Below, piece after piece: positions 1 to 64,000 of a DNA stretch of 64,000 nt. Every line of letters starts with the position of its first letter. The stretch's first letter is position 1. Under the pieces are notes generated by a model. It ran no database searches, had not been told where the DNA came from, and saw nothing but the letters and a program-made list of their open reading frames with translations. Source of the stretch: an uncultured Lachnospiraceae bacterium (GTDB lineage: Bacteria; Bacillota; Clostridia; Lachnospirales; Lachnospiraceae); NCBI GenBank assembly GCA_946533395.1, contig CAMNBU010000005.1:17653-81652 (forward strand), written 5' to 3'. A program made the position numbers and the translations under genes.

Positions 1-1
1 T

Positions 2-370
2 GCCTTCGCGCAGAGCCCGCGCCCGGCGCTCTACAGCGTGGAGAATACTCCGCTCATCCTTCCCAAGGATCTTTCGGAGTGCACGATAGATACCGATATT
101 GAAAGCGGGACCGTCACCGTGCTCTTTAACGGGCTGATACTCGGGACTGCCGCGATAAACAAAAACACCGATCTTCCCACCGAGCAGCCCCTCCTCGACC
201 CCGAGGAGCCCGCGCCGCCTCCTGAGAAGACCGATCCCGTGCCCTACTATATAGCTGCTGCCGTCATCTGCGCGGTGATACTGACCATCGTACTCATCAT
301 CCTCTTCTCCGACAGGGGCCGCGGCAAGAGAGCCCACAGGAGAAAGACAAAACGCGAAAAGTCGTTTTGA
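2..370 (+). CDS. Partial CDS (5' end lies off-window): C-terminal part of a membrane-anchored protein with a Pro/Glu-rich linker, one TM helix and a basic tail
   Basis: The frame is open from the window edge with no in-frame stop before 38. It contains a hydrophobic stretch (YYIAAAVICAVILTIVLIILF) followed by RGRGKRAHRRKTKREK. A hairpin follows the stop codon. Confidence 0.5.
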   Translation, partial: AFAQSPRPALYSVENTPLILPKDLSECTIDTDIESGTVTVLFNGLILGTAAINKNTDLPTEQPLLDPEEPAPPPEKTDPVPYYIAAAVICAVILTIVLIILFSDRGRGKRAHRRKTKREKSF

Positions 371-383
371 TATGCCTTAACAA

Positions 384-421
384 AAAGTGTCATCCTTCGA
401 GATAGCTCAGGATGACACTTT
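384..421. terminator. Bidirectional intrinsic-terminator-like hairpin between convergent genes
   Basis: Perfect 13-bp stem AAAGTGTCATCCT / AGGATGACACTTT. An A-run precedes it and a T-rich tract follows. Confidence 0.6.
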
Positions 422-422
422 A

Positions 423-1352
423 TTATTTCTTCGCGCTGTTCTTTTTATCCCTTATGCTCTGTGCCCCCTCCTCATCGGTGAGCTTCTGGGTTTTTACGAT
501 GAAGACCCTTCCGCCGGGAGCCTTCTTCACTCTTATCTTTCCCTTCACGAAGCCGTGATCGGGGCAGTAGCAGAGGCTGTAGTACTGCTTTCCGTTCGTG
601 GAGAACCACCTTATCTTCTTGCGAAGCGGTCTTCCGCACACGCAGCAGGCGCATCCCGTCACTATGCGGTCGTTCATCGCTCCCTCGCGGTCCGCAAAAG
701 GCCTCGAGATAAATTTCGTATAGGTTCCGAAGTTCAGATATATCTCATCATCATCGGTCTTCGGAAGCACGTGGTAGTCCACTGACACATACCTTCCGAA
801 GGCGTCCATATCTATGTGTCTGAACACCTCCGCGGTGTACAGAGCGTCCACATAAGCGCTGTGGAAATGCGTATTCTCGTCCGACTCTATACCTAAAAGC
901 TCCGCGGCGCCCTTCAGATTTATCCTCTCCCTGCCGTCCTGATACTGCAGCGAGAACAGCTTCTGCAGATCGTAGAAGAACAGAGGGAAGCCGAAGCCGG
1001 GCCTTATGCGATAGTAATCGCAGTTGTTCTGAAGCTCGGTCAGATCCATATCGCCCCATGTGCAGAATCTGTAGTCGCTGCCGCAGAAGCTTATGAAATC
1101 CCGGTAGACCGTCTTGAACTGCTCCCCCTCCTCGCGAAGAAGCTTATTGTCGATGCCGGTGACCTCTTTGATCTTGTAGTGCACCCTCTTGTATATACTC
1201 GGAGCCACATATCTGTGGAATCGGCCGATCTCATTGCCTTTTTCGTCGACTTTAACAGCACCCACCTCGATTATCTCGAAGGCGGGCGCATTTCCTTTCG
1301 GATGTCCGTTATAGCTCTGATTCCATTCCAGATCAAAAATAATGTAATTCAA
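423..1352 (-). CDS. DnaQ/DEDDh-like 3'-5' exonuclease domain protein with a C-terminal Cys cluster
   Basis: N-terminal IIFDLEWN (Exo I DxE) and HSAYVDALYT (H-x4-D Exo III-like). The C-terminus has CACCVCG...CYCPDHG. Confidence 0.7.
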   Translation of the reverse strand: MNYIIFDLEWNQSYNGHPKGNAPAFEIIEVGAVKVDEKGNEIGRFHRYVAPSIYKRVHYKIKEVTGIDNKLLREEGEQFKTVYRDFISFCGSDYRFCTWGDMDLTELQNNCDYYRIRPGFGFPLFFYDLQKLFSLQYQDGRERINLKGAAELLGIESDENTHFHSAYVDALYTAEVFRHIDMDAFGRYVSVDYHVLPKTDDDEIYLNFGTYTKFISRPFADREGAMNDRIVTGCACCVCGRPLRKKIRWFSTNGKQYYSLCYCPDHGFVKGKIRVKKAPGGRVFIVKTQKLTDEEGAQSIRDKKNSAKK

Positions 1353-1365
1353 ATCGAGCTCCCAT

Positions 1366-2790
1366 CTATCTGCTGCCGCTTCTCTTGAACACTACAGCGA
1401 AGGTCTTCAAAAGGATCTTCAGATCAAGCGCCAGAGACCAGTTGTCGATATAGCTGAGGTCCAGTCTCACGACCTCCTCGAAATCCTCTATATCGCTCCT
1501 TCCGCTGACCTGCCACATGCCGGTAAGACCGGGCTTTAAGCTCAGTCTTCTCTTATGGTAGGGACTGTATTCCTTGAACTCATCCACTGTCGGCGGTCTG
1601 GTGCCGACCAGACTCATATCACCTTTTAATATGTTCCAGAACTGGGGCAGCTCGTCGATTGAGGTCGCTCTGATGAACTTGCCTACCTTCGTGATGCGGG
1701 GATCGTCCTTCATCTTGAACATGGCGCCCTTCATCTCGTTCTGGGCCATGAGCTCCTTTTTTCTCTCCTCGGCATCCCTGTACATCGAGCGGAACTTGTA
1801 GATGTAGAAATACCTTCCATTCCTTCCGACCCTCTTCTGCTTAAATAACAGCGGTCCGGGGGACTCTATGAGAAGAGGCACCGCCACAAAAGGCGTTATG
1901 ACTATCGTTACCGCAAGTCCGACTATCGCCCCCGCTATATCCGCGAGCCTCTTGATGAACATCATGTTCCATGAGAATGTCTTCGCGGAAAACTCCACCG
2001 TGGGGAAGCCGTGCACGTACGCGATGCGGCTGGACATGGCCTTCATGCCGTCGAGCAGGTTGATGTTCACATATACCACGATACCCATCTCCTCGATGGA
2101 GCTTATAAAATCCTTCAGGCTCTTGCCCGTATCGTAGGGAACATTGATAAACACCTCATCGCAGATGCTGGTGCGCAGATAATCCATTATACTGTTGTAA
2201 TTGGCCACCACGGGAAATGAACCGACCTTCTCGCCCACTCTGTCCTCGTCGAGTATGCACACGCCCGCGATCCTGCGGCCCCACTCATTGGCTGCGGAGA
2301 GGCTCTCCACGACCTCCTCCACCCTGTCGGAGCTGGTGATGAGCAAAAGCTGTGACACGCCCTTGCCGTGCAGCTGGTTTTTGGCAATGCTTTTGATCAC
2401 CGAATTGATGATGAGCATCACGACGGTATTTACCGCAACGGACATGACCGCTGCACCACGCGAGGTGTCCTCACTGTTTTTGCCCGCGTACAGTATAAGC
2501 GTGAACACGAGGATGATAAAGAAATTGTTCCTTACACAGTAGAATATCTCATCTATCAGGCCGCGGTTTATCAGGTTTCCCTCCACATTCGTAAAGAGGC
2601 ACACCACAACGTAGGCTATCAGGAACACATATGTCATATATATGAGACCTTCTTTATAATTATCGCCGATACTGCGCTGCATTATCAGAATATCCCATAA
2701 ATATTTGCCGGCCGCCACACTTGCCAGAAGCCCCAGCATATCAAAGAGCATCACTATCAGCCCGGGAGCCTTGGATTTTCTGCTTTCCAT
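1366..2790 (-). CDS. Polyprenyl-phosphate glycosyl-1-phosphate transferase (bacterial sugar transferase, WbaP/EpsL-like)
   Basis: N-terminal TM helices are followed by the C-terminal signature LFKQKRVGRNGRYFYIYKFRSM...DELPQFWNILKGDMSLVGTRPP. Confidence 0.8.
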   Translation of the reverse strand: MESRKSKAPGLIVMLFDMLGLLASVAAGKYLWDILIMQRSIGDNYKEGLIYMTYVFLIAYVVVCLFTNVEGNLINRGLIDEIFYCVRNNFFIILVFTLILYAGKNSEDTSRGAAVMSVAVNTVVMLIINSVIKSIAKNQLHGKGVSQLLLITSSDRVEEVVESLSAANEWGRRIAGVCILDEDRVGEKVGSFPVVANYNSIMDYLRTSICDEVFINVPYDTGKSLKDFISSIEEMGIVVYVNINLLDGMKAMSSRIAYVHGFPTVEFSAKTFSWNMMFIKRLADIAGAIVGLAVTIVITPFVAVPLLIESPGPLLFKQKRVGRNGRYFYIYKFRSMYRDAEERKKELMAQNEMKGAMFKMKDDPRITKVGKFIRATSIDELPQFWNILKGDMSLVGTRPPTVDEFKEYSPYHKRRLSLKPGLTGMWQVSGRSDIEDFEEVVRLDLSYIDNWSLALDLKILLKTFAVVFKRSGSR

Positions 2791-2889
2791 CAGAGTTTTT
2801 CAAACCTTCCTCTTTTAGTCCTTCATCCTTTCGGATTCGTTATATCATACCACAATCCTTTATTTCTTGCAATACGGGAGATTCGGAGG

Positions 2890-2918
2890 TAAAAAACCGC
2901 CGGGAAGACCCCGGCGGT
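2890..2918 (-). terminator. Intrinsic terminator downstream of leuA
   Basis: Stem ACCGCCGGG/CCCGGCGGT with a 5-nt loop, followed by T6 on the minus strand. Confidence 0.65.
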
Positions 2919-2934
2919 TTAAAGTCATGCTGTT

Positions 2935-4635
2935 TTATGCTGTCATCATATGATTAATTGCCGATACAAGCGCGTCTATGGATGAGCGGATGATATCGTC
3001 ATCGCTTCCAACGCCCCAGTACATCCTTCCGTCCTTCTCGATGCCCACATAGCTCATCGCGACAGAGCCCGAGCCCTCGCCCATGGCGCGCTCCTCATAA
3101 ACAGCGAGCTTATAGGAGATGCCGAAGCCGCTCTTCAAAGCGTTGCTCACGGCATCCAGACGTCCGTTGCCCTGGCTTATGAAGACCTTCGTCTTTCCAT
3201 CCTGCTCCAGAGTCACCTCAGTCTCGATGCGGGGCTGAAGCTGCTTGAAATGGCACTCCGTTATGGAGAAGATGGGCCTGTAGCCGATATAGTTCTTCTC
3301 GAATATCCGGCGGATCCACTCGGGCGAGAGCTCAGCGTGCTCCTTGTCTGAGACATCCTTCACGAGATATCCGAATTCCTCCTTCATCTTGTCGGGAAGC
3401 ACGATACCGAAATTCTGCTGCAGTATATAGCTTACACCGCCCTTGCCGGACTGGCTGTTGATCCTTATGACATCCGAGCCGTACTCTCTTCCGACATCCT
3501 TCGGATCCACGGGAAGATACGGTATGGTCCACCAGCCTCCGTCGAGGCCCTCCTCGCGGTACTTCATGCCCTTTGCGATGGCATCCTGATGTGAGCCCGA
3601 GAACGCGGTAAATACGAGCTGTCCGCCGTAAGGCGATCTCTCGTGCACGCGCATTCTTGTAAGTCTCTCATAGACCTCCTTGATCTCATTCATGTGTGAA
3701 AAATCAAGCTTCGGATCCACGCCGTGAGAGTACATGTTCATGGCAAGGGTGACGATATCCACATTGCCGGTACGCTCGCCGTTTCCGAAGAGCGTTCCCT
3801 CGATCCTGTCGGCCCCGGCTAAGAGTCCGAGCTCCGCGTCAGCCACGCCCGTGCCGCGGTCGTTGTGAGGGTGGAGCGAGAGCACCACGCCGTCACGATA
3901 TTTCATATTTCTGCTCATGTACTCGATCTGGCTCGCGAACACGTGAGGCATCGCAAGCTCCACCGTCGCAGGAAGATTGATGATACACTTCTTATCCGGT
4001 GTGGGCTGCCATACATCGAGAACAGCGTTGCAGACCTCAAGGGCGAACTCCGGCTCCGTACCGGTAAAGCTCTCGGGCGAGTACTCGAAGGAGAAATTGC
4101 CCGGGGTCTCGTCGGCCAGCTTCTTAAGAAGCGCCGCGCCGTCCACCGCTATCTGACGGATCTCCTCCTTGGACTTTTTGAACACCTGCTCGCGCTGCGC
4201 GACAGATGTGGAATTATAAACATGTATAACCGCCTTCGGAGCGCCCTTTACAGCCTCGAAGGTCCTTCTTATGATATGCTCCCTCGCCTGCGTGAGCACC
4301 TGAACGGTAACATCCTCGGGGATCATATTTCTCTCGATGAGCGTCCTCATAAACTCGTACTCGGTCTCGCTCGCCGCGGGAAATCCGACCTCAATCTCCT
4401 TGAAGCCTATCTTCACCAGCAGTTCAAAGAATTCGAGCTTCTCCTCGAGGCTCATCGGCTCGATAAGGGCCTGATTGCCGTCGCGAAGATCCACCGAACA
4501 CCACACCGGTGCCTCCGTGATATCATCCTTCTTCGCCCACTCCAGGCACTCCTGCGGGGGAAGATAATACTGCTTTTTGTACTTTCCTGCTTCGATACTC
4601 ATGTTCTGCTCCTCCTTGCTGTATACTATACGCAT
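2935..4635 (-). CDS. leuA: 2-isopropylmalate synthase (long form)
   Basis: VDLRDGNQA, HPHNDRGTG and the C-terminal LeuA regulatory domain are present. It is preceded by a Leu T-box. Confidence 0.9.
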   Translation of the reverse strand: MRIVYSKEEQNMSIEAGKYKKQYYLPPQECLEWAKKDDITEAPVWCSVDLRDGNQALIEPMSLEEKLEFFELLVKIGFKEIEVGFPAASETEYEFMRTLIERNMIPEDVTVQVLTQAREHIIRRTFEAVKGAPKAVIHVYNSTSVAQREQVFKKSKEEIRQIAVDGAALLKKLADETPGNFSFEYSPESFTGTEPEFALEVCNAVLDVWQPTPDKKCIINLPATVELAMPHVFASQIEYMSRNMKYRDGVVLSLHPHNDRGTGVADAELGLLAGADRIEGTLFGNGERTGNVDIVTLAMNMYSHGVDPKLDFSHMNEIKEVYERLTRMRVHERSPYGGQLVFTAFSGSHQDAIAKGMKYREEGLDGGWWTIPYLPVDPKDVGREYGSDVIRINSQSGKGGVSYILQQNFGIVLPDKMKEEFGYLVKDVSDKEHAELSPEWIRRIFEKNYIGYRPIFSITECHFKQLQPRIETEVTLEQDGKTKVFISQGNGRLDAVSNALKSGFGISYKLAVYEERAMGEGSGSVAMSYVGIEKDGRMYWGVGSDDDIIRSSIDALVSAINHMMTA

Positions 4636-4675
4636 CTACTGTCCGGGCCGCCCTTTATCCTGCCCCTACGGCAAT

Positions 4676-4905
4676 ATAAAAGGCGCCCCTAAGTCAGCTT
4701 AGAGACGCCTGTTGGCGCGGTACCACTCTAATTCATGCTCTGCATGCTCTCAAATACCCGTCTCGTGGGCAATACGTCTGTCCCTACTGTCATTTCAGGA
4801 AGCCGCTCCAAAGTGAGTTCACCCGGCCCCTCACACCGTCTCGCACCGACCGACGGTTCTCTGGGCATCACGACCGGACTACTGGTCTTTTTCATCGCGT
4901 TCACC
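4676..4905 (-). promoter_or_regulatory. T-box leader (Leu specifier CUC) with terminator, controlling leuA
   Basis: On the minus strand the stem I start reads GCGATGAAAAAGACCAGTAG. The specifier context is GGTGAA-CUC-A, with CUC at 4817..4815. The T-box sequence AATTAGAGTGGTACCGCGCC is at 4733..4712. A terminator hairpin (AGGCGTCTCTAAG/CTTAGGGGCGCCT) plus TTTTAT lies at 4710..4676. Confidence 0.85.
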
Positions 4906-4979
4906 CCGCCCCGGGGTGCTGTTCGGTATGATAACACATTTTGACGAAAAAGGGAAGACCCTTTTTCGAAAATATCCCT

Positions 4980-5663
4980 CTACAGCCTCTCGAGAAGATC
5001 CGCCACCAGATCAGCGCTGTTTTTTATCTCATTGCTCTCGTAGGTGAGATCGTCGTCGACGGCGACGTCGTCGGCATTGTCCGAGATGACGCGAAGGATG
5101 ACGAAGGGAACGTTGTTCAGGTATGCGACCTGGGCAATGGCCGCGCCCTCCATCTCCGTGCAGTAGGCTTGAAAATTGTCGCGGATGAATTTCTTCCGCG
5201 TCTTATCGGAGATGAACTGATCTCCGCTGACCACGCGGCCGACATGGCATCTTCTTCCCGTGGCTTCGCAGGCCTCCTTCGCGGCGCTGATAAGGCGCTG
5301 GTCGGCCGTGAACGAAAACACCTCCATCCGGGGTATCTGGCCCAGCGGATAACCAAAGCCTACGGCGTCCATATCGTGCTGAACCGCATCCGACGATATC
5401 ACTACATCCCCGATCCGTATGAAGCTCTGCATGCCTCCCGCTATACCGGTGTTGATGATCACGTCGGCGCCCTTGTCACACAGTATCTGTGCGCACACAG
5501 CGGCATTCACCTTGCCGATGCCGCTCCTCACAACGCACACCGTCCTGCCGAGCAGCCTTCCGCGGCAAAACCGCATTCCTGCCCTCTCGTCTGTCTCAAG
5601 TATATCCATCTTCCCGACGAGGCTGTCCACTTCCTCGTCCATCGCTCCGATAATTCCTATCAT
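4980..5663 (-). CDS. mtnN: 5'-methylthioadenosine/S-adenosylhomocysteine nucleosidase
   Basis: MIGIIGAMDEE..., GIAGG and TEMEGAA motifs. The start is moved to the ATG at 5663, which follows AGAAAGG; the longer ORF would overlap the upstream ABC gene. Confidence 0.85.
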   Translation of the reverse strand: MIGIIGAMDEEVDSLVGKMDILETDERAGMRFCRGRLLGRTVCVVRSGIGKVNAAVCAQILCDKGADVIINTGIAGGMQSFIRIGDVVISSDAVQHDMDAVGFGYPLGQIPRMEVFSFTADQRLISAAKEACEATGRRCHVGRVVSGDQFISDKTRKKFIRDNFQAYCTEMEGAAIAQVAYLNNVPFVILRVISDNADDVAVDDDLTYESNEIKNSADLVADLLERL

Positions 5664-5688
5664 ATATTTACCTTTCTTCTTCGGATAC

Positions 5689-7620
5689 TCACGCCCCATA
5701 AGCCTCGGGTGCGCTTCCTGTGTAGAGCTGATAATATCTTCCCTTTGCGGCGATCAGCTCGTCGTGTGTGCCGCGCTCTATGATGCAGCCTTTCTCAAGG
5801 ACCATGATGCAGTCGCTGTTTCTGACGGTCGAGAGCCTGTGCGCTATGACGAAGGTCGTCCTTCCGCTCATGAGCCTGTCCATGCCCTCCTGCACGAGGC
5901 GCTCGGTCCTGGTATCGATCGAGCTGGTGGCCTCATCAAGTATCAGCACGGGCGGGTCCGCGATCGCGGCTCTGGCTATGGCAATGAGCTGTCGCTGGCC
6001 CTGCGAAAGGTTCGCGCCGTCTCCTGTGAGCATCGTATCGTAGCCCTGAGGCAGATGGCGGATGAAGCCGTCCGCGTTCGCGAGTCTGGCCGCCGCGTAG
6101 ATCTCCTCGTCTGTCGCGTCGAGCTTGCCGTAGCGGATGTTCTCCTTCACCGTGTTCGTGAACAGATGGGTCTCCTGAAGCACGACACCGAGAGAGTGCC
6201 TCAGGTCGGCCTTTTTGATCTTATTGATATTTATTCCGTCGTATCGGATCTTGCCGTCCTGAATGTCGTAGAAACGGTTTATCAGGTTGGTTATCGTGGT
6301 CTTGCCGGCGCCTGTGGAGCCTACAAAGGCGATCTTCTGGCCCGGTGTGGCGTACATCTTTATGTTATGGAGAACGATTTTCTCGGGGACGTAGCCGAAG
6401 TCCACATCGTCGAACACCACATCTCCGGTGAGGCGCTTGTACTCGGTCTCACCCGTCGCCTGATGTGTGTGCTTCCACGCCCACAGGCCGGTCTTTTTAT
6501 CGCTCTCGACGAGTGTTCCGTTTTCCTCGGATGCGCATACCAGTGTGACATAGCCCTCGTCCACCTCGGGCTTTTCATCCAGAAGCTTGAATATTCTGTC
6601 CGCTCCGGCCAGAGCCATTATCACGGAATTGAACTGCTGGCTTATCTGGTTTATGGGCATGTTGAACTGCCTTGTAAATGTCAGGAAGCTGACCAGCGCT
6701 CCTGTAGTAAAGCCGCCCACTCCGTTGATGGCAAATAATCCTCCGGCTACGGCGCAGATGACATAGCTTAAATTGCCCAGCTGCGCGTTTACGGGGCCCA
6801 TGACGTTCGCGAATTTATTGGCGTTGTTGGCGCTGTCGAAGAGCTTGTCGTTGAGCTCGTTGAAGCGGTCCATCGACTCCTGCTCGTGGCAGAATACCTT
6901 TACGACCTTCTGGCCGTCCATCATCTCCTCTATGAAGCCGTTCACAGCGCCGAGGTCCTTCTGCTGCGATACGAAATACCTTCCGGACATGGACATGCAC
7001 TTCTTCGACACCATGAATATCATGATGACCATCACGATCTCAAGCACCGTCAGCGGTACGCTGAGTATGAGCATGCTTATGAACACGCTCACGATGGTCA
7101 CTGCGGAATTGATGAACTGAGGCACGCTCTGGCTGACCATCTGCCTGAGAGTATCGATATCGTTCGTGTACATCGACATGATGTCGCCGTGCGCATGGGT
7201 ATCGAAATATCTGATCGGCAGGTTCTCCATGTGCGTGAACATGTCGTTTCGCAGGTCCCTCAGTGTGCCCTGCGTCACATTCACCATGATCCTCGCGTGT
7301 ACATACGCGGAAATGATACCGATGGCGTAGAATATCGCGACTCTGGCCATGGCCGAAAGAAGAGGACCGTAGTCCGGAAGCTCTGCTCCTATCATGGGAG
7401 CGATATATACGTCGATGAGGTCCTTGGTGAACATGGTTCCCTGCACGCTCGCGAAAACTCCCACAAATATGCATACGAGCACGATGACGCAGTGAACGGT
7501 GTAGTTTTTCAGGACATATTTCATTATACGGGCAAATATCCCCACGGGGTTCTCGAGCTTTGGCCTCGGTCCGAAGTTCAGCTGCCTTCCGGGGCCCTTT
7601 ACGGGTTTTGCTTCAGCCAT
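5689..7620 (-). CDS. ABC exporter, fused permease/ATPase (heterodimer partner 2)
   Basis: Six-TM N-terminal domain. Walker A GSTGAGKTT, signature LSQGQRQ, Walker B ILILDEATS. Confidence 0.85.
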   Translation of the reverse strand: MAEAKPVKGPGRQLNFGPRPKLENPVGIFARIMKYVLKNYTVHCVIVLVCIFVGVFASVQGTMFTKDLIDVYIAPMIGAELPDYGPLLSAMARVAIFYAIGIISAYVHARIMVNVTQGTLRDLRNDMFTHMENLPIRYFDTHAHGDIMSMYTNDIDTLRQMVSQSVPQFINSAVTIVSVFISMLILSVPLTVLEIVMVIMIFMVSKKCMSMSGRYFVSQQKDLGAVNGFIEEMMDGQKVVKVFCHEQESMDRFNELNDKLFDSANNANKFANVMGPVNAQLGNLSYVICAVAGGLFAINGVGGFTTGALVSFLTFTRQFNMPINQISQQFNSVIMALAGADRIFKLLDEKPEVDEGYVTLVCASEENGTLVESDKKTGLWAWKHTHQATGETEYKRLTGDVVFDDVDFGYVPEKIVLHNIKMYATPGQKIAFVGSTGAGKTTITNLINRFYDIQDGKIRYDGININKIKKADLRHSLGVVLQETHLFTNTVKENIRYGKLDATDEEIYAAARLANADGFIRHLPQGYDTMLTGDGANLSQGQRQLIAIARAAIADPPVLILDEATSSIDTRTERLVQEGMDRLMSGRTTFVIAHRLSTVRNSDCIMVLEKGCIIERGTHDELIAAKGRYYQLYTGSAPEAYGA

Positions 7621-9395
7621 CAGAGCTCACCTCCGTTCTCATCGAAATCGCCGCCGCCCTGAGTCTGAGTCTCGTAGACATCGCGGTAGATCGTATTGTT
7701 TGCCAGCAGTTCCTCATGCGTGCCGAAGCCGTTCACGCGGCCGTTATCGAGCACGATGATCCTGTCCGCGTTCATCACGGAGCTTATCCTCTGAGCTATT
7801 ATCAGCTTCGTGGTACCGGGTATCTCCTCCGCGAATGCCTTTCTTATCTTCGCGTCCGTAGCTGTATCGACAGCCGATGTTGAGTCGTCGAGTATAAGTA
7901 TCTTGGGCTTCTTAAGAAGCGCTCTCGCGATACACAGCCTCTGCTTCTGGCCTCCGGACACATTGGTTCCGCCCTGCTCGATATGGGTGTCATAGCCCTC
8001 GGGCATCTGCTCTATGAACTCGTCCGCGCAGGCCAGGCGGCAGGCGTGCCTGCACTCCTCCAAAGTGGCCTCCTTGTTGCCCCAGCGGAGGTTGTCGAGC
8101 ACGCTCCCCGAGAAGAGCACGTTCTTCTGAAGCACCACCGACACCTCGTTTCTGAGCGTCTCAAGATCGTAGTCGCGCACGTCCACACCGCCCACGTATA
8201 CCGCACCCGTACCGCCGGCACCCTCTTCCCCCTCTGTCACATCGTACAGACGGCTGATGAGATTCACAAGGGAGGACTTCGAGCTTCCCGTTCCTCCGAT
8301 GATACCGATGGTCTCACCGGACTTTATGCGAAGATTCACATCCGTCAGGACATACTCCTTCGCCTCCTTATTGTAGGCAAAATACACATGGTCGAACCAG
8401 ATGCTTCCGTCGCGAACACTTGTTACGGGATCGTCGGGATTCACTATATCCGCCTTCTCGTTCAGTACCTCGCATATACGCTTGGCGCTGGCGATGGACA
8501 TCGTGATCATGACGAAGATCATCGATAGCATCATAAGGTTCATGAGGATGTTCATGCAGTACGCGAGCATACTTGTCAGGTTGCCCGTGGTGAGCTCGGT
8601 CGAAACGACTAAGTGCGCTCCGAACCACGAGATGGCCAGTATACTGCAGTACACCGCCACATTCATCATGGGGGATATGAAGGCGAGCATACTCTCGGCT
8701 TTTACGAACATCTTGTAGATATTTCCTGAGGCCTTCGTGAACTTCTCCTTCTCGTGATCCTCCCTCACATACGCCTTCACCACTCTGACGGCGGTGACAT
8801 TCTCCTTGACCGATGCATTCAGATCGTCATACTTCTTGAAGACCTGGCTGAAGTACTTCATGGTCTTCGCCATAAGAAGCACCATAAAAAGAGCGAGTAC
8901 GATCACCGCTATGAGGTAGATGCTCGCGAGCTTCGGGCTTATGAAGAATGCCATAAACATGGCAATGATTATCGAAAATGGCGCACGGAAGCACATCCTC
9001 AGTATCATCTGGTATGCGTTCTGAATGTTCGTGACATCCGTGGTCATACGTGTGACGAGTCCCGCGGTGGAGAACTTGTCGATATTGGAAAAGGCGAAGG
9101 TCTGTATGTTCTCATACATCGCCTTGCGCAGATTGCGGGCAAAACCGGTGCTGGCCTTTGCGGCGAATATACCGCCTAAAAGGCCGGCGGACAGTCCTAC
9201 GACTGCCGCCAGCACCATGAATAGTCCGATCTGAATAACGTGGTCAAGATTGCCCACCTCGATACCGTCATCGATGATGGATGCCATCATAAGGGGGATG
9301 ACCATCTCCATTATGACCTCTATCACCATCGCGATGGGTGTAAGAATCGAAGGAGCCTTGAACTCCTTGATGTGAGACGCAAGTGTCTTAAGCAT
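7620..9395 (-). CDS. ABC exporter, fused permease/ATPase (heterodimer partner 1)
   Basis: TM domain plus Walker A GGTGSSKSS, signature VSGGQKQR and Walker B ILILDDSTS. Its stop overlaps the start of the next gene. Confidence 0.85.
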   Translation of the reverse strand: MLKTLASHIKEFKAPSILTPIAMVIEVIMEMVIPLMMASIIDDGIEVGNLDHVIQIGLFMVLAAVVGLSAGLLGGIFAAKASTGFARNLRKAMYENIQTFAFSNIDKFSTAGLVTRMTTDVTNIQNAYQMILRMCFRAPFSIIIAMFMAFFISPKLASIYLIAVIVLALFMVLLMAKTMKYFSQVFKKYDDLNASVKENVTAVRVVKAYVREDHEKEKFTKASGNIYKMFVKAESMLAFISPMMNVAVYCSILAISWFGAHLVVSTELTTGNLTSMLAYCMNILMNLMMLSMIFVMITMSIASAKRICEVLNEKADIVNPDDPVTSVRDGSIWFDHVYFAYNKEAKEYVLTDVNLRIKSGETIGIIGGTGSSKSSLVNLISRLYDVTEGEEGAGGTGAVYVGGVDVRDYDLETLRNEVSVVLQKNVLFSGSVLDNLRWGNKEATLEECRHACRLACADEFIEQMPEGYDTHIEQGGTNVSGGQKQRLCIARALLKKPKILILDDSTSAVDTATDAKIRKAFAEEIPGTTKLIIAQRISSVMNADRIIVLDNGRVNGFGTHEELLANNTIYRDVYETQTQGGGDFDENGGEL

Positions 9396-9426
9396 TTGTG
9401 TTTCTCCCGTCCGGACAGTATCCGGA

Positions 9427-9645
9427 TCACTTCATTTCCATGACCTTTACACGGAGCTCGGCGCTCTCGCGCTCGATGACCTCCTTCTCGGCCTTGATCT
9501 GAGCCATAAGCTCGTTCTGCCTGTCAATGCTCTGCTCGAGGAAGGTGATCTTCTGCTCAGTGAGCTCAAGCTCCTGCATGAGCCTGTCGATCCTCTCCCT
9601 CATGACAGTCATTATCTCCATGTCCATGTTTTCGTTCTCTGCCAT
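9427..9645 (-). CDS. Small coiled-coil protein (72 aa), function unknown
   Basis: AGGAGG lies 4 nt upstream of the ATG. The sequence has a heptad-like E/L/K-rich pattern. Confidence 0.55.
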   Translation of the reverse strand: MAENENMDMEIMTVMRERIDRLMQELELTEQKITFLEQSIDRQNELMAQIKAEKEVIERESAELRVKVMEMK

Positions 9646-9656
9646 AATCTGCCTCC

Positions 9657-10895
9657 TTATCTGACATCGTCAACTGCTTTCATCATCGCATTCATTAGAT
9701 CCGGGTACGCCCAGCTCATGTTAAGGCCCTTAGTCCTCAGAAGTCCGAAGCGCTCTCCGTTGCCCGAGAAGCTGTGGTTGTCCCACCAGCACACAGGCAC
9801 TCCGATCGCCCCGGCGGCCCTCACATAGTAGTCCACCCATTTTACGCGCTCCGCCTCGTTGCTCTTGTTCATGGCTCCGTACTCGCCGATGATAACGGGA
9901 ACGCCCTTGCTTATAAACAGCTCATTTATATCCTTCATGAGGGTATCGATATCGCGTGTGTCGTTATTCCACTTGTCGGTACCGCTCTTATCGAGCGCGA
10001 AGCTGTAGGGAATGTACGCGTGGACGGATATTATCAGGTGGTCATCGTCGGGGTTGGGAAGCTCGATGGCCTTTAAGTTCACCGTGGACGAGCTGGCCGC
10101 GTAGCCTGTGATCATGAGGAAACGCTTCTCATTCTTGCCGCCGAGCCCTCTTACTGTATCGTAGAAGACCTTCTCGAGCCTGTTGACTACCGCTCTCGAA
10201 GCATCGTCGCCGTACCACTCATTGCCCGCGCCGACCTTTCTCGTCTCGTTCAGTCCCTCGAATATCAGATGGTCTCCGTAATCCGCAAATCTCGTGCCGA
10301 TCTGTGTCCAGACAGCCGCGAGCTCCACAGCCGCCGTCTCCTCATTCTCGGGATACGCGTAGCACCACTCCTCGTGGTGTGTGTTCAGTATGACGTAGGC
10401 GCCGCGCTTGTAGGCATAGTCCACTATCTGCTGGACTCTGTCCATCCACGACTGCTCTATGGTGAAGTTTTCGTCGTCATGTATGTGGTCGTTCCACGAG
10501 ACCGGTATCCTTATCACGTTAAAGCCGGCCTCGAGCACCTTGTCTATCTGTATCTGTGAGGTGTACTGGGCTCCCCACGCGATCTCAAACGTCGCCGCAG
10601 GCGTGTCGATGGGATAGTCCGAGGTTGCATCGAGCGTATTGCCCAGGTTCCATCCCACGCGGATATCCTTCACGAAATCCATGGCGGTAATGTCCCTCAT
10701 CTCGTCCGAGTACTGCACCGGCTCGGTCTCGGGCTCGGTGGGTGCCTGTGTGGTGGTCTCCTGCACCTGCTCCGTGGTCTGCGCCTGCGGTGGGGCGGTG
10801 GTGGTCTCGGTCTTTCCCGAATCACCCGCACAGCCCGTCAGAGACATGCATATGCAGGCCGCCGCTATAAGTCCTTTTTTTCTTTTATTTATCAT
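9657..10895 (-). CDS. Glycoside hydrolase family 5 (endoglucanase/mannanase-like) lipoprotein
   Basis: Lipobox LTGCAG and a Thr/Pro/Glu linker. GWNLGNTLD, FEGLNE (acid/base) and IGEYGA (nucleophile) motifs. The start is placed at the ATG that follows GGAGG. Confidence 0.8.
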   Translation of the reverse strand: MINKRKKGLIAAACICMSLTGCAGDSGKTETTTAPPQAQTTEQVQETTTQAPTEPETEPVQYSDEMRDITAMDFVKDIRVGWNLGNTLDATSDYPIDTPAATFEIAWGAQYTSQIQIDKVLEAGFNVIRIPVSWNDHIHDDENFTIEQSWMDRVQQIVDYAYKRGAYVILNTHHEEWCYAYPENEETAAVELAAVWTQIGTRFADYGDHLIFEGLNETRKVGAGNEWYGDDASRAVVNRLEKVFYDTVRGLGGKNEKRFLMITGYAASSSTVNLKAIELPNPDDDHLIISVHAYIPYSFALDKSGTDKWNNDTRDIDTLMKDINELFISKGVPVIIGEYGAMNKSNEAERVKWVDYYVRAAGAIGVPVCWWDNHSFSGNGERFGLLRTKGLNMSWAYPDLMNAMMKAVDDVR

Positions 10896-11000
10896 TTCCT
10901 GTATTTTCCTCCGGAAACCATAGTTTATTCCGATCAATTGTACGCTTAATTTTAGCCAACACGCAGACTTTTGTCAAGAAAATAAATCATAAACAGCGTG

Positions 11001-11028
11001 CAGAAAGGGCACCCGAAAACGGGTGCCC
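11001..11028 (-). terminator. Terminator-like hairpin after the symporter gene
   Basis: GGGCACCCG-AAAA-CGGGTGCCC, followed by TTTCTGC on the minus strand. Confidence 0.5.
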
Positions 11029-11041
11029 CGAGGTGTTATTT

Positions 11042-12637
11042 TCAGTTCTCCTCCTCCACGGGAAGGCTGTCTCTCACCTTGACCGTGATGGTCTTGTCAT
11101 AGGATGCAAATGCCTCCTCCACGATCTTCGCGTCAGGCTTTTTGGTAAACGCGCTGACGATCGGAACTATAACGAGTCCTCCGACCATGGCCACTACACC
11201 CGAGTTGATGGACGACTTGAAGATGTAGCCGAGCACCGGACCCCATCCCGATACATTGATGCCCGCAAGGCTCACTGCCATCTGAAGGACGGCGATCGAG
11301 CAGCCCCAGATGAAGCATACAGCCGTAGCCGCGCCGGTCACATTTTTCGAGTACAGGCTGTAGAGGAAAGGCGCAAGGAACGCTCCCGCGAGCGCGCCCC
11401 ACGACACGCCCATCATCTGCGCGATGAATGTCACCGAAGGATTTGCGTCCTTGATGATGGCTATGGCAGCGCTGACCGCGATGAAGAATACGATGAACAC
11501 CCTCATGGTGAACACCTGCTTCTTGTCAGTCATCTTGCCGTGTGTGGCAGGCTTGATAACGTCAAGAGTAAATGTCGAGCTGGATGTGAGCACCAGAGAG
11601 GACAGTGTCGACATGGATGCCGAGAGCACCAGCACGATAACTATCGCAATGATCACATCCGGAAGGGTCGCAAGCATTGCCGGGATGATGGTATCAAAGA
11701 GAGGCTTTCCAGTAGCCTGATTGTACACGATACCGGAGTTTGCGTAGAGTCTTCCGAAGCCGCCGAGGAAGTAGCAGCCGCCTGCGACCACGATGGCGAA
11801 TACAGTCGAGATGACAGTTCCCTTGTGAATATCGTTCTCGCTCTTGATGGCGTAGAACTTACCCACCATCTGGGGAAGACCCCATGTTCCGAGGGATGTG
11901 AGGATCACCACGAAGAGAAGCGCGAGCGGATCCGGTCCGAGGAAAGAGGCGTATGCGCCCTTCCAGCCCGCGTCGCCCTCGATCTGAGAGAGATTTCTCA
12001 TGGCATCCACGAGGCCGCCGTTTGCGCCTACCACCGAGAGGATGACAGCCGCGATACCGAAGAGCATGATGATGCCCTGGATGAAATCATTGACAGCGGT
12101 AGCCATATATCCGCCGACGATGACGTAGATACCGGTCAGAACGGCCATCACTGCGATGACCACCCAGTAGGGCATCTCAAAAACGAGTCCGAAGAGGCTC
12201 GACAGTCCGTTGTACAGCGATGCCGTGTAGGGTATCAGAAATATGAATACGATGACCGACGCCGCGACCTTGAGAGTGTTGTTGCCGAACCTTTTTCCGA
12301 AGAAGTCTGGCATGGTCTTCGCGTCGAAATGCTGCGTCATGACTCTGGTCCTTCTGCCGAGGATGTTCCATGCCAGAAGCGAACCGATAAATGCGTTGCC
12401 CAGACCGGCCCAGGTACTCGACAGACCGAAGTTCCAGCCGAACTGTCCCGCATATCCGACGAATATTACCGCGGAGAAATAAGACGTACCGAACGCGAAT
12501 GCGGTGAGCCAGGGTCCTACGCTTCTGCCGCCTAAGACGAAGCCGTTTACGTCAGTTGCCTTCTTTCTGGTGTAGAAGCCAACTCCCAGCATGAGAGCAA
12601 AGAAGCAGACCAGGAGAATGAGTGTGATGATCTTCAT
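11042..12637 (-). CDS. Sodium:solute symporter family (SSS) transporter
   Basis: About 13 TM segments. The N-terminus GFVLGGRSVGPWLTAFAFGTSYFSAVIFVGYAG is typical of SSS/PanF/PutP-like proteins. Confidence 0.8.
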   Translation of the reverse strand: MKIITLILLVCFFALMLGVGFYTRKKATDVNGFVLGGRSVGPWLTAFAFGTSYFSAVIFVGYAGQFGWNFGLSSTWAGLGNAFIGSLLAWNILGRRTRVMTQHFDAKTMPDFFGKRFGNNTLKVAASVIVFIFLIPYTASLYNGLSSLFGLVFEMPYWVVIAVMAVLTGIYVIVGGYMATAVNDFIQGIIMLFGIAAVILSVVGANGGLVDAMRNLSQIEGDAGWKGAYASFLGPDPLALLFVVILTSLGTWGLPQMVGKFYAIKSENDIHKGTVISTVFAIVVAGGCYFLGGFGRLYANSGIVYNQATGKPLFDTIIPAMLATLPDVIIAIVIVLVLSASMSTLSSLVLTSSSTFTLDVIKPATHGKMTDKKQVFTMRVFIVFFIAVSAAIAIIKDANPSVTFIAQMMGVSWGALAGAFLAPFLYSLYSKNVTGAATAVCFIWGCSIAVLQMAVSLAGINVSGWGPVLGYIFKSSINSGVVAMVGGLVIVPIVSAFTKKPDAKIVEEAFASYDKTITVKVRDSLPVEEEN

Positions 12638-12665
12638 GTTTTGTGATGACCAGCCTTTCCATATT

Positions 12666-12712
12666 GATACTTTAAAGCGTTAAAGCGTTACGCTTTGCCG
12701 CTTTAAAGTATC
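12666..12712. repeat. Nested palindrome in the symporter 5' leader (candidate operator or RNA hairpin)
   Basis: GATACTTTAAAGCG ... CGCTTTAAAGTATC is a perfect 14-bp inverted repeat. It encloses an inner AAAGCG-TTA-CGCTTT. Confidence 0.4.
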
Positions 12713-12780
12713 ACAGAGTTTCGCGGATGTCAAGCACTTTTTAAAGTTTTTGTGTCCTTCTTATTTTTTAAGTTATTCCC

Positions 12781-12922
12781 ACATCGATTATTTTTTCAAT
12801 TTCCAGTGGCAATTTCAGCTGACGTGTTGTATAATAGCCACTGGTATTATTGGGTTTTTGCACGAAATCATTATACCAAAAAATCGCTGTAAGCGCTATG
12901 CCTACAGCGATTTTTCTTTATG
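12781..12922. repeat. Direct repeat copy 1 (142 bp; carries a terminator hairpin and a minus-strand extended -10)
   Basis: Identical to 16231..16372 except at one position (12783 A versus 16233 G). Contains the hairpin ATCGCTGTA/TACAGCGAT flanked by A and T runs, and TGGTATAAT on the minus strand (12878..12870). Confidence 0.9.
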
Positions 12923-13077
12923 AACTATTTTACAGCCCCGATTCCTAGGCGAAAGTTCGTATGTATTTTTGTCAATATCCAATCAGCAAATGATTGCCGG
13001 AACCATAAACACACAGTCTACCAAAAACTGTTGAGGTTACCACTTATATAGTTTAACTTCCATGATCAAAATGGAGC

Positions 13078-14106
13078 TCATGGCCTTGGTCCGAGGATCA
13101 CCTTGTTCTTTTCATTTAAAACCAGTTTTTCCAGTTGTTCATATAAAGGAAAGCTCTTTATGAGGGTTTCGTAGGGTGTGTTTCGAGCAAGCAGAAGATA
13201 CTGCGGCGATCCGTTTTGCACAGATATCGATGAAAGGACATCGGAATCGGCGATAACATTCATCAGCTCTATGCACTTATCATAACGCTGCCCGGTCACT
13301 TTACTGTTGACCGCTACTGCATCGACATACAGACGTGGCAGATCCTCGCGGTCGCTGAAGCTTATCGTCTTGATCGATGTCCCGGACATGCGCTTACTCA
13401 AAAAGCGCATGCTCTCGCTGAAACCGATATACCCTTTGCCGGCTCCGGAATCATAAGCCAAGGCGACCTGAGTATCATCATCCGATTCATGTTCATCGAC
13501 AGCGAGCTTATCCACAAGAGCCATTACGCTATCCACACCACCACCCGCTGAAGGGTTCGCCTCGCTTAAAGTGTCTGCCAGGACCTCATGGATATACTGC
13601 GGCCTGTTCATGGAAAACTTGGAATTAATCACAAGGATCTCCGATTCGCCGGAGAGATCAGTTAAATGCTCTGCTTCTGCAAGCTCAGTACATTCACGAT
13701 CATAGATCAGATAGTTCCCGCATAAGAAAACAGGAATGCCGTACAGCCTGCCATCCACAGTCAGGCCTTCCAAGGCAAAGGGAAATATGTCTTCGGACTT
13801 TTTTATCTCCTTTTTGTCAATGGGCCGTATCCATTCCTTTTCTATAAGCAGCTCCTGCATGACCGCATCATACATAATGACATCTATGCCATCCGGCGCA
13901 CCGCCCTCATAGCAGTCCCACTCTGCCCTTACAAGCTTTATGTCCGGTTCGATCTCTGCCCAGCGCTTCTCTATTATTTCGCAGTACTGATCAACTCCGG
14001 ATATATAGGGATATACAGCATAGGTCAGCGTATCAACGTTGTTTTTCCCGCATGAAGCAAGGAAAATCGTAAGCAGCCACGCTATGGCCGCGATCATTTT
14101 TTTCAT
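13078..14106 (-). CDS. Orphan lipoprotein with a periplasmic-binding-protein (type 2 SBP / thiamine-pyridinylase-like) appearance
   Basis: Lipobox FLASCG with GGAG upstream. There is no adjacent permease or ATPase gene. The region is AT-rich. Confidence 0.5.
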   Translation of the reverse strand: MKKMIAAIAWLLTIFLASCGKNNVDTLTYAVYPYISGVDQYCEIIEKRWAEIEPDIKLVRAEWDCYEGGAPDGIDVIMYDAVMQELLIEKEWIRPIDKKEIKKSEDIFPFALEGLTVDGRLYGIPVFLCGNYLIYDRECTELAEAEHLTDLSGESEILVINSKFSMNRPQYIHEVLADTLSEANPSAGGGVDSVMALVDKLAVDEHESDDDTQVALAYDSGAGKGYIGFSESMRFLSKRMSGTSIKTISFSDREDLPRLYVDAVAVNSKVTGQRYDKCIELMNVIADSDVLSSISVQNGSPQYLLLARNTPYETLIKSFPLYEQLEKLVLNEKNKVILGPRP

Positions 14107-14257
14107 ACTTTAAAACTCCGTTCGCGAAATGATTCTGCTGATCGTTATTCGTCATAATTCCATTTTGAACGTCCAGTTTCCAATAGATTTTTCATTGTAT
14201 TTTAGACTTTCTTCTTTTATAAGCTTGAAACCGTTATTAATAGTCGCTTCCGATGGT

Positions 14258-15487
14258 TTATATGTATGAAATCGGAAGCGCAACCAAATTCTCTCTAAGA
14301 TAAGTCTTCTTGTCAATAAGACACAGTATTGCACCCATGCCTCGTTTTTTTTCGGGTATTTTATCAAGGATGGGATTTGCCTCTCCCATCTCAGCTTTTG
14401 GATTTCCTGTCATTTTTATTTCGATCGGATATAACAAACCGTCCTGTTCCAGAATCAGATCGATCTCGTTCTCTTTTTGGGTCTTGTCCTTTCCGCGGTA
14501 ATAGAAAACGTTGAAGTGATAATCAAGCCCTTCGTTGCTGTATGACTTCAGAATCTCGGAAACAACAAAAGTTTCAAACATACTTCCTGCCACGGCAGAG
14601 TTCATTAATGCCCCCGGAGATGTCCACTTTGTCAGGTAGCAAGCCAACCCGGTGTCTCGGAAATATATTTTAGGAGCTTTTATCGCCCTTGAAAGTGCAT
14701 TGGAACTGTAAGGCTGAAGGATAAACACAATACCGGTTCGTTCCAGAATTGATATCCAGTTTTTTATTGTCGGTTCACTTATTCCGACTTCGCCGGCAAT
14801 ATTGGCATAGTTCAGCAGCTCTCCCGTACGTGCGGCAACTGATGTCATAAATTTGGCAAAAGTCAGACTGTCGGTATCGATCAGTTCATTTATATCTCTT
14901 TCAAGATATGTTGCCACATATGAAGAATAGAAATCTATCCAGTCCCTCTCTACATCATATAATTCCGGATATGAACCGCCGTGTATATAACTCCATATGT
15001 TGTTGTAGGATTTTATTTCTCTTTCCCGTTGCAATATATAATCCGAGGTAGGGATAAAATGCCTATTAAAAGAAATACCGTTTAGCTCTCTCATTGACAA
15101 ACCGGCCATTTCGACTACGGAAACCCTTCCGGCGAGAGACTCGCTTACCCCCTTCATCAACTCTAATTTCTGAGAACCTGAAAGGATAAACTGCCCACGC
15201 AGATCTGAGCTGTCGGCCATAAGTTTTATATTTTCAAGAATACCCGGTTCCTTTTGAACCTCATCTATAAAAAGCGGGCATGGATTGTTCAAGAAAAACA
15301 GTTTAGGTTCTTCTCTTGCCTGAAGTCTTGTAAGTTGGTCATCAAAACAAGCCTTGTTATATTCAGAAAAGACATGGTTTATAAGAGTGGATTTGCCAAC
15401 CTGCCTTGACCCGGTCAATAATAGGCATTTGCTCTGGCCTGCTCTTCTTTTTATTATATCCGTAATTGCTCTTTCTATGTATCCCAT
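14258..15487 (-). CDS. AAA+ ATPase with a C-terminal DUF4143 / PD-(D/E)xK-like module (COG1373-type)
   Basis: Walker A GSRQVGKST and Walker B LFIDEVQ. The C-terminus has EIDLILEQDGLLYPIEIK. The start is moved to the ATG at 15487. Confidence 0.75.
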   Translation of the reverse strand: MGYIERAITDIIKRRAGQSKCLLLTGSRQVGKSTLINHVFSEYNKACFDDQLTRLQAREEPKLFFLNNPCPLFIDEVQKEPGILENIKLMADSSDLRGQFILSGSQKLELMKGVSESLAGRVSVVEMAGLSMRELNGISFNRHFIPTSDYILQREREIKSYNNIWSYIHGGSYPELYDVERDWIDFYSSYVATYLERDINELIDTDSLTFAKFMTSVAARTGELLNYANIAGEVGISEPTIKNWISILERTGIVFILQPYSSNALSRAIKAPKIYFRDTGLACYLTKWTSPGALMNSAVAGSMFETFVVSEILKSYSNEGLDYHFNVFYYRGKDKTQKENEIDLILEQDGLLYPIEIKMTGNPKAEMGEANPILDKIPEKKRGMGAILCLIDKKTYLRENLVALPISYI

Positions 15488-15595
15488 ATGCACGCGCTCC
15501 GACTAATCTAAACTCTGATTTTATATTAGCCGCATTTTTACATTCTGTCAATAGTGAAATATAGATCAGTTTAGGGAAAAAAATGCCCACCGAAT

Positions 15596-15769
15596 CTACT
15601 CTTCTATCGAATACTGCAGCAATTCATACTTTAACCGGCAGCCTTCATATATATCTTCCGGCAGAAGAGCTCTTGCAACAAGCTTCAGATCATCTGACTC
15701 TTCATCGATCCTTTTAAGGTTTGCATAATCTCCCTCAATGCTGACGACTTCATAATACATGGTTACCAT
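15596..15769 (-). CDS. DUF3006-like small protein (57 aa; below the ORF-track cutoff)
   Basis: My own translation gives MVTMYYEVVSIEGDYANLKRIDEESDDLKLVARALLPEDIYEGCRLKYELLQYSIEE. GGAGG lies 8 nt upstream. The IEGDYA...LP...EG pattern is typical of DUF3006. Confidence 0.55.
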   Translation of the reverse strand: MVTMYYEVVSIEGDYANLKRIDEESDDLKLVARALLPEDIYEGCRLKYELLQYSIEE

Positions 15770-15791
15770 ATTCTCATTCCTCCGTTTTCAT

Positions 15792-16025
15792 CTATGTCAT
15801 ATATCCACACCCTTTTTTCTTGGGTGCTTCCATGCCTGACTCGTACCTTGCCCTGAATTCCATATTAATATCGCGTATTTCCTTCTTCCCGTCGATATAA
15901 TCCTGATACATTTCAACAAGTCCGGACATGCAGCCGTCGCACAAACCATTGATGTTGCCGATGGATTCGGCTACTATCTGCTCGCGCTCTTCTCTGGTCG
16001 TATCTTTTATCAAAATCGAAGTCAT
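15792..16025 (-). CDS. Small Cys-containing protein (77 aa), function unknown
   Basis: AGGAG lies 5 nt upstream. Contains CDGC and a C-terminal GCGY. It sits between the permease remnant and the DUF3006-like gene. Confidence 0.5.
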   Translation of the reverse strand: MTSILIKDTTREEREQIVAESIGNINGLCDGCMSGLVEMYQDYIDGKKEIRDINMEFRARYESGMEAPKKKGCGYMT

Positions 16026-16045
16026 TTTGTGCTCCTATTTTATTT

Positions 16046-16231
16046 TTATTCAATCCTGAGTGCCGCAACCGGGTCACGCTTGGCTGCCTTCTTTGCGGGG
16101 ATAAATCCTCCGATCATGGTAAGGAAGGTGGTGAGCGCAATGAGCAGCAAAGCATACAGCAACTGGAGTTTTGCAGAAACATCAAATCCAGAAGATACAT
16201 ATATCGCAGAATGAATATACCGGGTCAGCAA
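16046..16231 (-). pseudogene. 3' remnant of an FtsX/MacB-type ABC permease gene, truncated at the repeat boundary
   Basis: Only the last TM helix and the family C-terminus (GGFIPAKKAAKRDPVAALRIE) remain. An in-frame TAA lies just inside repeat copy 2. Confidence 0.6.
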
Positions 16232-16372
16232 CGTCGATTATTTTTTCAATTTCCAGTGGCAATTTCAGCTGACGTGTTGTATAATAGCCACTGGTATTAT
16301 TGGGTTTTTGCACGAAATCATTATACCAAAAAATCGCTGTAAGCGCTATGCCTACAGCGATTTTTCTTTATG
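16231..16372. repeat. Direct repeat copy 2 (142 bp)
   Basis: Offset by exactly 3,450 bp from copy 1, with 141 of 142 positions identical. Weaker similarity continues to TACAGCCCC on the right side. Confidence 0.9.
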
Positions 16373-16402
16373 TACTTTTTTTACAGCCCCTTTTATATCG
16401 AC

Positions 16403-17392
16403 TTATTTTGAGAGCCTGTCGATCGCATCCAGTTCATCCTGCGTGAATGTGATGTTCTCGGTTGCCTTGATATTGTCCAATATCTGCGAAGGCCTGGACG
16501 CCCCAATTAGTACGGAGGTGATTCTGCCGTCGTGAAGGAGCCATGCAAGCGCCATCTCCGCAAGCGTCTGTCCACGACTCTCGGCTATCCTGTTCAGCTC
16601 CCTGATATTATCCAGCTTCTCCCCCGAGACCTGATCCTCCTTCAGAAATCTTCCGTCCGTGCGTACCCTACTGTCCTCCGGAATGCCCTTCAGATATCTG
16701 TCGGTAAGCATGCCCTGAGCAAGAGGCGAAAAGCATATGATTCCCTTGCCAAGGCGGTTTGAATTCTCCTTCAAGCCATTCTCCTCTATACCGCGGTCCA
16801 GAATATTGTACCTGTTCTGGTTGATAATGAAGGGTACCTTTCTCTCCTCCAGTATCGCCGCAGCCGCAGAAAGCGTTGCCCCGTCGTAGTTTGAAAGGCC
16901 CACATAGAGCGCTTTGCCGCTTCTCACTATCTGCTCCAGAGCCCCCATGGTCTCCTCGAGCGGCGTGTCCGGATCCATCCTGTGATGATAGAATATATCC
17001 ACATAATCGAGTCCCAGCCGCTTTAAAGACTGATCAAGACTCGCGATAAGATATTTCCTGCTCCCCCAGTCGCCGTAGGGACCCGGCCACATATCGTATC
17101 CCGCCTTGGTGGAAATGATCATCTCATCGCGGTATGGTCGGAAATGCTCTGCCATTATCCTCCCGAAATTGCTCTCCGCGCTCCCCGGCTTCGGCCCGTA
17201 ATTATTTGCCAGATCAAAATGCGTGATGCCGTTGTCGAAGGCGGTAAAACACATCTGTTCCATATTTGCATAGCACCCGGTATCCCCGAAATTGTGCCAC
17301 AGCCCCAGCGACACCGCCGGAAGCATAAGCCCGCTCTTCCCGCAGCGGTTGTACTTCATTTTTTCATACCGGCCTTCATTTGCTACATACAT
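16403..17392 (-). CDS. Aldo/keto reductase (YghZ/Tas-like, L-glyceraldehyde-3-phosphate reductase family)
   Basis: MKYNRCGKSGLMLPAVSLGLWHNFG, DLANNYG and ISTKAG motifs. Confidence 0.8.
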   Translation of the reverse strand: MYVANEGRYEKMKYNRCGKSGLMLPAVSLGLWHNFGDTGCYANMEQMCFTAFDNGITHFDLANNYGPKPGSAESNFGRIMAEHFRPYRDEMIISTKAGYDMWPGPYGDWGSRKYLIASLDQSLKRLGLDYVDIFYHHRMDPDTPLEETMGALEQIVRSGKALYVGLSNYDGATLSAAAAILEERKVPFIINQNRYNILDRGIEENGLKENSNRLGKGIICFSPLAQGMLTDRYLKGIPEDSRVRTDGRFLKEDQVSGEKLDNIRELNRIAESRGQTLAEMALAWLLHDGRITSVLIGASRPSQILDNIKATENITFTQDELDAIDRLSK

Positions 17393-17927
17393 TTGTGCAT
17401 CCTCCTATAAGCCTTGATATTACGTTCTCATAATTATCTTCTATCAAGATCACCCTCTCATTCGCCTGTGTAAATAGCTCCATATAGCGGCGGTTATCCT
17501 CCTTCAGCCTCTTAGCCGTACAGTCCGAATCGTCCAGCCGGCGCTCCTTATCACAGGCGTGCGCCACTATATCTCCGAAATGTCTGTCGATATACCCATC
17601 CGTCATTGCAAGGCATATAAAGCCGATCTCTGAAAGATACTCATCCGCGAAGTCCCTCCTCCATTTTGGCGGAATATAGCATCCTTCAACGATCAGATTC
17701 TGCCTGTTCTCTACCGCCGTCTTTATCATCTCCCGCACTATCGGCCACAGATATCCCGTGAGTTCATCGTCATCCTCCGGTGTAAGGCGCGTGTTCCCGC
17801 TCCTGATCAGCCCCATCTTTAGATGATCTATCGACATATACGGCCATCCGTATCTCTCAAGCAGCCTCTGCGCCAGCACCGTCTTACCCGTGTGCGAGGC
17901 GCCTGTAATAATCAGAACCATTTTCAT
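17376..17927 (-). CDS. P-loop kinase-like protein (AAA/2-phosphoglycerate-kinase-like)
   Basis: Walker A ITGASHTGKT lies near the N-terminus. The start is uncertain (17927 or 17921). Confidence 0.55.
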   Translation of the reverse strand: MKMVLIITGASHTGKTVLAQRLLERYGWPYMSIDHLKMGLIRSGNTRLTPEDDDELTGYLWPIVREMIKTAVENRQNLIVEGCYIPPKWRRDFADEYLSEIGFICLAMTDGYIDRHFGDIVAHACDKERRLDDSDCTAKRLKEDNRRYMELFTQANERVILIEDNYENVISRLIGGCTNVCSK

Positions 17928-18020
17928 CACCGTCCTTTTTTGCACTGATAATAATATCATTACTTCCCTGATTATTCCATGCTTTCGGTATTATTCTCCG
18001 TACAAACAACAGAGCTTCAT

Positions 18021-18069
18021 ATAATAAAAAGCTCCGAACCGCTAAAAAGCGTATCACGGAGCTTTTTTC
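18021..18069. terminator. Bidirectional terminator-like hairpin
   Basis: AGCTCCG ... CGGAGCT flanked by A5 and T6. Confidence 0.5.
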
Positions 18070-18111
18070 AGATATAAGCAACCAGGCGGGATATGTGAAC
18101 AAAACAGTGAA

Positions 18112-18585
18112 TTATTTCTTGCGGCCGAAGAGCCCCTTCTTTTTCTTGGGCTCCGGCTGGGGAATGGCCCCGCCGCGGACGCTCTTGATCTCTGTGATGT
18201 AGATACCGCTGACTACGGCCTTGATCTCCTTCTTTACAGGAAGGACCTCAAATACCTTCGGCTCGCACAGAAGCGTCATGATCCTCGGACCGATCTTGGC
18301 CTTGACCACGGGCATCTTCTGCTTGCGCATGAGCTTCGGAACCTGCGCCATCACTTCATCGGGCAGCTTCGCGTCTATGAGCTTCATCACCTTCTTATCG
18401 ATGATAAGCATGGACATGACCTGGGCCATGGCGTCCATCTGCTGCTTCTGCTCGATCTGACGCTGCTGAAGCTTTCTTCCCGCGATGTATAGAATCACGA
18501 GCAGGGCAATGATTACAACAAGAACTATTATGAGCACTGTGGCCCATACAGGCAGCGCTATAAGCGCCGGCATAGAATTGACCAT
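18112..18585 (-). CDS. Single-pass membrane protein with a Lys-rich tail, function unknown
   Basis: N-terminal TM helix (LPVWATVLIIVLVVIIALLVILYI). AGGTG lies 7 nt upstream and a sigma-A-type promoter lies upstream of that. Confidence 0.6.
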   Translation of the reverse strand: MVNSMPALIALPVWATVLIIVLVVIIALLVILYIAGRKLQQRQIEQKQQMDAMAQVMSMLIIDKKVMKLIDAKLPDEVMAQVPKLMRKQKMPVVKAKIGPRIMTLLCEPKVFEVLPVKKEIKAVVSGIYITEIKSVRGGAIPQPEPKKKKGLFGRKK

Positions 18586-18678
18586 TTCAACACCTATTCG
18601 CAGGCAATGTGTCTGCCGGAGGCGTGCCTGCTGCGCCAGCGGAGGGCCCTACGGCCGGTTACTTTTTGCACTCCCGCG

Positions 18679-18707
18679 ATTATAGCAAATATCGGGACCT
18701 ATTGCAA
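18679..18707 (-). promoter_or_regulatory. Sigma-A-type promoter for the 18585 gene
   Basis: On the minus strand: TTGCAA, a 17-nt spacer, then TATAAT. Confidence 0.6.
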
Positions 18708-18744
18708 GAGGCTTTTCACAGGGATTCCTACGCAAAAATACCCT

Positions 18745-19680
18745 TCAGTTTCCGCCAGGAAGCACTCCCGTGTGGTCAAACGGCGGAATAAAGCTCTCAT
18801 CGGCCGCACTTCCCTCCTGCATGTATGCATTTTTTACACCGATGGAGAGCGCGTACTCTATGACGCTGTCGTACTCGGACGCCCTGACTGCGCGGTTAAG
18901 CGGAGGGATATCCACCGTCCTCTCCACGGGGGTGTACTGGTTCATTATCGATATGTAGATGTCATCGCCGTAGGTGGTGTACAGGTAGCGGATGATCTCC
19001 TTGCTGTCGGCGCTGCACCCCGGCAGTACAAGGTGGCGCACCACCGTCCCGCGGCGAAGCATACCATTTTTATCAAACACACAGGGTCCTGTCTGGCGTA
19101 CCATCTCCTCTATCGCAGCCCTCGCGACCTGCGGGTAGTCCTCCGCGTGCGAAAATCGCTTCGCGAGAAGGGTCGAGCTGTATTTGAGATCCGGGAGATA
19201 TATGTCCGCGAGCCCTTCAAGGCTCCTTATCTGTTCCCGCAGCTCATATGAGGATGTGTTATACAACACAGGTATATCCAGTCCCTCCTCCTTCGCCCAA
19301 GCCACCGCCTCCCGGACAGGGGGAAGCACATGAGCGGCCGTCACCAGATTTATATTGGCAGCGCCCTGCTCCTTAAGCTCAAAAAATATCCGCACCAGCC
19401 GCTCACTGTCGATATAAATGCCCGACTCACCCGTCGATATGGCGCCGTTCTGGCAGAATACGCAGCCCAGGTTGCAGCCCGTGAAAAACACCGTGCCCGA
19501 GCCCGTGCTCCCCGATATGCAGGGCTCCTCCCAGTAGTGCAGAGCCGCTCTGGCCACGGGAAAAAGAACCCGGCCGTCCTCATATTTAAGCTTTGTTCTG
19601 CAGGCTCCGCCCGCCGTGAACCTGTCGGCCCCGCACCGCCTCGGGCAGAGCCTGCACTCGGTAAATGAATACAAATCCAT
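18745..19680 (-). CDS. Radical SAM protein, PflX-like (putative glycyl-radical-enzyme-activase family)
   Basis: CNLGCVFCQN (CxxxCxxC) and size and layout typical of COG1313. Confidence 0.75.
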   Translation of the reverse strand: MDLYSFTECRLCPRRCGADRFTAGGACRTKLKYEDGRVLFPVARAALHYWEEPCISGSTGSGTVFFTGCNLGCVFCQNGAISTGESGIYIDSERLVRIFFELKEQGAANINLVTAAHVLPPVREAVAWAKEEGLDIPVLYNTSSYELREQIRSLEGLADIYLPDLKYSSTLLAKRFSHAEDYPQVARAAIEEMVRQTGPCVFDKNGMLRRGTVVRHLVLPGCSADSKEIIRYLYTTYGDDIYISIMNQYTPVERTVDIPPLNRAVRASEYDSVIEYALSIGVKNAYMQEGSAADESFIPPFDHTGVLPGGN

Positions 19681-19686
19681 TCCTCC

Positions 19687-19715
19687 TTGACATAATACGC
19701 ACTATGGTATAAAAT
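19687..19715 (+). promoter_or_regulatory. Sigma-A-type promoter for tyrA (implies a ~300-nt leader)
   Basis: TTGACA, a 17-nt spacer, then TAAAAT, with TGGTATAAAAT context. Confidence 0.6.
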
Positions 19716-19776
19716 CCTCTGTTGAAAAAAACACATCAGAATCCGGTATGAACGGAGACAAGTTTGAAAGAGGATC

Positions 19777-19940
19777 GTAACTATTCAGAACCATACAGGA
19801 ATGACCAGACGAGTCATGCTTGCATGAACTCGGATGGTTATTTCTGTGTGGTTCTAATAGCAGACGTCCGTCACATGAGCAAAAACCGATGCCTTTGGCA
19901 GAGGTTTTGCGAATGGGATGGGCGGGTGCTGAATAGTTAC
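19777..19940. mobile_element. 164-bp MITE-like non-autonomous element
   Basis: Perfect 12-bp terminal inverted repeats GTAACTATTCAG / CTGAATAGTTAC. They are flanked by the 8-bp direct repeat AGAGGATC (19769..19776 and 19941..19948). The interior is non-coding with several internal hairpins. Confidence 0.7.
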
Positions 19941-19947
19941 AGAGGAT

Positions 19948-20019
19948 CTTTCAAACTTTCATAGGTACCGCGGCAGGCACGGCACCTATGGGCACCATGC
20001 CTGCGGCATAGTACACAAT
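19948..20019 (+). promoter_or_regulatory. Conserved leader module, copy A (3' arm of hairpin H0, helix P1 and helix S2), ending at the tyrA ATG
   Basis: By hand alignment, 60 of the 69 nt before the ATG are identical to 28785..28853, with no gaps. P1 is CATAGGTACC/GGCACCTATG and S2 is GCAGGCA/TGCCTGC. Confidence 0.6.
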
Positions 20020-21099
20020 ATGAAAATAGGATTTATCGGGCTCGGCCTCATCGGCGGGTCCATTGCAAAGGGCCTTAAGAAGGCCCACAGTGACATCTAC
20101 ATAATAGCTCACACCAGAAGCCGCGACAGCCTTCTGCCCGCATTAAATGACGGTGTGATCGATGAGATCGCGGAGGAGATCGACGAGGCGTTCGGAAGCT
20201 GCGACGTCATCTACCTGTGTACTCCGGTAGCCAACAACCGCCAGTTCCTGGTGCTTTTAAAGGACGTGATCTCGGAAAATACCATCATCACCGATGTCGG
20301 AAGCACGAAGGCGGATATCTGCCGCAGCGCAGAGGGGCTGGGCATGGAGAAGAATTTCTGCGGCGGCCATCCGATGGCGGGCTCTGAGAGAAGCGGTTAC
20401 GCGAACAGCTCAGACCACCTTCTCGAGAACGCGTTCTATCTCCTGACCCCCACGGAAGGCACTCCCGAAAGAGCCGTGGAGCTTCTCACATCTCTCGCAA
20501 AGGATCTCGGCTCGACAGTTAAGGTCCTCTCCGCTTCCGAGCACGACGAGACTGTGGCCGCCATCAGCCATCTGCCCCACCTCGTGGCATGCTCCCTCGT
20601 GGACGCGGTACGCGACAACGATAAGAACGGCCTGATGAAAACACTGGCCGCGGGCGGCTTCAAGGATATAACCCGTATAGCATCCTCCTCCCCCGATATG
20701 TGGGAGCAGATATGCGCAAGCAACCGCGAGCCCATCGCGGACTACATAAGGAAGCACATCGCTTCGATGGAGGCCATCCTTTCCATGGTCGAAGCAGGCG
20801 ACGGCGCCGGCATCCACGAGCTCTTCTCTGAGGCTGGCGCCTACAGAAACTCCATCACCGACAGCCTCATCGGGCCCATTGACCAGCAGTTCTACCTCTA
20901 CTGCGATCTGGTGGACAGACCCGGTGCCATCGCGGAGATCGCCGTGCTCCTTGCGACCCGCTCCATCAGTATCAAAAACATCGGTATCATCCAGAACCGC
21001 AATTCGGAGCCCGGTGCCCTGCGCATCCAGTTCTACGACAAGCGCTCGAGGGATGCCGCTGCAGCTGTACTGAAGCAGTATAATTTCCTTGCGGAATAA
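20020..21099 (+). CDS. tyrA: Prephenate dehydrogenase with a C-terminal ACT domain
   Basis: MKIGFIGLGLIGGS Rossmann start and a GGHPMAG motif. The C-terminal ACT-like segment reads DRPGAIAEIAVLLA. Confidence 0.85.
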   Translation: MKIGFIGLGLIGGSIAKGLKKAHSDIYIIAHTRSRDSLLPALNDGVIDEIAEEIDEAFGSCDVIYLCTPVANNRQFLVLLKDVISENTIITDVGSTKADICRSAEGLGMEKNFCGGHPMAGSERSGYANSSDHLLENAFYLLTPTEGTPERAVELLTSLAKDLGSTVKVLSASEHDETVAAISHLPHLVACSLVDAVRDNDKNGLMKTLAAGGFKDITRIASSSPDMWEQICASNREPIADYIRKHIASMEAILSMVEAGDGAGIHELFSEAGAYRNSITDSLIGPIDQQFYLYCDLVDRPGAIAEIAVLLATRSISIKNIGIIQNRNSEPGALRIQFYDKRSRDAAAAVLKQYNFLAE

Positions 21100-21102
21100 T
21101 GT

Positions 21103-21130
21103 CACGACCCCGGCCGGCGCCGGGGTCGTG
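21103..21130 (+). terminator. Terminator hairpin after tyrA
   Basis: CACGACCCCGG / CCGGGGTCGTG followed by CTTATTT. Confidence 0.6.
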
Positions 21131-21131
21131 C

Positions 21132-21875
21132 TTATTTCGTCTTTGCGAAGGTCTCACACACATGTATCCCGTGCTCCGCGACCTCCCTCTCGCAAGCCTT
21201 CACAGGCTCGTCGTACAGATGCTCCGGATCGTGCGCATCGGAGTTTATGAGATAGCGCAGGTCGTATCCCTTCGAGAATTCGAGCATCTCGAAGCTCGGA
21301 TAGCCCCTTTTTCCCCTGTAGCCGTTTGTGTTGATCTCTATCGGTATGCGCAGGCTCTCGCATGTAGTGAAGATATCGTGAAATACCTCCTCGCAGGTCT
21401 TGTCCCAGCTCTTATACTCTGTCAGAAAAACATCCGGGTGCGCAAGCATTTTGAACATCCCCGTGGCCAGCCCCTCGCAAACGCTCTGCCCGTATGCCTT
21501 CACCTCGTCCGGCTTCGTGATGTTGAAGGCGTTTATCCTGCCCGTGCTGTCGCAGTGCTGCCCCATGATCAGGAACTCATACCCCAGCTCGTCGCGAAGG
21601 TATCTGTAGGTATCCATCTCCTCCGGCAGGTACTCGCACTCAAAGCCCTTCAAGATCTTTATCCTGTCGCGGTACTCTTCTATGGCGGCGTTCAGCTGCG
21701 CGTCGAACTCGCCGATGTCGTTAAAGTCCAGCCAGCACCATGAATACCTGTGGCACACATGGTCGGTCATGGCTATCTCCTTAAAGCCCAGCTCGACCGC
21801 CTTCCTGAAATAATCCGAAAATTCACCGGTGGCATGCTTGCACCACCGGCTGTGTGTGTGATAATTAGCTATCAT
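21132..21875 (-). CDS. PHP-family histidinol-phosphatase-like protein
   Basis: The N-terminal YHTHS motif and overall layout resemble the HisJ/PHP family. Confidence 0.7.
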   Translation of the reverse strand: MIANYHTHSRWCKHATGEFSDYFRKAVELGFKEIAMTDHVCHRYSWCWLDFNDIGEFDAQLNAAIEEYRDRIKILKGFECEYLPEEMDTYRYLRDELGYEFLIMGQHCDSTGRINAFNITKPDEVKAYGQSVCEGLATGMFKMLAHPDVFLTEYKSWDKTCEEVFHDIFTTCESLRIPIEINTNGYRGKRGYPSFEMLEFSKGYDLRYLINSDAHDPEHLYDEPVKACEREVAEHGIHVCETFAKTK

Positions 21876-22596
21876 TTTCCTCCGAAAGCTCCTGTTGTCC
21901 CGTCACTTCCTGCTCAGCCTCCGCTGTCTCTTCAGCCTCTTCTGCCGACTCTGAAGCCACCTGCTCGCGCTCGCGCTTCGCCGCTATCGCCTCCTCCGAG
22001 GGTCTGAACACTTTCGCAAACACCTTCGCGGAGAAGTACGCGTACACACCGTAGGCGATAAACGCGTACGGTATCACGAACCACCCCAGGAACGCGCTCA
22101 CGGCCGCCATCACAAAAATGATGATCGTCCAGCCGATCTCGCGAAAAGGCATGAATACCGCCATGAAAAACAGCGTGCCCGTGCGGTTTGAAAAGCGCGA
22201 CAGTATGGGGAACACATACAAAAGCACCAGCACCCATATGACGACCACGCCCGCAAAGAAGGCCATCACGACAGTGGCCGGCGTGGTATTCTGCTCATAG
22301 TAGTAATACACTCCGCCCGCAAGGCCGGCACCCACAGCCAGCATGATCAGCCACATGATCGTGGCCTGCACGAAATTCAGCTTGAAGGACTTTATGAAAT
22401 CCCTGACTACATAGCCCTCCTGCCCCCTGGCCATCTTCAGGAACACATAGTAAAGAGCAGTAGCGCCTGCTCCGGCGGTCACGACCGGGACGCAGGTGAG
22501 TGTGAAGATCACGGACAGTATGAGCACGTCCGTCATGCGGTTCATGGCGCGCCAGACGACCCTGTCCTGATCAAATAATGAATTATTGTCTGCCAT
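21865..22596 (-). CDS. YesL/DUF624 family membrane protein with an acidic C-terminal tail
   Basis: The N-terminus is typical of DUF624 (...MNRMTDVLILSVIFTLTCVPVVTAGAGATALYY). About 6 TM helices. Confidence 0.65.
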   Translation of the reverse strand: MADNNSLFDQDRVVWRAMNRMTDVLILSVIFTLTCVPVVTAGAGATALYYVFLKMARGQEGYVVRDFIKSFKLNFVQATIMWLIMLAVGAGLAGGVYYYYEQNTTPATVVMAFFAGVVVIWVLVLLYVFPILSRFSNRTGTLFFMAVFMPFREIGWTIIIFVMAAVSAFLGWFVIPYAFIAYGVYAYFSAKVFAKVFRPSEEAIAAKREREQVASESAEEAEETAEAEQEVTGQQELSEENDS

Positions 22597-22597
22597 A

Positions 22598-24568
22598 TCA
22601 AATATACTTGTCCGAGAGACGGTACGTGCCGTCCTCGATCTTCTTCAGAATATCCTCATAGACCATGGGCTTTCCGTAGAAATAGCCCTGAAGCCTGCCG
22701 CAGCCTGCCTCCTGCAGAAATTCCACTGCCTCCTCCGTCTCCACGCCCTCCGTGAGCGTCATCATGTTGAGTGACTTCGCGAGATCCAGGATGCTCTTTA
22801 CGATCTTCCTCGCGTTCTCATTGCCGGAGAAGTTCCTGAGGAATACCATATCTACCTTCAGCAGATCGAAGCGGTAATCCTTGAGCACGTTCATGGACGA
22901 GTAGCCGGAACCGAAGTCGTCGAGCCAGATCGAGTATCCCTTTTCATGGAGAATATTCATTGCCTCCTGAAGCTTCGCCATATTGTCGGTAAGTGCACTC
23001 TCGGTGATCTCCACGTGCAGATAATCCCTGGGGATATTGTACTTTTCTATGAGTCCCTCGAGTTCCGCCACGACATCCATCAGTTCAAAATCAAGCCTGG
23101 AGAAGTTAAGCGACACCGGTACCACGGGAAGTCCCGCGTCCAGGCATTCCCTCATCCTCCTGCACACTGTGTTGTATATGCAGCGGTCGAGCTTGTGTAT
23201 CTGGCGGCACTCCTCGAGGACCGGTATGAATACGCCCGGTGAGAGGAAACCCATATCGGGGTCATCCCATCTGGCCAGCGCCTCGCAGCCGCACAGCATA
23301 CCGTCATCCGCCCAGACCACGGGCTGGTAGTAGACCTTTATGTAGCCCTCGCGGACCGCCTTGTCGATATTGTTCAGCACATACTGGCGCAGACGGTAGT
23401 TCTTGTCGAGCTTCTCGTCATACTCCTTGATCGCGTCCTCCTCATGGTTCTTGAGCAGGTAGCACGCATGGCGGCACTTGTTGAGCTCAAGCACGGGGTC
23501 CGCGTCCACATCGGTCGGTCTTAAGGTTCCGGCCTTCATATCGAGATATATCTCACCCTTCTCGGCGACCTTTACGGCTTCTCTGACAGCCTTTACCCTG
23601 TCCTCAAAATCCTCTCTGCAGGTCAGCACGGCGAAGTGATCCTCCGTATCCCTCGCCACAGGCTCACCGGGGAAGTTGCGGGTGATTATCTGTCCTATCT
23701 CCTTCAGGAACACATTGCCCGCCTCATAGCCGTTGCGGTCGTTGTAGGTCTGGAAATTCTCCACATTGAAGAAGATGTATACAGGATGCCTACCCTCCTC
23801 CACGGCCTTCTTCACATATTCGGAAGCCTCGACGCGGAACCTTCTCATGTTCGGCAGGCCGGTGACATCGTCAGTCACCATGGCGAGCTCCAGGCTTTGC
23901 GCCTTCTTCGCCTCGCGGTGTCTCTGGTAATAAATGCTTATCGCCACCATGGTCAGCGATATGAAATACATCTGGTAATTGACCGTGTCGCCGTCACCGA
24001 GCTGTATGGAAGCCCCGTCCCTGCCCACGGCGTAGTTATTGATCCAGTATCTGAAGACCGCGGCGATGGCGGTCATCATGATCACGGAGATGTACGGTCT
24101 CCAGATGAGCAGGCAGCCCGCATACATGACCATGGTAAGGAAGCATGTGATCATCTTGCCCTTCTCGAAGTCTGAGAAGGAGGTGATCATACCGAAGTAC
24201 AGGCACACCATGCCCAGACCCACGGTCCACAGATTCGACAGCTGCTTGTAGCGCTTTATCCTTCCGGAGAGGAATATCAGAGCGTATATAAACACAGCAA
24301 GGGCACAGCCCATGAAGATCCAGTAGCTCTTCGTCCAGTGGAAGAACTCCCCGATATCCTTGACCTTACCGGCGAATACATACTTATTGATATAGCGCAC
24401 CACCATCCACAGCTCGAGTGCTATCACCACAAATGACATATACGCCGCGCTGCGGACATTTGCCTCGCGCATATAGTCTGCGACATACGGCGGGTTACGG
24501 TAAAACCCAAGGGCGTCGCGAACCACTTCCCATATCCTCTCTATAAAACCTTTTTTCTTCTTCTCCAT
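22598..24568 (-). CDS. Membrane-bound degenerate-GGDEF / EAL protein (probable c-di-GMP phosphodiesterase)
   Basis: Multi-TM N-terminus. The GGDEF position reads TEDHF. EAL motifs are intact (CEALARW, LDDFGSGYSS, EGVET). The start is placed at MEKKKK. Confidence 0.8.
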   Translation of the reverse strand: MEKKKKGFIERIWEVVRDALGFYRNPPYVADYMREANVRSAAYMSFVVIALELWMVVRYINKYVFAGKVKDIGEFFHWTKSYWIFMGCALAVFIYALIFLSGRIKRYKQLSNLWTVGLGMVCLYFGMITSFSDFEKGKMITCFLTMVMYAGCLLIWRPYISVIMMTAIAAVFRYWINNYAVGRDGASIQLGDGDTVNYQMYFISLTMVAISIYYQRHREAKKAQSLELAMVTDDVTGLPNMRRFRVEASEYVKKAVEEGRHPVYIFFNVENFQTYNDRNGYEAGNVFLKEIGQIITRNFPGEPVARDTEDHFAVLTCREDFEDRVKAVREAVKVAEKGEIYLDMKAGTLRPTDVDADPVLELNKCRHACYLLKNHEEDAIKEYDEKLDKNYRLRQYVLNNIDKAVREGYIKVYYQPVVWADDGMLCGCEALARWDDPDMGFLSPGVFIPVLEECRQIHKLDRCIYNTVCRRMRECLDAGLPVVPVSLNFSRLDFELMDVVAELEGLIEKYNIPRDYLHVEITESALTDNMAKLQEAMNILHEKGYSIWLDDFGSGYSSMNVLKDYRFDLLKVDMVFLRNFSGNENARKIVKSILDLAKSLNMMTLTEGVETEEAVEFLQEAGCGRLQGYFYGKPMVYEDILKKIEDGTYRLSDKYI

Positions 24569-24777
24569 TATCTCACCCCGCAAGTAAATACGAAACGACT
24601 GCTTTCGTTCATCATACCACATCCCCACTGAAATGGCAACGTGGTAAATATCAGATAAAGCAAGGTATACACGTGTCTTGGCATCCTTTGAAAACTCATG
24701 GCAGGCAGTAAGAACACAAAAACATCAAAACAAGCGCAGGTAAGGGGCAATTTTTATCCAGATAGTTACGGCTTCTC

Positions 24778-24807
24778 TTGACGCAGGGTACTTAGGGGCT
24801 GTATAAT
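24778..24807 (+). promoter_or_regulatory. Sigma-A-type promoter of the ECF sigma operon
   Basis: TTGACG, an 18-nt spacer, then TATAAT (preceded directly by TG). Confidence 0.55.
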
Positions 24808-24887
24808 CAACCCGTTTAGACACGGCAAACGACAGGCGCCTCAGGCACGCCTTTTCGTGTAAGCCGACACGCCTGATAACAGAAGAT

Positions 24888-25592
24888 ATGAAGATATATT
24901 TGGAACCGCCCGAGGAAAAGCCCATAGAGCGGACAGAGGATATGATAGAGCGCGAGGCCGTCAGAAAGACCCTTAAGGGCGAGCGAAAAAAGCTCGCCTC
25001 CATGACCGGCCCTGAGAGGCGCGCCTATATATATACTTATTACAGGCTGCACATCATCTGCGCCGCGGCTGCCGTCATACTGATCGGTTATGTCATTTAC
25101 ATATTCGCCACCAGGCAGGAGACCGTGCTTATGGGCGTCGTTATAGGCGACGGCCTGACCGACAGCACATCCGTGGCGCAGACGATAGGCTCAGCCATAG
25201 GCACGGGCCCGCGCGAAAAAGTGGATATTCAGGACGGCATATACTTAAAGCCCGGCTATTCCACAGGAGTTAACACCGGCAATATGAGCGGCGCCACGCA
25301 GATACTCATGTACATAAGCACAAAAGAGCTGGATTTTTATGTCTGCACCGAGGAAGGGCTCGAATATATGGAGCAGAATAAGGTCTCAAAGGACCTTCGC
25401 GAATATCTGCCCGCCGATCTCGTCACGGCTCTCTCCGACAGTTTTACGCAGGACGGCCACGCCGTGGATATAAGCCCGTGGCGCGAGAAGCTCGGTCTTC
25501 ACCCGGATACGATGTATCTGGGCATCTGCGCTTTGTCGGGAAATGACGAGAATGTGATAAAGTTCGTGAGATGGCTCATCGCAGGGCAATAG
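24888..25592 (+). CDS. Single-pass membrane protein (first gene of the ECF operon), function unknown
   Basis: A charged N-terminus, one TM helix (LHIICAAAAVILIGYVIYIF) and a ~150-aa extracytoplasmic domain. Confidence 0.55.
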   Translation: MKIYLEPPEEKPIERTEDMIEREAVRKTLKGERKKLASMTGPERRAYIYTYYRLHIICAAAAVILIGYVIYIFATRQETVLMGVVIGDGLTDSTSVAQTIGSAIGTGPREKVDIQDGIYLKPGYSTGVNTGNMSGATQILMYISTKELDFYVCTEEGLEYMEQNKVSKDLREYLPADLVTALSDSFTQDGHAVDISPWREKLGLHPDTMYLGICALSGNDENVIKFVRWLIAGQ

Positions 25593-25619
25593 TTGTTTAT
25601 TCAAGAGGAGTCTACGGAT

Positions 25620-26171
25620 ATGGCTGTAACGGACGAGGAGTACTACGACCGTTTTATAAAATACCGCGATGAAGACGATCTGGCGGCTCTCCTCGCAAGG
25701 CATAGGGAGAGCCTAATGCTCTTCATAGACAGCTATGTGCACGATCTGTGCGACGCCGAGGAGCTGATGATGGACGCGTTTGCGGCTGTCGCCGCAGGGC
25801 GGACGATTTTTTCGGGGCGCAGCTCATTTAAGACATGGTTGTTTTCGATAGGCAAAAAACTGGCTCTTTCGCACATACGCGGCAAAAGGCAGTATTCTCC
25901 CCTCGACGAGAACACACCGGGTGCGCAGACTGACGCTCCCGAGCTCGAGTTTCTCAAAAAGGAGCGAAACCGGGAGCTCTACGCCGCGCTGGAGCGAATC
26001 AACGAAGACTACAGAACGATACTGATACTGCTCTACTTCGAGGGCATGGATCACGAGGAGGCCGGACGCGTGATGGGTAAGAATAAACGTCAGATCTATC
26101 ATCTGGCCGAGAGAGGAAGAAAGGCTCTTCGCGAGGAGCTGGTGAAGGTTGGGTTCGATCATTATGCCTGA
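25620..26171 (+). CDS. ECF-type RNA polymerase sigma-70 family factor
   Basis: Region 2 (FKTWLFSIGKKLALSHIR) and region 4 (YRTILILLYFEGMDHEEAGRVMG...IYHLAERGRKALR). GAGGAG lies 8 nt before the ATG at 25620. Confidence 0.8.
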   Translation: MAVTDEEYYDRFIKYRDEDDLAALLARHRESLMLFIDSYVHDLCDAEELMMDAFAAVAAGRTIFSGRSSFKTWLFSIGKKLALSHIRGKRQYSPLDENTPGAQTDAPELEFLKKERNRELYAALERINEDYRTILILLYFEGMDHEEAGRVMGKNKRQIYHLAERGRKALREELVKVGFDHYA

Positions 26172-26994
26172 TAAATATGAAACTTTATTTGGAATCATAG
26201 GGGTCATTATCGAGATAGGACCCGTAGTATTATCTCTTCTGGTCTCTCTTTGCCTGCTGCTGTGTATCATACGAGACATATCGCATGGTTCCGGCTCCAG
26301 AAAAACGATTCTCTTCGCCTTCGGCATGGCCTGTATGCTCCTTAGCAACATCTACTGGATCATATACGACATACTGCGCTCCGGACAGAGGATGCCATTT
26401 GCCGCCAATGAGATAAGTGAATGGGCTCTCTTTCTGCTGCTGGGTGCCGCCCTTTCGGCCGCTTTCCCAAAGAAAGATTCCGCGCTTGTTCAGAAGATAT
26501 TTGCCGCGGTCTTTGCCACCGCCAATACCGCCCTGTGGATCGCGTGGTCCGGCGAATGGATACAGGATGTCGTGACCGGCCTGTGTCTTTTGTATTTTCT
26601 GTGCAATATCGCGCAGGGCGCAAAGGACACGAAGGCTCTGGGACGGATACAATGGGCGGCACTTTCAGCCGCATGCGTGCTGTCGGTAACATTTCAGGCA
26701 TTATGCTTTTTCCTTCCGGAGTCATATACCGTATACAACGTGATGTCTGAACCCCTGAGTTCACTTTCTCTGTCTGCTTTCGTGCTCTATTCCTTCGTAA
26801 AGGCGCTAAAGCTCAGATTCTCGGGAGATCGCGGCAAAAGCTCCTGCTACGCGTTCATCGCCTACGCCCTCTGCTTATGCGGCATGTACATGACATCGGG
26901 GCTCTTCTATGTGGGTTTCTACATCGCAAACTCAGTGTTCACGATCACGATATACAGATCATTTGCAAAGGAGGGCGGTCATGATATACGCTGA
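26164..26994 (+). CDS. Polytopic (about 8 TM) membrane protein in the position where an anti-sigma factor is expected
   Basis: Its start overlaps the sigma gene's stop codon. I recognise no domain in it. Confidence 0.5.
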   Translation: MPDKYETLFGIIGVIIEIGPVVLSLLVSLCLLLCIIRDISHGSGSRKTILFAFGMACMLLSNIYWIIYDILRSGQRMPFAANEISEWALFLLLGAALSAAFPKKDSALVQKIFAAVFATANTALWIAWSGEWIQDVVTGLCLLYFLCNIAQGAKDTKALGRIQWAALSAACVLSVTFQALCFFLPESYTVYNVMSEPLSSLSLSAFVLYSFVKALKLRFSGDRGKSSCYAFIAYALCLCGMYMTSGLFYVGFYIANSVFTITIYRSFAKEGGHDIR

Positions 26995-27616
26995 AAATAT
27001 CCTCCTGTGCATCGCCATACCACTTTGCTGCTCACTGTTGTTTGTGAGAGGGGATGTGCGTCGTTTCGTAGGCGCATTTCTGCTGGGCATGGGTGTTTGC
27101 CTCCTGTCCGCCTACATAAGCGGCTTTATAAATATGGCCACGGGGCTCGGTTCCTCCGACACCTCCGTCTTCATCTCCCCCATAGTCGAGGAGCTTATGA
27201 AGCTCATGCCCCTTCTGTTCTTCCTGCTCATGTTTGAGCCCGAGAGCTCGGTACTGGCCAACATCGCAACCGCGATAGGCGCGGGCTTCGCGACCTTCGA
27301 AAACTGCTGCTACATCCTGAGTTCGGGGGCGGATAATCTGTCCTATGTCATGATACGAGGCATGTCCGTCGGCATCATGCACATCGTTAGCATCTTTTCC
27401 CTGGCCATGTGGTTCGACATCGCCAAGCGCCTGAAGGTGCTCTCCTTCCCCATCATCATCGGAGCCATGTCGCTGTCAATGACATTTCACGCCATCTACA
27501 ACCTTCTTGTCTGTGGAGGCGGCACTTCCGCCATCATCGGCTACCTTCTTCCTCTTTTTACCGCGATAGTTCTTGCGATCCTCTACAAGAGGCTTCAGGA
27601 AAAGCTGGTCAGATAG
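26981..27616 (+). CDS. prsW: PrsW-family intramembrane metalloprotease
   Basis: IVEELMK (EExxK), GFATFEN and HAIYN motifs. AGGAGG lies before the ATG at 26981. It overlaps the upstream gene by 14 nt. Confidence 0.7.
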   Translation: MIYAENILLCIAIPLCCSLLFVRGDVRRFVGAFLLGMGVCLLSAYISGFINMATGLGSSDTSVFISPIVEELMKLMPLLFFLLMFEPESSVLANIATAIGAGFATFENCCYILSSGADNLSYVMIRGMSVGIMHIVSIFSLAMWFDIAKRLKVLSFPIIIGAMSLSMTFHAIYNLLVCGGGTSAIIGYLLPLFTAIVLAILYKRLQEKLVR

Positions 27617-27624
27617 ATACCCAC

Positions 27625-27656
27625 ACCGCCCCGCAGGGGGCGGTCTTATTATTTTT
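27625..27656 (+). terminator. Intrinsic terminator ending the ECF/PrsW operon
   Basis: ACCGCCCC-GCAG-GGGGCGGT followed by CTTATTATTTTT. Confidence 0.75.
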
Positions 27657-27741
27657 GAAAAAAATTTATAAACCGGTGGGTAAAAACGCAAAAAGCTGCA
27701 ACTAATATACAGAAACGTATTTGCGATCGGAGGTGATCATA

Positions 27742-28080
27742 TTGAGATACACATCGGATGAGGCGCTTTCGGAGATCCTTAAGCGCTCGGAAAAGATAAG
27801 AGAAAAAAGAAGGAGACGAAACGAGAGGCTTCTCGCAGGAGCCTCGGGCATGCTGCTGATAGTACTGCTCGTATCCATAACCCTTCTGGGAGGTTACACG
27901 GTAAATCCCGCGACCGACAGCGTCATGGGATCGTTCCTGCTCTCGGCGGAGGCCGGCGGATACATACTCGTGGCGGTGCTCGCATTTGCGCTGGGCATAG
28001 CGGTCACATTCCTCTGCTTAAAGATCAGAGAGAGAAACAAAGACAATCCTCATACAAAGGAAAAGGAGGACGGCAAATGA
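27742..28080 (+). CDS. Small membrane protein (about 112 aa), function unknown
   Basis: GGAGGTG lies 6 nt before the TTG at 27742. It has a basic RRRRNER segment and then two hydrophobic helices. The stop overlaps the next start (ATGA). Confidence 0.5.
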   Translation: MRYTSDEALSEILKRSEKIREKRRRRNERLLAGASGMLLIVLLVSITLLGGYTVNPATDSVMGSFLLSAEAGGYILVAVLAFALGIAVTFLCLKIRERNKDNPHTKEKEDGK

Positions 28081-28778
28081 GGAGGATGAGCCTGCGCGGG
28101 CTGATACTCGCCGTATCGGCCGCAGCGTTTTTATCCTCCTGTTCCCCCGCAGACACGTCGTCCCCGGCAGTTAAGCCCCCGGCAGATACGGCGCCCAGCA
28201 GCTTCATCGACAAACCCCTGCTTTTGGAGGCGGCCGCAGCCTCGGTGGTAAAGCTCGAAGCTTATGATGACAACGACATCCGCATCGCTACGGGAAGCGG
28301 ATTTGCGGCATTGTCCGAAGGGGTGATCATCACCGCCTGCCATGTGGTCACGAACGCGGAGCGTATAGTAGCCACACGCGACGACGGGGAGACATTTACA
28401 CTGGGAAGGATAATCGAGGCCGACACAGAGCTGGATCTGGCCATATGTGCCCTCCCCGAGGGGGTCGGTCTCCCTCTACTGGCTGCGGCAGAAAACGAAC
28501 TGCACCGTGGTGAGCGGGTCGCGGTGATAGGAAGCCAGTTCGGGGTCTTAAATCTCATCACGCAGGGAAACTACTGCGGAACATGGAACAGTGAAGGAAA
28601 TGACTGGCTGCTGTTTACGGCTCCCGTATCGGGAGGAAGCAGCGGCGCACCGGTTTTAAACAGTCTTGGCGAGGTCATCGGAGTGGTCTCCGGTACCTAT
28701 GACAGCGGACAGAACATGAATATAGCGACTCCGATAGCGGCAGCCGCAAAACTGAATGGAGGGCAGAAGTTTGAATGA
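28077..28778 (+). CDS. Trypsin-like (S1/DegP-like, no PDZ domain) serine protease lipoprotein
   Basis: Lipobox FLSSCS. Catalytic contexts are TACHVV (His), DLAIC (Asp) and GGSSGAPV (Ser). Confidence 0.75.
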   Translation: MRRMSLRGLILAVSAAAFLSSCSPADTSSPAVKPPADTAPSSFIDKPLLLEAAAASVVKLEAYDDNDIRIATGSGFAALSEGVIITACHVVTNAERIVATRDDGETFTLGRIIEADTELDLAICALPEGVGLPLLAAAENELHRGERVAVIGSQFGVLNLITQGNYCGTWNSEGNDWLLFTAPVSGGSSGAPVLNSLGEVIGVVSGTYDSGQNMNIATPIAAAAKLNGGQKFE

Positions 28779-28853
28779 AATCATTCAAACTTTCATCGGT
28801 GCCGCGGCAGGCACGACACCGATGGGCACCATGCCTGCGGCAAGGTACAATAG
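28768..28853 (+). promoter_or_regulatory. Conserved leader module, copy B (intact H0 hairpin, P1 and S2), ending at the giant gene's ATG
   Basis: H0 is AGTTTGAATGA-AA-TCATTCAAACT and contains the protease stop codon. P1 is CATCGGTGCC/GACACCGATG and S2 is GCAGGCA/TGCCTGC. Confidence 0.6.
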
Positions 28854-31800
28854 ATGAAAGCTAACCGAAAACCAAGAGTACCCATTATCATCGCGGCAGT
28901 CGCTATCGCCGCGGCTGCAATCATCGGCCTGATAGTATTTCTTGCGTCCGGGGGCAAAAAGGACGATAAGAATATAGCTCAGGAGACGACACAGGGTTCA
29001 GAGACCGATCCGAGTAAAGAAAATGATCCGGGAGGCAACAAACCGGGCGAAGGCGACGAAGACGGCGCGTTTACAGTCAGCTTCGCCGTAAGGGAGACAG
29101 CAAGCGCTTACGAGCGAGAAAATGCCGTGCTTCCCGCCTCTGTAGCCGTAGCGCCCGGAACACAGGTGGGCCAGCTCGACATCCCCGAGTGCCCCAATAT
29201 GATGTTCCTCGCGTACAGCTATGACGCGGCAGGTATCAAGAAAGCTCAGGACACCGACCGCATCGACGGCAATATAACGCTCTATCCCTGCTTCGCGACC
29301 ATGGACGGCATGGGAAATACAGCAGGCTTTGATTATGTATCGAAGACGGATGTCGACTGCGACTACGCGATCGACATCATCACTTACGGGCTCACAGAGG
29401 ACGAGATCAGAAGTATCTTCTCGGTAGAGCGCGCCAGCATGGGCGGCGACCCCATGGGATACGACCTCATTTCCATTCGCGAAAAGGATACCGTGGAATG
29501 GCTCACCTCCTCCGGTATCAGGGAGGAGACCGCCAAGGCCGTATGGACATGCATCAAGCAGAAAGAGACCGAGGGCGCACAGCTCACGCAGCTTCTCAAT
29601 GCGCTCACATCGTCCGAAGAGCACTTCGACGAGCTCAGCCAGACTCAGATCACCGATATCGTTACCCGTTTCGCGCCCGAGGAGATCACCGGCAGCGACT
29701 ACGAGAAGGCGCCCATGATCGATGACGATATGCAGGCAGTCCTCGAGGCTCTCGACATTGACATAGCTACCGTAACTCCGGAAGCCCTCATGGAGCGCTA
29801 CGGCCTCTCTGAGGACGACAGCCTACAGCGCTTCTGGCGCGAGGACGTAGGGCTTACCGTCGAGCAGGTCCTCTTCCTTGAGGATATCGTATACGCGAGG
29901 AAGGAGATCCGCGGCGACAAGTGGCAGATCGTGCCCCGCGGCGGCGCATGGGAGGGCGGCGAAATATATTCGATCATCGCTTCCGACACTTCCCGCGCGA
30001 GATTCATCTTTAACGACGAGCCCACAGGCAGGGAGGTCGTAAAATACAACATTACCACAAGGCTCGAGGAAGTCGAGAACATAAGCATCGACCCCCGCGT
30101 GATACATCTTAATGCCGATGAGGTGGAGGGTGTCGAGTATCTCGGCCTTCTATCCCTTGAGATGGATGAAAACGGCAATATCACCGCAGACGAAAACACA
30201 GGCTCCGGTGTCATGACCTACAACGGCAGCGAGAAGATAAACGCAGGCGACACTGTGGCTGTAAACCGCGGCGCCTACGACGAGAACGGTCTCACAAGCG
30301 GTGAGGTCGCATACCTTCTCATAAAGGAGGTACAGGGCGGCGGCAAATACGCCTATGAGTACGCAAAGATAGAAAATGTCCTCTTTATAGCCGACAATAT
30401 CCCCGTAAAGGATGACGGAAGCATCGGGGACGGAACCATCACCATAGCGGCAGCCGATCTTGATTTTTCGAAGGCGGACTTCTCCTCTTTCGGACTGGAC
30501 GAAAAAACAAAACTGGATGCAGGCGACTATCTGACCTTCTACACCGGCTCCTTGGGAGGAGCGGATTACAAGGTTACCGGACACGCTGTCGTGGACTCCG
30601 TATCCGCCTCGGGCGAGTCATATACCGTCACCTACTCTTCTATCACCGAAGAGCAGCTCACGGCTCCCGAGCTTCTGCTGTACACAGAGCTTCCTCAGAT
30701 GGAATTCGAGCTCACGCAGCAGAACGAGGATGCCCTTCGCGAGCAGATCGAGAAGAATATCATGCAGAGCGGTATCGTGGAGGAGACAGAGGACTTCTTC
30801 ACCGCGCTCCTCACTGACGGCTCACTCGATTTTGACAGCTATGAGCACGGCGACGAGCTCAGAAGAATGGTGATCAACACCGACGGCGAGGATCTTACTC
30901 TTGCGGATCTGCGTCTGCTTGCGGACGGCGGCAAGGTCGAGGTCAGCGACGTTCACGTGACCTTCCTCGCGGGCATCAATCTGCAGCATTTCTCGGGCAA
31001 GGGCTTAAGAGGCGAGGCTGCGGTAACATTTACAATAAGCATCGCCATAGGCGACGCAGGATCGCTTGAGATCCAGCCGGCCATCGTATTCGAGCAGGAG
31101 TTCCTGCTCACACCTTCCGTAAAGGTGGTCCGCAACAAGAACAAGTTGGGCTTCACATCTTCACTCGATATCACCGCGTCGTTCTCCGCAGGTACCTATT
31201 CGGGTCTCGGCGTCACAGTGACTGCGCAGACCAAGGCGCCCAAGAACGGCAACGCCGACAAGGACTGGTCGGAAATGGTCGGCGGCTTCATCGATAACGG
31301 TAACGCTGACTCTCTCGAGGCGCGCCAGAAGGCAGCCCAGCTCCTTATAAAGGGCGGAGATTTCCTGCAGAAGCAGAGCGACAAGCAGAAGAAAAAGAAT
31401 CAGGGACAGGGCTTCGACTCCACCCTGACCAACGATGATCCCAACAAGACCGGTAAGGATTCGAAGCAGGATTATGTTTCACCGGGTCTCGGCGGCGACC
31501 TGCCCGACAAGTATTCGCGCATGCTCTCGAATGACGCGAAGTACATAAAGCTGGTCGATGTCGATCTGGGCAGCTTCGATATGCCCATAGACCCCGCCGG
31601 CATCATCCATGTGGGTCTCAAGATCAATTTCAACATCAGCATGAAGATCAATGCCATGATCGGCGCAGGCGTGACCTATGAGAACGCAAAATGCTACTCA
31701 TATCACTTCCGCGCGAAGATCTGGGGCGGCGGTGATGAATATTCGGAGTCTAATCTCTCCTCCTCCACAAACCGCGCCACAGTCACGGACATAAAGGAAT

Positions 31801-34800
31801 CCACCTTCCGCGCGGACTTCTACGCATTCGGTATGGTCGGTGTCCGCATGGGCGTTAGCATCGACCTGCGCGTCGGCGTATTCTCCACAGACCTCGACTC
31901 CGTGGGCGTGGTAGCAAGCGCCGGAGCATACGCGGAGCTCTACGGCTTCCTGTATGTCTACTACGAAAAGAAGGCCTCGCAGCCTGCCAAGAGCGGCGCG
32001 AGCGGTTCCCTGCTTTTTGAGGTGGGTATCTACACCGATATAAGCGTAAAGGTACAGATCGGCGCCGGCAAGGCGTCAAAGAGCTGGAGCCTGTACAGCT
32101 CGAAGCTGCCCTTCGTGCAGCTGGGCTGCGTGGAATTTCCTCTCGACTTCATAATAAAGCCTACAGATTCGAAACTGCAGGTCAAGATACCCGACGGTCA
32201 GAACACCGTAAAGCTGGATTCGTCCATATTTGAGATGAAGCTGATGGCTCTTAATTCCGGCAAGGTCGTCAATAAGAATATGGATTCAAACGCCGTTTCC
32301 GAGGACGATGCGACACCGTTTACTGCAACCATAATCACCACGGGCAATAAAGAGGATACAAACGGCCTTACATTGTCCACATCAAGAAGCTGGAAGCAGT
32401 TCAATGAAAAGCATTTCATCGTAGAGTGCTTCGATCTCACGAGCGAGAACGGTGAAAGGATCGAGGGCGCGTCTTCGTTCCAGTACCTGCCGGGTTCGAA
32501 CGAGATCTTCATCTGCCCTCTCGACAACAACAAGAACGATATATGGGGAGAGGTGGTCTTCACCTACAGAAACAACGCGTTCGGCTTCAACACCGAAAAG
32601 CTCCAGAGAACAGTAAAGGTACACTGGACAGGCGTATCCTGCACGGCAATGGTAGAGTACTACCTCGTGGATGACTCGGGGCAGCAGCTCGCGGGCACCG
32701 GCGCAGTCAGCGGATTTGACGCCATAAGATGCTACGTCGATATCGATGAGGGTCTTTGCAACAAGTTCCCCGGCTACGGTCTTTTGCATCTGGGCTACCC
32801 GGACGAGGACGATCTCCGCGATCAGTACTACACGGCAAGCAATGCCTACTCAGCGGCAAGGCGGCACGCAAACGCGCTCTCAAGCATAGCGGCCACTGCC
32901 CGCGTGGGAGACTACGTGGATGTCGAGAAGGAACTGGCTGCCGAGGAGGCTCAAAGAGAGGCCAACCGCCTGTTTGAGGTGGTCGCGGCGGTAGGCAAAT
33001 ACTACGAGCTGTACTACGAGAACAATGAAAAAGCCGTGGCAGAAGGAAAGGGCACGACCTACTTCACGATGCGCGGAAATAACACGATCGTCCGTATCTA
33101 CTACAAAAAACTGAACCGTCCCACCACGTGGACGATATACGACGACGAGGGCGAGTGGAAGTGCTCAACGGAAAGCTTCCCCATCGGTGACGGCAAATAT
33201 ACAAACAAATACTCGGATCAGGAGCTGCTGCAGAACCGCCCGATACTCGAATTCATGCCCTCGGTGCTTGAGGATTATCTGGGAGATCATTACAGCATCA
33301 AATGGTACACCGTCGATTGCGCCGACTACGGCTGGTGGTCGTATGCGCTTCTGTGGGAGGCCTCCGCAAATGCTCAGCAGATGTTAAGGGACGGCACATT
33401 CTACACGGACAGCCGTGTAAAGCCTGTAGATAAGGATACTTTGTACGACGGCACCAACGTGGCCGTCATCGGAGTGGCAACACCTGATAGATTCACGGTG
33501 CGCTGGCTGATCGAAGATGAGGCATTTGCAGTCACACAGGTCAAGTACGGCGGACGCATCAGCGTGCCCGACGGCGAGCCCAAGAAGGACGGATATACCT
33601 TCGTATCATGGATCAGCGAGGACGGCGAGGATGTGGACGGAACGCTTCGCATGCCCGGACACGATATAGAGGTCTACCCTGTATTTGCCGGCGATCCTCA
33701 CAAGGTAACATGGATATACGGTAAAAAGAGAGTGGAGACCGAGGTAACTACCGGTTCATCGATCTATGACTGCGTTCCCGAGGAGCTGCTTTCGGAGGGC
33801 TTCGTGATCTGGAGAACGCAGGAGGCAGAAGGTCAGGGCGAGATCGACCCCGATTATGATATGCCAAACTCCGACCTCACACTGTACGGGAGACCCGGCC
33901 TTGGCTTTAGCTCCATCACCTGGATGGAGGACGATGACATCATCCGCAGAGACTTTGTAGAGATCGGTACAAAGCCGGTTGCTCCCGGGCTTACGGCGAG
34001 GGAAGGCCTCGATCTCGTATGGATGATAAACGACGAGGTAATGCAATCCAACTATCTCGCATCGCGCGAGGACATATTCGCGTTCGCGTTCTGGCACAAG
34101 CACGAGTGGAGCGAGGAGACATCGTCCGTTGCAGCCACCTGTTCGGCACCGGGTCTGCACGGAACGAAGTGCTCCGTCTGCGGACTTCTCACCGAGGTCG
34201 AGGAGATACCCATTGACCCGAACGCGCACAAGTGGGTCGAGTATACCGCAAAGGAAGCCACCTGCTGCGAGAAGGGCGTGATCGGAAGACACTGCGCATG
34301 GTGCGATGCAATCGATGAAAGCTACGCTGAGGCCGTTGACATCGATCCCACAAACCACACCGGAAGGCAGGAGGTCCGCGACGCGGAGGAGCCCACCTGC
34401 AAGGCCGGCTACACAGGCGACACATACTGCGCGGACTGCGGCGAGCTGCTCTTTACCGGAGAAGCGATACCGGCGACAGGCGCTCACACCAAGACACATA
34501 TCATAAACTATAAGGAGCCCACCTGTACGGTGATAGGATACTCGGGCGACGAGGTCTGCGACAACTGCGGCATCTGCGTAAGGAAGGGCTACGGCCTGCC
34601 TACAAAGAGCCATGTGGGTGTAGTTGACGGCTCCGAGGACGCCACCTGCGTCTCTCCCGGCAAGGTCATCTGGAAATGTGAGAACTGTGACTACACATGG
34701 ACAGTTGAGTACAGCCCGATAGACCCCGAAGCACACGACTGGGACGACGGCGTGATCACAAAGGAGGCCAACTGCGGGCAGGACGGTATCATGGAATACA

Positions 34801-36413
34801 CCTGCAAGCTCTGCGGCGAAAAGAAACAGGATAAGATATCCGGTGGCGGCGAGCACGTATGGGGCGATCCGGTGAAGACCGCAGGAAGCTGCAGCAAGGA
34901 GGGCGTACTCACTTACACATGCTCAGTCTGCGGCGAGACAAAGACTCAGACCCTCAGTATGGACAAGGACAATCACCTGCATCTTGGCGCGGCAGAGACC
35001 GTAACTCCCGCTACCTGCGAGACACCGGGACAGTCAAAACGCAAGTGCTCCGACTGCGGAGAGTATGTCTACGAGACCATACCCGCAAAGGACCACGACT
35101 GGGGCACACCGACCTACACATGGTCGGATGATTACAGCACCGTTACCGCAACAGTTACATGTAAGAACGACGCAAACCACAAGAAGACAGAGACTGTCAC
35201 AACTGACAGGGCACTGATAGGCGCGGCATCCTGCGAGTCGGGCGGCAAGGCAAGATTTACGACCAAGCCGTTTACGACTACCGCACTGTTCACGCAGCAG
35301 ACAAAGGAGGCGGATATACCCGCCACCGGACACACCTGGGGCGAGCCGAGCTACACATGGTCCGCGGATTACAGCAAGGTGACGGCTACACGCACCTGTA
35401 CGGTATCGGGCTGCACCGGCAAGGAGACAGAGACTGTAAATACGACCTCTGCCGTCACCAAACCCGCCACCGCGGCATACAAGGGCGAGACGACCTACAC
35501 CGCTACATTTACAAATCCCGCATTTACGGTCCAGACGAAGACAGTCGCGAATATCGACTCGACAGACCCGAACTGGAACGCTGTAAATGTGACATGGGCA
35601 GCCGATTACAGCACAGCTACCGCGACGCGAACCAGCGCAGACGGAACGCTCACGCAGACAGAGACCAAGGCATCCACATCGTCTGTCACGGCTGCGGGAT
35701 GTGAGACCGACGGAAAGACAGTCTACACGGTAACATTTGCCAACACTGATTTCGGAACAGTTACAAAGGAAGTAGCGATACCGAAGACAGGACATGTTTG
35801 GCAGTATTCGAGGACGATAACTGAGCCTCAGCCGGATATCACATGGTCAGACCCCGATACCGGTCGCTGCAACGGATGGATTGCAGGGACCGATGAATAT
35901 ACCTGTTCTAATGGTTGCGGCAAGACAAAGACAGAGCCTAAGAAAGTTTCTATAGGGCTTGCAGGCAACGGAAATGAAGGCTGGGTAAGTGTAAACGGTA
36001 CAAATGTGACCATTGATCTGGGAGCTTTTGTAGCCGCCAATGCCGAGCATACAGACAACCTTACCATGGAGACATTCTTCAGAGAAGACCTCAGTATGAC
36101 CACCATTGACTCGCTTTTCAATCTGATGGTATCGTTATATCCTTACAGTTCTGAATACGCAGGCTGGTATACTAATTCAAATGCCTCGGTGAATGATGCG
36201 ACAAGAGCTGCTCTGTATGGTTTCTACGTTATCGACGAGGGAAGCCTGGTCTATGATGATCCGACACAGGCAACACTCGATGTAACGACATACAGCGGCT
36301 CAAAAGAGCTCACTGTGAAGATGAAATTCGTACCGAACGATACAAACACCTACGAGACTAAAAACATCACAGTCAAATTCATATTTTCGAAAACATACTG
36401 GAATGTGAATTGA
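28854..36413 (+). CDS. Giant (2,519 aa) N-terminally anchored surface protein with List-Bact-type repeats, a His/Cys3 repeat array and an unknown C-terminal domain
   Basis: N-terminal signal anchor (IIIAAVAIAAAAIIGLIVFLA). GYTFVSW...MP...VYPVF-type repeats. Eight ~41-aa H..C..CxxC repeats and three ~78-aa repeats. No LPXTG, SLH or choline-binding motif was seen. Confidence 0.8.
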   Translation: MKANRKPRVPIIIAAVAIAAAAIIGLIVFLASGGKKDDKNIAQETTQGSETDPSKENDPGGNKPGEGDEDGAFTVSFAVRETASAYERENAVLPASVAVAPGTQVGQLDIPECPNMMFLAYSYDAAGIKKAQDTDRIDGNITLYPCFATMDGMGNTAGFDYVSKTDVDCDYAIDIITYGLTEDEIRSIFSVERASMGGDPMGYDLISIREKDTVEWLTSSGIREETAKAVWTCIKQKETEGAQLTQLLNALTSSEEHFDELSQTQITDIVTRFAPEEITGSDYEKAPMIDDDMQAVLEALDIDIATVTPEALMERYGLSEDDSLQRFWREDVGLTVEQVLFLEDIVYARKEIRGDKWQIVPRGGAWEGGEIYSIIASDTSRARFIFNDEPTGREVVKYNITTRLEEVENISIDPRVIHLNADEVEGVEYLGLLSLEMDENGNITADENTGSGVMTYNGSEKINAGDTVAVNRGAYDENGLTSGEVAYLLIKEVQGGGKYAYEYAKIENVLFIADNIPVKDDGSIGDGTITIAAADLDFSKADFSSFGLDEKTKLDAGDYLTFYTGSLGGADYKVTGHAVVDSVSASGESYTVTYSSITEEQLTAPELLLYTELPQMEFELTQQNEDALREQIEKNIMQSGIVEETEDFFTALLTDGSLDFDSYEHGDELRRMVINTDGEDLTLADLRLLADGGKVEVSDVHVTFLAGINLQHFSGKGLRGEAAVTFTISIAIGDAGSLEIQPAIVFEQEFLLTPSVKVVRNKNKLGFTSSLDITASFSAGTYSGLGVTVTAQTKAPKNGNADKDWSEMVGGFIDNGNADSLEARQKAAQLLIKGGDFLQKQSDKQKKKNQGQGFDSTLTNDDPNKTGKDSKQDYVSPGLGGDLPDKYSRMLSNDAKYIKLVDVDLGSFDMPIDPAGIIHVGLKINFNISMKINAMIGAGVTYENAKCYSYHFRAKIWGGGDEYSESNLSSSTNRATVTDIKESTFRADFYAFGMVGVRMGVSIDLRVGVFSTDLDSVGVVASAGAYAELYGFLYVYYEKKASQPAKSGASGSLLFEVGIYTDISVKVQIGAGKASKSWSLYSSKLPFVQLGCVEFPLDFIIKPTDSKLQVKIPDGQNTVKLDSSIFEMKLMALNSGKVVNKNMDSNAVSEDDATPFTATIITTGNKEDTNGLTLSTSRSWKQFNEKHFIVECFDLTSENGERIEGASSFQYLPGSNEIFICPLDNNKNDIWGEVVFTYRNNAFGFNTEKLQRTVKVHWTGVSCTAMVEYYLVDDSGQQLAGTGAVSGFDAIRCYVDIDEGLCNKFPGYGLLHLGYPDEDDLRDQYYTASNAYSAARRHANALSSIAATARVGDYVDVEKELAAEEAQREANRLFEVVAAVGKYYELYYENNEKAVAEGKGTTYFTMRGNNTIVRIYYKKLNRPTTWTIYDDEGEWKCSTESFPIGDGKYTNKYSDQELLQNRPILEFMPSVLEDYLGDHYSIKWYTVDCADYGWWSYALLWEASANAQQMLRDGTFYTDSRVKPVDKDTLYDGTNVAVIGVATPDRFTVRWLIEDEAFAVTQVKYGGRISVPDGEPKKDGYTFVSWISEDGEDVDGTLRMPGHDIEVYPVFAGDPHKVTWIYGKKRVETEVTTGSSIYDCVPEELLSEGFVIWRTQEAEGQGEIDPDYDMPNSDLTLYGRPGLGFSSITWMEDDDIIRRDFVEIGTKPVAPGLTAREGLDLVWMINDEVMQSNYLASREDIFAFAFWHKHEWSEETSSVAATCSAPGLHGTKCSVCGLLTEVEEIPIDPNAHKWVEYTAKEATCCEKGVIGRHCAWCDAIDESYAEAVDIDPTNHTGRQEVRDAEEPTCKAGYTGDTYCADCGELLFTGEAIPATGAHTKTHIINYKEPTCTVIGYSGDEVCDNCGICVRKGYGLPTKSHVGVVDGSEDATCVSPGKVIWKCENCDYTWTVEYSPIDPEAHDWDDGVITKEANCGQDGIMEYTCKLCGEKKQDKISGGGEHVWGDPVKTAGSCSKEGVLTYTCSVCGETKTQTLSMDKDNHLHLGAAETVTPATCETPGQSKRKCSDCGEYVYETIPAKDHDWGTPTYTWSDDYSTVTATVTCKNDANHKKTETVTTDRALIGAASCESGGKARFTTKPFTTTALFTQQTKEADIPATGHTWGEPSYTWSADYSKVTATRTCTVSGCTGKETETVNTTSAVTKPATAAYKGETTYTATFTNPAFTVQTKTVANIDSTDPNWNAVNVTWAADYSTATATRTSADGTLTQTETKASTSSVTAAGCETDGKTVYTVTFANTDFGTVTKEVAIPKTGHVWQYSRTITEPQPDITWSDPDTGRCNGWIAGTDEYTCSNGCGKTKTEPKKVSIGLAGNGNEGWVSVNGTNVTIDLGAFVAANAEHTDNLTMETFFREDLSMTTIDSLFNLMVSLYPYSSEYAGWYTNSNASVNDATRAALYGFYVIDEGSLVYDDPTQATLDVTTYSGSKELTVKMKFVPNDTNTYETKNITVKFIFSKTYWNVN

Positions 36414-36456
36414 TAAAGGCACAATAGCCGATCATTGAAAACGGCTTAAAACACTT

Positions 36457-36482
36457 AAGGCCCGGGCATGCGCCCGGGCCTT
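36457..36482. terminator. Bidirectional terminator between the giant gene and the convergent GNAT gene
   Basis: AAGGCCCGGGC-ATGC-GCCCGGGCCTT. Confidence 0.6.
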
Positions 36483-36492
36483 CTCATACTCT

Positions 36493-37239
36493 CTATACAG
36501 TTTTTATAAATCTTCTGGCTCCCGGCCTGTCCTCTGTCTCGCTAAAGCCAAGCCTCCCTGCAAGCCCCGCCGATGCTTCATTATCCGCGTCGCACCTTAT
36601 GATAAAGTGGCTTGCGCCAAGCTCCTCCTTCGCGTATTCAAGCAGCGCCCTGCACGATGCGGCTCCGAGCCCCCGCCTTCTGTGGCTGCTCATCACACAG
36701 TAGCCCAGACCTACGCCGTCCTCCTGCGGGGTGAGGCTTAAATACCCGATCATTTCCCGCGTGTCTTTTTTGAATATGCCCCAGGTTCCCATATCGAAGA
36801 CAGCGAAGCTCTCTCTCATGGAATCCGCAAATATCCGTCTTGAGGTCTCGAATTTCTCCCCGTCTGCCGAAAGTGCCTTCCGCGCGCTCTCCCTCGCGTA
36901 CCCCGCCGGCCGCCCCTCGAAGAGACCGTCGCCGCCGTCGGCGGTGATGCGCAGCCAGTCCTCATAGTCCTCTCCCGTAAGTTCCCTAAGATACCACTGC
37001 TCTCCCGCGGCCTCGTACTCACACGCCACATGTCCCATGCCGCAGAACCTGTCCCACACCTTCTGAAGATAATCGTCATTTAACTGCCCGAAATCCTCCG
37101 GGCAGCCCACATAGGCCGCCGCCCCCGGAAGCATCAGGCTCGTTATAACGCACGAGCCGGAGGAAAGCTCACGCGAAAACACCTCCGGCTCATCTGTAAA
37201 TACTATCTCACCTGCGGGAAGCTTTTCCCTGCGGATCAT
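36493..37239 (-). CDS. GNAT-family N-acetyltransferase with an extra N-terminal domain
   Basis: C-terminal acetyl-CoA-binding-like HRRRGLGAASCRALLEYA...CDADNEAS. Confidence 0.65.
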   Translation of the reverse strand: MIRREKLPAGEIVFTDEPEVFSRELSSGSCVITSLMLPGAAAYVGCPEDFGQLNDDYLQKVWDRFCGMGHVACEYEAAGEQWYLRELTGEDYEDWLRITADGGDGLFEGRPAGYARESARKALSADGEKFETSRRIFADSMRESFAVFDMGTWGIFKKDTREMIGYLSLTPQEDGVGLGYCVMSSHRRRGLGAASCRALLEYAKEELGASHFIIRCDADNEASAGLAGRLGFSETEDRPGARRFIKTV

Positions 37240-37754
37240 ACCTTCTCAGGCTCGGGGTAGTCCACGCCGAAGGTCTCGACCGTGACTGTCTCCATCACCT
37301 GATCCGTAAGCGGTCTGTCATCTCTGTTCGTGGGAGTGGTCGCAATGGCATTGACGACCTCCTGGCCCTCGATCAGCCTGCCGAAAGCGGCATACTGGCC
37401 ATCGAGATAGGGATAATCCACATGCATGATGAAGAACTGACTTCCGGCCGAGTTCGGATTCATTGCACGCGCCATGGAGATGACGCCCGCGGTATGTCTG
37501 AGATCGTTTGTGAAGCCGTTGCCCGAGAACTCACCCTTTATAGAGTAGCCCGGTCCGCCGGTTCCGATACCGTCAGGGTCGCCGCCCTGGATCATAAAGC
37601 CGTTTATGCAGCGGTGAAAGATCAGGCCGTCATAAAAGCCCTTTTTCACAAGGCTGATAAAGTTGTTCACGGTGTTCGGCGCCTTCTCGGGATAAAGCTC
37701 GAGCTTCATCACGCCGCCGTTCTTCATTTTGATGGTTACGATGGGGTTTGACAT
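37236..37754 (-). CDS. ppiB: Cyclophilin-type peptidyl-prolyl cis-trans isomerase
   Basis: FHRCINGFMIQGGDP and SAGSQFFI motifs. Confidence 0.85.
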   Translation of the reverse strand: MSNPIVTIKMKNGGVMKLELYPEKAPNTVNNFISLVKKGFYDGLIFHRCINGFMIQGGDPDGIGTGGPGYSIKGEFSGNGFTNDLRHTAGVISMARAMNPNSAGSQFFIMHVDYPYLDGQYAAFGRLIEGQEVVNAIATTPTNRDDRPLTDQVMETVTVETFGVDYPEPEKV

Positions 37755-37787
37755 AGTTTTTCCTTTCTGCTTTACTATTATGCATCT

Positions 37788-39896
37788 TTATACTTCAAAG
37801 AGTAACTGTCCGTACGTGGGCACCGGCCAATAGGTCTTGTCCACGATCATCTCCAGACTGTCGATTGGGTCTCGCAACGCCTTCATGGCGGGGATCACAT
37901 CGTCCCTGTAGGCCTTCGCGCGAAGCGCGGCATCCTCTATGGTGCGGCTCGATACGGTCACTTCCTCGAGCTTCTCTACCGCTCTGCCGGCTTCATTGAC
38001 CAGATCGTTTATCTTTATAAGGAGCTCGGTCTGTATGGTCGTATTCGCGCTGGAGCACGCCGCCTTCACATCGTTGATGGAGCGCGCAAGCCTTCCCGCG
38101 TAGCGGATGACGGCGGGTATGAGCATCTTCGAAGCCATATCCACCATGGTGTTGGCCTCGATATTCACCGTCTTCGCGTAGCTCTCGTATGCTATCTCGG
38201 AGCGCGATAGAAGCTCGGGCTCCGTAAATATCTTAAACTTCTCGAAGAGCTTCACGGTGCTCTCGGTCGTGAGCGCCGGAACTGCGTCCACCATGGTGGG
38301 ACGGTTCGGAAGTCCGCGCCTTGCGGCCTCCTCGCGCCACTCCTTCGAGTAACCGTCTCCGTTGAATATGACCCTGCCATGCTCACGGAAGAGCTTCGCT
38401 ATGTACTCATTGGCTGCCGCGGTTATATCCTCTGAACCCTCGAGAGCGTCCGCCGCCCTGCAGAAAGCCTCAGCCACGATGGCATTCAGTACCACGTTCG
38501 CCTCGGAGATGGAGTCGTTTGAACCCACAGCGCGGAACTCGAACTTATTGCCCGTAAATGCGAACGGAGAGGTGCGGTTCCTGTCAGTCGCGTCCTTCAC
38601 GAAGTCCGGAAGAGTCGATACTCCCGAGCGGAACACATCCCCTGTGATCGATGTGGTCGCACTTCCGCTCCTTATGTACTGCTCAACGATATCCTCCAGC
38701 TGATCGCCGAGGAATACGCTTATGATCGCGGGCGGCGCCTCATCGGCTCCGAGCCTTAAGTCATTGCCCGCATCGGCCGCAGACTCGCGAAGAAGATCCG
38801 CGTGCTTGTCCACCGCCTCGATAATGCAGGCGAGCACCAGCATGAAGCAGGTGTTCTTGTGAGGGTGCCTGCCGGGGTTTAACAGATTGATGCCGTCGTC
38901 ACTGACCAGGGACCAGTTGTTGTGTTTTCCGCTTCCGTTCACTCCCGCAAAGGGCTTCTCGTGCAGCAGGCAGCGCAGATTGTGGCGCTTCGCCATGCGC
39001 TTTAAGGTCTCCATGATCAGCTGGTTGTGATCCGCTGCCACGTTCGCAACGGCGTAGATGGGTGCGAGCTCGTGCTGCGCGGGAGCCACCTCGTTGTGCT
39101 CCGTCTTGGACGATACGCCCATCCTCCACAGGTCCTCGTCGACATCCTTCATGAATGCGCCTATACGCTCGCGGATCTTGCCGAAGTAGTGGTCGTCCAT
39201 CTCCTGGCCCTTCGGGGGCTTTGCTCCGAACAGGGTCCTGCCCGTAAATATCAGGTCGGGTCTCTGGAGATACTTCGCCCTGTCGATGAGGAAATACTCC
39301 TGCTCCGCGCCTACCGAGGGCATCACCCGCTTCGAGGTGGTGTTGCCGAAGAGGCGCAGTATCCTCAGAGCCTGCTCATTTATCGCCTCCATGGAGCGAA
39401 GAAGGGGTGTCTTCTTATCGAGGGCCTCGCCCGTGTAGGAACAGAAGGCCGTGGGGATACAGAGTATGGGGCCCGCGGAGCTCGGCTTTATGAAGGCCGG
39501 CGAGGTGCAGTCCCACGCGGTATATCCTCTGGCCTCAAATGTTGCCCTGAGTCCTCCCGAGGGGAATGACGAGCCGTCCGTCTCACCCTTTATGAGCTCC
39601 TTGCCGGAGAATTCCATGATGATCTTTCCCTCGGCGTCGGGTGCGCTTATAAACGAATCGTGCTTCTCGGCTGTCGTCCCTGTGAGGGGCTGGAACCAGT
39701 GAGTGTAGTGGGTCGCGCCCTTCTCCACCGCCCAGTTCTTCATCGCCTCCGCTATCTCCGCGGCGGCGTCCTTCGTCAGCTCCACGCCCTCGTCTATTGT
39801 CCTGTGAAGAGCCTCATAGGCGGATGCGGAGAGCCTCTCCTTCATCTGAGCCTCCGAAAACACATTTATTCCAAAATAATCTGCTACGCTTGGCAT
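37788..39896 (-). CDS. glnN: Glutamine synthetase type III
   Basis: About 700 aa. The N-terminus [15 protein letters not shown]...[12 protein letters not shown] is typical of GSIII. Confidence 0.85.
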
Positions 39897-39912
39897 AATA
39901 TCTCCAGTCTTC

Positions 39913-40326
39913 CTACAGCTTTTCTCTGAGCTTTGCCGCGATGGCCTCGGCCTCGCCGTCCTTATAGCTCTTCTGGATCCAGTTGGCCACCATGGGAGCC
40001 TCTCCCTTATACCTCGGTATGATGTGCGTGTGGAAATGCATCACACTCTGGCCGGCAGCCTCACCCGTGTTGATGACTGTGTTGAAGCCGTCCGCACCGA
40101 GCGCCTCCATCTGAGCCTTTCCTATGCGCGCCGCAAGGGGCAGCACCTTTGCCGCCGTCTCCTGAGGCAGCTCGGTGATATCTCCCGCGTGCTTCTTCGG
40201 TATGATAAGAACATGTCCCGGGTTCGCGGGTGCGATATCAAATACCGCCTTGAAATCATCGTCCTCGTAAACAGTGGTCGAGGGGATCTGACCGTTTGCG
40301 ATCATGCAGAATATACAGTTATCCAT
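39913..40326 (-). CDS. HIT-family (histidine triad) nucleotide hydrolase
   Basis: CIFC near the N-terminus and an HFHTHIIP triad. Confidence 0.85.
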
Positions 40327-41362
40327 TTAAAGCCTCCCTGTGTTTTTTGTTGGATCTGGTCAAAAATGTAAATAATATACCGAACAGAAAGCCGCAGACC
40401 AGTCCTCCGATATGCGCGGCATTGTCCACGTTCTGCGACCCGAAGCCCTGAAACGCGATAAGCCCCACAAATATCAGCCATCTGAGGATCGAGAAGTTCC
40501 TGTTGCCCTTTCTGTACTTTATCATCAGCCACGCGAGGCCTCCGGCCACACCGCAGATAGCTCCGCTCGCGCCCGCGCTCACGGCTAAGAGGTCTCCCCT
40601 GTAGAAATACCAGATCGTACTCACGGCGCTGCTCGAGAGCGCGCAGAGCACATAAAAGGCTGCGTACGCGACACTTCCGAACGCCTTCTCCACCGGTCTT
40701 CCGAGATACAAAAGAGCGACCATATTGTAGAGCAGATGCGCAACTCCGAAATGCAAAAAGGCGCACGTAAAGAGCCGCCAGTACTCCTTCAGATAGACCA
40801 CTGCCGCAGAATTCTTAGCGCCGAAGCTGTATAAAAACCACGCGTCCTTTGTATTTCCCATGCACTCCGCCACGATGAACAGCAGGATGTTGATGATGAT
40901 AAGCGCGGTGTTCACCGGTGTGAAGAGCTCCTTCGCCTGCGAGAGCATGATGGATATCGCGCTGGTGCTTAAGAATTCATCGATCACCGGCTTCAGATCG
41001 TAGTAATCCGGCCTCATATCGTCGAATATCATCAGGCGTCTGGCGCTTCGCTGGATCATCCAATAACTGCACCTTGCTCCCTCGCACTTTTTCCTGGTCC
41101 TGGTGGGTTCCTCCGTTACGATAACGGCATGCCCCTCAACGACCGCAGAGTATTTGGGATACTTGTCCGCAAGGATGTGAGCCACGGTATAGAGCACATC
41201 GTCCAGCATGCCCGGCTTTAAAAAATCCTCCGTGTCGTCTATCAGACACGCAAAATAGAGGCCCTGTGCCGTGACCTTAAAGCTCACCCCCAGTTCCTTC
41301 TCCCTGACTGCCAGCGCCAGATAACCCTTCGTGCTAAGAAATTGTGACAGCTTGGTTATCAT
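40319..41362 (-). CDS. Rhomboid-family intramembrane serine protease with a ~130-aa cytoplasmic N-terminal domain
   Basis: HLLYNM, GASGAICG (catalytic Ser) and AHIGGL (catalytic His) motifs. Confidence 0.75.
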   Translation of the reverse strand: MITKLSQFLSTKGYLALAVREKELGVSFKVTAQGLYFACLIDDTEDFLKPGMLDDVLYTVAHILADKYPKYSAVVEGHAVIVTEEPTRTRKKCEGARCSYWMIQRSARRLMIFDDMRPDYYDLKPVIDEFLSTSAISIMLSQAKELFTPVNTALIIINILLFIVAECMGNTKDAWFLYSFGAKNSAAVVYLKEYWRLFTCAFLHFGVAHLLYNMVALLYLGRPVEKAFGSVAYAAFYVLCALSSSAVSTIWYFYRGDLLAVSAGASGAICGVAGGLAWLMIKYRKGNRNFSILRWLIFVGLIAFQGFGSQNVDNAAHIGGLVCGFLFGILFTFLTRSNKKHREALNG

Positions 41363-41435
41363 TTCATACTCCGCGTTACTTTGCTGACTGGTATTTTATA
41401 TCTTCTGTGCCGTAAAATCAAGCACTTTATTGCCG

Positions 41436-42512
41436 TCAGTACACCTTGAGCATGTACCTCCTGTCGGCAAATGCCACAACTCCCCCGTCGGGAAGCTCTC
41501 TTCTCTGTCTTCCGTTTATCCGAACGCCCTCCACGAAGGTGCCGTTCCTTGAGTTCATGTCCTGCACATAGAGCCTTCCTCCCTCGGTGATCAGCTTTGC
41601 GTGAAGACGGCTCACGGATTCTGCCTGTATCACCACGTCCACCATATCCTGCTGCTTACCGACCAGAAAGGGGCTTGCGGATACTATGAAATCCTCCCCG
41701 CCGTTCTCATCCATGGATGAAAGGACGAACCTCGGCTCCGGCGCCGCGCCCCTTAACTCCTCCGTGGTGAAGCGTTTTCCCTCCGGCTGCGGCACCATGT
41801 CTATCAGCATACGCGGACTGCCCTCTATGAGCTTTTCTTTAAGCGCAGCCCTGCTCCTGCTCTTAAACAGTCCGAAAAGCCCCCTTTTTGTGTTCTCCTT
41901 CTTCTGCGCAGGCACTTCTTCGTAGCCCGCATCGTCCTCCGGGACCGCTCCCTCAGAATATGCTGTATGTCCGGATACATACTCGGCCATCTTCTCTATA
42001 CCCGCATCCGGTCCTGCCATGGAAAACAGGGTGTATGCCATCTCATTTACTTCCCTGTTCCGGTAATCGATATGGTCCAGTACGAACTTAAGCAGTCCCT
42101 TAAGGTTCTCCTCAAAGCTCTCCCTCTTTCCGGGGTTGTATACAAATGCCTTCGTCTCCACGCCTGGCTCCGTAAATATATATTCGGGTATCAGTACCAA
42201 CCCGTCGCGACCCAGCAGATGGTCGTCCAGAAGAAGCGCACACTCGGCTATGCTCTTTATGAGGGTCTTCACATCCCCCTCATCCATCCTTCTTTTCTCG
42301 AAATAATCCGATATGTCGGTCCAGCCGCTTATATCGTAATCAATTATCTGTTCGTCATCGCGCAGTCTTAAAGACGCCGGAAGCAGCATACCGGGCGCAT
42401 TGTTTTTGAGCATCATGACCTCATGCGCGACACACTCATCACAGGCCAGCCTCATGCTTAAGCAGTTCCTGCCGCCTCTTCTTATATATTCAATCTCCAT
42501 CTTCCGAACCAA
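41436..42512 (-). CDS. FHA-domain protein (last gene of the Tad cluster)
   Basis: C-terminal FLVGK...SRLHAKL...DMNSRNGTFV. The N-terminal domain is uncharacterised. Confidence 0.75.
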   Translation of the reverse strand: MVRKMEIEYIRRGGRNCLSMRLACDECVAHEVMMLKNNAPGMLLPASLRLRDDEQIIDYDISGWTDISDYFEKRRMDEGDVKTLIKSIAECALLLDDHLLGRDGLVLIPEYIFTEPGVETKAFVYNPGKRESFEENLKGLLKFVLDHIDYRNREVNEMAYTLFSMAGPDAGIEKMAEYVSGHTAYSEGAVPEDDAGYEEVPAQKKENTKRGLFGLFKSRSRAALKEKLIEGSPRMLIDMVPQPEGKRFTTEELRGAAPEPRFVLSSMDENGGEDFIVSASPFLVGKQQDMVDVVIQAESVSRLHAKLITEGGRLYVQDMNSRNGTFVEGVRINGRQRRELPDGGVVAFADRRYMLKVY

Positions 42513-42984
42513 GCCCCCTTATGATACCGCCTATCACCCTCACCAGGTCCTCGTTGTCAGGTTCCTTGCGCACACAGCTCCCCTCAAAGGGTATGGCGCG
42601 GCGCAGAAACATATTTATCGCAGCAGGAGCTCGCCACATCCCCTCGTAGCATATGGTCACTCCCAGCGGCGAGATATCCACGGAAAAATCCGGGGTGCAG
42701 CCCCACAGCTCACCCTTCAGATTCGTCTCGAGCCCGTATATGACATCCGCCTCCGCCTCGGAGAGATCATATATGAGCTTTCCCCTTTTTCTCCACAGAT
42801 CCCACTCTATGAGGCCGCTCGCAGGACTCACGCACTGCCCGTAGGCACAGGCCGCCCTGTCCGCAAAAAACACCGCCTCAGCCTGTATCCTGTTCATATC
42901 GCTCAAGAAGCAGGCCGCGCAGAATACGAATACCGAGACGAACACGGCCACCGTGCATACCACACTGGCCTCCACACTGATCAT
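42490..42984 (-). CDS. TadE-like / pseudopilin-like small membrane protein
   Basis: The start is moved to the ATG in an ATGA overlap with the peptidase stop. The N-terminus reads MISVEASVVCTVAVFVSVFVF. Confidence 0.5.
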   Translation of the reverse strand: MISVEASVVCTVAVFVSVFVFCAACFLSDMNRIQAEAVFFADRAACAYGQCVSPASGLIEWDLWRKRGKLIYDLSEAEADVIYGLETNLKGELWGCTPDFSVDISPLGVTICYEGMWRAPAAINMFLRRAIPFEGSCVRKEPDNEDLVRVIGGIIRGLGSEDGD

Positions 42985-43436
42985 GCCGTTATTCCCAGAA
43001 GGAGCGCGGCTCCGGTCAAAAACGGAGCAAACGGAAGACTCCATTTTCTCCCCTTTTTCTTTGCTAACGACCATATACCTCCGATCATCGCCGCGGCAAA
43101 AAGCGCCGCAAGAAGCACACTGTAGCTGTACAGCCCCGCAAACAGTCCCGCTATGACTGTGCAGACTCCGTCCCCGGCACCTACTCCTCCACGGCTTATG
43201 GGACTGATGCAGAGCAAGATCACTCCCGGTATCAGGCCCACAACGGACTGTGAAAGCGGCCTCCCCGAAAGAAGACACACGCCTGCTCCCGCTGCTGCCC
43301 CGGCAGCAAGAAGTGCGACCGGTATCCTTTTATTCTTCACATCAAAAAAAGTGCAGATTCCCAGAAAGCCTGCCAGAAGTAAAAGGCATATCCTGTCACT
43401 CACCGCCCTCTCCCTCCTTCGTCTTTCTCTTTTCAC
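42981..43436 (-). CDS. A24-family prepilin peptidase (CpaA/TadV-like)
   Basis: FFDVKNKRIP (first Asp) and GVGAGDG (second Asp), with about 5 TM helices. Confidence 0.7.
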   Translation of the reverse strand: MKRERRRRERAVSDRICLLLLAGFLGICTFFDVKNKRIPVALLAAGAAAGAGVCLLSGRPLSQSVVGLIPGVILLCISPISRGGVGAGDGVCTVIAGLFAGLYSYSVLLAALFAAAMIGGIWSLAKKKGRKWSLPFAPFLTGAALLLGITA

Positions 43437-44403
43437 AGGCGGAGCACAGCGGCTTTCCTCCCGCGTCCTCCTCCTTCACCTGCGATATATACCTGATGAG
43501 CGCCCCGCAGGTGGTGGTATTGTGATACCTCTCGCCGTCGGTAGTTATATACACTATGGCGTTCGGGCTCCCGTGTATGCACTCCCTGCAGGGGTAGTAT
43601 TTTCCGCCCTGGTCGTTTCTGTAGTCTCCCACCGACTGTATGGTCACCGCCTTTATCTCGCGCTTTAAATACATGCAGTCCCGGTAGAGATGATATACCT
43701 TCCCGTATTTGCTGACATATACGGTCCTGCTCTCCTGAGTTGGAGCGAGCACGCCTCCGGAGGGAAATGCCTCCGGCTCTGTCTCGGGTTCCCTCTCATA
43801 CCCCGTGTAGAGCCTTCTCATACTGCTCTGACTGAGATCTATCGACAGAAGCTGCCCCGGTACGAAAGGGATATCCATCCTGTAGTTTATGGTCAGCAGC
43901 ACAAGATCCGCCCCGTCGTACACTATGGCTCCTGTGCAGGTTATCCCGTCGGCTCCTCCCCTTATCATGGTCCTGTTCAGCCAGTCCCTGCCGGCCTCAT
44001 CCATGATACAGGCCTTGAGATACGCGCCTCCTATGGCGGAGTATATGATATTTCTGACGCTGCTCTGTACGGCTTCCGCTATGCCTCCGCCCTCATCATC
44101 CCCTCCCGCAAAGGTCGCGGGCAGAATGGTCTTCACATGCGTATATCCCGCCAGCTCCCCCGCGCATCCGTCCAGCGCGGACTGAAGCCGAAGCTGCACG
44201 GTCATGACATGAAAGAAGAAGGCAAATCCTATGAGGGCCATCATAAACACGGGAAGCACCACCGAAGCCTCCACCGTGATGGAGCCCGGGGAACCGGGGA
44301 AAAATGTCCGGACGGTTTTGATTGGGATTTTTTCGGGTATTTCAGGAGCGTTTGGGGGTATTCTGTAATAAATGCTTTTTTCTTTGATCGACCGTTCAGA
44401 CAT
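43396..44403 (-). CDS. TadE-like protein with a Cys-rich C-terminal extension
   Basis: GSITVEASVVLPVFMMALIGF is a TadE-type N-terminus. The C-terminus carries two G-x-x-YH-x3-C units plus CRECIH and CSACE. The start is placed at MSERS. Confidence 0.6.
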   Translation of the reverse strand: MSERSIKEKSIYYRIPPNAPEIPEKIPIKTVRTFFPGSPGSITVEASVVLPVFMMALIGFAFFFHVMTVQLRLQSALDGCAGELAGYTHVKTILPATFAGGDDEGGGIAEAVQSSVRNIIYSAIGGAYLKACIMDEAGRDWLNRTMIRGGADGITCTGAIVYDGADLVLLTINYRMDIPFVPGQLLSIDLSQSSMRRLYTGYEREPETEPEAFPSGGVLAPTQESRTVYVSKYGKVYHLYRDCMYLKREIKAVTIQSVGDYRNDQGGKYYPCRECIHGSPNAIVYITTDGERYHNTTTCGALIRYISQVKEEDAGGKPLCSACEKRKTKEGEGGE

Positions 44404-44438
44404 TTTTCCCCGGCTCCCCCGACACATTCAAGAACTGA

Positions 44439-46073
44439 TCAATAGGTATGTGACCAGCGTATCTTTATTCTGTTATCCAGCTCATTATCATTCACAAAAA
44501 GACCGGTCAGGGCCGAGAATACCGGCTCGACCTTTATTCTGGCTGTGACCTCCATGGCATAAATGCAGCTTCCGAATGAGAACACTACATCCCGTCTTTT
44601 CATATCCCACTCGATCGCCTGCATGGTCCTCATGATCTTATCCTCTCTGTTCTCCAGAAACAGAAGTATCCTGAGGTATGCCTTGTAATCTATGCCCCTG
44701 TCACCACTCTCGGCCGCTTCTCCACTGAGAACCTTCGAGACGCATTCTCCCAGAGTTGTCGTCCATTCATCGGCACTCTTTACTATGGGTAGCTTCTCGC
44801 CCTTACACAGTGCCCTGACATCCAGTATCGATTCGCAGTAGGCCCAAGCAGCCACAAGCATGAGTTCTATAAGCTTTATTATCAGGGCATTGCCCGTCCA
44901 GCCCACCATGGCCACGGCCTTCTCCTTCGCCTGCTCATAGAGCTGCGGGTTCGCGAGTATCGTCACACTGTTAAAGGCAGTCCTGACGCCCGAAATGGCC
45001 GCCACGGTGGCGAGCAGATTCGCCTTGTCCGAATCGTGACCCCACAGCACATACTCTACCTCGTACTGCATACCGGAGGCGTGTTTATCCACCGTATAGT
45101 ACGAGAGATAGCGAAGGATATACTCACCGAACAGAACGGAATTCAGCAGGGTGTCTCCGCCTCCCATGCCAATGCCGTGGTTCTCCCCCGGCGACAGAGT
45201 CGGCTCCTTGTCGGTCCCCGAGATGCCCTCCGTATCTCCCAGATAGAAGGTCAGCCCGACATCCGTGAGAAGCTCCTTCACCTGCGCGATGATGCTCTTG
45301 TTTACCTCATCCTCCACCTTCTGAGCCTTGTCGGGCTCTGAAGTCGTCTCCTCCTCGGTCGTACTCTCCCCGGAAGCATTTTCGGTGCTCTCCTGCTGTG
45401 TATCCCCCGGACCGGTCGACTCCTCCCCCGTCCCGGAGGACTCGGGGAGCGACTCCTCTTCTGCCGAAGTTGAGGTATCTGCCGGGTAAGTTTCTAAGGT
45501 GCTCTCCTGCGATGAAGACTCCTCTGCCTCCAGCGACTCCTCCTCGGCGAACACCTCCTTCCAGTCGGTGTTCTCATACTCGGAATCCGCGTCATCCAGA
45601 TAGTCCTTTGCGGAATTCGCGTTATCGAGCAGTGTGGAGAAATGCGTGAGTTCATTTGCGAGCGAGGTGACCTCCAGGACCTTCATGAGTTCCACGACCT
45701 CCCTCTCAAAAAATATGCCGTGATCATCCACCGCATAGTATCTGTCGTTCACCCACACATACGGATCGTGATACCTTAGCAGATCGGCTCCGGAAGGAGA
45801 AAGGCTGGCCGCAGCCATGTATGCCGCCAGCTTCGCCTCCTCGTAACCTCCCGAAAGCTCCTCATTGTAAAAAAGCAGGCCGTATTCGCCGTACAGATCG
45901 GCATCATACTCCGAAAAAAGACTCCCGAGAGCGCTTCTGATGCTCAGACCCGCGTTGACCCTGACTGCGCTCTGGTGTGCCCTCTCAAGCATCACCCCTA
46001 TCAGTCCCGCCAGAAGCAGAAACACCATGGCGCAGTATACGGTTATCGCCCCCGGGGCGGACCGCCCCCTCAC
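44439..46073 (-). CDS. Tad-associated membrane-anchored protein with an acidic Ser/Thr/Glu-rich insert, function unknown
   Basis: N-terminal TM helix (AITVYCAMVFLLLAGLIGVML). It lies inside the Tad cluster directly after the pilin gene. The GTG start is uncertain. Confidence 0.5.
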   Translation of the reverse strand: MRGRSAPGAITVYCAMVFLLLAGLIGVMLERAHQSAVRVNAGLSIRSALGSLFSEYDADLYGEYGLLFYNEELSGGYEEAKLAAYMAAASLSPSGADLLRYHDPYVWVNDRYYAVDDHGIFFEREVVELMKVLEVTSLANELTHFSTLLDNANSAKDYLDDADSEYENTDWKEVFAEEESLEAEESSSQESTLETYPADTSTSAEEESLPESSGTGEESTGPGDTQQESTENASGESTTEEETTSEPDKAQKVEDEVNKSIIAQVKELLTDVGLTFYLGDTEGISGTDKEPTLSPGENHGIGMGGGDTLLNSVLFGEYILRYLSYYTVDKHASGMQYEVEYVLWGHDSDKANLLATVAAISGVRTAFNSVTILANPQLYEQAKEKAVAMVGWTGNALIIKLIELMLVAAWAYCESILDVRALCKGEKLPIVKSADEWTTTLGECVSKVLSGEAAESGDRGIDYKAYLRILLFLENREDKIMRTMQAIEWDMKRRDVVFSFGSCIYAMEVTARIKVEPVFSALTGLFVNDNELDNRIKIRWSHTY

Positions 46074-46075
46074 GG

Positions 46076-46300
46076 CTAATAGATCTGCTGTGCGTTCTCT
46101 GTGATGCTCTGGAAAACGCGCTGCACAAGTGCCGTGATCTGGTTTCTAAATATGAGCACCAGCGCCACGAGCACACAGATGATCAAAATGATCTCCACCG
46201 TTGAGATCCCCTTGTTATCAAGTCTTCCTGTTTCGACTGCCTTCTCGCCGGCTTCCTCCCCGGCGAAGATATCGTTCATCTCTTCATACATTTCTGACAT
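46076..46300 (-). CDS. Flp-type (type IVc) pilin with a long acidic leader
   Basis: ...DNKG/ISTVEIILIICVLVALVLIF shows the Gly, +5 Glu and hydrophobic helix typical of Flp prepilins. Confidence 0.6.
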   Translation of the reverse strand: MSEMYEEMNDIFAGEEAGEKAVETGRLDNKGISTVEIILIICVLVALVLIFRNQITALVQRVFQSITENAQQIY

Positions 46301-46322
46301 TTTTCTCCTCCCTGGTTAGTGT

Positions 46323-47678
46323 TTATAGTTTCATACCCATCCATGCGGGTACGACGACCATGGCGATGACCAGACCGAACAGAAGCATGGTCGGTATGAG
46401 CAGCCGGCTTCCGGCAGTCTCTCCCTGTCTGGCGGCCGTCCTTTTTCTCAGTTCAAACGCGTCCGCTGCCTCCTTCTCCATGAGCCCTGCCAGTTCCACC
46501 GTGCCCTTCTTTATGCTCTGTTCGAGCAGTGTGCCGAGCCTCCTGTAGGCGTACAGGCTGCACCTTCTGCCGAACTCGTCAAATACGCCCTCGCTGTAGC
46601 CGTTCACCCTGAGGACTCTTGCCGTGGTAAGAGCCTCTGAGAAGCCCTCACCGCCTTCGCCGCTTTTTTCGTAGTCCGATGCCAGCTTTTCCCATGCCCC
46701 GGGGACTCCGAGTCCCGCGTGAAACAGTATTGCCAGCTTCGACACTATCCGCGGATAATCAGCCTCGAGCGAATGGATCCTTCTCTCATAGCTCTCATCC
46801 GCCTTTCTGTCGCGCCACAGTGGCATCAGCAGCGCGCACACCGCCGCCAGAAGCGCAAGCACGAAATAAGTGCTGTCTCCCGGCCGCTTGAAAGAGAGCT
46901 CGCTGTCGTTAAAGCTTGACGGCAGAGCTGCGTTCTTCTGTTCGCTCCCCTCTATTTCATTGTTTATATAGGCTTCAAGAGCCTCCTTCTCGTAATCCTT
47001 ATCCGGGGGCAGCAGTCTCACATTTACCGTATAATCCCGGTAATAGCCTCCGTAGCTTATGGTGAGACCGAGGCTCTCCTGCGCCCCTTCCTCTGTGACC
47101 TCAGCGTCAATGGTTCCTGTGACTCCTATCAGACTGCCCCGCCTCATCTGCCACGTGAGCTTCGTGCCGTCACTCAGTCCGCTGATCAGATCAAGATCGG
47201 TCCTCACCTCATCCAGACTGACATTGTCACCAAGTATGCGTTCCGTTACCACCCGGTATCTCTCCTCGAAAAAAGCATCCAGTTCCTCCTGTGTGGGCGT
47301 TCTCTCACCCACCTGAAGGCTTATGTTTAGCTCCTTCTCGCCTTCCACAGCCACCAGCTCGACACTGCGGCCTCCCTCTCCGAAATCAGGCCTTGAGATA
47401 TGCGTGACATTTCTGCTTCTCTCCTCAAGTCCTGCCAGAAGGATGAATATCAGACAGACACCTGTAAGCAGCGCAGGAAGCGCCAGTCTCATCCTCAGCT
47501 CCCTGCGGTACACAGACTCGTCAGCTCTCCCGCCCGCCATGCTTGCGATGGCTCTTCTTCTCTCATCACCGAGTCTTTTTTTCCAGCCCTCATACACACG
47601 CTCGAAGGCCTGCGGAATACAGATCAGCGCCAGAAGGCATAAAAGGATCGCCGCAGCGGCGGCTGTAACATATATCAT
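46323..47678 (-). CDS. TadC-like T2SS-F-domain platform protein with a large extracytoplasmic insert
   Basis: The C-terminus has a T2SSF-like helical region and terminal TM helices. The start is set at the ATG that overlaps the tadB stop (TGATG). Confidence 0.6.
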   Translation of the reverse strand: MIYVTAAAAAILLCLLALICIPQAFERVYEGWKKRLGDERRRAIASMAGGRADESVYRRELRMRLALPALLTGVCLIFILLAGLEERSRNVTHISRPDFGEGGRSVELVAVEGEKELNISLQVGERTPTQEELDAFFEERYRVVTERILGDNVSLDEVRTDLDLISGLSDGTKLTWQMRRGSLIGVTGTIDAEVTEEGAQESLGLTISYGGYYRDYTVNVRLLPPDKDYEKEALEAYINNEIEGSEQKNAALPSSFNDSELSFKRPGDSTYFVLALLAAVCALLMPLWRDRKADESYERRIHSLEADYPRIVSKLAILFHAGLGVPGAWEKLASDYEKSGEGGEGFSEALTTARVLRVNGYSEGVFDEFGRRCSLYAYRRLGTLLEQSIKKGTVELAGLMEKEAADAFELRKRTAARQGETAGSRLLIPTMLLFGLVIAMVVVPAWMGMKL

Positions 47679-48439
47679 CACATACCTATCCTCAAAAAGC
47701 TCCTGCCCAGCCCGTACGCGAGGCAGTACAGCAAAAGACACACGCTCATGAACACCCTTCCCCAGAGGGTCTCGTAGAGAACGCTCACCAGATCATAGCT
47801 TGAGAGCTGCATGTATACCGCGATAAATGCCGGCATGACACACATGATACCCAGCTCAAGTCTTTTTTCGGTGAGCTTTATCACTATCTCCTCCTCCACG
47901 GAAAGCTCCTGCTCGAGCTGCGCGGCAAATGTCTTCAATAGTCCTCCGATCCTGCCGGCTCCCCGCTTGGAAAAGCTTATGAGTCCGGCCAGCTCCGAAG
48001 CCTCTGTCAGCCCCGTCCTCTTCGCGAAATCCGAAAATGCCTCCTCGGCGCTCTCCCTCATGGCTATGCGTCTCTCCATCAGCCTCCAGTTCTTCAAAAA
48101 CTCCGAGTCCATCGACCACATGGCCCCCAGCTGGCTGCCGGTCCTGCAGATGCCCTGCTCCAGTGAGGCACCGGCCGCAAGCTCGGCGGAGAGGACTATG
48201 CAGGCATCCCGGCAGCTCCTCCTCATGGCATTCTTCTGCTTTGAGCGCTCTGCCTTCACGCCGTTCACATACACGCATATCGCAAACGGAAGCGCCAGCG
48301 GGAAGAAAGCGAATTCCCTGAAAAAGCTCCAGGTTATCGCAATGCATACTCCTGACGCCACCGCCAGTGACTTCGGGTCAATAATACCCCGAGAGTCTTG
48401 CGGTGTTTTTAAGCTCCCCTGTTTTTTTGAGAACAACAT
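47678..48439 (-). CDS. TadB-like T2SS-F-domain platform protein
   Basis: Size, TM pattern and position between the ATPase and the TadC-like gene support the call. Confidence 0.6.
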   Translation of the reverse strand: MLFSKKQGSLKTPQDSRGIIDPKSLAVASGVCIAITWSFFREFAFFPLALPFAICVYVNGVKAERSKQKNAMRRSCRDACIVLSAELAAGASLEQGICRTGSQLGAMWSMDSEFLKNWRLMERRIAMRESAEEAFSDFAKRTGLTEASELAGLISFSKRGAGRIGGLLKTFAAQLEQELSVEEEIVIKLTEKRLELGIMCVMPAFIAVYMQLSSYDLVSVLYETLWGRVFMSVCLLLYCLAYGLGRSFLRIGM

Positions 48440-49562
48440 TTCCCTCCTCCGTGCACAACTCGAAGAGACTGTGTATCTCCACCTCTCCGTCCACGTATCC
48501 GCCTACCTCGCATATGTGGGTCACGCGCCTTCTTCCGTCGTGAAATCGCGACACCTGCACTATGATATCCACCGCTGAGGCTATCTGCCCCCTGATGGCC
48601 GCAAGCGGCAGCTCCACTCCGCTCATGAGGCACATGGTCTCCAGCCTCTTTATCGTGTCGGCCGGATTGTTCGCATGCAAAGTGGATAGAGCCCCTTCAT
48701 GACCCGTGTTGAGCGCGGCGAGGAGATCCACGGCCTCCCCTCCTCTGACCTCTCCAACGATTATCCTGTCGGGGCGCATCCTGAGCGAGGCCTTTATCAG
48801 ATCCCTCACACTCACGCTTTTCACACCCTCCAGATCCGAATTTCTCGTTTCCAGCCTGACGATATTATTAAGACCGGGAAGGTGCAATTCAGCTGAGTCC
48901 TCTATGGTGACCACCCGCTCGTCCTCTGACACAAATCCCGCCAGACAGCCGAGAAGTGTGGTCTTTCCGGAGGAGGTTCCGCCCGATATGATGATCGAAT
49001 AACGGGTCTTTACGAGCTGCGCGAGAAAATCGGCCGCCTGCTGCGTTATGCTGCCGTTTTCTATGAGCGCGCCGAGACTCATCATCCTGCCCGAGAACTT
49101 TCTGATGGTCATCACCGGGCCGTCGAGGGCAATGGGTTCGAGAACGATATTCACCCGTTCTCCGCCGGGCAGACGCGCGTCGACTATCGGAGAGGCTTCA
49201 TTTACCCTTCTGTTAACGTCCGAGACGATCTGCTGGATAAGATCCTCCAGGGCGCGCGGGCTCTCGAAGCGTCTGTCGCAGCGAACAAGTCTTCCGTTTT
49301 TTTCGATGAAGATGTTTTCGGGACCGTTTACCATTATCTCCGTCACATCCGCATCGTCCAGATATGCGCTCAGCACGCCGAGCCTCCTGATCTCGTCAAA
49401 AAGCTCCTTCGCCAGCCTCCTTCTGCCCTCAACACAGAGAGAGCTTCTCAAAGGACTATCGAATATACAGCTGTCTATAACGGAGCGCACCTGCTCATCA
49501 TCCGGATCATTCATTTGCGACAGTGTGCCGAGCACCTGTGCCCTTATATCATACGCATCCAC
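48378..49562 (-). CDS. CpaF/TadA-family secretion ATPase
   Basis: Walker A GGTSSGKTT, Asp box and Walker B-like RIIVGEVRG, and a His box TGHEGALSTLH. Confidence 0.85.
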   Translation of the reverse strand: MDAYDIRAQVLGTLSQMNDPDDEQVRSVIDSCIFDSPLRSSLCVEGRRRLAKELFDEIRRLGVLSAYLDDADVTEIMVNGPENIFIEKNGRLVRCDRRFESPRALEDLIQQIVSDVNRRVNEASPIVDARLPGGERVNIVLEPIALDGPVMTIRKFSGRMMSLGALIENGSITQQAADFLAQLVKTRYSIIISGGTSSGKTTLLGCLAGFVSEDERVVTIEDSAELHLPGLNNIVRLETRNSDLEGVKSVSVRDLIKASLRMRPDRIIVGEVRGGEAVDLLAALNTGHEGALSTLHANNPADTIKRLETMCLMSGVELPLAAIRGQIASAVDIIVQVSRFHDGRRRVTHICEVGGYVDGEVEIHSLFELCTEEGNVVLKKTGELKNTARLSGYY

Positions 49563-50508
49563 TTATCATGCTCCCGACATAATCATACAGCTCACCCTTA
49601 AATACTGCCGCGCGCAGATCCTCGGGACCCGCCCCCTCCGGTATCGTCTGCGACAGAGGGCCCACGCTTTTTATCCTTTTACAGATCTCGGGCGAGGTGT
49701 TCTCCATCCACGAAAGAAATGCCGTGCATTTGCATCTGGACAGCATATCGTTCTTCTGCGGCATAAAAACATTCTCGCACATCTCCATGACAGGGCGGGT
49801 ATCGCTCACCGCGTTACCTATATCTATGACGGTATACTTGTACTGCCCCGCAAAAAGCAGGGTGCAAAGGAGCTCCGAAAGCTGTGCGGGCGCGAGCCTT
49901 CTTACATCCTCCGGGCTCACCGCCTGGGCAATGTAATCAAAGCCCCTGTGTCTGGTGATGAGCTCGGTGGCCTTTTGTTCCAGCTCCCCCTGCAGATAGT
50001 AGTAGATGACGTCCGACAGGCTCGCCTGCGGACTTCCGAGGATGGCGGAAATCGTCCCGAACTCGTCCAGACTTATAAAGAGCGTGCTTCCGGACTGCGC
50101 CAAAACAGCCGAAAGGCAGAGGCCTATCATCGTCTTCTGGACTCCTCCCAGAGGCGAATACACTCCGAAGATGCGTCCCGTGTCACTGATCTGGCCGCGG
50201 CTCCTCTGTATCCTCTCGTACTCCTGCGCCAGCTCGGCCGCAGTCACGCTCGCGGGCTGGTACTTGAATATTCCCCCGCCCTTCTTCTCCTCAGTCAGAG
50301 CTATGAAGCTGCACCCCTGAGGTGCGGCGTTTGAGAGCTCCTCATTTGCAAGAAGCATTACGAGCTTTCTCTTCTGCGAAAAAGTGCTTATCATCCCGGG
50401 GGCCGAAAACTCCACGATCTCCGGCAGCCCGCGCTTGCCTGCGAGGGCATTTGTGAGGGCCGATGAGTAAGCGCTGTCCGCGTCATATATTCCCAGATAT
50501 TCTTCCAT
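49549..50508 (-). CDS. TadZ/CpaE-like ParA/MinD-fold protein with a degenerate Walker A
   Basis: Position and size fit TadZ. The P-loop position reads SPLGGVQKT instead of KGGxGK[ST]. Confidence 0.5.
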   Translation of the reverse strand: MEEYLGIYDADSAYSSALTNALAGKRGLPEIVEFSAPGMISTFSQKRKLVMLLANEELSNAAPQGCSFIALTEEKKGGGIFKYQPASVTAAELAQEYERIQRSRGQISDTGRIFGVYSPLGGVQKTMIGLCLSAVLAQSGSTLFISLDEFGTISAILGSPQASLSDVIYYYLQGELEQKATELITRHRGFDYIAQAVSPEDVRRLAPAQLSELLCTLLFAGQYKYTVIDIGNAVSDTRPVMEMCENVFMPQKNDMLSRCKCTAFLSWMENTSPEICKRIKSVGPLSQTIPEGAGPEDLRAAVFKGELYDYVGSMISGCV

Positions 50509-50558
50509 ATTTCAAAAACCGGCTGCCCCGCAGCCCCTCCACGGGTTCTGTGCGACCT

Positions 50559-50586
50559 ATTTTAGTCGTATTTTTCTGCCTGTCAA
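50559..50586 (-). promoter_or_regulatory. Sigma-A-type promoter of the Tad operon
   Basis: On the minus strand: TTGACA, a 16-nt spacer, then TAAAAT, about 45 nt before the first start codon. Confidence 0.6.
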
Positions 50587-50683
50587 CGGGACTGCCTGTG
50601 CGGATTCTGCGCGTATTTCATGGACTTTGTGGAATTATTCACCCCCTGTGAAAGGTACCGTTCACAAACTCTTTGCAGTACAA

Positions 50684-50730
50684 CAAAAAAAGACCCGCGA
50701 AGGTTCACAGGCAGTGAACCTTCACAGATC
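50684..50730 (-). terminator. Intrinsic terminator of the atp operon
   Basis: Core stem GAAGGTTCAC/GTGAACCTTC, extendable by GATCTGT/GCGGGTC with G-U pairs, followed by T7. Confidence 0.75.
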
Positions 50731-50760
50731 TTTAAATCTTTTTGTATAAAATGACGAAAT

Positions 50761-51180
50761 TTATTTTTGGTCGGAATCATTGACCGCGCGAAGCCTCACA
50801 AGAGATCTCTGAAGTGCCAGCTCGGCTCTCATAAGGTTCATATTGGGACCGTAGCGCGCGATCTGCCTCTCGGCTCTCTTCCTCGCGAGCTCCGCTCTTG
50901 CCGTATCGATCTCCTCGGGCCACTCTATCACCTCGGCCAGTATCCTGACCTCCTCCGGCTCTATCTCAAGAAATCCCGAGTGAAGGGCGGCGATCTTTCT
51001 ACCGGACTCCTCGTGTATCACGAGCTCTCCGGGTGCTATTATGCAGGTCTCCTCCACATGTCCGGGGAGAACACCCCTCTCACCCTCAGTGGTGCAGAAC
51101 TCCACCATAGTGACATCGCCCTCGTAGAACACGCGGTCGGGCGCTGCCACAAGAAGATGCATCGTCTTTGTATCAGCCAT
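50761..51180 (-). CDS. atpC: F1 ATP synthase epsilon subunit
   Basis: Size, position after atpD and family-like sequence. Confidence 0.85.
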   Translation of the reverse strand: MADTKTMHLLVAAPDRVFYEGDVTMVEFCTTEGERGVLPGHVEETCIIAPGELVIHEESGRKIAALHSGFLEIEPEEVRILAEVIEWPEEIDTARAELARKRAERQIARYGPNMNLMRAELALQRSLVRLRAVNDSDQK

Positions 51181-51189
51181 AGCGGCCTC

Positions 51190-53440
<2,251 letters not shown>

Positions 53441-53456
53441 GGTAACACCTCTTGGC

Positions 53457-54962
53457 CTATTTAAAATCGGCCTTAAAATCCTCTATAGCCTCCGTGAGTT
53501 TCTTCTCGACCTCGTCGGTCAGGTCCTTGCCCTGCCTGAGCAAATCGATGAGCTCCGGATACTTCGTATCAATAAATTCAAACAGTTCCTTCTCGAAGCG
53601 CGCTATGTCGGCCACAGCAATGTCGAGCAGGTACTTTCTGGTCGCCGCAAATATGATGATGACCTGATATTCCACGGGCATGGGGCTGTACTGGCTCTGC
53701 TTAAGTATCTCGCGGATCCTCTCACCCTGTGCGAGCTTCTGTCTGGTATCGTCATCGAGCTCCGAACCGAACTGAGCGAAAGCTGCCAGCTCTCTGTACT
53801 GAGCCAGCTCCACACGGATGGGCGCGGCGATCTTCTTCATAGCCTTTATCTGCGCGGAACCGCCGACACGGCTCACGGAAAGACCCGCATTTACGGCCGG
53901 TCTGAAGCCCGCGTTGAACATCTCCGTCTCGAGATATATCTGTCCGTCGGTTATGGAGATGACATTGGTCGGGATGTATGCCGAGACATCTCCCGCCTGG
54001 GTCTCGATGATGGGCAGCGCCGTGAGTGATCCTCCGCCGTACTCGGGTGCGAGACGGGCGGCTCTCTCGAGCAGTCTCGAGTGCAGATAGAATACGTCAC
54101 CTGGATATGCCTCACGTCCCGGGGGGCGCTTGAGAAGCAGCGAGAGCGTTCTGTAGGCTGCGGCATGCTTTGTCAGATCATCGTAGATGATGAGCACGTC
54201 CTTGCCCTTCTCCATCCACTCCTCGCCCATGGCGCAGCCCGAATAGGGCGCGATATACTGCAGCGGGGCGGGCTCACTTGCCGTGGAAGCCACGACCACG
54301 GTGTAGTCCATGGCTCCGTTCTCCTCGAGGGTCTTCACTATGTTCGCCACAGTGGAGGCCTTCTGGCCGATGGCAACGTATATGCAAAGGACATTCTGTC
54401 CCTTCTGATTGATTATCGTATCTATCGCGATGGCCGTCTTACCGGTCTGGCGGTCGCCTATTATGAGCTCACGCTGTCCTCTTCCGATGGGTACCATCGC
54501 GTCAATGGCCTTGATACCGGTCTGAAGGGGCACGGAAACGCTCTTACGGGTGATGACACCCGGTGCCACCCTCTCTATCCTTCTCGCGCCTGTAGCGTGC
54601 ACAGGGCCCTTGCCGTCAATGGGCTGGCCGAGAGAGTTCACGACTCTTCCTATGAGCGCGTCGCCCACGGGGACCTCCACCACCCTGCCGGTGGTGCGCA
54701 CCTCGTCACCCTCTCTGATGGAGTCCGAATCGCCCATCAGGATGACGCCGACATTGTCCTCCTCAAGGTTCTGCACCATACCGTAGATACCTCCGGGGAA
54801 TTCCAGAAGCTCTCCCTGCATGGCGCTCTCGAGACCGAATACTCTGGCTATGCCGTCCGCCACCTGAATTACGGTACCGGTATCGGCCACATCCAGCTTC
54901 TTCGAAAATCTTCCGATCTCTCTCTTTATTACGGAGCTTATCTCCTCCGGTCTAAGATTCAT
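53457..54962 (-). CDS. atpA: F1 ATP synthase alpha subunit
   Basis: [13 protein letters not shown] start and a GDRQTGKT P-loop. Confidence 0.95.
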
Positions 54963-54990
54963 GTGGAAAACCACCTTTCATAGAAAATGA

Positions 54991-55539
54991 TCAGCTTATC
55001 TGAACTGTTCGAAGCCCCTTCACTATGGAATCCATGCGCATCCTGACGCTCGAATCCATCACGCGGCCGCCTATCTGCACGCGGATACCGCCGATCAGGT
55101 CTTCATCCGTCAGATACGTAACCTCGAGGCTCTTATAGCCCGCCGTAGCCATTATCCTGCTCTCCAGAGCTTTCTTCTGCGCAGCCGCGATCTCTCTGGC
55201 ACTCTTAACGGTGACGACACCTATGCGCATGTGCTCCTTGTATCTCCTTATCACGTAGTCGGTCAGCTGCGGAATATGCGCGGCGTGTGCCTTCTCGCAC
55301 ATAAGACGCAGAGTTCCCAGGTAATCCTCCGAGAGAAATCCTCCGAGAGAATTCACCAGAAGCTCATCCTTCTCCCGCCCCGATACATCCGGGTGGACCA
55401 GGAGCCTGAGCAGCTCGGGATTATCCTTTAGCGCCTGTGAAAGAAGAATAGCCTGCTCATACATCTGCTGCAGCGTGCCTTTGCCCGCGCACAGTTCAAA
55501 GAGAGCGTCACCATAGGCTGTTTCTACCTGCTTTGCCAT
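54991..55539 (-). CDS. atpH: F1 ATP synthase delta (OSCP) subunit
   Basis: Position and size, and an OSCP-like C-terminus. Confidence 0.8.
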   Translation of the reverse strand: MAKQVETAYGDALFELCAGKGTLQQMYEQAILLSQALKDNPELLRLLVHPDVSGREKDELLVNSLGGFLSEDYLGTLRLMCEKAHAAHIPQLTDYVIRRYKEHMRIGVVTVKSAREIAAAQKKALESRIMATAGYKSLEVTYLTDEDLIGGIRVQIGGRVMDSSVRMRMDSIVKGLRTVQIS

Positions 55540-56066
55540 GTGTCCTCTCCCATCTGTCTGATGGCATCATCGACCAGCGCCTCGTCGACCTTAGCATCCA
55601 TTTTCGCGCATACCGCACTCTGGGCTACGGACTGAGCTATGTCAATGATATCCTGCTTCATGTTTTCGATGGCGCGTCTTCTCTCCAGCTCGATCTCGTT
55701 CTCGGCACGCCTGATAATGGACTGCGCCTCGGTCTTCGCCTCGGCGACAATCTTCGCCTGTGAGGCCAGAGCAGTATTCCTCGCATCCGTCATGATGGCG
55801 TCCGCCTCGGATTCGATGTTCTCCAGCTTCGCCTCATACTCCCTTATGAGACCGGCCGCCTTCTCCTTGTCGGCGGCCGCCGCGTCGAGATCTGCCTGTA
55901 TCTTATCCTGACGCTTCTTGAGGAGCGCCCTGGCAGGATTGAACAGAAGATAAGAGGCTGCCACAAATATTATGAAAATGTTCACGCCGAGTATCAGCGC
56001 ATCATGTATCAGCTGCGCATCCAGACCGAACAGTCTGCCCTGCGTAGCTAAGATCAGCATTCCCAT
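55524..56066 (-). CDS. atpF: Fo ATP synthase b subunit
   Basis: One N-terminal TM helix followed by a long charged helix. Confidence 0.8.
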   Translation of the reverse strand: MGMLILATQGRLFGLDAQLIHDALILGVNIFIIFVAASYLLFNPARALLKKRQDKIQADLDAAAADKEKAAGLIREYEAKLENIESEADAIMTDARNTALASQAKIVAEAKTEAQSIIRRAENEIELERRRAIENMKQDIIDIAQSVAQSAVCAKMDAKVDEALVDDAIRQMGEDTWQSR

Positions 56067-56095
56067 GTTGCATAACCTCCGCTATTTGGCCGTTC

Positions 56096-56392
<297 letters not shown>

Positions 56393-57109
56393 TTAATCTC
56401 CGATCTTGTCCTCTATGTATACCATCGTCAGCATACAGAATACGTATGCCTGAATGGCTCCCGAGAAGAGATCGAAATAGCAGTGAAGCGCCGCGGGGAT
56501 ACCGAGCGTAAAGAGCAGGGGCATCATACCGTACCAGAGCCCGAGCATGACCGTACCCGACATGACATTGCCGAAAAGACGCAGTGACAGCGAGAGCGGT
56601 GTCGCGACCTCTCCGATGAAATTGATCGGGAAGAGGATGGGTATCGGCTTGAACAGAGCGGTGAAGTGGCCGAGCTTGTTCTTCTTGATACCGTTATAGT
56701 GTATCAGGCAGAAGGTGATCACACCCAGACACAGCGTGACGCCGTAATCCGCGGTGGGTGCCCTGAGCCCGAATATACCGCTTATATTGTTGAAAAGGAT
56801 GAATATGAAGAGCGTGCCGATGTAGTTCCTGAACTTCGACGCGTGCTCGCCCATACCGCCCGCCGAGATACCGTCGAGTTTCTCGACTATGAGCTCGACT
56901 ATATTCAGGAAGGGGCCGGGACTCGTCACATCCGAAGCCATCGCTCTCCTTATTGAGATATTGGCGGCGATAAAAAAGCCCAGCATCACCACGGTGGTAA
57001 TGATCATGGCCACGTGAGTGGTGGTGAGATAAAACTCCTGTCCGAATATCGTATATTTGTACAGGAGCTTTATCATGTAACTGGCATCGCCTGAAGCAAG
57101 TACAAACAT
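56393..57109 (-). CDS. atpB: Fo ATP synthase a subunit
   Basis: LSLRLFGNVMSG motif containing the essential Arg. Confidence 0.9.
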   Translation of the reverse strand: MFVLASGDASYMIKLLYKYTIFGQEFYLTTTHVAMIITTVVMLGFFIAANISIRRAMASDVTSPGPFLNIVELIVEKLDGISAGGMGEHASKFRNYIGTLFIFILFNNISGIFGLRAPTADYGVTLCLGVITFCLIHYNGIKKNKLGHFTALFKPIPILFPINFIGEVATPLSLSLRLFGNVMSGTVMLGLWYGMMPLLFTLGIPAALHCYFDLFSGAIQAYVFCMLTMVYIEDKIGD

Positions 57110-57567
57110 TACTGTTCCTCCGCTGCAGCCTGCGCGCTGTCCATTTCTCCGAAAAATACCGGCGACAGATACGCCGCGCTCTTGAGCCCGAAGATCGCAA
57201 AGAGCATGGTAAGGATATTCACATATCCGGTATAGTAAAACAGTGTGACTGATATTAAAACGACGGCAGTCCTGAGAAGATAAGTCTTCCTTATCTTCAT
57301 AAGGGCATCCTTCTCGGAAAGCTCCACCGCCTGTGAGAGCGAGACCGCCATGTGTACGGCCATGAACACTGCCAGACCGCCTCCGCAGACCGCCCCCAGC
57401 ACGAGTCTGAGCGTCATGCCCGGACCCGGGGTGATGTCGAGAGCCTCCGCAAATACATAGGACACGATCACAGCGATCACAGCGACTGCGGCCGCGTGAA
57501 CACCGATAATGATCATCATACCGCGAAGGGTCTTTCTAACCTCGGCGCTCATCGTCTGTGTTTTCAA
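57109..57567 (-). CDS. atpI: ATP synthase protein I-like membrane protein
   Basis: Four hydrophobic helices, located directly upstream of atpB. Confidence 0.55.
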   Translation of the reverse strand: MKTQTMSAEVRKTLRGMMIIIGVHAAAVAVIAVIVSYVFAEALDITPGPGMTLRLVLGAVCGGGLAVFMAVHMAVSLSQAVELSEKDALMKIRKTYLLRTAVVLISVTLFYYTGYVNILTMLFAIFGLKSAAYLSPVFFGEMDSAQAAAEEQ

Positions 57568-57895
57568 GTTCTGCCTCCCTGAGCCTGTTCAGGTGCTCTA
57601 TCTCCTCGAGAAGGTCGTCATTGTCCGGCTCCGCACCTCCCTCACGGTCATAAATTCCCTCGACCGTGCGTGTCAGCTCATCATCCGACCCGGTGTGGGA
57701 AGAAGCCAACCGGTACACCGATGCGGATGCGCAGACCACGCCGAACACACACATGAAGAGCATGATATCGATCCCTGCGTACTCTTTAAGAAGCAGTCCG
57801 ATGACGATACAGATACCTATGGCGCATATACCTGTCAGTCCCAGCTGCAATATGAGGAGCCACGCCCTGTGTATCTCTTTCCTTCCGTTATCCAT
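57536..57895 (-). CDS. AtpZ/AtpI-family small membrane protein with an acidic tail
   Basis: Two TM helices. It is the first gene after the atp promoter. Confidence 0.5.
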   Translation of the reverse strand: MDNGRKEIHRAWLLILQLGLTGICAIGICIVIGLLLKEYAGIDIMLFMCVFGVVCASASVYRLASSHTGSDDELTRTVEGIYDREGGAEPDNDDLLEEIEHLNRLREAELENTDDERRG

Positions 57896-57919
57896 GTCAT
57901 TTCACGCTCGAACTTACCT

Positions 57920-57948
57920 ATTATAGTCCCAAAATCATCCGATGTCCA
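57920..57948 (-). promoter_or_regulatory. Sigma-A-type promoter of the atp operon
   Basis: On the minus strand: TGGACA, a 17-nt spacer, then TATAAT. An A-tract tandem AATTGTAAAAAATTGTAAAAAAA lies upstream and resembles an UP element. Confidence 0.55.
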
Positions 57949-58032
57949 TACAGTTTGGCGCATTATCCGGACGATTTTAGTGTTTTTTTACAATTTTTTA
58001 CAATTGGTTAACGGTGAGCAACTAAATGCAGA

Positions 58033-58875
58033 TCACCCGTTCAGAAGCTTGTAGAGCTCCCTCTTGGTCATGCCCCTGTCCTTCGCGGCCGCCTTCATGG
58101 CATCCATGCGCTCCATGCCCTGCGACATGTAATGCATAACATGCTCCTCTGGTTTAAGCGCCAGAAGCTCGGCCACGTCATCCGCAGCCAGCTGCCTCTC
58201 ATCGGCCCCCTCTATCACCAGCACGCACTCACCCAGCGGTTTATCCGTCTCGTATCTGGCCAGTATCTGCGAAAGCGTCGAAAGAGATGCCTCCTCGTGC
58301 CTCTTCGTGAGCTCCCTGCACAGGCACGCTCTGCGGTCTCCGAGGCTGTCCAGAAGTATGCCGAGGGTCTTTACGAGCCTGTGGGGCGCCTCGTAGATTA
58401 TTATCGTTGCCGTCTCCCTCTTAAGCCTCTCGAGAGCCTCCTTAAGAAGCTTGTTGTCAGAGACCGGAAGGAAGCCCTCGAAGGTAAACCTTCTCGTGGG
58501 AAGACCGGATATGACCAGACCTGTGATCGCCGCGCATGCTCCCGGCACCGCGCTGACCTCTATGCCTGCCTCCCTGGCCTTTACCACCAGCTCATAACCC
58601 GGGTCGGATATGCCCGGCATGCCCGCATCCGATATCGCGGCCACATTTTTGCCCTCTAAGAGCATCTGCACCAGAGTGTCGGCCTTGTCGTATTTATTGA
58701 ATTCGTGATAGCTCGTCATCGGGGTATGGATGTCGAAATGATTTAGAAGCTTGATACTGTTTCTGGTATCCTCCGCGGCAATGATATCTGCTTCGCTCAG
58801 CACCCGCACCGCTCTCACAGTCATATCTTCAAGATTTCCGATAGGTGTCGCCACCAGATAAAGCTTTCCGGGCAT
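58033..58875 (-). CDS. rsmI: 16S rRNA (cytidine1402-2'-O)-methyltransferase
   Basis: LYLVATPIGNLEDMT...AEDTR N-terminal signature. Confidence 0.9.
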   Translation of the reverse strand: MPGKLYLVATPIGNLEDMTVRAVRVLSEADIIAAEDTRNSIKLLNHFDIHTPMTSYHEFNKYDKADTLVQMLLEGKNVAAISDAGMPGISDPGYELVVKAREAGIEVSAVPGACAAITGLVISGLPTRRFTFEGFLPVSDNKLLKEALERLKRETATIIIYEAPHRLVKTLGILLDSLGDRRACLCRELTKRHEEASLSTLSQILARYETDKPLGECVLVIEGADERQLAADDVAELLALKPEEHVMHYMSQGMERMDAMKAAAKDRGMTKRELYKLLNG

Positions 58876-58893
58876 GTCGCCTCCTAAGGCGCT

Positions 58894-59661
58894 CTAAAGC
58901 GCGTGATCCATGAGCTTTTCTTTGAAATATATCTCTTCTGTCTCTTCGGTCCTGCTTCCGTCGGGCCTGCCCATAAAGAGCGGGGGCTCTATCTGCGGAT
59001 TGTTCTTCGCGCCGCGTATGCCCTCGACGAGCACCAGATTCGCTCCCCTCCCCTCGTAGGGATGGACGAAGCGGATGAAATGTATACCGAAGCCGTTCGT
59101 CTCCAGCTCCCTGAAGATATCCGGCAGCCTTCCGGGCCTGTGCACCATGTAGAACCTGCCGCCCACAGGCAAAAGATACGCCGCAGCCGCCGCGAACTCA
59201 CCGAGAGTACACATGATCTCGGTCCTCGAGATGGCTTTCTTTTCATTCGGGCTGATGAGACCGCTCCCGCATGTCTTATACGGCGGATTGCCGGTGACGA
59301 CATCGAACTGTCCCGCCTTAAAAAGGCTCCGGACCTGTCTTATGTCGCCGCACACTATATCGACCCTGTCACCTATACCATTGAGCTCCACAGATTCGGC
59401 AGCCATATCGGCCACCTCCCTCTGCAGCTCGAGACCCGTAAAATGCGCTCCGCGTGTCTTCGCCTCGAGAAGTATCGGTATGACACCGGTCCCGGTTCCG
59501 AGATCGATCACCCTCTCTCCCTCTTTAACTGTCGCGAAGGCAGACAGCAGCACGGCGTCCTGTCCGAAGCAGAAGCCGTCCCTGTCCTGAATTATGCGAT
59601 AGCCCCTGCCGTTTAGCTCATCTATGCGTCGTTTACTTGTTTCCGCGTTTTCTGTCGCCAT
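58894..59661 (-). CDS. SAM-dependent methyltransferase, tRNA1(Val) m6A37 (TrmN6/YabB)-like
   Basis: DLGTGTG and GNPPY motifs. The start is placed at MATENAE; the longer ORF would overlap ricT further. Confidence 0.7.
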   Translation of the reverse strand: MATENAETSKRRIDELNGRGYRIIQDRDGFCFGQDAVLLSAFATVKEGERVIDLGTGTGVIPILLEAKTRGAHFTGLELQREVADMAAESVELNGIGDRVDIVCGDIRQVRSLFKAGQFDVVTGNPPYKTCGSGLISPNEKKAISRTEIMCTLGEFAAAAAYLLPVGGRFYMVHRPGRLPDIFRELETNGFGIHFIRFVHPYEGRGANLVLVEGIRGAKNNPQIEPPLFMGRPDGSRTEETEEIYFKEKLMDHAL

Positions 59662-60733
59662 AGTCTCTCTTGGGTCTTGTATCTGCCGGTCTGCTGTCGG
59701 GTCTGACTCCCTTATTATAGGGTCTGCCCTGACCTCCCTGCTTCCTGTCGTTCTTTCTTCCGTCCCCGAAGCGCTCCGCATCGGGTCTTCTGCCGGGTCC
59801 GGGCTTCACATTGCCGCGTTTTCTGTCCTGAGTGCTCTCCTGTGCATCCGAATCGTCGCTTTCGAGGCGGGCAAGCTCGGCCTCCTCGCTCTTTGACAGC
59901 TGAGGCTCGGCCCTTCTGCTTCTCTCGGTGACCTTCACTGCACAAGCCGCATACTCGCGCACCTCCCTGTCATCCGAGTCCACATCTATCTTCACCTTCA
60001 CCTTCTGGCGAAGCACATTTGCGCTGACTATCTCGCCCTTGTAACCATCCTCCGTCTCAACATAATCGCCCACGGACGGCATCTGGCTGTTTAAGTACTC
60101 GTAGGTCTCCTCCTCATACTTCAGGCAGCACATAAGCCTTCCGCACACACCCGATATCTTCGTGGGATTTAGAGGAAGGTTCTGCTCCTTGGCCATTTTT
60201 ATGGAAACAGGCACGAAATCCGGCAGATATCCGTGGCAGCACAGCACTCTTCCGCACATTCCGATGCCGCCCAGGGACTTCGTCTCGTCCCTGACTCCTA
60301 TCTGTCTGAGCTCGATCCTGGTCTTGAACACGCTCGCAAGATCCTTCACCAGCTCACGAAAATCCACACGATCCTCCGCGGAGAAGTAGAACATGATCTT
60401 GCTGCGGTCGAAATTGTACTCGACCTCCACGAGCTTCATCTCCAGCCCGTGCTTTCTTATCTTCTCGTTGCATATCGCAAAGGCGTCCTTCTCCTTCTGG
60501 CGGTTCTGCTCGTCAGTCGCTATATCCGCAGGTGTCGCAACGCGCGTTATCGCCTTGAGCGCCTGTGCTCCCTCGCCGGGCAGCTCCCTGGGAGCTATCA
60601 CCACGCTTCCGAGCTCGATGCCCCTCGACGTCTCCACCACGACCCTGTCTCCTATGGCAAGCTCCGCCTGCCCCGGATCGAAATAATATATTCTTCCCAC
60701 GCTCTTAAAGCGCACACCGATCATTTTAGGCAT
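59633..60733 (-). CDS. ricT: PSP1-domain protein RicT/YaaT with a long basic C-terminal tail
   Basis: The PSP1 core includes GGIGMCGRVLCCHGYL...CGRLMCCLKYE. The last ~95 aa are Arg/Lys/Gly/Asp-rich. Confidence 0.85.
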   Translation of the reverse strand: MPKMIGVRFKSVGRIYYFDPGQAELAIGDRVVVETSRGIELGSVVIAPRELPGEGAQALKAITRVATPADIATDEQNRQKEKDAFAICNEKIRKHGLEMKLVEVEYNFDRSKIMFYFSAEDRVDFRELVKDLASVFKTRIELRQIGVRDETKSLGGIGMCGRVLCCHGYLPDFVPVSIKMAKEQNLPLNPTKISGVCGRLMCCLKYEEETYEYLNSQMPSVGDYVETEDGYKGEIVSANVLRQKVKVKIDVDSDDREVREYAACAVKVTERSRRAEPQLSKSEEAELARLESDDSDAQESTQDRKRGNVKPGPGRRPDAERFGDGRKNDRKQGGQGRPYNKGVRPDSRPADTRPKRDYGDRKRGNK

Positions 60734-60804
60734 AGATCTTAAATAACCTCCTGCGCGGGATATCCCCGCAATCTGTGTATTTTAGCACACATACACGGCA
60801 ATTG

Positions 60805-61749
60805 TCAATTGCGTGCCGGACACGCCTCCTGAAGAAGCAGAAGAAGCGAGAGCTCCGCGTTTACATTGACCTTCATTCTGGTGGAAAAATTCTCTATCGC
60901 AGCAAATATCCTCGGAAAATCCTCGTAAGAATACTCCGTGGCACAGCCGATATCCGGACCTTCCCCCAAAGCCTTCGTCTTCATAAGCCCCGAAAACCAT
61001 CTCTGCATCTGCGATAACATCTCTATGAGCCTGTCCTTATCCGTGCCTATGGAGGCCGCAGCTCTTCTCAGCTGTACGATATCAGAGTCCGGCAGAGCTC
61101 GCAGAATCTTTCCGAGAGTATCCACCCACTCCCTGTAGGCCTCATCCTCCAGATATCTCTTCGCCCTCCCGATATTGCCGCCGCCGTGCCTTACAGCGGC
61201 CTCCTGCAGTTGCTCATCCTCCCCCCTCAGAGCTCTTTTCACCTGCGAATCCCTCAAAGGCTCCAAAGAGAGCTCCACACACCTGGACAGCACAGTCGGT
61301 AAAAGCGCGTCCCTGTTGTCCGAAAGCAGCATGATCGTGGCGTATTCGGGCGGCTCCTCTATGGTCTTCAGCATGGCATTCTGCGCCTGAGTGTTTAAAA
61401 GCTCCGCGTCGTCGAGTATAAATATCCTTCGGCTGCCGGATATAGGCCTGTTCACGATCTCGCGGTTTAGTCCATCTCTGATATCATCCACGGAAAAGAC
61501 TGCCTTCGCGTGCTGCACAAAGTGCACGTCCGGATGATCCTCGCGCATTATCCTCACGCAGTCGCTGCATCTTTGGCAGGGGCGATCCGGAGCCTGGCAC
61601 ATGATGGCCATGGCAAATTCCTTCGCCACGGTCCGCTTTCCGAGCCCCTTCTCGCCGTGAAAGAGATAGCAGTGGCCGATATTACCTGTACTGACGGTAT
61701 TTTTTAAATGCTTTATCAGCCGCTCATTGCCGTATACAGAGTCAAACAT
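60805..61749 (-). CDS. holB: DNA polymerase III delta' subunit
   Basis: HCYLFHGEKGLGK, a CQRCSDC zinc module and an ILDDAELL box. Confidence 0.85.
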   Translation of the reverse strand: MFDSVYGNERLIKHLKNTVSTGNIGHCYLFHGEKGLGKRTVAKEFAMAIMCQAPDRPCQRCSDCVRIMREDHPDVHFVQHAKAVFSVDDIRDGLNREIVNRPISGSRRIFILDDAELLNTQAQNAMLKTIEEPPEYATIMLLSDNRDALLPTVLSRCVELSLEPLRDSQVKRALRGEDEQLQEAAVRHGGGNIGRAKRYLEDEAYREWVDTLGKILRALPDSDIVQLRRAAASIGTDKDRLIEMLSQMQRWFSGLMKTKALGEGPDIGCATEYSYEDFPRIFAAIENFSTRMKVNVNAELSLLLLLQEACPARN

Positions 61750-62326
61750 TTCTTCCTCCGGCTATCAGTTCCCTGATCTCTTCTATGCAATCCTCGAGCA
61801 CATCGTTTCTGAATTCTCTGTCTATACCGTTCTTCGCCAGATTCTCGGCGGAGAAATCCTCCTCATCCGCCAGAAATCTCCTGCACATCTCCGCGTACTG
61901 CGGCTTTTCCTGGGACTGTTCGCGGCGTATCGCGCGGATGAGTCTCTCGCCGTCATCCACGGTTACATAAACGGGACATAGCTTATCCGAGCCGAAATAC
62001 TTCCTGGCGGCGGCGTATGACTCCAGAGTACCTATCATCAGATAATCATATCTGTCGGGCTCCGTCTGTCCGTCATCCACAGTCGCGTAGCGCCAGATGC
62101 CGTGCACCGTATTGTACTCCCTGTATTCAATGAGCCTGCCCGCCTCCTTCAGGCGGAAAAACTCCGCATCATCTATGAATCTGTACTCCACACCGTCTGT
62201 CTCTCCGCTTCTTTTCGGCCTCGTGGTGTAGAGTATCACGCGTCTAAGCTGCGGAAGTTCCTCCAGGATCCTTCTGTAGATGCTGTCCTTTCCGGATGCG
62301 CTCTTTCCCATGAGATAATAGATCAT
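61742..62326 (-). CDS. Guanylate-kinase-family P-loop kinase
   Basis: GKSASGKDS P-loop and TTRPKRSGETDGVEYRFI. The start is at the ATG that follows GAGGTGG. Confidence 0.7.
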   Translation of the reverse strand: MIYYLMGKSASGKDSIYRRILEELPQLRRVILYTTRPKRSGETDGVEYRFIDDAEFFRLKEAGRLIEYREYNTVHGIWRYATVDDGQTEPDRYDYLMIGTLESYAAARKYFGSDKLCPVYVTVDDGERLIRAIRREQSQEKPQYAEMCRRFLADEEDFSAENLAKNGIDREFRNDVLEDCIEEIRELIAGGRNV

Positions 62327-62450
62327 CGTCCCCACCTCATTCTTAAGAATATCTTAATATATAATATACGAAAAAACGACAAATAACAACGGATTCTGTG
62401 ATATAATCGAAAGAAATTACGAAAGCATCCAAAAGAGAATGGAGGACCTC

Positions 62451-63194
62451 ATGTTTGACCGCTTAAAATACAAAGCCATCGGCAGAAATGTCGCCGCAAA
62501 TCTCTGGGGACTCATTGCCCCGATGTCGTTTATAATACTTTTCCTATCGGGTGAGTTTTTGAACGTAAGCATAAACCAAAATATCGATATAACTCGTTTT
62601 ATCAGTGCCAGGGATGTTAAGCTGAACATGCGGCTGATGTGGATACATATCGAGATATCCGTCCTCTTCTTTCTGATAGCGCTCTCCGCGCTCACCTGCA
62701 TGAGACTTATCGGCGCAGTTTTAAAGTTCGGTGAGAAGGCATTTTACATGTACACGCTCACCTACAAGCCGAATCTCGATCCCGCCCCGAATGTGCGCAT
62801 GTGCTACTCCTACTCAGCGGCATATTTTTATAAGTTTCTGTGCGTACACATCATCATGGTCGCAAAGATTATCCTCTGGTCAATGCTTTTCATAGTTCCG
62901 GGCATAATCAAGTTCTACGAGTACAGGCTCATACCCTATATCATCGCGTCCAATCCAGACATGAGCTATGATGAGGCTCAGGCCATCAGCGCCGCGCAGA
63001 TGAACGGCAGGAAGTTCGATCTCTTCGTCATGGATCTCTCCTTCTTAGGCTGGCTTCTGCTCAACTCGCTGACCGCCGGGATACTGAACGCGGTATGGCT
63101 TCGCGCCTACATGGAGGCCAGCTACGCTGCCTTCTTCTTAAGCCTCGACCACAGAGGATATGCCCTCCCGTACAGCTTCAGGAGCTATTGCTGA
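62451..63194 (+). CDS. DUF975-family membrane protein
   Basis: The N-terminus MFDRLKYKAIGRN and the TM pattern fit the family. GGAGG lies 5 nt before the ATG. Confidence 0.6.
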   Translation: MFDRLKYKAIGRNVAANLWGLIAPMSFIILFLSGEFLNVSINQNIDITRFISARDVKLNMRLMWIHIEISVLFFLIALSALTCMRLIGAVLKFGEKAFYMYTLTYKPNLDPAPNVRMCYSYSAAYFYKFLCVHIIMVAKIILWSMLFIVPGIIKFYEYRLIPYIIASNPDMSYDEAQAISAAQMNGRKFDLFVMDLSFLGWLLLNSLTAGILNAVWLRAYMEASYAAFFLSLDHRGYALPYSFRSYC

Positions 63195-63214
63195 TAATAC
63201 AATGTGTAATCAAG

Positions 63215-63245
63215 AAAGCGGAGTTTCAAACAGAAGCTCCGCTTT
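63215..63245. terminator. Bidirectional terminator between convergent genes
   Basis: AAAGCGGAG ... CTCCGCTTT followed by TT. Confidence 0.55.
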
Positions 63246-63248
63246 TTA

Positions 63249-64000
63249 CTATCTTTTGCTTATAACGGCGACCCTGCCATCATCTACTCCTCGCAGGCTG
63301 ATGCCGCTGTCCTCACACTGCTTCATAAAAGCCGCTGTCACCTCATCGATCTTCTCCCCCGGCGCCACAAGAATGCTTCCGGGAGGGTATGCGTATATGC
63401 TCTGAGCGCTTATGCGGCCCACAGAATCTTCGATATCGATATATTCACACGCTCTGCATGAGGCCTCATATGGGTCGAGCATTTTTTCGGGCAATGGTAT
63501 CGTTCTGAACGTGCTGTTATGCCCTGATGTATGCCACTCATCAAGCTCGCCGCAAGCATCGGCGAAACGATCAAGCGCTTTTATGTCATCGCGCAGACTC
63601 GTCATGTAAAGAGCAAATATCTGTGTACTCATTTCAGGCTCAAAGCCCTTTTCACGCAGAGCATCCGCGAGCTCATATCCGGTCATGTTATGAGGTACGA
63701 GCACCAGCTTACCCTCATCGTATGCCGCGCCGTTTCCGTCAAACAGGCTTATGTTTTTAAGGGTGGATAGCTTTTTACGAATTCCGTCCAGATCACCGTA
63801 GTACTCATCCATCACACCCTCGTGCCGCAGCATATAGTGAAATCCCGCTGAGAGCCCTGCCATCAGAAGATACGACGGGCTGGTAGTCTGATAGATGCGA
63901 AGGTACATTTCAAGCCGCCTCTTATCCACCCTCTGAGAGCAGACATGTAACAGAGCTGTCTGAGTGAAGGAAGGCATGGTCTTGTGATACGACTGAACAA
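63249..64000 (-). CDS. Orn/Lys/Arg decarboxylase family protein (partial; N-terminus lies off-window)
   Basis: The frame stays open to the window edge. A PLP-lysine context S-Y-H-K precedes TMPSFTQTALLHV. Confidence 0.7.
   Translation of the reverse strand, partial: VQSYHKTMPSFTQTALLHVCSQRVDKRRLEMYLRIYQTTSPSYLLMAGLSAGFHYMLRHEGVMDEYYGDLDGIRKKLSTLKNISLFDGNGAAYDEGKLVLVPHNMTGYELADALREKGFEPEMSTQIFALYMTSLRDDIKALDRFADACGELDEWHTSGHNSTFRTIPLPEKMLDPYEASCRACEYIDIEDSVGRISAQSIYAYPPGSILVAPGEKIDEVTAAFMKQCEDSGISLRGVDDGRVAVISKR

Follow-up and report, generated by a model that had tools for sequence, protein, structure and literature searches.

A short structured module that precedes two unrelated genes in the window, the whole 64,000-nt stretch of DNA from an uncultured Lachnospiraceae bacterium analyzed here, belongs to a dispersed family. 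Pattern scans and two covariance models together recovered at least 21 copies at no fewer than 19 distinct gene contexts. With middling confidence, we interpret these copies as an uncatalogued family of cis-acting structured leaders, ~70 to 100 nt long, that carry a ribosome-binding site (RBS) and are dispersed through rumen Lachnospiraceae. The module is absent from Rfam 15 and is thus a candidate new class for structured-RNA catalogues; we found no description of a motif of this kind in the literature on Lachnospiraceae or the rumen. If the interpretation is correct, rumen Lachnospiraceae would own a portable cassette of natural origin for translation initiation, one that takes the place of the native RBS in core genes such as valS, ileS, parB, trpC, and tyrA. 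Such a cassette would be a natural counterpart of engineered synthetic RBS insulators and possibly a route to common post-transcriptional control of unrelated genes.

Copies of the module in the window

A first-pass annotation of the window had pointed out a conserved block before tyrA (copy A) and before a giant gene (copy B). Direct alignment reproduces the identity it had counted by hand, 60 of 69 nt without gaps before the ATGs at 20020 and 28854, and a longer stretch compared gives 64 of 75. The annotation had called the module conserved, and a search with a 39-nt core pattern, allowing up to three mismatches, bears this out: only two sites in the window match, those of copies A and B, where shuffled sequences are expected to yield none. 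The ORF downstream of copy A encodes prephenate dehydrogenase (tyrA) according to Pfam, and that downstream of copy B, starting at ATG 28854, encodes 2519 aa. The parts of both copies, comprising the helices H0, P1, and S2 and a Shine–Dalgarno (SD) position, are listed below together with those of a third, diverged copy (copy C).

Copy A
19687..19715, + strand: promoter-like site, TTGACA-17-TAAAAT, called by consensus match only (11 of 12 positions)
19754..19757, + strand: SD-like GGAG immediately 5′ of H0, interpreted as a remnant of an older RBS
19761..19771, + strand: H0 5′ arm, AGTTTGAAAGA, split from the 3′ arm by the insert
19777..19940, + strand: MITE-like insert of 164 nt in the H0 loop, outside the module proper
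19947..19957, + strand: H0 3′ arm, TCTTTCAAACT
19960-19969 with 19981-19990, + strand: P1 arms, CATAGGTACC with GGCACCTATG
19970-19980, + strand: P1 loop of 11 nt, holding the S2 5′ arm GCAGGCA at 19973-19979
19998-20004, + strand: S2 3′ arm, TGCCTGC
20008..20022, + strand: SD position (ATAG in place of the family's AAGG), spacer, and tyrA start, with ATG at 20020-20022

Copy B
28758..28859, + strand: whole module
28758-28763, + strand: SD-like GGAGGG
28768-28778 with 28781-28791, + strand: H0, AGTTTGAATGA-AA-TCATTCAAACT
28776-28778, + strand: TGA stop of the upstream peptidase gene, within the H0 5′ arm
28794-28803 with 28815-28824, + strand: P1 arms, CATCGGTGCC with GACACCGATG
28807-28813 with 28832-28838, + strand: S2 arms, GCAGGCA with TGCCTGC
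28842-28845, + strand: weak SD, AAGG, 8 nt before the ATG at 28854

Copy C
18679..18707, − strand: promoter-like site, TTGCAA-17-TATAAT with TG, called by consensus match only
18580..18660, − strand: diverged third copy, scoring 55.5 bits with model R2
− strand, within copy C: P1 arms of other sequence, CTCCGCTGGC with GCCTCCGGCAG
18625-18631 with 18600-18606, − strand: S2 arms, GCAGGCA with TGCCTGC
18593-18595, − strand: SD, AGG
18583-18585, − strand: ATG of the downstream ORF, encoding a 157-aa membrane protein

The P1 arms of copies A and B are present as annotated, including the A-T to C-G double change between them, and so are the S2 arms, the 5′ one lying inside the P1 loop. The annotation had missed one mismatch in the P1 of each copy. 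That of copy A, A19967, is strain-specific: four further assemblies of the species read G here and hence form a perfect 10-bp P1. The insert in copy A has 12-nt terminal inverted repeats and is flanked by an 8-bp direct repeat, AGAGGATC, at 19769-19776 and 19941-19948. Deleting it together with one repeat copy restores the H0 palindrome that the annotation had proposed, AGTTTGAAAGA-GGA-TCTTTCAAACT, and the compensatory A-T to T-A swap that it described in H0 is seen in copy B.

The promoter-like site at 19687..19715 lies upstream of copy A, so the whole module and the insert would form part of the tyrA 5′ UTR. At copy C, a good sigma-70-like match stands only a few bases 5′ of the module, which would therefore start near the 5′ end of the mRNA. 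Model R1 also matched the window at 4617-4713 (− strand); this is a T-box terminator and not a module copy. In a scan of the window at Rfam gathering thresholds, the sole match was a T-box at 4698-4904. The annotation had recognized no named leader or riboswitch class in the module, and Rfam 15 likewise offers none: scans of copies A, B, and L016 at E values up to 10 returned only miRNA-type chance hairpins.

The module family at start codons

The annotation had treated the module as a device common to two genes. Copy C already makes a third in the window, and the module proves to be widely dispersed. We scanned a genome collection with an invariant 19-mer, obtaining 28 matches of which 8 are true copies, all from rumen Lachnospiraceae metagenome-assembled genomes (MAGs); the remainder are chance matches in high-GC genomes, many of them within one coding motif. 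A metagenome scan with the pattern GCNGCAGGCRC-N17-TGCCTGCG gave matches that, as listed, are mostly chance hits from high-GC DNA, with at least six further copies among the matches listed. A first covariance model, trained on 10 copies and covering H0 and P1, added copy C and a second L008 copy, in the parA/parB spacer. A second covariance model, spanning P1 to the ATG, added two diverged copies:

L173 17677-17746: diverged copy in the trpD-trpC spacer
L166 2334-2399: diverged copy before a Band_7 gene

A match at L086 7508-7550 lies within coding sequence and was rejected as chance. All 12 matches in a scan of viral contigs are also chance, with no real copy among them, and BLAST against phage and plasmid collections did not find the module. 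All 21 copies found come from rumen Lachnospiraceae MAGs or metagenome contigs with host DNA of 35 to 53% GC, and the module core is near-identical although the host loci span this range. Examples of MAGs with the module are GCA_017529675.1, RUG14788, and RUI091. We saw one to three copies per assembly, figures that refer to the sequences scanned.

The first-pass annotation had cautioned that an ordinary REP/BIME-type repeat would be scattered in random positions and orientations. The module is not scattered: 21 of the 21 copies found are on the sense strand directly 5′ of a genuine ATG, ending 13 to 15 nt before it, and these ATGs open canonical, normal-looking N termini. The downstream genes are as unrelated as the annotation had judged from two of them, with no common function across 19 contexts by Pfam and gene tables. 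They encode prephenate dehydrogenase, ValS, IleS, ParB, TrpC (IGPS), a threonine-aldolase-like lyase, and a guanylate-kinase-like protein; SSF and ammonium transporters, an ABC exporter, and YitT; a GH5 cellulase lipoprotein, a SASA esterase, a Cache-domain sensor, a TPR protein, and a Band_7 protein; and the giant protein downstream of copy B.

On its 5′ side, each copy is bordered by a T-box terminator, an upstream stop codon, or an RBS that looks older. The L166 module (5909-6006) is flanked by a T-box scored by Rfam (5570-5883) and the valS ATG at 6001, and other copies are intercistronic (parA-parB, trpD-trpC, and the peptidase gene-giant gene spacer). These placements argue that the module is a transcribed leader and not a promoter. 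A sigma-54 promoter (GG-N10-GC, with GGCAC-N5-CTGC inside L3/S2) was rejected in its own right, as the GG is changed to GT, AG, GA, or TG in at least six copies, and it is also contradicted by the location between the T-box terminator and valS. We likewise discarded a sigma-70 leaderless promoter (TACAAT just before the ATG), for which the spacing is too short and whose hexamer falls in the variable spacer, and a T-box leader, since RF00230 does not match the module and the complete T-box of L166 lies upstream of it.

Comparison of orthologous loci indicates that the module is not a conserved gene-specific regulator. Homologous loci lacking the element were something that the annotation had said would count against its reading, and several orthologues do lack it. 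The tyrA gene of the nearest relative retrieved (61% identity) has an ordinary promoter and a GAGG SD and no module. At valS, the module is present at 90% protein identity and missing at 87, 84, and 80%; the 87% relative, with a long leader of another kind and an extended N terminus, offers no clean empty site. A sister species of the L008/L173 organism has no module between parA and parB, whose stop and start codons, respectively, overlap (TAATG); the corresponding spacer of L173 is 89 nt long and bears the module. The threonine aldolase gene of the sister species reads ACGGAGGAAAATTT directly followed by ATG, versus AGAGGAGAAATTT, the module, and then ATG in L173, and the native RBS of the sister species without the module is GGAGGAAAATTT-ATG. 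Such differences between close relatives indicate that the module is gained and lost at individual genes.

We saw no terminal inverted repeats on the module, and repeats between its left flank and its right tail are no better than in cross-copy controls (permutation p = 0.63); apparent target-site duplications, namely AAGGTA (L016), AAAGTA (L020), AGGG (L082), and CACAAT (L102), show no excess by permutation. Spread may have proceeded by duplication and insertion before start codons, with gain and loss between close relatives. To our knowledge, no mechanism inserts DNA exactly before start codons, which counts against the leader reading and raises the question of how a DNA segment comes to be placed so precisely.

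RNA structure, translation signals, and alternative readings

The P1 and H0 helices proposed in the annotation show compensatory changes across the family. P1 is a GC-rich helix of 10 bp that directly abuts H0 and closes an 11-nt loop. In an alignment of 20 sequences, 8 of its 10 pairs are changed on both sides and 88.5% of cells are paired, a degree of covariation reached by 0 of 500 shuffles; controls with the partner slid were 23 to 44% paired. Even diverged arms wholly different in sequence are still paired (CTCGATGCTG with CAGCATCGAG). H0 is an optional, AU-rich helix of 11 to 13 bp with double changes at 4 of 12 pairs, absent or swapped for another hairpin in five copies. Folds of individual copies give it 16 sense-strand G·U pairs, equivalent to A·C mismatches on the other strand, and these point to sense-strand RNA. 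The same count for P1, 7 G·U versus 11 A·C with 7 of the 11 A·C at one conserved C·A position, is not decisive.

S2 behaves differently in that its arms, GCAGGCA and UGCCUGC, are invariant in 18 of the 21 copies found and show next to no covariation. The variants are an A-to-G change giving G·U (L016), a C-to-U change giving G·U (L173c), and a double change from A-U to G-C (L166b). The arms are complementary across copies, with two end pairs broken, in the most diverged ones. An H-type pseudoknot of P1 and S2 is plausible and sterically reasonable with loops of ~3, 2, and 7 nt, and the invariance of S2 could instead reflect sequence-specific recognition without pairing. In most canonical copies, folds of the P1 type and of the extended S2 type differ little in nested free energy. 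A helix of GUGCC with GGUAC that would sequester the SD is 87% paired, indistinguishable from shuffled controls, and nested fold predictions for the diverged copies are no better than those for shuffles.

UGCCUGC ends ~3 nt before the SD. The annotation had found no strong SD at either gene, and neither indeed has a canonical one (GGAG or GGAGG precedes most other ORFs in the window), but copy B does have the weak AAGG. Across the family, 19 of the 21 copies found have AAGG, AGGG, or TAGG at a fixed site 7 to 8 nt ahead of the ATG, followed by a variable A/T-rich spacer of ~8 nt. The constant offset to the start codon is thus explained by the module ending in a weak SD of its own ~8 nt before the ATG, and we infer that the module supplies the RBS of its downstream gene. 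An SD-like motif (GGAG, GAGG, or AAGG) also stands just 5′ of H0 in 14 of 18 copies with no gene to serve; comparison with relatives explains it as stranded, since the module sits between the older RBS and the ATG. Copy A counts against an RBS-bearing cassette, as it has ATAG in place of AAGG in all five assemblies and so lacks the weak SD, yet tyrA is presumably expressed. For annotation, the module accounts for the apparent absence of an SD at these genes and warns against calling a spurious ORF of ~28 codons through it.

Its position and anatomy suggest that the module would influence translation initiation in cis, as a self-folding RBS cassette shielding the start region from the context upstream. 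In a putative open state, P1 and S2 would form the H-type pseudoknot and leave the SD free. In a closed state, S2 would be extended and the 3′ end of the P1 5′ arm (GUGCC) would pair with GGUAC, covering the GG of the SD. The near-invariant S2 and loop nucleotides may offer a recognition surface for a putative trans-acting factor.

The main rival to such a structured leader is a selfish, non-autonomous mobile DNA element (MITE, REP, or PATE-like), with hairpins read as single-stranded DNA by a transposase and with survival owed to the replacement SD, without any regulatory role. We regard it as possible but doubtful. Near-identical copies dispersed over genomes of 35 to 53% GC, presence and absence at orthologous loci, and the older SD left upstream all speak for it, and hairpins with conserved loops bring to mind the termini of IS200/IS605 and REP elements. 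Random transposition with later purging would, however, also leave neutral 3′ or antisense copies, whereas all 21 copies found are in sense and start-proximal; moreover, the 16 G·U pairs of H0 fit RNA and not DNA, no terminal inverted repeats were seen, the flanks show no duplication beyond generic SD-likeness (p = 0.63), the phage, plasmid, and viral-contig searches yielded no real copy, and no transposase gene was seen beside any copy. A separate, tentative reading, which we would assign only a minor share of the probability, is a new kind of start-codon-homing, always-transcribed, non-autonomous cassette that settles exactly between the SD and the ATG, swaps the RBS, and presents its loop/tail pseudoknot as a handle for a dedicated trans-acting protein. 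That protein might be copying machinery, for example a reverse transcriptase or recombinase working on sense RNA or single-stranded DNA, or else a global translational regulator; in the latter case, new genes would be captured into the regulon of the regulator.

The conservation of S2 and the loop invites other explanations. An operator for a dedicated RNA-binding protein or sRNA, with GCAGGCA/UGCCUGC and the loop bases linking unrelated genes into a post-transcriptional regulon, would fit the invariance of the S2 arms and P1 loop beside a P1 stem whose sequence changes freely, the abutment on the SD, and the diversity of targets, as in CsrA-type regulons. We nonetheless judge it unlikely, because the module contains no GGA-type or other known protein-binding motif and the regulon would have to turn over very fast between close relatives; it also overlaps with the RBS-cassette reading. 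Cleavage of polycistronic or leader RNA shortly before the RBS, by a self-cleaving ribozyme or at a specific endonuclease processing site, seems quite improbable: several copies per genome beside unrelated genes are a habit of twister, hammerhead, and pistol ribozymes, several copies of the module are intercistronic, and a small hairpin with a possible pseudoknot and invariant unpaired bases would suit catalysis, but no ribozyme family in Rfam 15 matched at E values up to 10 and the P3 and P4 helices of HDV-like ribozymes are missing from the topology. We consider a metabolite or ion riboswitch, with an H-type pseudoknot aptamer that occludes the SD, very improbable, given that the downstream genes in 19 contexts have no pathway in common, that close orthologues do without the module, that at valS it follows a complete T-box, and that no Rfam riboswitch matched; the pseudoknot-capable fold next to the SD and the highly conserved loop on a covarying stem are what it has in its favor. 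Scarcely credible is a leader peptide of ~28 codons (MKVxFQTFIGAAAGTxPMGTMPAARY), initiated at a TTG in H0 and with its translation coupled to that of the main gene. Many copies do have an SD-like motif 5 to 8 nt before the TTG, a combination that seemed persuasive in about half of all copies, and in copy B and L020 the stop shares bases with the main ATG (ATGA). The in-frame start is nevertheless missing in 8 of 18 copies, an in-frame stop lies inside the L082 module, the frame of copy A differs, the stops lie anywhere from 37 nt upstream to 73 nt downstream of the ATG, and substitutions fall at all codon positions and mirror-symmetrically across P1, which fits base pairing and not coding.

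Comparison with known systems

Several known systems resemble the module in part. Like mycobacterial MIRUs, its copies are short dispersed repeats in intercistronic or leader positions that are oriented with the operon, abut the start codon, and supply translation signals. MIRUs reportedly act by way of small ORFs overlapping the stop and start codons on either side, and they occur in tandem arrays, whereas the module occurs as single copies, its uORF reading fails, and its conserved feature is an RNA hairpin with complementary loop and tail. With REP/BIME, ERIC, Correia, and BOX repeats and MITEs, the module shares multi-copy palindromes that are co-transcribed, are gained and lost, and can alter mRNA fate. 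REP/BIME, ERIC, Correia, and BOX repeats take either orientation and lie mainly 3′ of genes or at any place within spacers, and MITEs have terminal inverted repeats and target duplications; the module differs from REP/BIME and MITEs in that 21 of 21 copies found are in sense, 13 to 15 nt from the ATG, with neither kind of repeat. The insert in copy A, unlike the module, does have the inverted repeats and direct repeat of a MITE.

In the H-type pseudoknots next to the SD of rpsO/S15, T4 gene 32, SAM-II, and preQ1-II, as in the module, a hairpin loop can pair 5′ of the SD, an anatomy by which folding or factor binding could control access of the 30S subunit. Those operators are tied to one gene or pathway and conserved at orthologous loci; the module, in contrast, precedes unrelated genes, is not conserved at orthologous loci, and has a second helix that is only a candidate. 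The attC sites of integrons, such as the Vibrio cholerae repeats, are similar imperfect palindromes upstream of unrelated starts in one orientation. They belong to a cassette array beside an integrase and have GTTRRRY core sites. The module loci examined have no cassette array or integrase context, the genes served (valS, ileS, parB, trpC, and tyrA) are core genes separated by kilobases, with intervening genes on both strands, and the G·U pairs of the sense strand speak for RNA. The module thus fails at least one defining feature of each system compared, and we file it among the dispersed structured intergenic repeats.

Module copies and neighbouring genes in the window

The module, a structured leader of ~70–100 nt lying directly 5' of start codons and built from an optional hairpin H0, a hairpin P1, and a possible loop-to-tail pairing (S2), has a further, diverged copy in the window that was absent from the first-pass annotation.

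18580-18660 (-): module copy C, diverged
24888-36413 (+): same-strand cluster ending in the giant 2519-aa gene

Copy C precedes a 157-aa membrane-protein ORF (18112-18585, minus strand), and a strong promoter-like site lies just upstream of it at 18679-18707. The giant gene, preceded by copy B, encodes a protein with no Pfam match on record. Upstream of it on the same strand are two ORFs without a Pfam match, followed by genes for an ECF-type sigma factor, a PrsW-family protease, and a trypsin-like peptidase. For the sigma factor, the L029 gene table lists Sigma70_r2/r4_2, and the TGA stop of the peptidase gene is contained in H0 of copy B.

Other leaders and chance matches

4698-4904 (-): T-box leader in the window, 114.9 bits, above the Rfam gathering threshold
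L167, about 5810-6000: GC-rich, hairpin-prone stretch of ~190 nt in an 87%-identical valS relative
L020, 5859-5973 (+): FMN riboswitch, 106.9 bits, above the Rfam gathering threshold

The ORF at 2935-4635 (-) lies downstream of the window T-box; a weak match to the first module model, the covariance model built from ten copies, at 4617-4713 is false and corresponds to the terminator of this T-box. In the valS relative, the ~190-nt stretch is flanked by a T-box terminator on one side and a strong AAGGAGG Shine–Dalgarno sequence on the other, and the ValS N terminus is 10 residues longer; at the corresponding position before valS, this relative carries a leader insertion unlike the module. The FMN riboswitch, ~3.8 kb from the module copy of its locus, is unrelated to the module.

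Chance occurrences of the invariant 19-mer core, GGGCACCATGCCTGCGGCA, are also present in genomes of proteobacteria and acidobacteria (L001, L002, L005, L006, and L009–L012), where they fall in one conserved coding motif, TGGGGGCACCATGCCTGCGGCAC (W-G-H-H-A-C-G-T). Pattern scans with the core call for caution.

The insert in copy A

19777-19940: 164-nt insert that interrupts copy A (before tyrA) at its H0 loop, with a direct repeat on either side (19769-19776 and 19941-19948)

Three assemblies from other strains are broken within this insert. It has inverted ends of 12 nt, a target duplication of 8 bp, and a predicted fold of −95 kcal/mol (z = −13.9), and it matches the Rfam Clostridiales-1 RNA below threshold (30.3 bits; gathering score 48). 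Together, these features suggest that Clostridiales-1-like RNAs may be MITEs.
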